Origin: Guillardia theta CCMP2712
Lineage: Eukaryota > Protista > Cryptophyta
DNA: 64,000 nucleotides
Direction: 5' to 3'
NCBI RefSeq assembly: GCF_000315625.1
Contig: NW_005434656.1
Location: 541,741-605,740 of the forward strand
Of this stretch, positions 1-64,000 are shown in pieces (the first letter of the stretch is position 1; each line of letters begins with the position of its first letter). The notes below the pieces were generated by a model. The model was not told the origin of the DNA and did no database searches. It worked only from the letters and a program-made list of their open reading frames with translations. Position numbers and translations under genes: made by a program.

Positions 1-2451
1 CTGTGTTGTATGTTGTCTATGATCAAGTAGAAAGGAAGTGTAAGGGTTGTTCGGAAATTTAGATGTAGTAGGACGAGTGGTTTGAGAGCAGGGTTGTGCT
101 GAAAAGGAATCAATCTGATGTGCCATGCGATGTTTACTTGAGCAGCAGTCCAGCTACTGCTTGTCAACCAGGTTCTCCATTTGAAGATTTGTGCAGGGAA
201 GAGGACGAGGAAGGAGAGGGAAGGCCCCGATCCCAAATGCAGGAGGTGATTTGTTTAAGATCCTTCTCGTTGTTGAAACGGGCCGAGTCTTGTGATTGCA
301 AACTTGCTGTCACCAGAGGCATGTCTGACTTGTGGCTGTTGTATCATCCTCTCCCCCTCTGTACTCGTGTTGGTCTCAACTCTCGTTCAGGCAACAGGCA
401 ACCGTTCCGCCCTGGCATGTCACGAGGAGCTCTCCCTCTTCAGCCTCCTCGCAGCCCCTTCAACATGCCGAACCCCATGGGAAGAGGCTTGCTCCCCTTC
501 CCTCGCGTCTCCCCAGGAGCATCTGCCCCCTTCAACAATCTCAGGGGCTCAGGTCCACTTCATCGCGAAGCTGCGGGAGGGCTGAGACTTGTCAGGCTCC
601 ACCGCGTCAGCTCCGCTCGGAAGCAGGGCGCCGACGTTCACAGGCAACAAACCTGCTGCTCCAGGCATGACCTCAAGCATGCCGTTCAACCCGCCGACAC
701 CTTCTGGGCGACCGATGGGCTCCATGCCCGGAGGTCCACGAGAGGCTGCGCGTTGAAGTTGTCAAGTCTGCCTGCAGGCTCTGCGTACGGCAAGGGGCTG
801 CTGATGCCCCCGGCGAGCATGTTTGCCCTCGAGAAGATCCGACAGATTGAAGCCGAGAAGGAGGAGGAGATCAAGCGCCAGGTGCCTCGTGCCTGCAGTC
901 CATGCTGCCGTGACTGATCTGCTGCTCTAGGAAGCTGAGATCCGGCGGTTGAGAGAACAATGTGAGGCAGAGAAACGTGAAGTAGAAAGGCTTCGTGAAG
1001 AAGAGCGACGAAGAAAGCGCGAAGAGGTTCTGATTGTGCAGTGCCTGCCGACGAGGATGATGGGGCTTGACTTAGGAGCTGAAGGTAGAGGAGAGGAGAA
1101 AGCGAGAAAGGGAAGAAGCCATGAGAATGCAGCGAGAACGAGACAGGTTGGAGAGGGAGAAAGAGAGAGAAAGAGAGGTATCCTCTACGTTTTTATGGGT
1201 CATTGTCTGTTAACCTTTATTTAGATTGAGTTCATGAGGAAACAGGCCATTCGAAACATCGAGATGATTCAAGATCGTCGTCAAGTTGTCAACCATGCAG
1301 GTCAAGGTCTCCCTGCTCACATGGATCACAAGAACATCCATGGGGTCTGTCGGCTGCTCTCATCCGACTTGTGGCTGAGAGTGAGGCAGCAGCATGCCAT
1401 GGGGCACTCGGTCGTCATACCCAACCAGCAGAGCTACGGCGAGCAATTCAACGCGCTGGGTCAGCAAGGCTTGACTCCTCCTGCGCAACAACAGGTCGCT
1501 CTTCCTCGTCCTCCCGCCTTCACCTCACGCGGTTGTCAGCCCTACATGACCAGCCAGCCTGATCCCTACAACCCCTACGCATACGTCTACAGCCAGCACG
1601 AGGGTCTGCGAGAGGCTTCGTGCCACCACAAGCAGTGACTTGAAGGTTTCAGCGCCGGCAGCCCAGCAGCCAGTCCAGTCCTACGCTCAGGTGCCTCCGC
1701 CCTCCTTGATCGCTTCCTGGCTTGTGCTGATTTCTTCACCTCCTCTCGCAGCAAACGAACTATTATCAGCAAGCAAACGCTTACCAAGGTACCCAAGCCT
1801 ACGCTGCGCCACAGGATTCTGCATACAATGCCGCATACAACGCGGCCCCCTACCAGACGCAACCTGGTGTTCCCCTTATCTTCTCCTTGCGCGCTCTTGT
1901 GACTCTCTTGCAAGGGTACGAAGGGCAGCAGTCGAACCCGTATGTGTATGACCCCCAGCAGCCTCAGATGTATAACGTGGTGAGCTGCTTGCTCGAGCAT
2001 GCCGGCAGCTCTGACGGGGCTCGTAGAACACCAACCACGCGCCATACGCGCCTGCTCCCCTGCCTCACACGGCCTACGCCCAGGTGAAGGAGCGAGGGAC
2101 GTGACCTGTCGCTTAGTCCCCGCAGCCTTCCCCGGCCACCGCCATGTACAGCGCCGGGATAGCCGGAGGGCCTCAGGTAGCGAGTGAGTGGCCGCGGGGG
2201 TGGGAGTGACGTTGTGCTGCAGGTGTACAACCAGGTAAGCTAGACGCGGAGGAGACGAGGGAGAGGAGAGGGAGGAGGGGTGGGGTAGGGAGGAGGGGAA
2301 CAGGGGGGTCAGAGTGTTCAGCTGCTGGCTGATTGTCGACGTAGGGAAGTCAAGGGGCTGGTCGAGGCGACGCGAGTAAGTTGCTGATGCTGCGAGACGG
2401 CGAGATGACGCCAAGGGTCGCAGGAACTTTCAAGTACACCAACGTGAGATG
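1..2451 (+). CDS. Multi-exon hypothetical protein, probably 5'-partial: Pro/Gly-rich, central E/R coiled coil, Gln/Tyr/Pro-rich C-terminus
   Basis: Short ORF pieces joined by ~50-nt GT-AG introns (FALEKIRQIEAEKEEEIKRQ / EAEIRRLREQCEAEKREVERLREEERRRKREE / QPDPYNPYAY). The last exon reads GSQGAGRGDASKLLMLRDGEMTPRVAGTFKYTNVR* ending at 2451. No recognised domain. Confidence 0.6.
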
Positions 2452-2510
2452 AACAAGTGGCGAAGGAGGAGGGGGGAGGGAGGAGGAGTCAATGGACAAG
2501 GCAAGATAGT

Positions 2511-4957
<2,447 letters not shown>

Positions 4958-5089
4958 TAAAGCTCGGGGAGAGATAGCAAGAGGGTGGCTGCTTCTTTCA
5001 AGAGGAACCTACGACCTCGCTACTTCCATGAAGCGAGCAAGTCTCATTATCGCCACCATCCCCAAAACTCCTCTCTTCGTCCTTTCATT

Positions 5090-5470
5090 CCACCATCATC
5101 ATATCACCATCATCATCGTCATCGTCAGTACCACCATCGTCATCGCCAGTACCATCATCATAGTCATCATAGTCGTAGTCGTCATAGTCGTCGTCATAGT
5201 CGTTATCGTCAGTCCTACAATAACCACCACCACTATCATAATCCCCATCATCATCATACTAGTGTCCAGCAGTATTTCTGTTTTGCTTCTGTTTGCCTTC
5301 ACTCAACATTTCTTCCAATCGATCTCCTCGAAATTTCGCTCCCCTGCTGCTGCTTTTGCCTTCAGTCTCCCAGCCAACTCTCACTCTCGTTCTCCTCCTG
5401 CTCCTCCTGCTCCTCCTGCTCCTCCTGCTCCTCCTGCTCCTCCTGCTCCGCCTGCTCCTGCACCATCATC
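5090..5470. repeat. Degenerate (CAT/CGT)n tract followed by a (CTCCTGCTC)n 9-mer repeat, intergenic
   Basis: Seen directly between the divergent DeSI and SDR genes. Confidence 0.85.
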
Positions 5471-5547
5471 TGTGCTTCCTTGCTATCGTCATTGTCCTGA
5501 TTTCTGAAATTTGAGTCTTTTACGGTTTTTTTGGTAGGACAGGGGCC

Positions 5548-7322
5548 ATGCGGGAATGGGAGCGTGGACGGTCGGGGGAAGGGACGGGGCGTGGGGAGGG
5601 GGAAGGAGGAGGAGGAGGACGAGAAGGAGTGCCGATGGATGAGACTCATGAGATGCTGGTAGGAGAAGGAGAAGGGTCTCAGCAAGACATGTTGGAGATG
5701 GTCGGAGAGAGCCAGCAGTCACGAACGAAGGATGCGGTTTCGGACGAAGACTTGTCGACATGCTGCAAGGTGCTGGAGCATCTGGCAGGCCGCATGGACG
5801 AGTACAGGTCTCCCCGCTACAAGCCTCTGAGGAAGCTGCTGGTCCCTTTCCTGGAGGAGGAGGGCAAGAGGAGGTTCGGGGGGATGGGGAAGGAGATGCA
5901 TGCAGCAAGGAAGCAAGCGATCAAAGTAGCGCACATACAGCAGGAGCGAGCGAGAGCCAACGACCGCAAGTTTATCGAGAACACGCGCTTGCGAGCAGCC
6001 CGTCGAGCCCGTCTTGATGCTCTGAAAGCGTCGAACCCTGACTGCGCTCACCTCCTCATCCCCGACGGACACGCCGAGGACGAGGGGAGCGTGAAGTTGA
6101 TCGGAGCTGCGGAGGTGATGGGAGAGGGTAAGGAGGTGCCGCAATGTCCGAAGGAAAAGGAAGGAGAGGAGGAGAAGGAAGGAGAAGAGAAGCGACTGCT
6201 GCATCATGCTCGCTCGTGCTACATCTGTAAGGTCCGCTTCCACGAGCTTCACTTCTTCTACGATCAGCTGTGTCCTCATTGCGCGGAGCTCAACTACCGG
6301 AAGCGCCTGCAGACAGCAGACCTGACGGGGAAGGTGGCGGTGCTGACAGGCGCGAGGGTGAAGATCGGATACCGAGTTGCTCTCAAGCTCCTGCGTGCTG
6401 GCGCGACTTTGATAGCCACAACGAGATTCCCGTGAGCAGCGAGAGAAGGAAAGGAGGGAGGACGAGGAGCAGAGGAGAGGAGAGGAGGGAGGAGGAGAGG
6501 GGGAAGAGGGAGGGCTGACAAGTGGAACAGGTTAGATGCAGCTGAGAGGTTTTCGCAAGAGAAGGACTATCAAGACTTCAGGACGAGGTTGCATGTGGTT
6601 GGTCTTGACCTCCGAGATGTCGTTGCCGTCGAGCTCTTCGTCGATCTTCTCAAGCGCGAGTTTGCGAGCATTGACATCATCATCCACAACGCTTGTCAGA
6701 CTGTGAGGCGACCCGCCTCCTACTACTCGCCCCAGGTCGACAAGGAGGAGAGGATCGCCAAGGAGAAGCGCGCAGGTCTCGCTCAGCTTCTCCAGCTGAA
6801 GTCCAGCTTCGAATCGTCTCTACGCTCGCATCTCACCATGCTGAAGCAGTCAAGCCTCATCGGCGAGCAGACCCTCCTCCAAGACGCGCACGGACCTTGT
6901 ACCTCCTTCTCTTCCTCCTCTCCTCCTCCCAGCAGCTCCACGGAGTTGAAGATCTCCTCCTCCTCCTCCACCTCCACCTCCTCCGACGTCTTCTCTGTCT
7001 CGCAGTCCTCGCGGCTCTCCTTGGCTCCTCTGCTCCCCGACGACTCTCATGAGCACGACGCCCTGCTTCCTCCCGGAGCTCTGGACGTCAACGGGCAGCA
7101 GGTGAGGGTGGGTCATGGGGGCAGGGCTGACGTCGGGGGCAGCTGGACTTGAGGAGGGCCAACAGCTGGGTTATGAAGCTGGAGGAGGTGAAGACGCCCG
7201 AGGCCGTTGAGGTTTTCTTCGTCAACGCCATCGCGCCCTTCACGCTCAACTCGAAACTCATCCCCCTCATGCGGGGGGAGCAGCCTCGTTTCATCGTCAA
7301 CGTCAGCGCCATGGAGGGAAAG
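5548..7322 (+). CDS. Short-chain dehydrogenase/reductase-like protein with N-terminal Cys4 zinc-ribbon; 3' end not visible
   Basis: CYICK...CPHC, then [17 protein letters not shown] (Rossmann motif), [25 protein letters not shown] and [11 protein letters not shown]. The start may be 5548, 5632 or 5635. Confidence 0.85.
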
Positions 7323-7679
7323 GTGAGGGAGAAGAGGCGAGGCGAGAGGGGAGGGGAAGGGAGAGGAGAGGAGGGGAGAAGAGGGGAGGGGAGGAGAGGA
7401 GGGGAGAAGAGGGGTGGAGGGCGGACAGCCCGGCGGTTTGCAGAGAACAATGACAGGTTGCTCGTAGTTTCTTCACATCATGTCAGACATACACAAGAAG
7501 CAACAAGGACATGGACCTTCTCTTCTGATCTGCACAATCTCCGTTCATCCCATCTCCACCAGCGAGGGAGAACAAGTCCTCAAGCTTCAGATCTTGTCGA
7601 CTTCCAAACAACCCGACCACTTCAAAATTCCTTGTCTGGTACGAATGTCAGATAATATCTGCCGTCGTAGAATACATCA

Positions 7680-8005
7680 TCGTCCTCGTTGTCGTCGTAA
7701 TCGTCATCATCATCATCATCATCATGATCTTCTTCTTCTTCTTCTTCTGCATCGTTGTCGTCGTCACCAACATCATGGTCATCACCTCTTGTCCTCCGCT
7801 CGCCCCTCCCTTGTTTCCCTTTCTCTCCTTTGCTCTCCTGTCCTTTCCTCTCCTGTCTTGTCCTCTCCTGTCCTGTCCTGTCCTGTTCCGTCCTGTCCGG
7901 TCCTGTCCTGTTCCGTCCTGTCCGGTCCTGTCCTGTCCTGTCCGGTCCTTTCCTCACCTCACCTCACCTCACCTCACCTCACCTCACCTCACCTCACCTC
8001 ACCAC
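7680..8005. repeat. Compound microsatellite: (CAT)n/(CTT)n, (TCCTG)n, (CCTCA)n
   Basis: Seen directly. Confidence 0.9.
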
Positions 8006-8157
8006 CCCCTCTCTTCTACCCCCTGCCCCTCCCCTCCTTGGTCAACTCGAGCTTCTTGGATGGTGCCTCCCATGACGTCCTGCAAGGTGAAGCTCCCAGC
8101 TCCACTCCGCTGGGAAACTATTCAGAGCCTGAATAGTGTCTGAATTCAGAGCAAATT

Positions 8158-8257
8158 NNNNNNNNNNNNNNNNNNNNNNNNNNNNNNNNNNNNNNNNNNN
8201 NNNNNNNNNNNNNNNNNNNNNNNNNNNNNNNNNNNNNNNNNNNNNNNNNNNNNNNNN
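8158..8257. other. Scaffold gap (100 N); others at 10506-10605 and 44336-44435
   Basis: N runs of fixed length next to low-complexity DNA. Confidence 0.99.
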
Positions 8258-9375
8258 AGAGAGGGGGAGGTGTAGAGACTGAAAGGACCTGGAGCATGAG
8301 AGAGTCGTTGCGGATGAAATGGTCAGAAATCAAACTGCCGGAAGCTGACGAGTCCGTCGCCTGAACGTTTTGAGGATCGAGGAGAATCGACAAAGAAGAT
8401 GCGAGAGGAAGGAGGAAAGCGAGAGAAGGGGCGAGGAGGAGGGAGATTGTGGATCAGGAGGAGGGAGGGAAGAGAGGAGAGGAGGAGGAAGGGAGGGAGG
8501 AGAAGAGGTTGTGACCTCGAAGGCAAGGGTTTGCTCGTTGTACTCGATGGAGAGATGAAGGGAAGAGACGGACGGATGCGTCTGCTTGTTGAGGACTGAA
8601 GGAAAGTAAGGAAGCGAAACGAGAGAAGAGAGAAGAAGGAGCGAGTGAGCGAGAAACTAAGGGAGGGAGGGAAGGAGGATCACCAATGTTGCACTTGGAC
8701 GATCGACCGATGGTGAAGGCTCCATCAAAAGAGTTTACGATCCACCTGATTGAACCTCACTTCCTCGTCTTCTTCTCTGTCCCTCTCCCTCTCTCTTCAC
8801 CTCCGATTGCTTGAATCTGAAAGCATCAATCGCCTGGGCCGTGCACATCAGCACCTCCTCCTCCGCTCCTTCCTCTCTTGGTCTTCCTCCTCTTGTCTCC
8901 CTCCTTTTCTTCCTCCTCCCATCCTCACATGTGAACTTTCACGGAAAAGTTGGGCCGAGTCTGCCGAGACCTCCTCGCCTCCTCTTCTCTCTTCATCTCA
9001 AAATGCTGCGACGCTTGTCAGACCCTCTCAACCTCCTCTCCTCCCTTCCCTTCCCTCCCCTTCTCTCCCCTCCTCCCCCCCTTCCTCCCTCCTCTTCTAC
9101 CCGAGTCTCTGCCTCTGACATTGAGCTCATCCTCCCCCGCGAACGATTCCGCACGTCCTAGGCATCGGACCATCACAAAAGAAGAGAAAGAAACGGATGG
9201 AGGTTATGGGAGAGGAGGAGGAGGAGGAGGAGGAGGAGGAGGAGGAGGAGCTGGAGGAGGAGCTGGAGGAGGACAGGAAGGGAGGATCTCACCTTACGAA
9301 ACAAGTTCCCGACTTCGGTTGCATTCGCCCGTTCGTGGATCTTGATGCTGATAAACGAACTTCAACCATGGAGGC

Positions 9376-9412
<37 letters not shown>

Positions 9413-12400
9413 AAGCAGGAGCAGGAGCAGGAGCAGGATTAAGAAGAATCGAGGAGGAGCAGGGGCTGAGAGACCTGATATCGTTCCCCTCATAGTGCAT
9501 GCCGAAGTCACCGACGGGCTCCTTCCTCTGCCAAAGGGATGAGAGCACAGAGAGGAGAGAGAGGAAAGGTGAACGAGGTTGAGGAGAGACGATGAAGCGA
9601 GTAGAGGGAGGATGAGAAGGAGAACGATGGGACGGGGAGAGGAGCAAGGACAACAGGAAGGCAGGGAGGAGGAGGAGGAGGAGGAGGAGAAGGAGGAGGA
9701 GGACCATGAGTCCCATCGAGTCATCCATAAAGTAATCCTGACGAGGAGGGTCAAGCCATGGGAGGACGAGAGGGTCGGTGTTTACCGAACCGACGGGAAG
9801 GTTCGAGCTGGGGCCAAGCGCTGTATCATGGCGATGCTGGAGGAGGGAAGAAAGGGAAGAGAGAAGAGAGAAGGGGAGAGAAGGGAGGAGGAGGATGGAA
9901 CGAGTGAGGGAGGAGGGAGGAGGGACACAGGATGAGGAGAGGATGTGGAAGAGGAAGAACAGGAGCGGGAAGGAGAACAGGAGCGGGAAGGAGGGAGCAG
10001 GGAAGGGAGAAAGGCATCAGTGACAGACGACAAGGTCAGGTCTCTTACCTGTCTCGAGGATCGTCTCATCCGTCCCTTCCCATCCTCCATCCTCGCCAAC
10101 TCCATCGGATCCGCACTCCTGCTCATCTCCTCCATGAAATCCCTTCCCTTCCCTCCCGTCCCCTGCCAACGAGCTCAGCACACCTTGTCTCCCCTTCCTC
10201 CCTTCCTCTTCCTGCCCACACGCTCCTCCTCCGTCCCCGTCCCCGTCCCCGTCCCCGTCCCCGTCCCCGTCCCCGTCCCCGTCCCCGTCCCCGTCCCCGT
10301 CCCCGTCCCCGTCCCCGTCCCTGTCGTCGCGCTTCTCTCCTCACCTTCTTTCTTCTTGCTGCAGCTCTTTCTCGTGACCTGCGGTCGTCATCTCTGCAGG
10401 GAAGTCAGAAGAAACGAAGGGGCTCCTCCTGCCGTCCACCACCTACATATGAAAAATGAACTGCGAACACAGCGTCAGTAGGATATCTCTTAAAGAGAAA
10501 TAAGANNNNNNNNNNNNNNNNNNNNNNNNNNNNNNNNNNNNNNNNNNNNNNNNNNNNNNNNNNNNNNNNNNNNNNNNNNNNNNNNNNNNNNNNNNNNNNN
10601 NNNNNAAACGGGGACGTCCTCCTCCCTCCTCCTCCTCCTCCTCCTCCTCCTCCTCCTCCTCCTCCTCCCTCCTCCTCCTCCTCCCTCTTCTCCCCACCTC
10701 CTCCCCCTCACCTCACAACCAGCTCCTGCGCTCTCCCGCGTGCTCGCTCGTACGTCGAGTGTCGTCTCCTCGATCGCCCACGTGACCCCTGGGAGGAGCT
10801 GGAGGAGAGGCTGCGATCCTCCCTGAGGACGGTGAGGTGATCAGAGGGGAGCAGAAGGAGTGAGAAGAGGGACGGAAGGAGAGGGAGAGGGAGAGTGGGA
10901 GAGAGCACGAGCGAGCAAGGGACGGAGGCAAGAGGAGGAGAGGGAAAGGAATTTCAACCTGTGACTTGGTCTTCTTGACGATCTTCTATGTCGACTTCGG
11001 CTCTTCCTCGTAGGAGATTCAGATTCAGCCCTTCCTCTCTCGTCACTTTCAGCCAGCACAGCACGCAGCTGCTACCTCCTCCTCACGTCCAGACGCCCCC
11101 GGCCCGGCACAGAGCTCGACCTCTCCCTCCTGCTCCTCGACACGTGCCGCCCTCGCTCCTCCTCCGCCTCCGCCTTAATCACGTCGAGGGGTGTGTGGCC
11201 GATGGGAGTGAAGGCGGAAGGCTTCCTCCTGCTGGACCCTCTGCTGGGGATGACGTCGGAGACCTTCCTGGAGGGGGTGATGTCTCCTTTCCTCAGCGCC
11301 TTCTCGAGCCTCATAGAGAGCTCTCCCTCGAACTTCTTCGCGTTCGCCTGGTGGTTAGTCAGTTCTGACCTTCACCTCCTCCTCTGCTCGCACGTTGCTC
11401 CTTTCCGCTCTCCCCTCCCCTCCCAACCTCATTTCATGTTCTTCTCTCCTCCTTTCCCTCTCTTTGTATTCACCTTCATTGTCGCAGGTGCAGGATACTT
11501 GAGAGGATGCTTCTTCTCTGGAGGGCTCACCGCATACTCCGCGCGGTCTAGTCGGAACTTTCGCATCTTCGACCTGGCGTTATCATCGAACTGCCAGCCA
11601 GTCAAGCAGCATCAGATCCTCCCTCCCTTCCCTCCTCTTCCTCCCTCCCCTCCCTCCCCCCTCCCTCCCTCGCCTCCTCCTCCCCTGCTCTCTTCTCCCT
11701 CCTTCCCTCTCTCCTCACCACCACTAGCGCCCCCGTCTCAGCATTGAGCCTCATAGTCGTGTCGACAACCACTCGCTTCCGCTCAGCCTGCGGCACCACC
11801 GCCAGGTCCAGCCCGTTGAACTGTCTGCTCGCGTCCACGTCCGTGGCCTGCTGCCGGCTCTCGTAGTGGTCCAGCAGCGCCTGCAGGTCGCTCTTCTCCA
11901 CACACTCCCTGCGATGATGTCAAGAGGCGACGCCCAGGGCATGTGGAAAGAGCCGAAGTTGGAGCGAGAGGGAGTGAGGGGAGAGAGAGGGGGGGGGTGG
12001 GAGGGAGGGAGAGAGGGAGAGGACACGAGGAGGGAGAGGGAGAGGGAGAGGGGGAGAGGAGGGAGGGGAAACGAAGAGGGGAGAGCTAGAGGAGGATTTG
12101 AGGAGCAACCGGATCTTATACTCCGGCACTGCAAGTTTTCTCAGCTTCTCTTTGATTCTCCTGGTCGACATTTCCCTCTCCTCCTTCACCGAGTGGCTTC
12201 TCTGCCTCTCCCTTCCTCCTCCCGCTTCCTCCCCGCTCGTTATCGTCCTCGGCACCTCGCTGCGTCGTCGGTCGTCCCGCCTGCTCCTCGTGTCCTCCCA
12301 TTCCAGTGCCAGGACATCTTGATTGGAGGAAGGGCGCATGCGGGGAGCGGACTTGGCTCGCTCCTTGGCGTCCTCTTGCGCCTGGTGGAACTGCATGATC

Positions 12401-13457
12401 TCAGCAGTGGCAGAGGAGGAGAACTTCTGTCGTGAAGGCTTTGAGGAGGAGTCCGCCACGGGGATGAGAGAAGTCTTGGAGCTGTAGGTCACTGGTACCC
12501 CCATCGCCTTCCTCGCTGTCGGGGACTTTGGGATCGGTTTCAACACTCCGCCTACCGACGTGACGTTGGACAGGGAGGGAGAAGGCTGGTTCTCATCGAT
12601 ATCTCTTCTCGACGTGCGCTCTCGGATCCTGCTGTAGGCGTTGAGCGTGTCCTCCCTGTCCTTCCTCAGCTCTCTCAGTCTCGCTATCTCGTCGTTGCGC
12701 TCGTCGAGCTCCTTCTTCATCCGCTCCAGCTCCTCTCTCAGCGGATGGACGTCGAGAGCTTCGCTGCTCCGCGATGCTACGGTCTCCTTCACCGTCCTCA
12801 GCTCCCGCTGCATGAGGGAAATCGTATCCAGCACCACGTCGCTCACAACCCCGTGCTGACCTCGAGCATCCCCGTCGCCGCTTCTGCTCGACCTCATGGA
12901 CATGTGCCGGTCCAGCTCCTCCTCGAAGATGCTCATCTCGACGCTGGGTCGCACGTTCTGCTCCCACCCATCAGGTGACAGTCAGCAAGAGGCGGAATGC
13001 CAGCGGCAGAGCTCACCCGAGCATCAGGGTCCCGTTGAGCGTCGCTGTGAAAATCGGAAGACAGGATCGGTCTCCCAGGCTCTGAATGGAGGAGGGATCA
13101 TGTCAGATCAGCATGCGGGTAGGAGGAAGCAGTCGCGAGCATGTACGCACCTCGACGGGATGCGCCGCGCAAGGGAGAAGATGCCATGAGCGGCGACCTG
13201 GCCACCTCCTGCCCCCGCGCCGAGCCATGATGCTGCCGGCTGAAGGAATCATGCGTGGATGAAGGATGTGCGCTGTTGTACGAGAACCGATCTCCTCTCT
13301 CCTCCGCGAACTGATGTATCGTGCTCCTGCGCATCGGCGAACCAGGCAGCGAGAACGTGTGGGCGGCAGCCTCTGTCAGCAGATGTGACTCCATTGAAAC
13401 CCTTGAAACTTGATGGGTGCAAACCTGCCGTTGGACGGTTCCATGTGCTCGTTCCAT
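8258..13457 (-). CDS. Multi-exon Ser/Arg-rich coiled-coil protein with C-terminal FHA domain (3' end runs into a gap; could be two genes split at the 10506 gap)
   Basis: Large exon ~12115-12955 (LREELERMKKELDERNDEIARLRELRK). Phase-consistent microexons at 8288-9000 give VHMRLMLSDSSNRRWIVNSFDGAFTIGRSSKCNIVLNKQTHPSVSSLHLSIEYNEQTLAFEATDSSASGSLISDHFIRNDSLMLQ, with FHA GR and SxxH motifs. Confidence 0.65.
9376..9437. repeat. (GGAGCA)n hexamer repeat, intronic
   Basis: Seen directly. Confidence 0.9.
10231..10321. repeat. (CCGTCC)n hexamer repeat, about 15 copies
   Basis: Seen directly. Confidence 0.95.
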
Positions 13458-13842
13458 CCAGCCTGCAACAGGGCAAACCTCAAACCAAACAACATCTTAG
13501 TGGAGTTAAATCCAACCTGTTGTAGTAGTAGGTGTACCCTGTTGATTTTGATACGCGCTCTTCCCAACCAAGCGGAAGGTTTTGCGTCATGCCTGCATCT
13601 CACTCCATTTCAACCTGAGATTGTAGCTCGGCATTCTGCAGGATGCATAGCTTATGGAAGCTGCAGACACGCAAGAAGTTAGGTTAACTCTTTCAGACGT
13701 GACGTTGACAAAGCAAGCATAAAGCCTTTTTTCATAGTTAGCGTTCGTTGCAGAATTCCTGCGTGGTAAGAAAGCCTCGCAATCTTTCTATTGTGCAGCT
13801 TCTCGAATCTGTGCTCGTCTTCCCTCTTTCAGTCTCTCCTTG

Positions 13843-13970
13843 ATCCATTCCCATCCAATCTCATCCCATCCCATCCCATCCCATCCCATCCCATCCCATC
13901 CCATCCCATCCCATCCCATCCCATCCCATCCCATCCCATCCCATCATCCGCCTCATCCCATCCCATCCCG
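13843..13970. repeat. (ATCCC)n pentamer microsatellite
   Basis: Seen directly. Confidence 0.95.
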
Positions 13971-14049
13971 AGTCCATCCTCCCTCCATCTCCTCGATCCT
14001 CGATCCCCTCCTCGCTTCTTGCATGATCCAAATGACCAACTTGTCAAAC

Positions 14050-15300
14050 GGTTAACCACCCCACCATCCTCCTACACTACCCCACCCACTCTTGTTTGCC
14101 TTGCTCCTCGGATCTCTCAGCACCACCCCTACCAGCTCCCGCGCCCACCCCTACTGTGGACTCGAGCCCGGGTCTCACGGTTTGCCTCAACAGTGCCTAC
14201 TCTCCAACCGTACGGTACCCCTGACGGTACCCCTCCCATCATTGCATGACCCCCGACCCACCCCACCCCCATCTTTGAAGTTTTTCGATTGTTCCCCAAG
14301 TCATTATATGGCTCTCTAGGGAGGGTTATTCCGCTACCTAGTTCAAGTTCAAGTTAGCCTGGCAGCCGCGGGAGTCCGCTCGGAGTCACTGAGTCAGCCC
14401 GGCTAGTAGCCGCAGCCGGCCCGGGCGGCCGGCGCAGGCGGCGGGCCGGCGGCCCAGACTCAGCCATGATCGGACGACGGACGGTAGTGAGTCAAGATCG
14501 GACCGGTGACTGGACTGAAACGGCCGGGCCGGCGGGCCGCCCGGAGCCTCTGCAGTCACCCGCAGTGCGGCGCCGCGCTCTACCGAAAAATTTAAGTGCC
14601 AAATTAACGAAAGGCCTGCCATAGTGAACCGTGCATGGTCGGGTGGACTCCATGTGAACCCCAAAAAAAGTAGAAAAAAAAAGACCAGATTTGCTAGGGC
14701 CCCGGATATCTGCGTGACTTTAGCATAGTACAACTTGGCAAGTCCAAGTCTAACAAACTTGTGCTCCCCGAGTCCGACGGTCCCGGTCCGGTCAGATCAG
14801 GCCGGCCCGCAGGGCGGCGGCACGGCCGCGGCTCGGACCGTCGGGACCATCGTCTGACGGACTGTCACGCCCGTCCGTCCGGTCGAGCCATCGGAGGTGA
14901 CGCCGCCCGGCCGGCCCGGCATATGCTCCGAACTGTCCGGGCCCCGGCGTCCGTCACACTGTCACAGGACAACTAGCACAGTTTGACTGAACTCGATCAA
15001 GAGGGGTGGAATCTATGGAGGGGGTGGTGGTTCCAGGGGGTGGTACTATGACCCAGAGTGCAGGGACTGAAATCAAATACGGTAGGGTAGGGAAACCATG
15101 ATGGGGTGAGGGTGTAAAGTACGGGGTACTTTTGAAAGAATTTAGTCTTCCATTCGGGGTGGTGACAATAAATTGTTCTTAACAACAGGGAGGGGTAGTA
15201 AAACAATATAGGGGGTTCTTTTTGGATAGGAGGGGTGTCGGCAACATGGGCATGGCATGAGGTAGGTACACAGCGATAAGGGGGTAGGGTTCATCACGGG
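14050..15300. promoter_or_regulatory. Intergenic island between divergent genes: C-run block, very GC-rich CCGG/GGCC block with AT-rich core, G-run block
   Basis: Composition is seen directly; regulatory versus repeat-element nature is inference. Confidence 0.4.
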
Positions 15301-15470
15301 CGAGGAGCGGCAGGTATGGTGGGCTCGTGCGGGAGGGGAAGGGAGGGAGGGGGAGAAGCAGTCGATATGCGCAGGGATTGGATGTTTCCTGACGTGTTTG
15401 TGTCATGATACATCTCCTCTGCCTCCCACGTCTGATTTTGTCGTCTCAGTGACATCTCGATATCGAAAGA

Positions 15471-16978
15471 ATGAGCGCCGTCGGGTGAGTTTATAATCGC
15501 CCTTCTCCGCTGCCCATGACTTTCCGTTCCAGTGAAGCAAACGGGTCTGATGTAACAGCCAAACCCGAGCAGAAGATGATAGTCTTCGGGATTCCGTATC
15601 ATATAACAAGTGAGGGCTTCCGAGACTACTTTGCTCAGTTCGGAGAGCTGCAGGAGTGCGAGCTAATGTTCAGCCGAGAAGGAAGGTCCCGTGGGTTCGG
15701 CTTCGTCCTGTACAAGGACGAGGAAACCAACACTCGGGTGAAGGACATGCAGCACAGCATGGAAGGAAGAAGTTTGGATCTCAAACTGAGAGACACGGGC
15801 GACAGATTCAAGCATGATGAAGGACGGCCGGCCCTGTCTAAGACGAAGATCTTCATCGGCCGACTTGGAGATGCTGTGGAACCAGGTTGACGTCTAGATG
15901 AATCCTGTTCTTCCTTCTGACTTGGATGCCTTCGAAAAGAGGATCTCCGCCAGTACTTCGAGCAGTTCGGAGCCATTACTGATGTTTTCATGCCTGTGCA
16001 TCATGCCACTGGGAAACGCAAGAATTGTGGGTTTGTAGAATTTCAAGATCCAAGCAGCGCAAGTCAAGCTCTCGAACAGCCAAAACACGTCATCAAAGGC
16101 GTTGAATGCACCGCACAGGTGCAACTCATTGCTGTCTTGACCTTGGACTTGCTTCCCTGACCGTTTTCTCGCTAGGCCGCTGCTCCCAAGGTGGACAAGC
16201 ATGATAGACGAGGCTTCGATGGCTATGGGATGGATCGTTTCGGCTTTGATCGAGGATTCGGACGCGGTTTCAGGGGAGATTATGGTGGCTGGGGTCGAGA
16301 TGGCCGGGATAGCTGGAGCATGCGAGACAGAAGCCCTCGCAGGTTCGACGACCCTCGTATGATGGGGATGCGTGACGACATGATGGGTCGCCCGGTAGGG
16401 ACCGTGGCTCCTCTTCTCTGATTGTGAATCTCATGAGAATGCAGGGCTGGGATGGCATGGGTGCAATGGGTGGCGGGATGGAGGACATGTGGAGCATGAT
16501 GTTTGAACGAATGCGTGAAATGTATGATCGTGGGGATCCCTACGGGATGGGCGCGGGTGCTGGATACATGGGTGGTGCTGGCTACATGGGCGGCCGTGAA
16601 GCGCCTGCATGGGGGGCGGCGCCCGCTGCTGGTTCAAGATTCGCAGCCGCAGGGGAGATGCGTCGTCTGCTCATCGAAAACATTCCAAGGTGCCTATCGA
16701 AAAGTGGCTTATTACTGGTGACGTTGATGTTCGAAAGGTCGATTGCATGGCAGACTTTGAAAGATCTTTTCAAACGCTTTGGAAATGTTATCAGAGCTGA
16801 TGTGTATCCAGACGGTCAAGGGACCGTGGTCTTCGATAATACCAACGACGCTCGCACTGCATTAACAGGTAGGTCAATCATTGAGGTGTTGACTTGTACG
16901 ATGCATTGGTTTGATTTATGTGCAGCAATGAATGGACATTTGTTGGAAGGAAATCAGATCCGCATCAGGCTTGAGTGA
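15471..16978 (+). CDS. RNA-binding protein with three RRMs and a G/M/R/D-rich linker (hnRNP A/B- or Musashi-like N-terminus)
   Basis: MSAVG/EANGSD...KMIVFGIPY...RSRGFGFVLY (RNP1); KIFIGRLG...KRKNCGFVEF; third RRM RLLIENIP...WQTLKDLFKRFGNVIRADV...MNGHLLEGNQIRIRLE*. Confidence 0.9.
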
Positions 16979-17635
16979 ACAGGTTGATTCGAGGAAGCGT
17001 TGGCCTTGACACGAGGAGGTGTGATTGGAAGGATGGTGGTTTAGTCGAGGCCTTTGACAGTGAGACTGCAAGGTGATCAGGCCGGATAGTTCGAAGAGTG
17101 AAGGAAGTACAATGGAGGCAGAAGTGTCGTGGGCATGATCTTCTACGCGGATGCGATGTCTAGAGCTTGAGGTTGAATCGTTCATAGCGGAAGGAGGACT
17201 GGAGGGTTCCGGTTGCAAGGCAGACGTGGATGAGGAGAGGCCGCGAGAGGAGATAAGAGTTTCAAGATTCGGGGACAGTTCTATAATTAGTTGGTAATTT
17301 TTTGGTCTAGAGTTCTTTACTTTCTCTTGAATGATTGTGAGGATTGAATGTGGAGGCCAAGTGAAATCGTGAGTCACAATCAGTTGAGGGGTTATATTGT
17401 CGTACTGGCGAGGGAGGGGAACAGAGCAAGGTAAAGCTATGCTGCTGCTGTGCTTTTGCTTTCTTGAAGGTCGTGAGCGCATTATTGCTGTGCCGAATGC
17501 ACATATTTAAGTGTATGTGTGGAATGAAGGGAATCTCCGCCCGTTGAAGATCGCCAGGCAGCTGCTGGGCTAGAATCTCTGCCAGGAGGCTGCTGGGCTC
17601 CAGTGAGATCATCGGTGATCCCCTGCTGGTAACCT

Positions 17636-17693
17636 GCTGATCTAAGGGCGTGAGTAAAGCACTGGCTGATCTAAGGGCGTGAGTAAAGCACTG
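17636..17693. repeat. Perfect 29-bp tandem duplication (GCTGATCTAAGGGCGTGAGTAAAGCACTG x2)
   Basis: Seen directly, about 245 bp upstream of the peptidase ATG. Confidence 0.95.
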
Positions 17694-17936
17694 GGATGAA
17701 TCCGTGAAAGATGGTAGACCGGAAACCATGTCTGTGGGCGACAGGAGGCTACACAGGGTGGGCAAGGGAGTGAAGCAGGGAGGAAGGAAGCGAGTTGGAT
17801 CAGGAGGAGGAGGACGAGGATAGAAGAGTCATCCGATGCTCAGCAGGCACGTGCCACTTGCGATGAGCTCTGAGACAGCCCGCGCCTCGTAAGCTGACGG
17901 AGAGGCGTTTGAGAGGAAGGTGGAAGAACGGGAAGC

Positions 17937-20004
17937 ATGGTTTGCCTCCTCCTGGTGGCAGGGATTCTCGTGCAAGGAGGTCTGGTGGGATCAGCAACTT
18001 CTCTCTCTCTCTCTTTCGCGCCTTCGCTCCGTCTCGCTCGCTCTGCTCCTTCGCCCCACATCTCCCTCAGACCCCACGGCCTCCGTCCAGGAGCAGTTGG
18101 ACGGAGCAGAGTGACGCTGTGGAGCGATCGCAGAGGCTTGTACGAGCCGACTGAGCCGAACCAGCAAGGGCTCCTGCCAGTCGACGACACGCACTCGCTC
18201 TTCTATCACGTCTACGGCAACAGCACCTCGCAACATGTTGCCCTCTCCCTCCATGGCGGCCCTGGGGCAGGCAGCTTCCCTCGACATGCGCGTTTCTTCG
18301 ACCCCAAGAGGTCGATGAGGGCTGGGGACTGCGACGAGCTGAAGCTCTAGCGCAGATGTCGCGTCGTCCTCTTCGATCAGCGTGGCTGCGGATCCTCGAC
18401 GCCGCGGGGGTGAAACTTTGAGCTGTGTGGCCCTGGAAGCACTGACGCGATGAGACGCGGCAGGAGCATCGACAACAACGACACGCCCAACCTGATCGCC
18501 GACATTGAGGAAGAGACTCTTGCTGCCTCCTCCAGCTGACGTCCCAGCAGAGGCTGAGGGTCCATCTCAACGTCTCCACATGGGACATCGTGCTCGGGGT
18601 AACCTCGCTCGCTCGCTCCCTCCCTCTCACGCTCTTTTAGGGTAGCTGGGGAAGCACTCTCGCTCTTGCGTACTCGCAGGAGTATCCGGAGAGGGTGAGG
18701 TCGTGGAGACGGCAGCGCCGGAGACTGACGCGAGCAGGTCCGGGCGATGGTGCTGCGAGGAGTGTGTCTGATGCGAGCCAAGGAGATCTGCTGGCTGTTC
18801 GGACCTGAGGCCTGAGGAGGAGAGGGAGGAGGCGCAAGGGCTGACGGAGACGCAGGGAGGATGTCGAGCTCTACTTCCTCGAGCATACAAGGAGTTCGTG
18901 AGCGACTTGCTGTGCGGCCCCGCCCGCCCTCCCCCGTCGCTGATGCGCCGGCAGGGAGCACGAGACCGTCAGCTGCAAGACCGTCCTCGAGGCCTACAGC
19001 AGGCATGCGCGTCTCAGCGCGCCTGCTGCGAGTGACCCGAGCGTAGGAGACTTTTCAGCAGCAACACGACGACGCAAGGAGCAGCTGCGAGGAGGTGGAG
19101 GTGAGTGTGCGATGCAGGAGCCGACGTCTGCTTCAGGTGGCTCTCGTGGGAGTACAGTGTGTCCTCCCTGCATCAAGCTGCTGTCCTCAACGCGACTGGG
19201 ACGCTCTCTGCAAGTTCTGTTGTCGAGTGGGACGGGAGTCGGTGGCTCGTGGACGGGAAGGACGAGGAGGAGCTGAAGGCAGAGGTGAGGGCTGGAGGAG
19301 GGGAAGGAGGAATGAAGGAGGAATGAAGGAGGAATGAAGGAGGAATGAAGGAGGAATGAAGGAGGAATGAAGGAGGAATGAAGGAGGAATGAAGGAGGAA
19401 TGAAGGAGGAATGAAGGAGGAACAGGCGAGGAGGAGAAGCTCTGTCACTTTGACAGCCAACACCTCCAAGACCAACGGGAACCGTCTGCCTGCCCCTTGT
19501 TCTCTAAACTCTCAGTGACTGTCTTGTCTCAGAGAGTCGGCCGGCCCCCTCAGCCCCCTATGTGCCTGCTCAGGTCAGCTGCCCTCGCCCCTCGCCTTCT
19601 AACCGACATGATCTGCAGGCCATGCTGACCTGCTGGTACTCTCTGCATGGGGGCTTCTTGGAGGAGGAGGCGATTCTTCAGCCGCAGCGCATGGAGCGGA
19701 TTCGGCACATTCCGTGCATAGCAGTGCAAGGAGCAGCCGACTACATCTGCCCACCATGTACTCCCTTGCTCTCTGCTCCTGCTCCTCTCCTGCCAACCGG
19801 CCTTCCCCTCCTGGTGACTGCGGTGCAGGGACAGCGCTGGACCTGCATGAGGCCTGGCCGGAAATGAAGCTGAGGCTGGTAGCAGGAGCAGGACATTCCA
19901 TGTATGACCCGGAGATCACAAGCGAGCTTGTCAAGGCGACCGACTTCCTCCTCGACCGTCACACGAGCGACAGCGGCGAGGGGCAGGAAGAGGAAACAAG
20001 TTGA
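17937..20004 (+). CDS. pip: Proline iminopeptidase (peptidase S33, alpha/beta hydrolase) with bipartite signal + transit-like N-terminus
   Basis: LHGGPGAG, RFFDPKR, VVLFDQRGCGSSTP, NDTPNLIADIE, VLG/GSWGSTLALAYSQEYPER, VQGAADYICPP, AGHSMYDPEI: the Ser-Asp-His triad is present across many small exons. Confidence 0.92.
19306..19421. repeat. (AGGAGGAATGA)n 11-bp minisatellite, about 10 copies, intronic in pip
   Basis: Seen directly. Confidence 0.9.
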
Positions 20005-20065
20005 GAGGAGAGGAGAGAAGGTTAAGGCGAAGTAAGATGAAGGCAAGAAGCATCGATCTCATAGG

Positions 20066-23052
20066 CTAGCAAGGCTCCTTCAGTCCACCAGCTCCTTCAC
20101 ACTGAATTTCAGTTCGCAACCTCGGAGCAGCAGGCGAGCAGCAGCCCTCGCCACATACCAGGGATTCCATGACAGGAAGCAAGTCGGCAAGGCTCTCCGA
20201 TCCTCCTCCTTGCTCCTTCCTCACTTGCGCTCTCTGCGCTAAAATCTTGATGGTCTTCTCGTACTTGCGCAGCAGCAGCAGCGACTCCTTGTGCTGCTGC
20301 CTCAACGTCTCGACCTGTCCCAAAGTGTCAGGAGGAGCCCAGCAGCTTGTCTCTTCCCTCACCTCGAAGCTCAGGGCAGAGACGTGCTCCATCCTCTCGT
20401 CGCTCGTCGCCTGCAGCAGCCTCAACAGCTCCCCCCCCCTCCTCTCGCCTCCCTCACCATCACGAGCTCTCTCTGGATGTTGTCACGCAGCCTCTCGAGG
20501 TCTGAAATCTGCCGCCTGTAGTTGAAGCACTTCTTCTATTGTCAGCTGTCAGTCCACTCCCTCCCTCAGCTGCCGTTGCCTGTAGGTCGTTGCACTTGAT
20601 CACCACGGGCTCCATCTTGGCCATGACGTCGTCGACCTGACAGCCTCCTCAGCTCTACTCCGACCACACGAGCGATGAGCGTCACCTGGGCCTGCATGTG
20701 CATCACTTGCTGCACCATCGCTTTCCTCTCGCAGTCGAGTTGTGCAGAGATCGCTTCAACGCTGAAGAAGAACGATGAGCGTCGAGGTCTCTCCAAACTC
20801 ACAAGTACCGCGAGAGATTCGCCGTGGACTCGGCCTGTTGCCATGACATCCCTTTAGAAGACCCATGCGATGGCGCGGGCAGAGCTGTACCTTGTACTTC
20901 TTTGATTCCTTCATCAACGAGGTATTCTGATCGCGAAGTCGAAGGCACTTGCTCACAGTCGTCAACCTCTTCATCGCCCCCATTCCCTTCGTCTCCTCAC
21001 CTCTACGTGAGCCCGGTCCAGATCCTCCATGGCAGACTCCAGCGCACGTTTCGCCATCTCGGTGTCATTCGACTTCGCGCGGCTTTTGGCGAGTTTTTCC
21101 GCACTTTGAAGTCTTCCAGTCAAGTCGATTACCTCGTTCTGCAATCGAATCTCCTGCGAACAGCTCAGAAAGAACCAACATGTTGCCGCTGACTTTTAAC
21201 ATTCTCGGATTTCGACTTGACAAGTGCCTCAGCATTCTTGAGCTCCTTTACGTCAGAGTGAATGAATCATACAATCAAACGACTCTGCAGCGTTACCTCT
21301 TGTAAGCGGAGGAGTTTGGCCTCGGCTTCAGGATTCTCAGCTTTCTTCTTCCATTCCTCGTGCTGTTTCCTGTGTATTAGCACGTTGGCTTGCTCCTCTG
21401 ACAGGCATCTCCTTGTCTTGTTCAATTCTTTCTGCAGGGCATCAACCTATCATCAAACACAGGAGGTCAAACAACAGCATAACAACTCAGTTTCCGACCT
21501 CAGCTTTCAATTTGAAGATTTCAGCTTCACGATCTTGATCTATCTTTATCCTTTCAGCCTTTGTTTTATCTTCGTTGTCAAGAAGCTTAGGAATGACACT
21601 CAACAGATTGGTCCACTTCAGTTCCCACGACAAATTTCCATGTTTGGCTTGTTCAGTGCTGGAGGAAATGGCACGGTCTATCAGCTCTTTCTTCCCGTCT
21701 GCTGTCTGAAAGCTTTCTAAAAGGACTTGATGCAGTCTGTTGTAGTTTTCATCCATCTTCTGCACAAACTCGTTGTGTTCGTCTTCGATCCTCTTCTTCT
21801 CCGAGATCGCCTTCGCTAGACGGACGGCAGACTTTGCCGCATCCATCTCTAGCTGTCGTCTCGTCTTGTCTGTTTTGCCAGAGAAGGCAGTCTTGAAATC
21901 CATCCCAGGTCGACCTTCTGTCTGCTCAAGCTTCAATTCTAGTTCTGACTTAGCGTTGGTCAGCTCATCGCACTTCTGCTGCAGGAGGGACATTTGCTGC
22001 TTCAGTTGTTCAACTCTGCTTCCTCTCTCCCCCGACGAACTTTGGACCAAGTTGTCTTTCGAGGCGCAGGACTGCCACAAAGTCAGCTTGTCCTGCACGG
22101 ACTCAGCAGCTCCTTGAACGTAGTTGTTGATGTTGTTCAGCAGCTCCCCGACTTCAGCAATCACCTTCCAGGTGCTCACATCACCGTCGATCACTTTGAT
22201 CTTGGCTTGACGCAGTAACACAACACTAGGTGCCAGCCTTCTGTGCAGACTCTTCAACCAGTCAAGGTTCACTCCCAGGACACTCTGATTGATGTCTGAA
22301 TCCTTTCGATCATCCCCTCCTGCACCATCTACATGGGGAGCTTGTCCTGGATCCTTGATAGAAATATCATTTTCCTCCTCGTCTTTCATTTTCCTTGCAG
22401 CAGGGTCGTCAGAAGAGTGAATTTCATCCTGCGCTTCATCGTCCTCTCCTTGCTTCTCCCGCCTTGAGCTTTGCCTCTGTTGGGATCGGGTCTGTTCAGC
22501 GCTCTTCCGGAAGCTAGCTATCTCTCTCGCGAGCGCGTCTGTGTTAACCTTGTGAACAGCAGGAGACCTGTTCGCCTGCACTTCCCCAGCATTGCTCAGT
22601 TCAGGATGTGTATGAGATCGAATGGCTGGACTAACTTCTGTCACAGCCCATTCAGCCTGTGCTGGTCTAGCAGGAGATACCAGATCAAGGGCCTGTGCTG
22701 GCCTAGCGGGAGATACCAGTTCGAGAGCCTGTGCTTGATCAGTCTCGTCCTCGTTGACTTCGATCGCCAGGCCTGCTGGTCGAGAACTTCTGGCAACCTC
22801 CTCCATACGCGCCTTCAAGCGCTCCCTCCGCGACTGCCTCGCCTGGTTCAAACAAGCTTCACAGGTGTCTGCAGGTTTTGAATGAGAACTCACCTTGAGG
22901 AGCTTTTCTTCAATGTCGGGATTTGAAGAGCCTGGTAGCACGTATAATTCTGCCATGCCTGATTTCTTATCCTCGTTCACGCTCGTATCCTCGTTCACGC
23001 TCGTATCCTCGTTCATGCTCGTATCCTTGTTCATGCTCGTATCCTGGTTCAT
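20066..23052 (-). CDS. Large coiled-coil protein of unknown function with short N-terminal tandem repeats
   Basis: Long exon ~21500-23052 with (M/V)NEDTS-type repeats, AQALxLVSPARP x2 and heptad-rich segments, followed by several spliced coiled-coil exons down to ~20066. Alternative ATG at 23106. Confidence 0.7.
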
Positions 23053-23465
23053 ATTCTTCCTTCTCGCCTTCAAGTCTTCATTTTCCGAACTTCCCGCCAA
23101 TCCCATCAACAATGGGGGGAACGGTGGGGGTAGTGAGGGTAGTAGAAGGGGGTCCACTTCGAAACCAGGTAGGGGTGCCAATAAGAGTGGTACCGATGAT
23201 TCAGGGTCTTGTGGTTGGGGTAGGGTACTGTTGGTTGGGGGTTTCCAAAGGGTTATTCTTATGATACTTTGTTGAAATTAGGGGGTAGGGTATAAAACTC
23301 GGGGTGCATGAATTCAAGGGGGTTATTTCGGGGGTGGCGGTAGAAGTTTGGTAGGGTGGGGTGATGAGGCGCGTTGGGAGTTCAACGGTTGAGAAGCGAA
23401 CATGCGAGGGGAGGGAGAGGAGTGGGGAGGAGAGGAGAAGAGAAGAGAGGAGAGAGGAGGGAGAA

Positions 23466-23531
23466 GATGAGATGAGATGAGATGAGATGAGATGAGATGA
23501 GATGAGATGAGATGAGATGAGATGAGATGAT
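23466..23531. repeat. (GATGA)n pentamer microsatellite
   Basis: Seen directly. Confidence 0.95.
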
Positions 23532-24054
23532 CTTCTCGGAAAGATGAGATCATATGGGAGCAGCGAAAAGGAGATCATAGAGAGGAAAAGCGACGAAGAG
23601 GAGGAGGAGAAAGGAGGAGTAGAGAGGACGAGAGTGACAATCAGGGAGAAAGTCCAACATACGAGGATAGAAAGAGAACAGGAGAGAAGGACTGCATTGA
23701 ACGGGAGGATAGTAGGATTGAGAGCAGAAAAGATGTGAGGAACGGACTGTGAGGTGACGAGAGGTAAAAATATAAAGGAGAGGAAGAGAAGTAGGATTGA
23801 AAGAACCAGACGCAGTAGATTGAGCGTAGAAAACGATACATACAAAAGGATAGGTAGTTGAAAGTTGAGGGGTGAGGAGTTGAGGGAAGAGATGTGAATG
23901 TAGACAGTGAAGACGAGAAAGGAAGGAATTGCTAGATGAGAGATAAATCGGCGAACAATTACGGACCTGCGAGAACAACGCTTCTGCTGAGCAACTTGCC
24001 TTCACTTTTCATGCTCCTGAATTTTCCGTGCAGGGTCTAACTAATTTAGCAAGC

Positions 24055-26108
24055 ATGGCACGACCTCCTGGCGCCGACGATGAGTATGCAGAGCTGCAGA
24101 AGAGATTTCAAATGTTGGAGAACGACCGCAAGTCGCTGTTTGAACACACACAACTTGAGGTCAAGAAGAACAAAGAAGCACTCGCGAAGCTCAAGAAAGA
24201 GAACAAAGAGCTCCGGTCAACTCTATCAGGGCTGATGAGTGATCAAGGGAAGTCGTCGGGAAAGGATTCAGAGATCGGCAAGCTGGAGCAACAGGTGCAA
24301 GAGCTCCGGAGGAGGCACGACGACGTTCGTCACCAGTGTCAGTTCCGTCAGAAGGAGCTGCAGTCTCTGCAAGACAAGCTGAAGGATCTGGAGAAGGAGA
24401 TGGCGAAGCTTCAGGACGATGACACTCCGTTGACCCGCAACATCAGGACGCTAGAGAACCGCCTTGACAAGGCGATGATCAAGTACAACGAAGCTCAGTC
24501 CATCCGCAAGACTTACGAGCAGATCGTGAAGCGTCTCAAGGAAGAGAGGATTGGGTTCGACAACCAGCTGGCAGCGATAGAGCGCACACTGAAAGCGAAG
24601 GAGAAGGATCTAGAGGAGCTGGTGCTCATGTCTCATGATGCGCAGCACGCCAAGGAGGTGGCCAAGGCAGAGCTGCTGAAGCTAGAGCATCAGCTGATGG
24701 AGGAGAAGAAGCAGCGAGAGAAGGAGCTGGCAGATCGCCGAGCCCTGGTGCAGCAGAAGGTTGAGATGAACCAGCGACTGGAGAAGAGAGACAAGATGAG
24801 ACGAGAGATGCAGCTGGTGGAGGGAGGAGAGCAAGCGGATCCCAGTGAGTCGAACATGAAGAAGACGCTGTTCAGCACGGCATTCCACTCTGCTCTCAAC
24901 GAGCATGTGCTCGAAGAAGAGCAGAAGAAGATCACAACCTACGAGGAGGCTTTCCGCAAGATTAAGGACGCCACCGGAGTGTCAGACGTTAACGAAGTGA
25001 TTCAAAAGTTCCTGACTCAGGATGAGACTCACAGCAACCTCGTGGTCATGACCAAGGAGGCTCAGGTCCTTCTTTTCATGCCTCTGACTTATGTGTCCGG
25101 TGAAAATCTGGCAGGCGAGGATCGACGCGTTGAACGAGGAGAAGGCTCAAGCGAAAGCCAAGGTAGAGGAGATCAAGTACAGCGGGACGGGATCGCTGGG
25201 GTCCAGAAGGATTGTTGACGAGTTTGAAAGTCACCTGTCGGAAGCGAACAGCAAGTGAGATGTGACTGTAGCGCGGAGAAAGCCTCTCACCCTCACTCGC
25301 CAGGTGCGAACGGAACAAGCAGAAGTACGAGAGAATCGCTAAGATTCTCATCAACGTCAAGTCTGGGGTGGAGCATCTCGCTGACAAGCTGGAACCGATC
25401 CAAGTAGATCAGGAGGCTGTCGTGATGACAGACTCCACGGTGGTCGAGGTGAGACGACGTCCTCCTCCTGCCCTGATCTCTTCTCCTTCGTCCCTCTCCC
25501 TCTTCTTTTTGTGGCTTCCCTCATCTTCTCTGCAGGTTCTGGCTCAGTGCGAAGCCAAGTTGATGAGGTTGATGGACATAGTGGAAGGAGATCAGCAGTC
25601 GGCTCAGCAGGTGGATTCTCACGCTCAGGACAAGCTGCTTGCATCTCAGGTGCGAAGATGCTGGGAGAGTGGCGGTCGAGTGCTGACTTGCCGTCTGCTG
25701 TCGCAGGAGGTTGAAATGCCCGCGTACAACATCCGCATCCAGGTGGGAGGAGCACCCGTCGCTCCGTTGACCTCGCGTGTTGACGCTGCAGCAGATCCCT
25801 CATGATGCGGACGACGACAGCGGGGACGATGAGGTGGAAGATGATGACCAGGAAGACGTTCCGGATCGCGATCAGGTGGGCTGAGCCGCGGGGAGTGACG
25901 GGAGTGTGACGCCGAGAGCAGGTCAAGAAGTATTCATCACTCATGCTCGAGAAGGCCAACAAGAAGCAGAAGCGCCAGAGGAAGCGGAAGGTGAGGGAGA
26001 GGAGGAAGTTGAGTTCAAGGGCAGGAGGATGATGGCATGCGGCAGGTTGGAGGTGAGGGAAGCGCCAAGGGCACCAAGAGCGGCGTGAAGAGACCGGAAA
26101 TGGCTTGA
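24055..26108 (+). CDS. Outer dynein arm docking complex subunit DC1/ODA3-like (CCDC151/ODAD3 family)
   Basis: LENRLDKAMIKYNEAQSIRKTYEQIVKRLKEERIGFDNQLAAIERTLKAKE and YEEAFRKIKDATGVSDVNEVIQKF match family motifs recalled from memory; acidic then basic tail ...KRQRKRK/VGGEGSAKGTKSGVKRPEMA*. Confidence 0.85.
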
Positions 26109-26259
26109 ACTGTAAAGTTTGACATGAATGTAGAAAGCTCCTTTCATGTCACCCCAGCAGGAGGACGAGTATTCTTCCTCTGCCATCCCACAGACATGAC
26201 GGGCCAGGACCGTCACAAGACATTCATTCACAACCGCAAGCTGCTGCACACCCTTTAGA

Positions 26260-27434
26260 CTAGCGCAGGCGCAGCCCCTTGCATCTCAACCCTGAGGCCC
26301 TCCAGCTCGTCCAGCCTCTGCCGCATCCCCTTCGATAGCATCTGAATTTACACCCCACCACACAGAAAGAGTTTAGCAGCACAAAAGCCGCCCCTCCTTC
26401 GCTTCCCCAATGCTGTTCCACACCCTTCAACCACAAGCTCTCCCGCAGCTCATCTCGAAGGATCGTAATATTCCTTCCCTCCTCTTCCAGGATCCCCAGG
26501 ATATCCTTCAGGTCCCTCAGGCCCCTTCTGCCCCTTTGGCCCGGTCCTGCTTATTTATCAGCGACGAATACAAGTCGTATGGGAGGGCAGAGGAGAAGAA
26601 CAAGAGGCGCAGGCAACATGAGGAGCGCGGACAGGCATCAAAACATGTGCATGCAATCAGTGAGTACGGGCAGGTAGTTCAGATTGCTGCTTACATTCCA
26701 GGTGCTCCTGGTGTGCCGTCCAACCCTGGAAGCCCTTGATCGCCCTCGATACCAGGAGGACCTGGAAGAGGCTTGAGGATGTTCAGCCTGTTGCTGATGA
26801 CGGCCTTCTCTGTGTCTAGAGCCTTGACTTGCTCGTCGACATGCTCCTGATGAATCTCCCTCAGCTCCTCCATCGTCCTCTCCTCCTCGTCCAGCAGCAG
26901 CTTTGACATCTCGTTTGACTCCTTCACCTTCTGGATGAGGTGGTTCATCCTCCTGAGCTGATCCAGCAGCTTCTCCGGCACCTTCCGCACCACAGGAGCC
27001 CCCCATCTCACAACCGACGACCCGCTCGATGGAGGCTCCCCGTCGGGCCCCTCTTCACCCGGAGGAGGATTCGACAGTACCTCAGGAAGGTCGACCCATA
27101 CAGGAGTCGGTTGCTGGGTGGTGCTCCAGTACTGCAGATCGCTCCTCTCTGGCTGGTTGTTGAGTGGTGGGATATCAAACTTCCGAGGAGTCTCGACCAT
27201 GGGCGGCGCCTCCTCTGTTTCCCTTGACGTGTGCCAGATATCTTCATGGTCCCTCAGGCGGTTCCATGCCTCGTTGGCTCCCATCGCCGCCCTTTCGATG
27301 CTACGCGCCATGAGCATCTGCCTGACGTTGTTTCCCGCCTCTTCTCTCTCTTCTTGCATCACCATCACCCACATCACCAGCGCCATGACCACCGCCATGG
27401 GCACCGCCACCATGGCCGCCCACCGTCCGGCCAT
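26260..27434 (-). CDS. Type II membrane-anchored or secreted protein with a coiled coil and a short collagen-like (Gly-X-Y) segment; 3' end approximate
   Basis: N-terminal hydrophobic AAMVAVPMAVVMALVMWVMVM, coiled coil LLDQLRRMNHLIQKVKE..., then GPPGIEGDQGLPGLDGTPGAPG and a later exon GPKGQKGPEGPEGYPGDPGR. Confidence 0.7.
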
Positions 27435-27792
27435 GGCGACCCTTCGATGACCGTTACGAATACGTTGAAAACGTTTCATGGGAAGGTGAATGAGGGTGAT
27501 GAATTATCCTCCCATTTGAGTATGAGGGAGATGAATAGTACCGGCAAATGCGGCAGAGGGGAAGGAGGAGGAGAGAAAGACAAGGAGGAAGAGGGAGGGG
27601 TGGGGTGGGGAGGAGGGTAAGAGGAGATTGTCAATGGAGAGAGGAAGAGATTCATGTATGAAAGTTGGTGTTTGTATGATGAAGGCGCTGAATGCGCGTG
27701 TTGAGCTGCTTGCCGAATGCGTTTTTTGAGAGCTGGTCTACTCTTGTTGGGTGGTTGAGATGATTCGGATTGATGTGGTTCCGTAGGACATC

Positions 27793-28860
27793 ATGCGGCA
27801 GAAAAAAGTCTTGACGTCTGGGACGAGCGCTGCCAGCCCTGGGAATGGCGAGGACAAGGAAGAAGAACTTCACGGCAGGATGCCGACCCCCCCGGCCGAT
27901 GTAGAACGAGCGGACGACGGTGAAGGGAAATTCGGGGCGAAGAGGAGGAAGAAGACAGAGGGCGGTGAACACTCTTGCGAGATCTGCGGAAAATCCTTCA
28001 AGACCAACTTCTATCTGAAGATGCACCTCTCGGTGCACGATGGGAACTCGCCGTTCAAGTGCGACATCTGTGGTAAGATGTGCACCTCCAAGGATGCGCT
28101 GGAAGCGCATCTCCGAACGCACACGGGGGAGAGGCCGTTCTCCTGCTCCCACTGTGGGAAGAGATTCGTGCAGAGGTCAGCGCTCAAGAGCCACTCCTAC
28201 ATCCACACAGGGGAGAAGAAGTATCCCTGCGATGTGTGCGGGAAGAAGTTTGTGGAATCTTCGCAGCTCAAGGTCCACATGAGGACGCATACAGGAGAGA
28301 AGCCCTTCTCTTGCAACATCTGCCAGCACAGCTTCACCACCCTGGCGAACATGCGCTGCCACCAGGTGCGGAAACATCCAGAGCAGCTGCAGGAAGGCGT
28401 GCGGAGCGAGCTGGAGAATCGGTTCGAGCGGAGGGTGCCCCCGTGCAAGGTCTGCGGCAAGCTGTTCAAGCATCACTCGAACCTGAGGAGACACGAGCGC
28501 TACCATGCAGGAGAGCGAAACCTCAACTGTAGCCTGTGCGGGAAGAAGTTCTACGACAAGTTCAACCTCACGAGGCACATGCGCGTGCACACGGGCGAGA
28601 GACCATATGAGTGCGAGGACTGCGACGCGACTTTCACAGACGAGACCAGCAAGAAGCGGCACGCGAGCAAGTGCGTCAAGCGTCAGGAGAAGGAGGGGAA
28701 GGAGGGGAAGGAAGAGGAGAAGCTGGAAGAAACCGCAGAGGAGAGCAAGGAGAACACGTCCAAGGAACAGGAACAGGGGCGAGCGATCAACAGCGAAGGC
28801 GCTTCAGGGAAGAAGGCGGAGGACTATGGGGAGCAGGTGTCGGTGCCGACTTTGTCTTGA
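27793..28860 (+). CDS. Kruppel-type C2H2 zinc-finger protein (7 C2H2 + 1 C2HC fingers), single exon
   Basis: Repeated CxxC...HxxxH with HTGERPF/HTGEKPF/HTGERPY linkers and an NLS-like KRRKK. Confidence 0.95.
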   Translation: MRQKKVLTSGTSAASPGNGEDKEEELHGRMPTPPADVERADDGEGKFGAKRRKKTEGGEHSCEICGKSFKTNFYLKMHLSVHDGNSPFKCDICGKMCTSKDALEAHLRTHTGERPFSCSHCGKRFVQRSALKSHSYIHTGEKKYPCDVCGKKFVESSQLKVHMRTHTGEKPFSCNICQHSFTTLANMRCHQVRKHPEQLQEGVRSELENRFERRVPPCKVCGKLFKHHSNLRRHERYHAGERNLNCSLCGKKFYDKFNLTRHMRVHTGERPYECEDCDATFTDETSKKRHASKCVKRQEKEGKEGKEEEKLEETAEESKENTSKEQEQGRAINSEGASGKKAEDYGEQVSVPTLS

Positions 28861-29149
28861 AGGATCGCTCTAAGTTACGATGAGGAGAGGAACCCTCCGA
28901 CATCGCAGTTTGACTGTTGCCGGTAACCTACCAGCTCAACTCGCTGTCTATCGAGCCACCGCTTCCTACCTGCAACAAGTGTTTGACTGACTGACACTCT
29001 CAGCACGAGACACGCAGCTGACCTGTCATGAGCATGATGGTAGGAAGTGAGAGTAGGAGAATAGGAGCGACCTCGTGAACGAAAATTTTAATAATGTTAC
29101 ATCGATAATTAATCTTCTCCTCCCCAGTCTCAGTCCACTCCAAAGTTGT

Positions 29150-32061
29150 TCACTGTACGATTCGGATGATAGTCGTTGGTGCCGTTCCAGACGGATCCTG
29201 CGCTCCTTGCCATGCGACTGGCCTCAGCCTCGATCCACCGCCAGTGAGCCTGCAGACAGCGCTTAATCGGCCAGACAGTAAGACGAGACATGTCACGTGC
29301 AGACCTTGCGTGAAGTGATCTCCTCGGGAGGATAGTGGATGACGAAGACTTGAGGGGGGCGCGTGTCCCATGAGAGCTTCTTCTTCGCTCTCCCTCGGTT
29401 CATCCTTCTTGCCTGCCCAGCAAAGGGCTCTTGAGCAATCCTCGCGTCTTCGCGGCTCAGGTCAGACATGGACTGGATGCCCCTGGAAAGCTCCTTCATT
29501 AGCGGGTCCTCCATCTGGTTCGACAGCATCGCCAGGCGCTGGGCGTTTTCGTATCCTGCCACTCGGATGATTACCGATGAGCAGAAGACCCTCTCTCACC
29601 GTTAAGGAGAACTTCGTAGTGTTCGCCCTGCTTGCCTTCGAGCTCCTGCATGCTGTCAGCTCACAGAGGGAGCAGGGACGCGGGCAACCAGGGCCTTGGA
29701 GTAAGAGCGAGTTGCTTCATCGTAGTTGCTGAGACCCATAAACGCAATCGCCTGCAAGGAACTCAACCAGCCGACCACGGACGAGAGCGACGAGCCTGTC
29801 GGTGTCTTCCTTTCGCCCAGTTGGGCCTCAGCTCGATACAACGGTCCGCATCCTGGTGATGACTCATCAGGTTTCACGGCGAACAAGACGTGGGCAACCT
29901 TGAGAGCAAGGTCGAAAAGGTTGAGCTGAGCGTAAGTCGCACTCCTGTTGGACAGCAACAGAGCCAGAACATGCGGATCTGACTCGTTCTCTAGTGCCTC
30001 GGTGAAGAAAGCGACTGCAAGGGAGAACTCCTTCCTTCGGAACGCTTCATTGCCCTGCCTCATGGTGTCAGACTTTCCCACTTCTCCCAACTTATCACCT
30101 TCATCTTGGCGTCCGAGCTAGACTTGGAGGACGTCGTGTGCACTTCCTCAATCTTTCCCTGAGCTCAGCCCGAGCTGCAGAAGGCAAGGGGAATCACCTT
30201 GGGCGCAGCGTTGCGCACGTTGTGGGACGCCTCTTGTTTCTCGCTGGTCTGAGAGGATGCTGCGGCCATTAGGTAACCATGAAGTCTTCTAGAATCAATT
30301 CACACCTTTCGGATGCACTTTGGTGTCTCTTGAGGGTCCAACACACACCCGGAACAGCGAGATCTGTAGAAGGGCGTTTTCGGGATCAAGCTCCAAGCCT
30401 TTCTCATAGGCTGCCTCCGCTAGACCCATTTCGCCTTTGCCTTCATACCTGCGAGCTCACTTAGGGTTTGACATCCACCCGAGTGCTCGCACGCGACTCC
30501 CTGACGGCAGTATCCCTTCGCCCAGCTCGGCTGCAACCGAACGCACTCGTTGCTGTCTTTGATCGCCTGCATGCAGGTCAACTGAACAGTCACGAGGATG
30601 CGGGCCAACCTGGTCCCACATCCTCAAGCTTGCATAGGCTGCGCTTCGATTGCTGCAATGGTTCAGTGAGAGAGAACATTGAAGCCGGAAGACCTGAAGA
30701 GAATATGATTTTGAGGGTCAAGGACCATGGCATGGCTGTAATGCTCTATTGCTGCTTTGAAGTCTCCTAGCTCGAAGGCTTTGTTTCCCTTGGCCTGCTC
30801 CGATGATGGGGATTTGGTAGAAGAAGACGATGAAGATGAAGTTGACGAGCGCTCATTACGAGAAGATGGGCTTGTAAGAGTCACATTCTCGGGAACTCCT
30901 TTTCCTTGAGCAGAGTATCCTCGACTCTCACGTTGCAATGGTGTATTTTGATTGTCATCATGGGATGTGAAGTTGAGACGGGGATCCTGCTTTGAACTGA
31001 TTTCGTCATACGTGTTTGCCCTTCCGTCCTTGTCTGATGTTCGATTGCCTAAGACAGTGTGAGGAGGCCTAGCGTAGAATTTCGGCCTACCTCTTGCTTT
31101 GGATTTCTCTTGATCCAAACTATCGATCCTGCCTGTCGGAGGATAGTCACAAATCTATCGCGAAAGGCGAAACATACCTTGAATTGTTATCTTGTCCGAA
31201 TCCAAGGGCAATGCAGCTTGATAGGCTTCTATCTGAATCGTGTACGTCTTAAATTGATAAATGATATCATGTTTCAGTTACCGCCTGGTCCAATAACCCT
31301 TGTCCTGCAAGCGCTGCAGCCTTTCTGCAGTATCCTTTCGACCATTTCGGCGCCAACTTAATCACTCTATCCGCATCTCTCAGCGCCTGCCAACACGCTG
31401 TCAACAACACCGGAGATACTTACTTGGTCGATGAGATGGGTTTGCAGACCTTGTCATATTGCAACATATGGCAGAAGCAAGCTGAGCGATTTGAAAGCAG
31501 TTTAAACCTTCCAAGAAGTCACCTTAGTGGAGGAATGGGTGAGAATGTGACATACAAGTCGCCATGGGAGGGATTCAGATCAATCGCGATGGTGTAATGC
31601 TGGATAGCCTCTTCGAACGCTCCTTCTTTGAATGCCGCATTTCCCATCGCCTTGGCCATCTGAACCTGTGTCTCCGTGAGCCCCTGCTCGAACTTCTCAT
31701 TTCCTGGCACGAGCTCCAGAGCCTTGGTGAAAGCCTGCATGAGTAGGTCACTGGCAAGAAAGGATCGGAGAGTAAATCCTATCACTTGTTCCGCAACTTC
31801 AAACTCCTCCATAGCGAGTGCAGCCTTCGCTAACCGATAGTGACCTTGAGACCACTCGGGCTTCAGGTTGATGATCTGTTCAGCCTCCATCCTAGCTTCA
31901 TCGTATCTCTTTGCAGAGTGCAACGCATCACATTTCGAGCTCAGCAGGCGGATTATCTCTGTCAAGTCTTTGGTAGTTCTGAGGGCTTCAGTGTATGACG
32001 CTGCTGCTGCATCAAACTTTCCCATCTGCATGAAACGATCGCCTTGCGAGCTTCGGTCCAT
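29150..32061 (-). CDS. Multi-TPR protein (about four STI1/HOP-type TPR modules); 3' end approximate
   Basis: KAMGNAAFKEGAFEEAIQHYTIAIDLNP, AKGNKAFELGDFKAAIEHYSHAMVLDP, RQGNEAFRRKEFSLAVAFFTEALE...LLSNRSATY, LKPEWSQGHYRLA, LQPSWAKGYCRQG. Confidence 0.85.
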
Positions 32062-34483
32062 CTTGATGTTTGCTATAGTCTTGTGCAAACTTCGTCAATC
32101 TTGAAAGGCCTCGAAAGGGATCATCAATGTGTTGGTCCAGAAACTGCTGGATAAAATCAGATGAGAATAAGCTAATTGTCGATGCAATGATAGTTTGAGT
32201 TTACAGCTTCGATCATCTTATCGAGGAATCTAATCTGTCAAAACGTAGAAGATATAGATAATTCTACCCTCTCATCCATCCGCACTGACAGTCTGATGCT
32301 GGAAAGCCAAACAGCTTCTGATCGCCTTGCATTACATTGTGCTTGTTTTCAACTTTGGGAGTCGGGAGAAAAAGAGGACTCTCAAGGTCCTCTTTTTCTC
32401 CTTGCATTATGCTCTTCTTCTCCTCCTATAAATCCCAAAGCCCTATGTGTTCCTCCCTTTTGCATAACTCCCTCTCTTTCTGTTCATGATGTTTACCCTT
32501 CATCCTCGCCATTTTCGATCATTCCTCTTTCGTAGCATTTTCAAAGTCTTCTTATTCACCCTGTGAAGGCTTCTTACCATCTAGTGTTTCCTTCCTCATC
32601 TAGTCTTCCTGTTCCTCTTCCTGTTCCTCTTCCTCGCTCCTAGTTGCTCCGCTTCACCTCCGCCGCAGCTGATCACTGAAATTGCATGATCTCAATTTCA
32701 ACGTTCACATGACCCCACCCTTTACAGAAAGTACCCCACCCACCTCGACACCAGTGTCTACACTGATATGAAAACCACCCCACCCTCTTAGACAGAAAAC
32801 CTTGTTACCACCTACCCCCTTCTATTCAGACAAGTTCGCCCACCCTTTGTTGTATCGGTCAAATAGAAGAAAAAAAGAAAAGGGTAAGGTAGGAGGGGTG
32901 GGTTGTGGGGTAAAAACGGAGGGACGTGTGGTTGACCGGTGAATCAAGAGGGTGGGGTGGTGGCCAGGGGGGGGGTTCAGCTAATGGGTCAGGCTCCGGT
33001 GGGGTACTTGTGATGGAAAGGTGAGTGCGCGGGATCGAAAGTTTGTGGCATGAGGCCGAAGCGAAAGATGGAAAATGGCGCGACGAGAAGTTTGAGAGAG
33101 AAGGAATGCGAGCACCAAGACAAGAGACAAGACGAGCCGATCATTGAAGAAAGGGAGAGAGAGAAAAAATGTCGTCTGCCAAATCCGACCTTTCCTATGA
33201 CAAGGCGCGGCACCACAAAGCTTCAACTTAGGATAGGACGTTTGCAAAGCTTCTGCGAGATGATGAATTCCTCTCAGGCTGAATGTAAGGAACTTCAAAC
33301 GTTCACATTTTGATGCGTAATCAATGTTCAGGCCTCCTTCGCTCATCAAGCTGCGTAGATCGGTAGGTTTGCGATGATTGGCTGCGAAGTTTGCAATCAT
33401 GCGTGTTCACCCTCAGTTATACACTGGCTGGAGCTTTTTTGTTATTGGAGGATTCGAGCCTTGAAATCAATTTCACAAACTTTGTTGCTTCCGTTTTGTG
33501 AGATTTGTGAGACGGAAATTTAAGCCTTTGATGCAGTTTTTGTCAGGATCACTCTCAAACAGGATGACGATTTTATGGCTAATCCGAACGCAGAGATAAC
33601 CATCTGCAGCATATTTTCGATGTTGACGATGAAGCCTCATGTGGTTCCAGACTTTCATCAACTAGAAAATGAGCAGTTTTTTAATGGATGGCAAAGCTTT
33701 ATTCAATTTTCATCATGCCCAAGATCAAAAATATACCAGGTAGAAGCGGAAATCCTGAGACTTGTCAAATGGAAGTGTTGCTATCAGTGAGTATGCGGAA
33801 GGCAAACGTTTCTGTCTGACGGATGCTACAGGTGGGAAGCGCGAGAAGAAATCATTGCATGTTTTGAAAGATTTGGAGACGTCGGTGCAGCCCTGGCTTC
33901 CAGATCCAGATGCCCGAAGATTGACTGGAATGATGCTATGCGTTTCGATCCGAGCCAGGACTCTACTGTTGAGGACCTAGATTATTTCTTCAATGGCTTG
34001 TTTCTTTTCCAACACGAGCGATTGAATTTTGAAGAAGTGTCGACCCCGAATACCTCTGCAGAATCAACTACAATGGATTCGGAGGACTCGGAGTGATTCA
34101 GAGTTGGTCTGTTTTTTTTCAAGGTCTGATGAGCATTAAATACGAAAACAGTGAAGTCGTTCACTTACATTTGTTGAATCTCTTGCAATCTTGCTGACGC
34201 GTTTTGCCGTTCCTAATCCCTAGATCCAAATTTAAAGGGAAGAGAAAATGCGGACAGAGGATGAAGGGCATTGTATAATTGAGGGGGGGCAAAGACAGAT
34301 GAGAAGGAATGGAAGAACGCGAGATTGAAATGTCTTCATCATGAATGTTGAAGATAAGAATGAATGAAGTGAAGGAAAAGAAGAGCAACATGAGAAGATT
34401 TCAACAGAAGGACAGCAGGTATAACAACACAAGAGTCCTGATGACTTTTGACTTGTCTCTGATGTTTCAAACAACATTCACAT

Positions 34484-37400
34484 CTATTCACATCGTAGGT
34501 TTCGAAATGCTACATACAGCTTGTGTCCTTCTACAGTGCGCTTGTCCATGAACTCTCTCGTTATCATCTGCAGCTCACAGATATGCCCTGCTACCCCCAG
34601 CTCCCTCGTCCTCTCCGTCACCACCCGCACGTTCATCACTACGTCCCGGTACCCTCCCGTCGTCCTCGAGTTGTAGCTCGGGTCCAGCCTGTTCTTGATC
34701 CGCATCACTACCAGCTCAGGGTCTTCGAGGATGCGGTCGAGGCAGTCGCAGAGGTCCTGGAGGCGCTCGAAGACGATACACTGCCGCACCACGTCAAGCA
34801 GCCTGGGCACTTCACTGTTGTAGGAGCGAACAAGCTTCTGTATCGATCGTTCCAAGGTCTTGACATGCGCCCATCGGACCCTCTGCTTGAGATTCTCGTC
34901 TCCCATGGCGTCCTCCCATGCGACATACTCCACCGGGTCACTCCCCTCCTGGGAGTTGGAAGGGAAGAGACCGCGGGAGGTCGCAGCGAGGTCTTGAACT
35001 TTCTTGAGGAAGATCGGGTGTATGAAGACTGCCTGCATGTAGAGCTGGTCGAGCGACGTGACTCGAGGCTCCTCGCTCTCCTGCCACATGGTCTTACTGG
35101 GAACGATGTTGGAGAACGAGTGTTCATGGCTGCCCTTCATGACCCAGTCTAGGAGATCCGAGGTCGCTCGGGGAGAGTCGGCGGAGTCGTTGAGCCTTCG
35201 CTGAGCGATGCTCTCAGTCGAATGAAGCTTTGATGCGTTCTTGATGCGATCCAACAATCGCTGAGTGTCTTCGGAGGCAGAGAGCTTGGACCAGAGCTCG
35301 TCGTACTGCTGCCTCTCAGCCTTGATGTTGCGAGAGGCATGGAGGAGGTGCACCCTGCGCCCGATGATGAAGTAGAGCCACACGGTCATGAGGATGAAGT
35401 TGGAGTAGCCCATGTCGATCACCGTCACTGAGCTCTGAAAGAAGTTTGTCAGAGCGGCAGACCCTCCGACGGAGGTGAGGAACGAGTAGATGGGCAGAAG
35501 TCTCATCATGTACTGCTCTGCCAGCTGGATCACAAGCCCGAAGGACGAGTCGGAGATCGCCCAGATGAGCTGGTAGATGAGCCTCTGCACCGTTTTCGCC
35601 TTGGCGGCTGCCAGATAGAACTCCCAGGCTCCGACGACGTGGAACAAGGACGCGAAGAAGAACTTGGAGGTCTTGTAATGGCCGAGACGGGAGGCCAAGA
35701 CCGAGGAGAAGCAAGCAAAGGGCTGGTAGAAGGCAAAGAAGTGATAGAAGTACCTGTCCATTCTGACCTCGACGTTGAAGCTGATGCGAGCTCCCGTACT
35801 CTGCTTCCCCTGGTCGCAGATGCTCTCGCTCGGAGTCGCCTCGCAAGAGAAGTCTGTCCACTTCTTCCATCTCTCTGCTGGTAGCGCAACACCTCCGCTT
35901 GCCGGCTGGTCGAGGACGAAGAGATGAAACGCGACAGGGTCGAGTCCTTTCCCCTGCGTCTGACGGCTGAGGGAGGAGCGCCACCCATTGGCCTCCACTG
36001 GGGGAGAGAAGAAGAAGTAGAGAGAGTCGTTGAGAGCCTTGGAGGAGGAGGGGCTAAGCTCTGCACAGCTGTTCAGCACGAGGGTGAAGTTGGAGACGGA
36101 AGCTTGGGGCACGGAGGTACGCGGGACTTGATCTCGGTATTGGAGAATCTCAAGCCTTGCAACGTGAACAACAGAAGAGTTGTTGCTCATAATGGGGCGC
36201 ATGTTGTGTGTCGAGCTGTACATGTAGGTCAGCAGGATTCCCGTGAAGATCAGCGCGAGTCGGAAGGTTGTTTTGTGGAGAGCGTTGGTGACTGGGCTGG
36301 AGGAGAAGATCACGCTCGATGTCATTGAAGTTTGTATCCCCGTCACAACACTCCGCAGCTTCTCGTCCATGATGCCTCCTGGGTACCTCCCTCTCAGCTT
36401 CAGCGTCCAGTCAAGGAAGCAGCCATCTTGCTGCTGACCCTCTTCTTGCACGTCTGACCCCATCAGCTTGTCCTTCTCGAGGAGTCGGGCGGAAACTCTG
36501 TCTATGCTCTCTTGGATCGAGGACACACTCGTCTTCATCACCAGCTCCGCCTTCGACCTCCTGCTCGTCAACCTCTGCCACACACCCTGATCCCTCAGCA
36601 TGTGCTTCAACTTCCGGTACCGCAGCCGGCGCTCTGGAGTGCAGAGCCTGTGCAATCCGACAATGCTGAGCCGAAGTTCACAGATATGCCCTGCTACCCC
36701 CAGCTCCCTCGTCCTCTCCGTCACCACCCGCACGTTCATCACTACGTCCCGGTACCCTCCCGTCGTCCTCGAGTTGTAGCTCGGGTCCAGCCTGTTCTTG
36801 ATCCGCATCACTACCAGCTCAGGGTCTTCGAGGATGCGGTCGAGGCAGTCGCAGAGGTCCTGGAGGCGCTCGAAGACGATACACTGCCGCACCACGTCAA
36901 GCAGCCTTGAAGTGTCTCCTTGGCACAGGGAAAGGATCTTTTCGATCGCTCGGCTCGCAGTCTTCAGTCCTGCACTCTCGAGCTGCTTCCTTGCTCTCGC
37001 GTCCTCCTGCGCTTCCTGCAACCGCACATACTCCATGCCGCCGTCTGCAGCGACAGGCAGCGCCAGCATCCCGTTGGCGCCTTCAGCCAGCTTGTGGGCC
37101 TTACGTCGGAAGCACGGCTCAACAAGCACCGCTATGGCGTACAACTGATCGAGACTGCCAACTACTCCCAGGGCTGATCGCTGCTGAATGCTTTGAGCTC
37201 CGTTCTCATGGGACAGACCCGCAACAAGCTTGTAAACTCGTTGGGTGCGGCAGGAGCAGGAGACATTGACTACCTCCTGCGCGTCCTCCCCAACCTCCTC
37301 AACATGGGCTGAAACGGCAGCCTCGTGCTCCCTCACGCGATCTTGGAGGAGCCGAAGAGTCTCCGGGTCCCGGCTCATGATCGCTTCCCACTCCCTGGTG

Positions 37401-38362
37401 AAGACCGATCGGTCCTCCTCGATGAGCCTCTCTCCTCTGCGTATCAAGAGCATGCGGAAGAGAAGGGCAGAGCAGAGCAGGGCGAGGGCGATGATGCTGT
37501 CGTAGGGCACAAACCAAGGGGCTGCTGCACACAAGTAGATGAAGTTCGAGAGCATGCAAAGCTCTATCACGCACAACTCACAAAACAGCATCGGGCAAGG
37601 AAACAGCACCAGGTCCTACACAGACGTCAGGCAGGCAGAAGACGGCAGTACTCCAGTGCCTTGATCGCAACGAGCAAGAAGAGGAAGGCTGGAGTGCCCG
37701 AGATGGTCTTCTGGTATCGCTCGTTCCGGACTAGTCGCGTGAAGACGATGAGGTTCACAATCGCGTCCAGGAAGCCGAACAAGATGAAGATCTGGGTCTC
37801 AGATCAACCTACACGTGCGAAACTTCATCAAAGTTACCTGCCGAACCCAGGTGACTCTCTTCGCCATGGCCGCCAGCGTAGCGAGGATCAGCGCAATGGG
37901 AGGCAGGAAACCGCTCAGCAGCTCCAGCCTCGCTTCGGACCCGCAGGAGAGCCCTAGCTGGAACTCTTGAGGCTCCAAGATTACGTGGAGGTTGCCTTCG
38001 TTGGGGAAGAAAAAGCCTTTGTCACGGAGCTCTGATATCCCTCGCACTCGCAGAGCTATCCATGGCACGACGATCACAAGGGCTAGAAGCTGACCGACTC
38101 TCGAGCGCATGAGGGCGGTTAGCGGCTCCGCTGAGAAGAGGAAGGTGGAGAGCTGGCCGTGCCATCTGTTGGCGTCGTCTCGCACAGCCCTGTCCATGAA
38201 GTCTCCAGGGAGCTGAGTGCAGAGCATGACGAAGACCTGCATCAACTTTGGGCATGACCTCGGAGGTTCTGAAGGTCCTGGGGGAGGTTGAAGTGCTTCC
38301 ATGCCATCATCGCTGGTGGTCGGATGAACTTTGGAATTCTCAGGGTGCAGTAGGGATGACAT
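34484..38362 (-). CDS. ~1260-aa polytopic membrane protein: 2x[6TM + RelA/SpoT-like nucleotidyltransferase domain]
   Basis: Exons 38362-37838, 37791-37660 and 37615-34484 (introns GT-AG 46 nt and GC-AG 44 nt). Both cytosolic domains show K-x3-R-x-I-x-K...LLDVVRQCIVF...RIKNRL...GGYRDVVMN...HICEL(R/Q). Confidence 0.8.
34575..34804. repeat. 230-bp direct repeat, copy identical to 36678-36907
   Basis: Compared line by line; no mismatch seen; offset 2103 bp. Confidence 0.95.
36678..36907. repeat. 230-bp direct repeat, copy identical to 34575-34804
   Basis: Encodes RLLDVVRQ...VAGHICE in the first synthetase-like domain. Confidence 0.95.
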
Positions 38363-38507
38363 CCCTACTGATGCCTACCTGTGCCTTTGATCGGGACCTC
38401 TCCCAGTGGAGCTCGTCATGACCTCTCATGTTTGAGACCTTCCATGATGCTCATCACCAACATGACGTTGAAGGGCACGAGAAACTTTTATCGTCTCAAG
38501 GTATGAT

Positions 38508-38569
38508 TCGAGATCGAGATCGAGATCGAGATCGAGATCGAGATCGAGATCGAGATCGAGATCGAGATC
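38508..38569. repeat. (TCGAGA)n hexamer repeat, about 10 copies
   Basis: Seen directly. Confidence 0.95.
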
Positions 38570-38684
38570 AAGAGGAGGAGCAAGAGGGGAGGAGGAAGGG
38601 AGGAGGAGCAAGAGGAAGAGGAGGAGCAAGAGGAGGAGGGGACGCAGTTTTAGTAGTCCACAACTTCCGAGTCAAGCTTAGTTA

Positions 38685-39500
38685 GTACCCCCCTAACCCC
38701 TACCCCCGCTACCCGAGGCTACCCCCTACCCCTACCCCCACCCCCCACCCCTACATCTGGTTCTTTTTTTGTCACTTGGCCCTGCCCCTCCCCATGGAGT
38801 ACCCCCCTTATTCCCATTGTTAACGACCGTGGACCCACCCTCCTTACCGGATCTGCACACCGTCCGGGGTTGCTTCACCCCTCAAGTCAACTAAATCTCA
38901 TTTTTGAAGCAAGTCGAAGAAGACGGCCTTGTATGGGGGTGGTCAGAGTCCTTATAGGGGGTGGTCCACAGATCGGACTCTTGACGGCGTGGGCTATCAT
39001 CAACAGTTAAGGGGGTGGCGCGGCGAGTCCCGGCGGCGGCACATTGAGCGGCCGGGCCCGCCGGTCCGCCGGACCCGGTCTCCGGCAGAATCACCCGGTG
39101 ACCGTCCGATTTTCCGATCGGATCATGCGGCACTGTCGCCGCCTCCCGGAGTCCACGGTACGGTCCGATCCGGCGGGCCTGGGCTGCCGGGCCGCGACGG
39201 TGCTCTGAGCGGTCCGGGGCAACTAGTTAGGCTTCACTGAGTCAAGGGTTTGGGCCCGGCCGCCTCGGATTATCGCCCGGCGCCGCCACTGAGCCGCATT
39301 CGACACCGTCACACTCAGCGGCAGTGCCGGCTCGCCAACCCATTTAGCCTCTCCGCCGCGCCATTCACCGGGCCGGCGGCCCCGCCCCGGCGCCCGGCGG
39401 CACTACCGGCACGGTACGCGCCGGGCCGCGACCCGGCCCGTCGCCTGCCGCAGTGTCACTGGCCGGGCACTGTCACAGTGTCACGGTGTCACAGGCGGTT
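38685..39500. promoter_or_regulatory. Second intergenic C-run / G-run / GC-rich island between divergent genes
   Basis: Same motif vocabulary as 14050-15300 (CCGG, ACTGAGTCA, ACTGTCACAG, AACTAG, TCAAGAGG); function unknown. Confidence 0.4.
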
Positions 39501-40011
39501 ACAGCAAGCAAGATCCGTTATTCAAGAGGTGGTACCACGAACCCGAGGGGCCCAGCATGAATTGAGAGAGGAAGGGAGGGATAGAAGAAGAGGAGGTAGA
39601 AGACAGGAGAGGAGAAGAGAGAGGAAGGGAGGAGATAAGACCAGATAGGAGGAGAGAAATGAGATGGGCAGAGGAAGGAGAACGAGAGTTCAGAATGAGA
39701 ATGGAGGAGAGGATAAAGAGGAGCGAGGAACACGTTTTATAGGATGCAAATACCTGAAAACGTAAAATACCCCTGCTGAAGCGGAAGGGATAACCAACAA
39801 CACGATATAAACGCATCTCACATGAAGACCGAAGGAGGAGGCTGATAGACAGTACAAAAGAGACGATGAGAGCAGAGGAAGAAAAGAGAGGGAGGGGGGA
39901 AAGCTGAGACCAAGCGGTGAATGAGGGAATGATCTTGATGGGCCACCTGTACGGCAAGGAAGGGGATGTGTTGTGTCACCCTTGCTTCATCATGCTCGAT
40001 CTTGACCGTGA

Positions 40012-43000
40012 ATGTTCAGTTGGATTCCCGCGAGGATGACCTCTCAAGACCATGAAGGAGCGTCAGGGGAGCCTGACCACGAAGATAAGGATGTGGACCA
40101 GAAGGAGAAGGGAGGCAGGAGTGCCAAAGGGCAGGCCAGGGGACGGGGACGGGGGAGGGGGAGGGGGGGCAGTAGGGGGAGGGGGAGGGGACGGAGCAAT
40201 GGAGAAAGCAAGGAGGAACAGGAAGAGGGCGATATCGCTGCCGGAGACCAGGGAGAATCCGAAATCGAAGGTATCAAAAACCCACCGACGATCTCAAATT
40301 CGTCAGAAGGAGGAAACGAGAGCGAAGGAGCAAGGGTAACCGAACAGGAGAGTTCAGGCAAGGATGAACACAGCGCTGGAAAAGTTGCCGAAAATATAGA
40401 AAAAGAGGAAGGGGGTTCCATGAAAGAGGAAGGGAGTGCTGGAAAAGAGGAAGGGAGTGCTGGGAAAGAGGAAGGGAGTGCTGGAAAAGAGGAAGGGAGT
40501 GCTGGGAAAGAGGAAGGGAGTGCTGGGAAAGAGGAAGGGAGTGCTGGAAAAGAGGAAGGGAGTGCTGGAAAAGAGGAAGGGAGTGCTGGGAAAGAGGAAG
40601 GGAGTGCTGGAAAAGAGGAAGGGAGTGCTGGGAAAGAGGAAGGGAGTGCTGGGAAAGAGGAAGGGAGTGCTGGAAAAGAGGAAGGGAGTGCTGGGAAAGA
40701 GGAAGGGAGTGCTGGGAAAGAGGAAGGGAGTGCTGGGAAAGAGGAAGGGAGTGCTGGAAAAGAGGAAGGGAGTGCTGGGAAAGGGGAAGAGAAGATATCA
40801 GGGGACTTACAAGGCTCGGAAGCCATGCAAGTTGACGTCACAGCGATGGAGGAAGAAGCTGGGAGGGACAAAGATCGGTCCGACCAGAAGGATGTGCCCC
40901 AGGTCAAACAAGAAGAGGATTCCGATGAGGAGGCCAAGAAAGTTCAAAAGGGAACTGAGTACAAGGCAAACACGAATGCGAAAGCGAAGAAGAGACCAAG
41001 AGGGAGGAGTAGCGAGAGGTTTACCAAGGGACCGCGCTCTAAGAGGGGGCCAAAAGTGGAAGAGAAGAAAAAGGCAAAAGAAGAACCAGCTGAAGACAAA
41101 GATGATGACCCTCCAAGTGTCACAGTGTAAGGACCATCCACTGCGATCATTCACACAATCATAGCTAGAGCCTTCTTCTTCGTTGAATTTGTGTATGACA
41201 GGCTGATTGCCGACCTGTCTGGAGATCCACAGCCTGACATGAAGGTTCCGAACCGTTGCTGCGCTTTTGCGTGTCATCGCAGGATGCAAACATGACGTGA
41301 TGTTTCAGGTTGAAGCAACTTTGACAGAAGCAAAGAACGCCAAGTCTTCTTTCAGCTTCAAGATCAAAGTCTACAAGTGTGCCTTGATATCGCATGTTGA
41401 CCCTTACGATACTGATGTCTAGCTTCAGCAACGAAAGGAGCACGATCAAATTGATCCATGACTTCGAGGCTTTCGACAAGTGACCGCCTGCCTGTTTGTT
41501 TCTTCTCGGTTCTGATCGCTTTCTGCCCCAGTTCCGTACTGAAAGGAGCTACACTCACCACCAACGATGGATCGGTGTTGTGCTGCTACTGATCTGGTTG
41601 CGACGTGTGTTAACATCAGTTGCAGCTTGCGGCGAGGGTTGTCGAGGTGGACGCGGAGTGGCACCGCGATCAGCCCTGGGCGGAAAAGTCAGAACACCTG
41701 AATGCGTTGGTCCGGGTGAGCGGAGCAAGGAGGAGGTCTTTGCGTCGGTGACTCGCTCGTTGCAGTGGAAAGTTGATTTGGATAATGGAGGTCAGGTAAA
41801 GAAAAGAAGTTTTTATCTCCTCCTCCTCCTTCTCATGCCCTTGTAGATATTTCACAACGGGAGGGTCTGGGGCTGGCTGCCCAAGGAGGAATCCGAGTAC
41901 AAGGGGGTTGATACCGAGCAGGTGGACCTCCCTCCCCTTCTCTGCTGGGCGTCAGCTGATGTCTTGCCCAGCTGGAGCCGCTGTGGCGGATAAAGTTCGA
42001 CGACCACACGTGCGGTCATGCCGACTTGGACCTGAATGAGCTCACGGAGGCGATGGAGAACTACAAGCAGTACGTAGAGAATGGCGCGAGCGAAACGAAG
42101 GTGGTGGAGAAAGTTGGAGGCAAGAGGAGAGGACGGAAGGCGGGGTCGAAGAACGAATCGAGCTCTCCAGCGAATGCGAAAGGAGGGAGAAAATCTCATC
42201 GCGAAAGCAAGCAGTCGAGCAAGGAGGCAGCAGAAGACCTGGACGATGTTCCGCTAGGAGAAAGATTGAAGGCGCAGGAAGCAAACAGTTCTGCTGACCC
42301 TCCTCAGGGGAAGCATGATGATGATGATGATGATGATGATGATTATGGGAAAGACAGGCGAAAGAAAATACGACTTGACGAAGGTGGGAAGAAAGAAAAA
42401 GAGGTCAGTGCTCTCTGCTCCCTGCTTCTTTGTTGATCGTTTGATCGTAGGGGAAGAAATTGAAAACTGAGAACGCCAAGAATTCTGAAAGAGGAAGACG
42501 GCTGGAGAAAGGTGCTGAACGTTCCGCTCGAGGCAGGAAAGGTCGGGACAAGGAGGGCAAGAAAGGGAAAGACGAGGAGGACGAGGAGGACGACGAGGAG
42601 CTTATCGATGTGTCGCAAAGGCCAAGACCTGAGACAAAGAGCGAGGCGTTGAAGGACATCAAAGCGAGAGAAAGTGGCAAGAGGGCAAACGAGAGGGCAG
42701 GGAAATCGGCGAAGAAAGAAGAATCTGCGGCCGAGAGATCAAAGGATGTCAAGGTGAAGATGGAAAGGACGGATGAAGGAAAGGACGACAAGCGTGAAAA
42801 CAAAGAAGGCAAACTCACGAAGAAACGAGAGGATGTTGAGGAGAAGGAGGGGAGAAAGGAGAAGTCCACACAGAACCAAGACAAGTCTTGGAAGATGGAA
42901 GGTAAAACTGTACAGAAAGAAGAAGGGCTGCTGAAGAACAAAGAAAAGCATGGAGAGGGCAAAACAGGGAAGGAGGGAAAGCCTGAGAAGCAAGCGGACA

Positions 43001-43568
43001 GAGCAGTGAAGAAGGAGGAGAGATCTGAGAGGAAAGAGGAAAAGCCCGTCAAGAAGGAGCAAGGCAAGGAAGGGAAGAGGGACGGTGAGTCAGGCAAATC
43101 CAAGCCAGATACAGCGAGCGATCTTGCCAAGAGCAAGCAGCCGTCGAAGACCGCGAGCAGCTCGGACGGGAAGGGAGCGGAGGCTTCGAAGGAGAAGAAA
43201 GGTGAGAAGAGTCTGAAGGCCGAGGAGAAGCTCCCCAAGACCCTCCCCAAGGCCTCACCCAAGCTGGACGGCAAGTCTGAGGGATCGACCACTCCCTCCT
43301 CGCAGGACGCGAAGTCGGTGAAACTCAAGGACGGGACGAGACCGGAAGGAGCGAAAGCGGAGAAACTTGAGAGTGAGGACGAGGAGGAGCTCTTGTCGCC
43401 CTGCTCACTTCATCGCAGTTCCAACAGCAGCGACTGAGCCGGCAAGGAAACCTTCGACCCCTCTGCCTCTGCCTGTGTTACCTCTACCCGAAGTGAAGGT
43501 AGGCGATGACGGTGGTCATGCTGCTGCTGCCGCTGCTGCTGCTGCTGATGATGATGATGATAATAACG

Positions 43569-43662
<94 letters not shown>

Positions 43663-43689
43663 CGACGACGACGACGACGTTGTTGATGT

Positions 43690-43770
<81 letters not shown>

Positions 43771-45506
43771 CGACGACGACGATAACGATTACGACAACGA
43801 CGACGATGATGATAATGATGATGAGGAAGAGCGGGCATAGTGGCGTTGATTCCCCGCTTGCTGTTTGCTCGGTTCGAAGTGAATTTCCTGTCCTTCAGAT
43901 TGTGGAGGACTCGAGCAGGGCTTCTCAATTTCAGAGCTCGAACGCGCAGAGGCAAGACTCAGCTCGAATGCTCTTGCAGAGACAGGTATACTCGATTCCT
44001 CCTCCCCTGCCGCGCAATAGATGATGAAGACTTCAAGTTACTCGAAGATACGAAAGAGGAAAGCGAAGAAGATGACCAGGTTTTCTGTCCGTTTTAAAGA
44101 CCCTACATCGATGTGAAGACTCTGATGTTTCTTTCGATGGAAGTGGGGTTGGCGGTGGTGGTGTTACCTGTTGGTGTTCTATAATGGTTTTGCTCATGAT
44201 GTGGAGTTCTTAGTGCATGTTCTGAAGTTCAATCCTCCAGAAACCGTTGGGCTCTGAGAGCCAAAAAGGGCTGGAGTATCGAAAGATGTTGAAACAGTAC
44301 TCCCTCGAACTGGAAAGGAAGGAGAGAGAGGGTCTNNNNNNNNNNNNNNNNNNNNNNNNNNNNNNNNNNNNNNNNNNNNNNNNNNNNNNNNNNNNNNNNN
44401 NNNNNNNNNNNNNNNNNNNNNNNNNNNNNNNNNNNGCCGGCAGCTGCTGAAGGAGGCGGAGGAAGACAACATGGAGCTGGTGATGGGGCAAGGAGGGATA
44501 AGGGGAGGAGGAGGATGCAGTGGTGGTGGTGGTGGTGGTGGTGGTGGAGGAGGAGGAGGAGGAGGAGGAGGTGGTGGTGGTGGTGGTGGTAGTGGTGGTG
44601 GTGGTGGAGGGTGTGGTGGTGGTTGTGGATGGGGAGTTGTGAGGGATGGCAAGCGGGGAGGAGAATCCTGCAGGATTGATGAAGACTCAGGTGAATGAGA
44701 TCGTGAGGCAATCGATGGATGCGGAGAAATTGACGGTGGAGGAGCTGAGAAGGTGAGGAGGGAGGCGGGGATACTTGGCTGATATGGCAGCAGGGTCAGA
44801 GAGGAGGTGGAGAGGCAGGCGAGAGCGCGAGGTCTTGTATCGCTCCTCTTGCGATGCTCTTGCTCATACGTGCGGGCAGAGGAGATTCACGCTAGGAGAG
44901 CTGCGGCCTCCGCCCAGCCCGAGGTCGCTCATCCCAAAGAGGAGGCGGCGCGAGGGGAGGAAGTGAGCAGAGTGGCGAGTGGAGGAGGAGGCGACTGAGT
45001 GGTTGGCAGCGAGCGCGGGGGAGCCCGACGGTCGACGGGCAGCACGAGGGCGCGAAGGCGATAGAGGGCAACGGGCAGGTTGGGGCTGAAGGGAGCGCGA
45101 GAGTGACGCTGTCGGTCAACCCGTGCGACAAGCTGTCAGCAGTGGTGGAGGAGATTCAGGTGGCGTCCAGGTGGAGGAGGAGCCGGTCGCTGATGCTGCA
45201 GCAGAAACATTGGACCTCGAAGAACTCGCGCAGCCAGTCGACGATCTTGGACTATGGATTGCAGCCGATCTGGTGAGACTAGCAGAGGAGGGACAGCGGG
45301 AGCATGAGGAGGTGGAGGGAAGGAAGAGCGAAGGGAGCTGATTCTGGTGCTGCAGGCCGTCGTTTCTCAAGTACGAGATGTGCGGGGACGGGAAGGCTGC
45401 TGTCTTCTTCTTCGACAGAGCAGCAGCGGCGCGGGTGTTCTACAAGTGGAGCAACGACAGGAGTTTCTTCAACGGCTCGGCTGTATCGAACACGAGGATT
45501 CAGTGA
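40012..45506 (+). CDS. Large multi-exon K/E-rich, probably nuclear protein (RG box, Tudor-like segment, possible C-terminal RRM/UHM-like domain); spans a gap
   Basis: Exons ~40012-41125 and ~42451-43400 are highly charged; RGRGRGRG; WRIKFDDHTCGHADLDLNELTEAM; last exon PSFLKYEMCGDGKAAVFFFDRAAAARVFYKWSNDRSFFNGSAVSNTRIQ*. May be more than one gene. Confidence 0.55.
40423..40779 (+). repeat. Coding 21-bp minisatellite, 17 copies of KEEGSAG
   Basis: AAAGAGGAAGGGAGTGCTGG(A/G) x17; units differ only at the synonymous last base. Confidence 0.95.
43515..43830. repeat. Compound trinucleotide tract (GCT)n(GAT)n(GTT)n(GAT)n(GAC)n, intronic
   Basis: Lies between a GTAGG donor (~43499) and an acceptor near 43898. 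Confidence 0.9.
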
Positions 45507-45508
45507 AG

Positions 45509-48500
45509 TCACAAGGAGCAGGAGGCTGACGCTGGTCCCCCCACCCCTAGCGTGTAGTTCCACTCGAAGTTGTCGCCTGCAGTCTCAACGTCAGGGCGGT
45601 CGGGGATGGAGGGAGCGAGGAGAGGGAGCAGCGGGGAGTAGGAGGGGAGGGGAGGGGAGGCTGAGCGCGAGGAGGGCCCGAATTCCGATCTCTCACCTTG
45701 TTCGCACAAGGCAGCAGCATGCTGCTCGAAGGCTCCGCCGAGGAGGAGGCAGGAGGAGGAGTAGGTGAACGTGAAGACAGCTGCTCCCAGCATCCCCACC
45801 ACCGGCGCAGGTTTGAGCAGCCCTGAGGTGAAGATGCCGAAGTTCTCCACCCTAAGGTGCTGCGGTCAGAAGTGCGAGGAGCAGAGAGGAGGACGGGGAG
45901 GAGGGAGGAGTCAGAAGGAGGAGGAGGGGGATGGAGCAGGGCCGTACCTTCCATCTGTAGTCGAGAACTTTCCTCCCACGTACAAGAAAGACTTGCCGGC
46001 TGCCAGCGCATACACGTTGCCTTGTATGTCACCCATGGGCAGCCACTTCCCTCCCAGCCATCTGCCATCCCCTACAGTAAGCGCAAGACCCTCCTTCGCT
46101 CCCCTGCTCTCCTTCCCTCTGCTCTCCTTCCCTCTGCTCTCCCCGGTTCCTCTGCTCTGCTCTGCTCTCCCTTCCCCGCCTCTGCTCTCCTGGCCTTCCC
46201 CCCCTTCCCTTCCCTTTCCCTCAAGTCCCTTCCCTTCGCCCTCTCCCTTCTCTCCCCGCCTCATCTTCTCTCCTCTCATCTTTCGACTCTACCTTGCGAT
46301 CCTGGACACGTCGGACCCTCCGATGCCTCTGAACGATCCTCCCACCACCAGACTGTCCCGCCATCGCGCAATCACGTTCACTTCTCCCATCCTCACTCGT
46401 CCCCAAGGACACGCCCAGCTGCCGTTGAACATGGCGAGGCCTCCGCATGAGCTCCCTGCTCCGAGCGCTCCGAAAGGACCACCGACATAGAGGACGTTCC
46501 TGCGAAGACAGTGAGAGGGGGAGGAGAGGAGGGAGAAGGCAATGCAGGAAGGTAGAAGAGGGAGGGAGCAAGAGGAAAGGAGAAAAGAGGAAGGAGGGAG
46601 AGAGGGAGGATGAGGAGGTAGCGAGAGTCTTGTGCGTCTTACTCGCTCGTGTACGCCACTGCCACATGGCCATCAACCGTCGCGCCTCCCACGCAAGACC
46701 AGGTGGCTCCGTCCCATTGGGCGAGTCCTCCGCATCTCCATGCTCGACCTTCAACCTGCGCTTGAAATCAGATGAAGCTGGACAGAAGCGCGAAGAGAGG
46801 AGGAGGAGAGGGAGGAGGAGAGGGAGGAGGAGAGCGGAGGAGGAGAGCGGAGTGGAAGAGGAGAGAAGGAGGAGGAGAGGAGGGAGAGGAAGGGGAAGAG
46901 GACCGAGAGGAAGTGAGGGAGGGAAGCGGAGGGAAAGAGGTCACCGTGTAGACTGTCGAGAAAGTGCCGCCGACAACCAGGAAGGAGTTCACAACGCTCA
47001 TGGTTGAGATCGCTCCGTCAAGTCCCAAGCCCAAGTGACTCAGCGCGTTGCCGTCCCACATGACGAGATGGTTGGCCGTCCCGTCTCGTGCCGCGACGTT
47101 TCTGAACGTTCCTCCCACAAACAGCTGCTGCCCGAACAGCTGGACCGCGTTGATCCTGCCCGGCAACGAGAAGTTGCCGAAGGCGAGGAGGCGACGACCC
47201 TGAGAGAAGGCGAGGAGGGAGCTCTGGTCGGACTGCGGCAGGCTGTAGGCCATGAAGACGTCGAGGAAGAAGAAGCTCGCTCCTCCTTCCGTCCTCCTTG
47301 TGAACTCCCCCAGCTGGCTGACGAGCAGCAGGTCCACTTGCTGCTCGTCTGCTCCTGGGGGGGTGATGCACACGATGCGGTTGACGGACCAGGAGAGGAC
47401 GGGGCAGTCGGCGCCCCCGACCAGCACGCTCAGCTTCTCCTCGTAGCTCGGCACCCTGAAGCTCTGCCCGCTGATGGTGATCCACGTCCCCCCGCTCCTC
47501 GGCCCGAACGCGGGGGAGATGGAGGACACGCGGGGAGGAGGGAGGAGATAAACGCTTGAGCTCCCTGTCACCCCCAGCTGGTAGAAGTTCTGAGGTGAGA
47601 AGTCCGGGAAGGAGATCATGGCGCTGACGTTGACTGCCAGCAAGCCGAACTGGCCGGGCAGGACCTGAAAGGAGGATGAGGGAGCAGGAGAGGAGGGAGA
47701 AACAGAAGGAGGAGGAGGAGGAGGAGGAGGAGGAGGAGGAGGAGGAGGAGGAGGAGGAGGAGGAGGAGGAGGAGGAGGAGGAGGAGGAGGAGGAGGAGGA
47801 GGAGGAGGAGGTTCGGTCACCTTGAGAAGCAGGTTCCCCCATTCATCGACCGTCGGGTCGCCATCGAGTAGGCCGTAGTTGGCTGTTGAGAACTGCACGG
47901 CGAACTTCCAGTTGAGGTCCCCGCAGTAGGTCGAGTCGTAGAGCTTTTCCACCAGGCTCACGTTCACCGCCGCCTCCTGCTCATCTGGTCAGTCGCCCAA
48001 CCAGGGACTTCTCCCCTCCTCCTACCGCGATCACAGCGACTTGCGGCTTCACGGCGAACCGGATGAGGGAGAGGGACGCGTGAATGTTGAAGGTGAGGGT
48101 GACGGGAGGTGAAGAGGTCTCGTTCACCGTCGAGTTTGCCTCCCTGCCCCAGCCATTACCACCTCCACCTCGCTCCCCAGCTGAGAGCTCACCTGACTAC
48201 GAACGTGATGGTCTCCCTGCCGCACCCGGCGAAGGTGGCGAGGAAAGAGACGTTGCCGTCAGCCGTCATGTGAATCTGCGCGGGAGCGAAGGACGACGAC
48301 ACGACGTGGAAGACGAAGACCTTATCGCGCTCGTCGGGCGGCACTTGGACTATCATGCCGTGAGAGGAGATGGGGTCAAGAGAAGGAGGAGGGAAGCAGG
48401 TGCAAGGGGACGGATCGAGAGGGGAGGGATGCGGGAAGAGAGGAGGAGGCGAAGGAGTGGAGAGAACAAGACGCTGGAGGAGGAAAAGTTGTACACCTTC

Positions 48501-51500
48501 GAACACTCCGGTCATGGAATATACGGTCATCTCAGTCTCGGCGATCAGGTTCAAGACTCTCTGTCTGACGTCAACCTGCAAGCGAGGAGTCAGAGATGCT
48601 CTTGACATCCTCGCTCGGCACCTTCGGGGCGGTGCTGACGGGGTGGATGATGACGTCACGAGAGCGGGGGATCCGCTGAGAGCCTGCGATGGAGGAGTTG
48701 AGGACCTCTACCCTCACACTAGCTGCTCCGTTGAGGAAGGAAGAGGCGTTGACCTTGTAGAGCGTCAGGGTCAGGGGAACGAGGTCGGCCGTTGGTCCCA
48801 CCTGCACGACGCCGCTGGGGGTGACGGAGATCAGGGAGCAGATGTTGTAGGCTGAGTGAGGCGGGGGCGAGCAGGACGTCAGCTGGAACTGGAGGTCGCG
48901 ATCCCCAGGGCTGAGGCAGAAGGCTTCCTCTGCCAGCCCCTGCCCCTCCTGCAGCTCGAGAGCTGGCAGCGAGCTACAGAAATGCTCGTTCGAGCTGATG
49001 AGGTTGATGAAGAAGGAGGTGGCCGGAGACTGGAAGGCTCCTGCAGCGCAAGTCAGGGAGGCGGGGAGGGAGCATTTGGGGGCAGACCGAGGGAGAGGTT
49101 GGAGACGAGTCGGAGACCACTGAGCTGAACCGTGACGACTCCCTTCCAGATGGAGAGGCTCGTGAAGTTCAGGTGGGCTACTCCTTCGCTCCCATTCACC
49201 TCCAGCCGCACCGAGGATACGAAGGTCTGATCCGCGTCGCTCGTGAACGCCCAGTAGGCTCCCTGGCCGCTGCCGTTGAGGAATCGGAGTTGAGAGGCGA
49301 AGGGGACGAGGAGGAGGCCGGGGGCGGCGGAGACTTGAACGTTGGGGTCGGGCACGAGGAAGGTCGGGCGGGGGATGGGAACGACGTTGATGGTGATGAG
49401 CCGCAGGGCTCCGACGGAGTTGGTCAGCCCCGAGTCTTGGATGTTGACCTGGAAGGACGCGACTCCGTGCTGGAAAGGCGCCAGGGCAAGGCGGAGGCTG
49501 CCGTCGGTCTCGTTGACCAGCGGGGAGGAAGCGAAGAGGGACTGACCCGCGCCCACCACCTCGACCTTGAACGAGAGACGCTGGCAGGCTGCTGCATTCC
49601 TTTGCACGGCATCTGTCGGCCCCAGCGGTGGAGGGAGGGGATCGAAGGCAGCGCAGGGGTACTCTCTGTTGGGCATGAAGTGGCGGAGCTCTACCAGGAG
49701 CCTGTCGCCGTCAACGACAGATTTCATCCTGCACCATGTAACTGGTCTCGTGAGGATGTTCTGGTTCATAGCAAGTCAGCTCTGCAGGTCAGTCAAAAGA
49801 TTTCTCACCACATCGTTGGCCATGAAACTGCTGGAGGCCAGCTCGACGAGTCGCCTCGACCCGAAGGCGGAGGGAACCAGCCCGACATCGTCGTGGTAGT
49901 TGGAGACAAGCTCGTACGTCTTGACTGCCGCCTCATAGAGGGACGAAACAAACACAAGCGCTGAAGCTGCCGAGCTCTCCGACAAGAGAACTGAGTTTGC
50001 GTTGGCAATCCTGTGAGAGCTGAAACGCCATTCGTAGAGCTCCACCCCATTCGAAGCGCTGCAGGTGACGAGGTATCCTCTCCCTCCTATCACCTCGTAC
50101 TCCATCTTCCTCGCCCGCCCCAGGTTCATCCGAAGGGCTTGCTCAGTCGCGTTGCGATCGATGCTCTTTCCCTCCGCTTGCTCGCGACTCGTTCGGGTCC
50201 CCACGCTCCCGTAGTCGCTCTGCAGGAACCCGGAGGTAGGAGAAGAGCTGATCTCCTCGAACCGGCCTGTCTGCTTGTTGAACTGGAAGATGCCGGATCT
50301 GGGCTGAGGCCCTTCTAGCAGGCAGTCTTGAGCGGGTTGGAACCGATCGCAGATGGACTGGGACACGGCGAGGTAGATCTCTTCCTCCACCGAGAACGCT
50401 CTCATCGCTGTCACTCCTCGCAACCGCAGGAGGGACCTGACGCCTCCATGCACCTCGCACCTGCCGTTACAGAACAAATCCTGCGCTTCTTGCGAGCTGT
50501 TGGCCTGCGGGACCGTCCAGAGCTCCTCGCCGATGGCCTGGAACTTCTTCCACATCCCCAAGGAGGACTCGCTCACAAGCTCAGGGTCCCACTGGTAGAC
50601 GACCGACATCGCATCGAACGCTTCCAGGTCACCTCGCACGAGCGCTTCCCTCACCTGACGGCACGTCAGCTCCTGCAAGCTCATCGCGATTCCTTACCTG
50701 TCTGCTCGAGACGGCGAGCAAGTCCCCGACGTCGGGGACGTGGAAGAGCTCGAGGTCGACGACTCCTTGCGCGGGGATGGTCTGGACATGTCGGACAGCC
50801 TCCACCCTTGACGGATCGAACGTGTAAATCTCTACCGTACCATCCGGAACTCCATCTGGGCCGAAGAAGTTGGCGACGAGGAGGAGGAGCTGGGGAAGCA
50901 GGAAGTCAGAGCAGGGGAGACGTAGTGGTCAGACTTCACCTCTTGCGACGCTGTCAGACGCCAGACTGAGAAGTCGGAGGCTCCGAAGGTCTTGAAGGTG
51001 TGGACCCTCTGAAATTCCAAGTCTCGGGCTAGGGGAGTCAGCTTGTAGCCGGGGGAGAACCGGTACAGCACCGACTGGGTGGCAAAGTGATCGACTCGTG
51101 CTGGGCGAGGCTGCCAGTAGACCGCCACGAAGACATAGACGGCGCCGGCATGAAAGAAGGCCTCGACCTTTGACACGTGCGTGTCCGGGTACTCAGAAAC
51201 TTGCGGGAGTGAGCCAAAGAAGGAGAAGTTTCTGCTCGCCTCGTCATACACGTAGAGGGACGTACACAGACGGTCGACGTCATCGCAGAAGCTGCTTCCT
51301 ACAGCGATGTAGTGCCTGAGCGAGTTGTCTTGTAGCACCTCGAAGTGCGTCACCGACGTCGCTCCGTAGTCTCTGACCTGTCGTGATGGATCGGAAGGGA
51401 GAGGATGTTCCAGCCACTGGTCCAACACGAACTCACTCTTGTCGGACAACCAGACGTAGGCGGCGACCCCCCCGAACTGCGACTTGTGTCCGATCTCAGT

Positions 51501-54500
51501 AACGGCGACGAGCAGATGCGTTCTCGTCATCGACGAGAAGACGCACAGGTCAGAGGCAGAGACGAGCGAGGAGGCGGAGGATCTGTAGATGCCGTCGGAG
51601 AGGAGGGCGAAGTCAGCACCCGGGGAGCTGGAGAGGCCGGGGGTACGAGAGAGAAGCTCCTTGGGATGAGCGTTGAGGCGATGGAAGCTTGGAATATCGT
51701 TGAAGCCTGAGAGAGCAAAGTCGATCACCTCGACCGTCCCATTGCTGAAGCGAGCCAGCAGGACTAGCGCGTCGTCTACGGACCCTCCCACTGCGACAAA
51801 GTTCTCCGACGCGTCCACACTAACGGCTCCTCCCAGCCCGTACGCACGAGGTCCCATGCCCTTGCTCACGTCGTACGCATGCAGAGATTGCAGCAGGACG
51901 AGCCTCGTGGAGCCGTTGACGGCGAACACATGAAGGGCTCCCGGCATGTGAGAGATCGCGTAGAGGAAATCTCCATCGGGGCTGAAGGCGAAATCGACGA
52001 TCTGATTGTCGAAGGAGTGGCCGCCAAGGTAGACAAGACTGGCAGAGGAAAGGACGTGGTCAAAGACAGCCAGGGAGTTGGAATACCGTGAGAGGACGAC
52101 GATGCTGCGGCCCGGGCCCGGTCTCACCTTGACAGCAAATGGCCCTTCCATCTTCTCCACAAAGTCTGAGACACCTTTGTACAGACCGATGGAAAGTGAG
52201 GAGTTGAGGTAGCCATAGGAGACGATGTAGTAAGCATGCTGTATGTAGAGAGTTGTCGACAGGGGTCGGAGCCCGTCGATCTCCTGCCCTACCGCCACGT
52301 CCTTTGGTTTTGTACTCTCCGATAGCTCATGCTCGAAGAAGAATCCGTTCCACCTGTACAAATAACTTCTCTCCCGAGCGAAGACCAGGAGGTACTTGTC
52401 GTTGCCCTGCTGGAACACTTGGAAGGAGATCAGGCCGAGACCGATGAGCGTCTGCAGCTGCTCGAGCGGATGCTCGAGATCGACGACCGTCACCGTGTCG
52501 CTTGACAGCGACCCGAAGATAAGGATCATGGACCCCCCGGACTTCATATGCGACACAAGGTCTGCTCCTCCTCGCACCGGCAGGGGCTGCAGCGCCGAGG
52601 CGGACAAGCTGCCGTCAGGGAGAGCTGTCACGTGCGCGGCCAAGTCCGAACTCTGTTGGTCGAACACGCTGTGAGTTGCGTTGATAGGAAAGCCGAAAGT
52701 GTGAACCCCAGAAGCGTCACCGTTTGTCTTGTCAGCTACGGCGAGGTAGTCTCGTCCCCCCCAAGTGAAGACGTCGACAGCAGCAGCTCCGGGCCCGTGG
52801 AGCTCCAAGAAGTTCGTCTCGTTGACATGCAGAGAGTCCTCGCTATCTGCCTTGTACACGAGAGTCTTTCCGAGCAGATTCACGGCGATCAGCACTCCTA
52901 TAGTCGCGTTAGAAGGACTAGTGAAGGTGGCAAATTCCAGCATCTGAGCCCCTTGGATATGAATCTCCTGCACAAGCTGCAGTCTGAACCTGGGCTCCTC
53001 ATAGGTGACGGAGAACACAGCAGAGCTAGCAGTGGAGGAGAGGCCATTCCAATCTCTCGCGACCAACAGGTAACTCTGATTCCCAAGGGTGGCCCGAGTG
53101 ATTTTCCTTACGCCATATAAGAACTCAAAATGGCTCTCAGCACTGAAGCTAATGGCGTCCAGCAACTCTCGGTACTCAAACCGGCTAGAATGGTTGAGGC
53201 TGTACACAGGCAGGGGAGGGAAGAAAGTGAAGTTGGTTGTCGGCATTCCGAACTGTCTGGCGCTAAAAGTGGCGTTGAAGAGAGTTCGACAGCTCCAGGA
53301 AAGTGACAACCTTTGCCACAATCTGAACGTGACCCCGTTGGTCTGGTTGAGGATAGAGACGGAGAGCATGGTGTTTCGATACCCTAGAGTCCATGGAGGG
53401 CTGAGGCACCTGATCCGATCTGACGAGTCTGCTCTCGCGATCGACGCCTGAGCCATCGAGCTGCCGTTGGTGAGCGTGTAGCTGAACTCGCAGAGGTACA
53501 ACGACCCCAACGTGAAACTGCCAGTGACGGTGAAGTTGACGTGAGGAGGATTGAAGACCTTCAGGTTGTCCGAAGGGTCCACGTCAGTCTCGATGGCGTA
53601 CCAGTGATCGTTCTGCTCTTTCTCAAGCATCGGGATCGTAGGAGAGGCCGACAAGACCTCAGCATAGCGGAGGTAGAGGTACCGGACCTGTTCCGCGCTC
53701 AACGACCTGCTGAAGACCCGGAGACTCTTGATCGCTCCTACATGTGGGAAGTTGCTTGAATATCTGCGGTCCACGAAGGTCCCGATGCTGAAGGGCCCGT
53801 CAGAGTAGAAAATGTTCCCGCACTGGGGCAGGATGCAGGCAGACTCGTTCATCACGTTTTCCCCGTCAAGGAAGATCTGCAGGAACTTGGAGTCATAGCT
53901 GCAGACCAGATGCTTCCACTCCCCGCGGTTGATCGTCTGAGTGAAGTTTACCTCAGACGTGCCCATCGAGCTGCTCGACCTGTTGGTGTTCAGCGTCCAG
54001 ACGAATGTGACCGACAGCTTCTGGCTGTTAACGTGGTTGACGCTGTAGACGATGCTCCACCCTGACCGGTCGAAGTAGCCGTCTCTCGTCGAGACAAGGC
54101 CCGCAAACTTGCGGATGTTGGTCGCCTCGATTGAGAACCAAAGCTCGATAGAGACTTGCTGGGAAGGGAGAGCGTCCTGGTTCCTGATTTGTGAGAGTTG
54201 GTCGGTGAGGAACAGACCGCTGTTGAGGCAGTCGTCGAACTGGAGAGCCTCGACCTCCAGGTTGTATCGTATCATCGCAGCTCTCAGGGTGAAGCGAGAA
54301 GTTCTTGTGGTGTCCGTTTCCCAGATCGTGTCTCGAACGCAGTAAGGGATGGTCAGGAACGCAGCTCCCAGCATGTTGGTCTGGTCGCTGATCGCTGCTT
54401 GCTCGATCTGCACGAGCGAGTCATCGACAGCCCCAGGCCGAGTCAAAGAGAGCTTACCTCCGTCAAGAAGCTGTTTTCCGGGCACTCGACGACGTTTTGC

Positions 54501-57111
54501 AGCCGGGAATAGGTGCAAGTCAGGTTGCAACTGACCTGAGAAGGACAGTCAGCTACCAAGCACCTCTCCTCGCAACCAGCAAGACCTGTCCGCTCGAGAA
54601 GTTGTTCCATACCATCATGGGCGAGCTGAACGCACTCGATCGCATGTCCCACCAGCCCACCGTGATGTTGAGGAGAGCAGAATCATTGGATGCCGAATAG
54701 TCCATAGCGGCATTATCAACAACACCATCCTCCTGCAGACAGCCAACGGCAGGCAGTACAGCAGTGGCATTCTTGTCCTCCAGCACGCTCAGCCCGCAGA
54801 TGTGACTGAGCTGGACCGATCGATTCTCCTCGTTCTCGAAGGCATGCAAGAAGCGGAACCTGTGCTCATTGTTCGCCCTCCTCTCCATCAGCACGGGACT
54901 GGCATTGCCGTTGAGCCACGAGTAGAGCGAGAGCGTGTCTGTCTCGTACTCGATGGTATACAAGAAGCCGTTCTCCACATCTCGGGCGAAGTCAACGGCA
55001 TACTCGAATCCAGGGATGCTCAGCACGTTGTCTGGGGCTCCTCCGAGCACCTTCAGCGATCGGCTGCTGCTGTTCCAGTCGAGCCGAACAACCTCGGCAG
55101 GAATGACGTGCTCCACAGGCGTCTGGTCCTGGATGAAGCGGTCAAGGCGGATGTCACCGGAACCCTCTAAGACTGTGATAACGCCGGGGCCCTGGCTGTC
55201 CTGGATCGCCTGTGTTACAAGTTCAGATGTAGAGATAGCAAGGAACAAGCGATGTGGCAGGACAAATGCGACTTGATCACTTTACCTGTTGCCAGATTGC
55301 ACACACGCCAGTTTCATCCGAGTTGAAGGAGTCGCAGGTGCAGTTGAGCAAGCTTGGGTCCAACAACGTCGGACATGTGGAGCTTTGGTTGATCGCGAAA
55401 GCAGGTTTGATGTTCTCGTGCAGGAGATTGATAGTGAAGGAGTAGATGGAAGAAGAGTTTGCTTCCTGCATGCTCGCCATTACCACACGTGAAGTTCTTG
55501 CAAGAGTCGATCGACCACCTTGCTCTCTAGAGTCCTGACAGTCGGGGCATTCACGTCGCACACGTTGGTAGCTTGCGCGATGTCCTGCCGCACGTCAGCA
55601 GGGAACAGAAGTTGAGGGCTTGCTACATCTGAATTCCCGTCGTCAAACAACTGAACGAACACTTGACACGAGCCGAAGAAAGTGGATGAAAAGTTCAAGA
55701 TCAGGTCTCCGTTGCTGTCAATCCTTGGGAAAGTTTGGAACATCAAAGCTTCAGTGACCTGCAACGGTCGTGTCAAGGTTCAAGGAGGTCAGATCGACGC
55801 TAATATCACATTCAGAACGACGAAAGTCAGGGTCTGCTTGCTGCAGTTGAGCTGTGAAATCGGGCAGTTCTGGAGATAGCAGCTTCAATCGATCCAAAAG
55901 TTGAATGCAATCCTTCAAAACAACCTCGTTCCATGGGCCCGCGACCAACGAGTCTGCCACCCGGACGAATTGTGTGGAAAGGTACTGGAATGGGGACTGC
56001 AATCAGCAGAACGAACAAGAAGACTGCAGGAATATTCACCACAGATATCTCCCCGACGAGCTGAAAGGACGGGGGATCGTTGATGGGAAGGACATGAACA
56101 GAGAACGATTGGGGATCGCTCCTCCTGCGTTTCAACGGGTCAAACTCTTTGATGGCAGGCAGCCTCAGGTCACCTCTTGACGGAGGAGAACTCATCCTGG
56201 ACTTGGAGGACAACCTGCATGTTCAGCAGACCTGCACGTCCTCGTCAGCTGTTCTTGGTGTTCGATCAGCCCTCTAGTACCGAATTGGTTGTCTGCCGGC
56301 TCCACAAACAAGTAGCCGGAGCCATTCACGTACGGCTGGCCCGTGGGGGTGAACAAGCTTGTCCTGACAGCATCTGTCACGGCAAACAACTCCGAGTTTG
56401 CCAACGACAGCGTGAGGGAACTTGCCTGGGATGTTCTAGTATGAACGAGTGATTCAGCACTTCAGACACGTTGCCAACGAAGGTCAAGGATTCAAGGTAG
56501 ATCACCTGCACCCCATCAGCCTCACCGACAAGCTCACCATGAAGTTTCAACCTTGATCTGCTCTGGTGCTGAGTCCTCTAGGATGCACACCCTGCTCCCT
56601 TGGCTGAAGTGAAACCTCGGGAGCGAGTAGACAATCAGGTCCAAGTCCCTGCTGGCAGCCTGCAAGGAAGGAGTCACAAGGAAGGGTCAGAGGAAGAGGG
56701 CTGGGATGCCTTGGAGGAATTGTCCAGAGCCCGTTCGTCATGAAGGGAGATGGTGAGTGGAATGACGCCGACGATGCCGTCGAAGACTTGAAACGACACG
56801 TTCCCATCGAGAGTGATAGCTGGGAGCACCTTGAAGACTTGTTCAGCTGTCACCATGTTGACCTGCGCAAGGGAGTCAGGCAGCCCTCGCGTCATCCTAA
56901 TTTGACACCTGAACGTCAAACACGCCCAGCTGATTCTCGCAGTAGTAGATAGGCTCCCCGCATCGCTTGATGGTACCACAGTCGAGGGCCGACGGGCAGT
57001 CTGATCCTAGCAGACTCTCCCAAGGGCCCATGGAGATGTGCTGGATAAAGGCGGGAAGTACGACAAAGCCCGAGTCTTGCGCTACCTTGATCTAGACAGC
57101 ATCAACATCAG

Positions 57112-57145
<34 letters not shown>

Positions 57146-60100
57146 GAGGAGGGGGAACGGGGAGGAGGAGGGAAGGAAGAGATCAACAGCAGCATCGGCA
57201 GGCGTTCTCACCGCGTCCTGGGTCGGTCGGAAGGCAGGCGGGTCATTCCTTGCGGCTACCGAGATGAGGAAGGACGTGGTGGACTCGTTGATGCCTCCCA
57301 GCTCAGTCCCTCCGTTGTCGCTCACCCTCATGGTGAAGTTCACCAGCCCGAACCGATTTCTCTCCGGCCTCACGATGAGCTTCACGACGCCGCTTGCGCA
57401 TGCCGTGGGAAACTCGAGGTCCTCGCCCTCGAACACACAGAAGGCTCTTAGCTGCGCGATCACTCCGACGGGCCCCGACGACTGCACTAGAGCTACTGAC
57501 AGCACCTGCTGGACCTCGTTGTAGGCCCCGCTCGAGATGTTGGCAAAGTGATCCAAGACCGTCAGGTTTTCCCCCTCTTGCAGGGTGATGATGGGCGTTG
57601 CGGTGATAACGGGTGCGCTGTTGACCGGAACGACGTACAAGGAGACCTTCCGCTCGAAGCTGTTGCTGCTGCAACCGCCGTCGGGACCGCTGTCAGTCAA
57701 GAGGAGGGAGAAGTTGAGGAAACCATTCCAGTGAGGCACCAGAGCAAACGAGAGGCTGCCGTTGAAGCCTCGAGTCAGCCAGTCACTCGCCATGGAGCAC
57801 TGATCAAAGTAGCTCGTGTTGACACTCAGCGTGACGTTGGCGTACAGGAAGGCAGACGCCGTGTCTCCCTCCACCTTCATCTGCATCTCCTGACAAGCCT
57901 CGTTGGCTGGGCCTGCAAGAACGTGGTAGACGAGGTCCCGCAAGACCAGCGCCTCCTCCCTCTGCTGCTCGAGGACCGTAAGGAAGATACGATGGTTGCC
58001 TTCGCTCATCCCGACCGTCTCGTTGGAGGTGACAGCGACGTCAAATGATGGAGGGTTGTTGCAGGGCAAGACGTTGATGTCCAGCTCCTGCAAGGCAGAG
58101 GTCATGGGATAGTTCGTGCTGCCCCCGTCGTCCTGCAGCTCAACCCCGAATTTGAACGTGCCGAACTTGTTGAGCATAGACTGGAAGAGGACGGTACCGT
58201 TGACGAAAATGTCAGGAAGCGGACTCTCGGAAGCGGAAGTTCCTTGGAGGTAGGAGACCTTGAAGGTGACCTCCTGGTTCACATCCCCACAAGGGGAGGA
58301 GCCACTCGAGATGTTAGTGATCAGCCTGGCAGCCAAGTACTCGCCTTCATTGATCTGGACTGAAGGTTGCAGCGTGAACTCGGGTGCCGTGTTGTTAAAT
58401 GAGACTTTGACGCAGAACCTCGAATTACTCTGGTCCTGTCCGGCATTCGCTGTCCCTCCGTTGTCTCTCAGAACGACGTCGACGCACGTCTCCCCGCAGA
58501 GGGAGGGCACGAGCTGGAAGGTCAAGTTCCCCATAACGTCAATCTGAGGAAGGGTCAGGAAGTCTGCAGGAGAAGCTGCAGTGAGGTTAAAGGTCAACTC
58601 CTGGCTCCTCTCGTCCTCTGCTGCAGCTGGACCCGGAGCAATGTCCGTGGCAAAGCCAGGGATGGAGACAGGAGCGATCTTGGCCGCTTCGTCCAGCAGC
58701 AGCAAACTCTCGATGCGAAACCTGGGAGGCTGATTCACCGGCAGGACGTTAATGTTGAAGACAGTCCCCGAGAAGTTGCCGTTGGGCAGGATCATCGAGA
58801 ACTCAAAGGTGGCGTTGCCGTTCTGGTAGGGGACAAGCTCGAAGACGAGACTGCCGCGGAGGTTGTCGAGCATCTCGACTCGCGGGAACTTGAGGAACAT
58901 GTAGGAGTGATTGGAGAGCAGCTTGAAGGAGAATTGACCGTAGAACTTCAGCCTCCTGTCGACGACAACCTCCCTCGTTACTCGGTCGATGAGGTCATAC
59001 TCAGCCGAGCTCAGCAAGATCTGACTCACTGGGCCATAGACTGAGAGAGCGGTGAAGGCCGTCTGAATGAAGTCTTGCGAGTAGATTTCTCTCTGGTCGA
59101 CGACCTCCCGCTGAACAATTGTCGTGTATCCCACCCCGATCATTGCCTCCAGCAAGAGCGTTCGTACGACAGTGCTGCCATTCATCCTCACCTCATACTC
59201 TACCTGCCCGAAGTCCGTGGGGCCCTTGGCAAGGGTCAGACGAGACGAGCAGTCGGGCATGAGCTGGTCGCACGAATGAGAGCAGTTTGCCTCCAGTCGA
59301 ACTGAGGAGAAGACCGGATCTGCAGTCACATTCGCCCATTCATCATCCATCCTCCTTCGAAACCTCTTGGGGCTCAGCAGGAACGAGATGTGGATCTCGC
59401 CGTTGGTGTTCAGGGGAGAGTCTCTACGAGGAAGGATGTCCTGCATCAGATTCTCCAGCATGAAAGGACTCTCCCGCGGGTACTCTGCCCCGTAGATCGT
59501 CACCGTGCTGTTCGAGATCCTGAACGTCGCCTCTGCGTCAAAGTTCTTCACATATGCCTCCGCCCTCCGCACCCACTCCCCCGCCGACGGAAACGCTCCC
59601 TCCAGCCACCCGCTGTACGTGCTCGCGTTCTCTACAAACACCACCGCCTCCTCCTCGCTCAGCCCCACCAGCCCTATCCCGTACACACTCTCTGGCGGCA
59701 GTGCCACCACCCTCCCAAGCTCCATCCCCAGACCCGTCGCCAGCACTCGCCTCGCCTCTGCTAGCGGCACACTCGCCCCGAGCTCAAGCACCGTGTACGT
59801 GCACGCGACCACCAGCGAGAAGTTGTGCTCCTCTGACGTGTTCCTCCCCGCGTACGCGTATCCCCGCTGCGCGTCGAAGGCTTGAGTGCCTGCCCGCAGG
59901 TCCTCCTCGAAGCCGTCGTCCGCTAGCCGCACCCCTACCAGAGCCTCGCCCGACACCCCTGGCGTCACGGTGAACTCCAGGGTGCCGTTGCTGTGGAAGA
60001 AGGGGGGCTGGGCGAACAAGGAGGAAGGGGTAGAGGCGAGGGAGGTAGAGAAGGTGATGTTCTGATCCGACTCAGAGTCTGAACCGTCAGCCCTGACTCC

Positions 60101-63100
60101 TCCTTTGGTTAGGTTTGATGCGAAGGCTTCGTAAAGCTTGTGCGAGTTCTGGTTCAGATAATTTTTCCAAACGATGATGCCATGGACGTAAGCTTGCTGA
60201 TTGGCGATGAATTCAGACACACATTGCTCTTGGAAACAGAGGCTTTGTAGTCTGAAGTTTGGTGCTTGATTGACAGGCAGGACGTAGAGCTTGAGAAGGC
60301 TCCTGTTCTGACTTTGACCACCAGCATCGTCCAACAACTTGACCTCAAACTGCTCGATGCCATAGTTGAACTCGCCCATACAGAAGGTCAAGTCACCAGT
60401 ATGAGAATTAATCTGAACAGAATCTGCCACAAACAAGCTGCCAATGCCGCAGATACCTTGCTGTGTCATCGAGTCAAAAACAAATAACACAGGAGCGGTT
60501 TTGACTCACCGAGCTGATTTGGAAGGAAAGCTGCTGGGATCGCTCATTTGGAAAGTCTTGTTGAGATGCTAATATGGTGTGTGGGGACAAGATGCTTGTC
60601 AGATTGCCTCCATACTGGCAGCTTGACGAAGACGGGCAATCGACACAGTTCTCGTGAACGAAGATCGAAACAATCTCTTGGTATCCGTCAGGCTGCAGCA
60701 GCTTGCACACGTAGGACTCGAACTGCGATATCAGGTCAGTGCAGCAGATGTTGGGGTTGCTTGTGTTCCACTGGAAGTAAGGAGGGTTGTTGAAGCTCTT
60801 CACATCGATGACAAGGGAGATGTTGACAACGCTAGCGGTCTTCCGGGCGACACAATCTCTGCCGCCATCCGCCCGCAAGATGCAGATGCCCCAGATGTCA
60901 GGATCGTCGACGGACGCAGCAAAGATAAACTTCTCCACCCCGTTCTGCCCAGCCGTCAGGTGGAAGAAGAGGTTTCCCTGCAGGTCAATTGACGGCTGCA
61001 TCAGGCCAGAGTACGCGGAGGGCAGAGCATCGAACAGACTGAACGTGACAATTTGCTGCTGCTCCAGGTACGGCAGCTCGTAGAAAGTTGAGAAGTTGGT
61101 AGCAGAGACATCTACGTCCAAGATGACCTCGTCGGTGGAGTAGGTCAAGGTTTCTGGAACCTCTACAAATTTCAGGACTGACACGTTGAAGAAGTTGGTC
61201 ACAGTTCCATTCGTTCCATTCATCGTCACCATGAACTCTGCCTCCACATACTTGAAGGTCCCAACTACCAGAGTCGTGTTGAGACAGGAGTAGGGCGCCG
61301 AGGTCTTGTGGACAAGAGTTCCATTATCGTAGGCAGAAAGCGTACAGTTGTTTTCTATCTTGATGTCCGACACTCGCAGGTTCGGATCGTCTTCACTGAA
61401 ACTCGTCCAGTTCCCTCCTTGCATCCGATACCTCAAAGGAACGACATGGAAATAAACCTGAGGAAACCCATACACATCCAGAGCCGTATCACTCGGAGCC
61501 GTAACATTCATTATGAAATCATCCAGCATGAAAGGACTCTCCCGCGGGTACTCTGCCCCGTAGATCGTCACCGTGCTGTTCGAGATCCTGAACGTCGCCT
61601 CTGCGTCAAAGTTCTTCACATATGCCTCCGCCCTCCGCACCCACTCCCCCGCCAACGGAAACGCTCCCTCCAGCCACCCGCTGTACGTGCTCGCGTTCTC
61701 TACAAACACCACCGCCTCCTCCTCGCTCAGCCCCACCAGCCCTATCCCGTACACACTCTCTGGCGGCAGTGCCACCACCCTCCCAAGCTCCATCCCCAGA
61801 CCCGTCGCCAGCACTCGCCTCGCCTCTGCTAGCGGCACACTCGCCCCGAGCTCAAGCACCGTGTACGTGCACGCGACCACCAGCGAGAAGTTGTGCTCCT
61901 CTGACGTGTTCCTCCCCGCGTACGCGTATCCCCGCTGCGCGTCGAAGGCTTGAGTGCCTGCCCGCAGGTCCTCCTCGAAGCCGTCGTCCGCTAGCCTCAC
62001 CCCTACCAGAGCCTCGCCCGACACCCCTGGCGTCACGGTGAACTCCAGGGTGCCGTTGCTGTGGAAGAAGGGGGGCTGGGCGAACAAGGAGGAAGGGGTA
62101 GAGGCGAGGGAGGTAGAGAAGGTGATGTTCTGATCCGACTCAGAGTCTGAACCATCCAGGAATGTGCCGCCTTTGAGAATGTTCACGTTGAAATTGTCAT
62201 ACCATCTCAGTGCAGACTTGTTGATTGTGCTTTTCCATACAACAAACTGATGTCCGAACGGCTTCGATACAACTTGAACCCGCACGTTCAAGGTCTTTCC
62301 GCTGCAAGTTTGATCGAACCTGTAAAACTTGAGATTGGTGATTAGTGAGAATTCGACAGTGCCAAACTTCTCAAGAGGAAATTCCAACTGGGAGAAAGAG
62401 CCGCATTGGTGACGGGCAGGATCGTAAGAGGTGATAAGAGCCTCGTCGTTCAACGCGATTCTTGGGACAAACTCATCTGCACCGTCAAAGTTGATGTTCT
62501 CAATCATAACACGTATGATCAGGTGAGATCTCGATCGCTCAAAGGTTGGAACTTGCAGAGAGAGAGAGCAAGAAGGGGATTCGTAGGACGTGGAGTCACA
62601 AGCCAAATCTTGAAAGACAACCTCGGAGTATTGTTCCTGACAGCACATTCCGACTGCTTGACGTTGCGATGGCAGGCAGGTGTCACAGACTTGAAAGGAA
62701 GGGGGCTGGTTGATGGGAAGCACATGAAATGTAATGAATACAGGCCCCTGGGCGTTGATCCCTCCACGTTCTACACCCCCATCGTCTTCCAGGTACACAG
62801 AGAAAGTCTTCTCGCCGTTGGCATATTCCAGCAGGCAAGCGGTGAGGTCGCCCGTAGCCACACTGATTGAGGGCCCGAAGGAGAACATCACTGAGTGTCC
62901 TAGGGGAGCTCCGACTTGCGTGAAGGTGAAGGACAAGGTCTGACGGAGCTCGTCTGCCGAGTTGAAGATCGATGGCTTTATAGAGCCCGCAAGGTGACTG
63001 AAGGAGACGCCATGCCCGCAGCCCATCGGAAGTTGTGAGCAATGAAAGCAACTCTCCTCCACCACTATGTCAACCTTGCACGGGTCGTTTGACAGCAGCA

Positions 63101-64000
63101 GATTCACATAGGCGAGCCGGACGTTTGATCGGTCCAAGTCACCCTTGAGTTGCTTGTACTGTGCCAGGAAGTAATTCCTAGAGACAAGCCCGACCGCCAT
63201 GTCGTGATCGAGCTGATCTATCAGCTTCGTGACCTCGGCTATCGAGGTGTTCAGAGCTCCCTGCTCCGTCACGAGCGAAAGAGTTTCCTGAGGGTCCTTC
63301 AGGTAACGCCCGTGCGGACATGATGCTGAGCAAGAGACGTCGATGTAAGACGAAAGATCGCACAGGATGGTGAAGTCAGGAGGGTCGTTGACAGGAAGCA
63401 CGTCGATCGTCAGGTTGTGAATGACGGAGACGTCCTGGCCCTCCAGCAAAGTGCCACCGTCATCCTGCAGCAGCACATTTAGCCTTACAATGCCGTTGAG
63501 GTTCCTCTTCAACGAGAACGACAACGTCCCGTTGCTAGACAGATGCGGCTGTGTTAGGAACACCAACGACTCTGGAAAGACCTGAAAGGTCAAGAGCTGC
63601 CCTTCCTCTGGCCAGTTTTCACCCTTTGGACCGAAGGAAATGTTGGGCCCTGGTAGGATGTCCACAGCAAAGGAGGAGAGGGACTGCAAGGCGCCATCGA
63701 AGTAGACGGTCTCGTTGATGCTGACCAGCGCGTCTTCGAAACGGAACGAGGGGGCAACATTGACGTGGACGATCTCGATGTGCAATACGAACTGCTTCAT
63801 CCCGGAGAAGGTGTAGTTGTTGACGGCATCGAACTCTGCCGCCTCTTCGATGGTGAAGACGATGGAGGTGTTGCCAAACACGTTTGCCCTCGGTTTGAAA
63901 TGAATGATGTTCCGCTCGATCGTTGGAATGTCCTCGAAGTAGGAGCTTTCGTAGGAAAAGTTCTTGAAGATCGGAATGCGTGGAGGGATGTCCGACGTCG
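45509..64000 (-). CDS. Giant multidomain extracellular/adhesin-like protein, 5'-partial (roughly 5000 aa visible)
   Basis: Exons of 3.4, 3.3 and 3.7 kb plus many small ones. It carries repeated cadherin/Ig-like units (DDGG...VxPVNxPPxF...GPxxExxQxLxF...PxIxxxGxLxF), LamG-like, EAR/EPTP-like and lactonase-like propeller blades, IPT/TIG and a C-terminal propeller, with many NxS/T sites. It ends EQGDNFEWNYTLGVGGPASASCSL*. Confidence 0.8.
47300..47545 (-). other. IPT/TIG domain within the giant protein
   Basis: PRVSSISPAFGPRSGGTWITISGQSF...VLVGGADCPVLSWSVNRIVCITPPG. Confidence 0.85.
47707..47810. repeat. (GGA)n tract, about 34 copies, intronic
   Basis: Seen directly; sits between a minus-strand GT donor (~47820) and AG acceptor (~47665). 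Confidence 0.9.
53670..54160 (-). other. LamG/concanavalin-like (pentraxin-type) domain within the giant protein
   Basis: VSIELWF...GEWKHLVCSYDSKFLQIFLDG...FSIG...GAIKSLRVFSRSLSAEQVRYLY. Confidence 0.85.
59454..60085. repeat. 632-bp near-identical direct repeat (partner 61522-62153)
   Basis: Offset 2068 bp; two mismatches noticed (FPSAG vs FPLAG, and a synonymous Arg codon). Confidence 0.95.
61522..62153. repeat. 632-bp near-identical direct repeat (partner 59454-60085)
   Basis: Encodes GSDSESDQNITF...ESPFML in both large exons. Confidence 0.95.

What the first reader, a model, noticed from the sequence alone, without database searches (positions are those of the whole stretch)
34484..38362. 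Putative receptor-type alarmone/nucleotide synthetase: adenylyl-cyclase-like 6TM-catalytic-6TM-catalytic layout built from RelA/SpoT-like domains
Seen: after splicing, the protein is an internal two-fold repeat. Each half begins with a similar motif (LFSAEPLTALM vs IFSSSPVTNAL) and has six hydrophobic segments. A helical linker follows (RRGERLIEEDRSVFTREW vs RRVHLLHASRNIKAERQQYDELW), then SLDQLY and a domain reading KxxxRxIxK / LLDVVR / KNR..GGYRD / CELQ / H. Established: RelA/SpoT synthetases have the ordered motifs RxKxxxSxxxK, DxxxxR, GYxSxH, EIQ and a late His; mammalian transmembrane adenylyl cyclases are M1(6TM)-C1-M2(6TM)-C2. Known algal and plant RSH enzymes are soluble plastid proteins, usually with an HD domain, and neither that nor a targeting peptide is visible here. 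Inference: a membrane receptor-enzyme that makes a (p)ppGpp/(p)ppApp-like or other nucleotide messenger, or pyrophosphorylates a target, in response to an external cue, i.e. an uncharacterised eukaryotic second-messenger system. I cannot confirm novelty without a search.
Basis: partly seen in the sequence, partly recalled or inferred. Interest (0 to 1): 0.9.

Follow-up and report, generated by a model that had tools for sequence, protein, structure and literature searches.

The report
Membrane receptor-like RelA/SpoT-type pyrophosphokinase family
This Guillardia theta (cryptophyte alga) gene encodes a 12-helix membrane protein with an outward-facing sensor-like domain and two cytosolic domains that have the fold and catalytic residues of bacterial alarmone (ppGpp/ppApp) synthetases; it is one of about 50 such genes in the genome, so it may mark an undescribed eukaryotic receptor-enzyme system.

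Summary
The gene is GUITHDRAFT_104927 of Guillardia theta: minus strand, three exons, 1213 aa. It is an internal duplication of [juxtamembrane motif, TM1, loop or ectodomain, TM2-6, long helix, about 190-aa domain].

The domain is a RelA/SpoT-type synthetase. A family profile hits RelP (E 4.5e-4) and Tas1 (7e-4). Paralogue P0008 passes Pfam PF04607. A paralogue model aligns to RelQ at Z 14.4 (2.6 Å over 145 residues). The target alone gets no Pfam hit.

C2 keeps every ATP- and Mg-binding residue defined in RelP. C1 has lost three of them (R81, Q167, H182), so C1 is probably regulatory and C2 catalytic.

The genome holds at least 86 domain copies: about 29 tandem genes and about 20 single-half genes. 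All named homologues are cryptophytes. The C1 and C2 cores are homogenised by gene conversion in 16 of 21 genes, here as a 233-nt identical tract.

The resemblance to adenylyl cyclase is one of layout only. I found no literature on this family.

The parts
37838..38227 (-). Coding exon 1 (annotated Met at 38227; an in-frame upstream ATG at 38362 would add 45 aa). Encodes the cytosolic N-terminus with the PGDFMD...LFSAEPLT motif, TM1, a short loop and TM2.
   Evidence: identical to public model P0001.
37792..37837 (-). Intron 1 (46 nt, GT-AG).
   Evidence: sequence compared with P0001.
37672..37791 (-). Coding exon 2 (40 codons; TM3 and part of TM4).
37616..37671 (-). Intron 2 (56 nt, GT-AG). 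It lies just before the conserved D-L-x-L-F-P motif. In most paralogues inspected the long final frame starts just upstream of the same motif, which fits a shared intron position.
34484..37615 (-). Coding exon 3 (1043 codons plus stop): end of M1, linker, C1, M2 with ectodomain, linker, C2.
   Evidence: open frame 1043 aa, no stops.
37442..38098 (-). M1: six predicted helices (P0001 residues ~44-228), spanning the two introns. The TM1-TM2 loop is short.
   Evidence: Hydropathy; mapping from the P0004 model.
37169..37441 (-). Helical linker 1, which continues from TM6 (RRGERLIEEDRSVFTREW...).
36626..37168 (-). C1: RelA/SpoT-synthetase-fold domain (P0001 320-500). It keeps K, K, D410, KNR, GYRD and E483, but has S at the R81 site, R485 at the Q167 site and R at the H182 site. 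It is probably degenerate or regulatory.
   Evidence: residue roles from PMC5794853.
36272..36625 (-). Cytosolic inter-half linker ending in the juxtamembrane motif PGGIMD...IFSSSPVT.
36209..36271 (-). M2 TM1 (P0001 619-639).
35762..36208 (-). Ectodomain (P0001 640-788). Beta-rich, with ANGW, an invariant Trp, two nearly invariant Cys and several N-x-S/T sequons. It is the most divergent part of the family.
   Evidence: no significant Pfam or PDB match.
35351..35761 (-). M2 TM2-TM6 (P0001 789-925).
35069..35350 (-). Helical linker 2, which continues from TM6 (RRVHLLHASRNIKAERQQYDELW...). Family motif I-x2-D-x3-Y-x3-W.
34487..35068 (-). C2: complete RelA/SpoT-synthetase-fold domain (P0001 1020-1213). 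K1089, R1093, K1097, R1100, D1111, R1114, K1144-N-R, G1158-Y-R-D, H1181, C1183, E1184, Q1186, H1201 and Y1204 are all family-invariant. It ends in the conserved ...FRNLRCE.
   Evidence: (pLDDT 89.8).
34572..34804 (.). Gene-conversion tract, C2 copy (233 nt, 100% identical to 36675-36907).
36675..36907 (.). Gene-conversion tract, C1 copy.

Best explanation
GUITHDRAFT_104927 is a polytopic membrane receptor-enzyme. It is a fused tandem of two homologous units, each made of a cytosolic juxtamembrane motif, TM1, an extracellular or luminal loop or beta-rich domain, TM2-6, a long helix running out of TM6, and a cytosolic RelA/SpoT-type (small-alarmone-synthetase-like) pyrophosphokinase domain. C2 has a complete active site. 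It most likely transfers the beta,gamma-pyrophosphate of ATP to the 3'-OH of a nucleotide acceptor, giving a (p)ppNpp-type product whose identity is unknown. C1 has the same fold but has lost three nucleotide-binding residues, so it most likely acts as a regulatory or scaffolding partner. Single-half paralogues would do the same job as homodimers. Ligand binding at the fast-evolving ectodomain would be passed through the helix bundle and the TM6 helix to the catalytic domain. Shown: the gene structure, the duplication, the fold, the residue conservation, the family size and the concerted evolution. Inferred: the topology, the activity, the acceptor, the C1/C2 division of labour and the signalling role.
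For: Fold and homology. The family profile (target as first row) against PDB sequences hits RelP/YwaC 6fgk at E 4.5e-4 over profile positions 64-190, and Tas1 6ox6 at E 7e-4. Paralogue P0008 scores 34.2 bits on PF04607 against a cut-off of 27, and P0012 scores 26.4. P0015 and P0041 score E 7e-4. With Foldseek on the full P0004 model, the first 36 hits are all RSH synthetases. With VIA-align, RelQ scores Z 14.4 (2.6 Å over 145 residues), RelP 13.7, Rel 12.0, CapRel 11.8 and Tas1 11.4 at 21% identity; the next fold, Cid1, scores only 5.6. The target C2 model has pLDDT 89.8 and the same order of secondary-structure elements. Residues. Aligned to RelP and read with PMC5794853: K80, K88, R91, D107(Mg), Y151(G-loop), E174(Mg) and H190(ribose) of RelP correspond to K70, K78, R81, D92, Y140, E165 and H182 here. 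All are invariant in C2 and in single-half proteins. In nearly all C1 domains R81, Q167 and H182 are replaced. Topology. The model of half 2 shows TM1, a beta domain and five helices. Sequon density is 1.72 per 100 aa in the ectodomain against 0.1-0.5 elsewhere. Family. There are at least 86 domain matches in the genome and single-half genes exist. Cryptophyte transcripts include a two-domain one (P0023, P0043) and a 654-aa single-half one (P0173). The catalytic domains are 49-54% identical between paralogues; the ectodomain is 21%.
Against: The target alone gets no Pfam hit at E<=1. Several canonical features are altered: the first Arg of RxK is absent, Ser becomes Arg, GYxSxH reads GYRDxxxN, and EIQIRT reads CELQ without the Arg. 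The chemistry or acceptor may therefore differ from (p)ppGpp synthesis. No cytosolic small alarmone hydrolase is evident, since the only HD_4 hits are the two long RSH genes. I obtained no transcript evidence for this gene. The full-length model has only moderate confidence (pLDDT 67.8) and half 1 is poor. The C1:C2 complex test gave no verdict. No enzyme of this subfamily has been assayed.
Confidence: 0.55

Rival explanations
1. The family is an innate-immunity or self/non-self receptor repertoire. Here the RSH domain is a growth-arrest or death effector rather than a messenger synthase. On ligand recognition it would deplete ATP by making (p)ppApp, as Tas1 does, or pyrophosphorylate tRNA 3' ends, as CapRel and FaRel2 do.
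For: The lineage-specific expansion reaches about 50 loci, with clustered and inverted duplicates. The ectodomain diverges much faster than the catalytic domain, 21% against ~50% identity. Tas1 gives the highest identity among structural matches (21%) and a striking local motif match. CapRel and FaRel are also among the matches. RelA_SpoT is listed among the N-terminal effector domains of fungal NLRs (10.1101/2022.03.16.484565).
Against: No immunity or antitoxin partner is evident. Sensor families for environmental cues show the same pattern of expansion and divergence. Nothing in the sequence separates a toxic from a signalling output.
Confidence: 0.25
2. The RSH-like domains are nucleotide-binding regulatory modules or pseudoenzymes on a transporter or channel formed by the 12 helices. 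Under this reading no messenger is made.
For: The membrane module has no detectable relatives, so a transport function cannot be excluded. C1 has clearly lost donor-binding residues. Weak structural echoes of TRPML/PKD2-type 6TM proteins, which carry a large S1-S2 loop domain, appear at Z 5-6.
Against: C2 keeps both metal-binding carboxylates and every ATP-contacting residue invariant across more than 45 sequences, which is unusual for a pure binding module. The TM5-TM6 loop is about 14 residues, too short for a pore loop. The TRP-like matches fall within the noise range stated by the tool.
Confidence: 0.12
3. The two-fold layout is an artefact, arising either from an assembly duplication or from a gene model that fuses two adjacent single-half genes.
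For: A 233-nt perfectly identical tract lies 2.1 kb apart. No RNA reads could be laid on this locus.
Against: C1, M2 and C2 share one 1043-codon open frame. About 29 loci have the same layout. Outside the tract the two halves differ strongly, with tails 14% identical. Sixteen of 21 paralogues have their own, different conversion tracts of 82-99.6% identity. Cryptophyte transcriptome assemblies contain two-domain proteins (P0023 at 1084 aa, P0043 at 1520 aa).
Confidence: 0.03

Closest known systems
Small alarmone synthetases RelQ/RelP (SAS1/SAS2; PF04607 RelA_SpoT)
   Same: Same alpha/beta synthetase fold (Z 13-14). Same order of motifs. The two Mg-binding carboxylates, the two Lys and the Arg that hold the ATP phosphates, the G-loop Tyr and the ribose-binding His are all conserved in C2.
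   Different: RelQ and RelP are soluble bacterial homotetramers of about 200 aa. Here the domain is fused to a 6TM plus ectodomain module and duplicated in tandem. The first Arg of RxK is missing, GYxSxH reads GYRD, and EIQIRT reads CELQ. There is an extra N-terminal SLDQLY helix and a conserved ...RCE C-terminus. The acceptor is unknown.
Tas1, the type VI secretion (p)ppApp synthetase of Pseudomonas aeruginosa (PDB 6ox6)
   Same: Best sequence identity among solved structures (21% over 147 aligned residues). It shares the local motif K-S-x-E-R-A-x-x-K-x4-Y-K-G-D-x5-D-x2-R, with the Arg three residues after the catalytic Asp.
   Different: Tas1 is a secreted interbacterial toxin with an immunity protein. 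It has no membrane module. Only part of the profile aligns by sequence (positions 61-101).
Divergent eukaryotic SAS ('divRel') noted by Atkinson et al. 2011 (PMC3153485)
   Same: These are synthetase-only RSH relatives in eukaryotes (Dictyostelium, Aspergillus, diatoms). They have no HD domain and no known function.
   Different: That paper mentions no transmembrane architecture at all (0 occurrences of the word), no tandem form and no cryptophyte. I did not test the relationship to this subfamily.
Mammalian-type transmembrane adenylyl cyclases (6TM-C1-6TM-C2) and their bacterial 6TM-CHD homodimers
   Same: Same gross layout, including a helix that continues from TM6 into the catalytic domain. 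Both half-size and fused full-size forms exist. One domain is complete and the other degenerate.
   Different: The catalytic fold is unrelated, since there is no class III cyclase homology domain. In cyclases the active site is built at the C1/C2 interface, whereas in known RSH enzymes each domain holds a whole site. This family also has a large TM1-TM2 ectodomain.
Plant and algal long RSH enzymes (RSH1-4)
   Same: They share the synthetase superfamily. G. theta has two such genes (C47, C24).
   Different: Those carry an HD hydrolase domain and plastid targeting, and they match PF04607 and PF13328 strongly. The present family has neither feature and is a separate, much larger group.

Membership tests
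RelA/SpoT synthetase-domain superfamily (PF04607) | Significant sequence-profile match to the family | tested here: met
   Met at family level. The profile that includes the target hits RelP at E 4.5e-4 and Tas1 at 7e-4. Paralogue P0008 scores 34.2 bits against a cut-off of 27. The target alone gives no Pfam hit.
RelA/SpoT synthetase-domain superfamily (PF04607) | Synthetase alpha/beta fold | tested here: met
   P0004 C1 against RelQ 5ded scores Z 14.4 (2.6 Å over 145 residues), and 25 RSH entries score Z 7 or more. This was tested on a paralogue 49-56% identical to the target. The target C2 model (pLDDT 89.8) has the same order of elements.
RelA/SpoT synthetase-domain superfamily (PF04607) | Mg-binding Asp and Glu (RelP D107, E174) | tested here: met
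   D92 and E165 are invariant in all C1, C2 and single-half domains. In the target they are D1111 and E1184 in C2, and D410 and E483 in C1.
RelA/SpoT synthetase-domain superfamily (PF04607) | ATP-binding set R-x-K-x3-S-x3-K-x2-R plus the ribose-binding His | tested here: inconclusive
   In C2 the K, K, R and His are conserved, but the first Arg is absent and Ser is replaced by Arg. In C1 the last Arg and the His are also lost.
RelA/SpoT synthetase-domain superfamily (PF04607) | G-loop Tyr that stacks on the acceptor base | tested here: met
   Y140 of GYRD aligns to the GYRS Tyr of RelP and is conserved in all C2 and in nearly all C1 domains. The rest of the motif (S, H) differs.
RelA/SpoT synthetase-domain superfamily (PF04607) | Pyrophosphokinase activity | not testable with these tools
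   This needs enzyme assays.
Long RSH (Rel/RelA/SpoT, plant RSH1-4) | HD hydrolase domain and TGS/ACT regulatory domains | tested here: not met
   No PF13328, TGS or ACT hit in the target or in the paralogues scanned. The HD_4 hits of the genome are at two other loci.
Class III transmembrane adenylyl cyclases | Cyclase homology domain (PF00211) as the catalytic unit | tested here: not met
   No Pfam hit, and the structural matches are RSH synthetases only. Only the layout is alike.
toxSAS toxin-antitoxin or T6SS effectors (CapRel, FaRel, Tas1) | Adjacent antitoxin or immunity gene, or a secretion context | tested here: not met
   This is a eukaryotic nuclear gene with introns. The neighbouring genes scanned are unrelated: a TPR protein and a zinc-finger protein on one side, and low-complexity ORFs without family matches and an IPT/TIG protein on the other.

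The most novel reading that the evidence does not exclude
Cryptophytes run a cytosolic second-messenger or alarm system of the (p)ppNpp type, outside the plastid. It would be driven by a repertoire of about 50 surface receptors whose output domain is an alarmone-synthetase homologue. That would make it a eukaryotic counterpart of receptor cyclases built on a different nucleotide chemistry, with one catalytic and one degenerate domain per receptor.
Probability: 0.35. Interest if true: 0.9.

Novelty: new variant of a known kind. Interest (0 to 1): 0.72.

Why it matters
In eukaryotes, alarmone synthetases are known as plastid enzymes, and a few orphan soluble 'divRel' proteins have also been noted. 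A large family that couples this catalytic fold to a 6TM or 12TM receptor-like module with a variable ectodomain would be a new class of receptor-enzyme. It would also suggest that pyrophosphorylated nucleotides, or pyrophosphorylation of RNA, serve as a signalling or defence output in a eukaryotic cytosol.

The family also offers a clean natural example of concerted evolution. Gene conversion homogenises two domains within a gene, while selection preserves three function-defining differences just outside the tract.

The hypothesis is directly testable with standard expression and nucleotide assays.

Tried and rejected
- Pfam on the target gave nothing.
I therefore could not check splicing, expression or the duplicated tract with reads. 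All later searches and the fold searches used paralogues (P0002, P0003, P0004, P0008 and loci L013-L042). The high-confidence model of the target's own C2 was deliberately not sent to fold search.
- Complex prediction on C1 plus C2 of P0004 gave no verdict (score 0.00; the tool did not use my alignments). This is no evidence either way.
- The ectodomain profile against PDB gave no hit. Against Pfam it gave only F5_F8_type_C at E 0.014 in 1 of 22 members. A PLAT-like structural match at Z 5.4 is within noise, so the ectodomain fold stays unassigned.
- The membrane-module profile against PDB gave a best E of 0.62, and the Atlas named clusters gave nothing.
- TRPML/PKD2-like echoes were rejected as noise (probability below 0.1, Z 5-6).
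- Literature searches found no description of this family.
- The search of earlier findings returned nothing for this place.
- The assembly-artefact reading was rejected because other paralogues have their own, different conversion tracts.
Full report
**Identity and gene model**

The window is Guillardia theta CCMP2712 (G000 contig C18). The minus-strand gene equals the public hypothetical protein GUITHDRAFT_104927 (P0001, 1213 aa, 100% identity).

Reading the minus strand against P0001 gives three exons and two GT-AG introns:
- exon 1: 38227-37838 (an in-frame ATG at 38362 would add 45 residues)
- intron 1: 46 nt
- exon 2: 37791-37672
- intron 2: 56 nt
- exon 3: 37615-34484

Exon 3 is a single 1043-codon open frame. 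It holds the end of the first membrane block, C1, the whole second membrane block and C2. In most paralogues inspected the long final frame begins just upstream of the same D-L-x-L-F-P motif, which fits a shared intron position.

**The observation**

The two soluble domains are 56% identical. The two membrane halves are detectably homologous in paralogue P0003 (E 4e-7), and only faintly so in the target.

An AF2 model of paralogue P0004 (1195 aa, pLDDT 67.8, second half 75-90) shows six helices per half. In the second half it shows TM1, a beta-rich domain of about 150 residues, then five helices, the last of which continues as a long cytosolic helix. Mapped onto the target, this gives the coordinates listed under parts.

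C1 reads CELR and lacks the late His. The first half of the target has only a short TM1-TM2 loop.

**What the soluble domain is**

The target alone has no Pfam hit. The family evidence is nonetheless consistent.
- A profile of 32 domains, with the target first, finds only two families in the PDB sequence set: RelP/YwaC (E 4.5e-4, aligned across profile positions 64-190) and the (p)ppApp synthetase Tas1 (E 7e-4).
- Paralogue P0008 exceeds the PF04607 gathering score (34.2 against 27). P0012, P0015 and P0041 are just below it.
- Foldseek on the P0004 model returns RSH synthetases as its first 36 hits.
- VIA-align gives these scores:

| Structure | Z |
|---|---|
| RelQ | 14.4 (2.6 Å over 145 residues) |
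| RelP | 13.7 |
| Rel | 12.0 |
| CapRel | 11.8 |
| Tas1 | 11.4 (21% identity) |
| Cid1 (next nucleotidyltransferase fold) | 5.6 |

- The target's own C2 folds with pLDDT 89.8 and the same order of secondary-structure elements.

**Catalytic residues**

I combined the RelP alignment with the residue roles described for S. aureus RelP (PMC5794853). The correspondence is below; family numbering is that of P0001:1020-1213.

| RelP residue | Role | Family position |
|---|---|---|
| Lys80, Lys88, Arg91 | ATP phosphates | K70, K78, R81 |
| Asp107, Glu174 | Mg | D92, E165 |
| Tyr151 | G-loop | Y140 |
| His190 | ATP ribose | H182 |

All of these, plus R74, R95, K125-N-R, G139, R141, D142, H162, C164 and Q167, are invariant or nearly so in C2 and in single-half proteins.

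C1 keeps the central set, but almost always has L, S or T at position 81, R at 167 and a non-His at 182. In the target these C1 residues are S, R485 and R. I therefore read C2 as the catalytic domain and C1 as a degenerate, probably regulatory copy.

The family differs from canonical synthetases in four ways:
- it lacks the first Arg of RxK;
- it has GYRD for GYxSxH;
- it has CELQ for EIQIRT;
- it has an extra N-terminal helix (SLDQLY...) and a conserved C-terminal ...RCE.

The acceptor therefore cannot be named from sequence.

**Topology**

N-glycosylation sequons are about ten times denser in the TM1-TM2 domain (1.72 per 100 aa) than anywhere else (0.1-0.5). The domain has two nearly invariant Cys. 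With five helices after it and one before, both C1 and C2 fall on the cytosolic side.

The N-terminus has no hydrophobic signal sequence, so classical cryptophyte plastid import is unlikely. Which membrane holds the protein is unknown.

**Family and evolution**

The C2 domain matches at least 86 places in the 87-Mb genome. I count about 29 tandem two-domain loci and about 20 single-domain loci or fragments.

The single-half genes are intronless frames of 634-765 codons with the same TM1-ectodomain-5TM-domain layout. One of them has a 654-aa, 90% identical transcript in Hanusia phi. Two-domain transcripts also exist in cryptophyte transcriptome assemblies: P0023 from Cryptomonas curvata and P0043 from MMETSP.

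Every named homologue is a cryptophyte: Guillardia, Hanusia, Rhodomonas, Cryptomonas or Hemiselmis. A profile search of 1.84 billion representatives finds 6310 hits, 528 of them below 1e-30. An Atlas look-up hints at ciliate and diatom relatives of the domain (a lead only).

Between paralogues the catalytic domains are about 50% identical, while the ectodomain and helices are about 21-23% identical. The genome's canonical RSH genes, which carry HD plus synthetase domains, are two other loci.

**Concerted evolution**

The 233-nt perfect repeat (34572-34804 and 36675-36907) is not an assembly error. Sixteen of 21 tandem paralogues have their own C1/C2 tract of 230-490 nt at 82-99.6% identity.

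At protein level the C1 core (positions 84-166) is 90-100% identical to the C2 of the same gene. The C1 tail (167-192) is only 14-36% identical to its own C2, but 53-73% identical to the C1 tails of other genes. Five genes (L028-L032) are unconverted, at 35-45% identity.

The duplication is therefore old, and gene conversion recurs. In the target the tract stops just short of the positions that distinguish C1 from C2; it ends two residues before Q167/R485.

**Mechanism proposed**

The ectodomain senses a ligand. The helix bundle and the TM6-continuing helix (conserved I-x2-D-x3-Y-x3-W) transmit the signal. C2, paired in some way with C1 or with a second subunit in the single-half forms, makes a 3'-pyrophosphorylated nucleotide.

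The main rival is that the same architecture serves as an immune receptor with a toxic Tas1- or CapRel-like output. That fits the expansion, the fast-evolving ectodomain and the use of RelA_SpoT domains in fungal NLRs. A pseudoenzyme on a transporter is less likely, given the invariant active site of C2. The artefact reading is excluded for practical purposes.

**Limits**

I did not probe which part was responsible. As a result there is no read-level evidence for this gene.

The complex prediction gave no verdict. The membrane and ecto modules have no detectable relatives.

I found no paper describing the family. Atkinson et al. 2011 list only soluble divergent SAS in a few eukaryotes, and diatom RSH work does not mention such proteins. 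UniRef already labels one paralogue a 'RelA/SpoT domain-containing protein', so the domain assignment itself is not new. The receptor-like architecture, the C1/C2 asymmetry, the family size and the concerted evolution appear to be undescribed.

Noticed in passing
G000:C5:13800-19300 (L026:2066-5248:+): One tandem paralogue has a C1 that keeps the C2-type residues R81, Q167 and H182. Its C1 is 95-100% identical to its own C2 over the N-terminal part and the core. Here conversion may have made both domains catalytic.
   Followed up: partly
L034-L037, L040, L041 (e.g. G000:C52:220800-224700): Single-half members of the family: intronless frames of 634-765 codons with TM1, ectodomain, five helices and one complete domain. 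They are presumably the ancestral homodimeric form. One lies on the window's own contig at C18:241805-243706, outside the window.
   Followed up: partly
window 38496-38645: A (GATCGA)n microsatellite, followed by a GGA/GAG-rich tract, lies just upstream of the gene's start. It may be the low-complexity part that made the reads tool refuse the stretch, but I did not probe this.
   Followed up: no
window 38680-38760: A C-rich degenerate repeat of CCCCTA/CCCTAC-like units (telomere-repeat-like) in the intergenic region upstream of the gene.
   Followed up: no
window 40000-46000: Strong strand asymmetry, with GC skew +0.30 to +0.35 and AT skew up to +0.30 over about 6 kb. The ORFs there overlap on both strands and have no family matches. 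This may be a purine-rich repetitive or low-complexity region.
   Followed up: no
window 24028-25218 (+), 27793-28860 (+), 31519-32088 (-), 46768-47967 (-): Neighbouring ORFs are unrelated to the finding: an ODAD1-like coiled coil (outer dynein arm docking), a multi-C2H2 zinc-finger protein, a TPR protein and an IPT/TIG-domain protein.
   Followed up: partly
G000:C47:131263-132737 and G000:C24:131220-132315: These are the only two canonical long-RSH loci (HD_4 plus RelA_SpoT) in the genome. No stand-alone small alarmone hydrolase was detected, so any cytosolic product of the new family has no obvious HD-type hydrolase.
   Followed up: partly
C-terminus of C2, window 34487-34507: Most of the C2 and single-half domains aligned end in the same ...F-R-N-x-R-C-E at the very C-terminus. 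An invariant Cys also sits next to the catalytic Glu (H-x-C-E-L-Q). These could be a sorting signal or redox-sensitive features.
   Followed up: no
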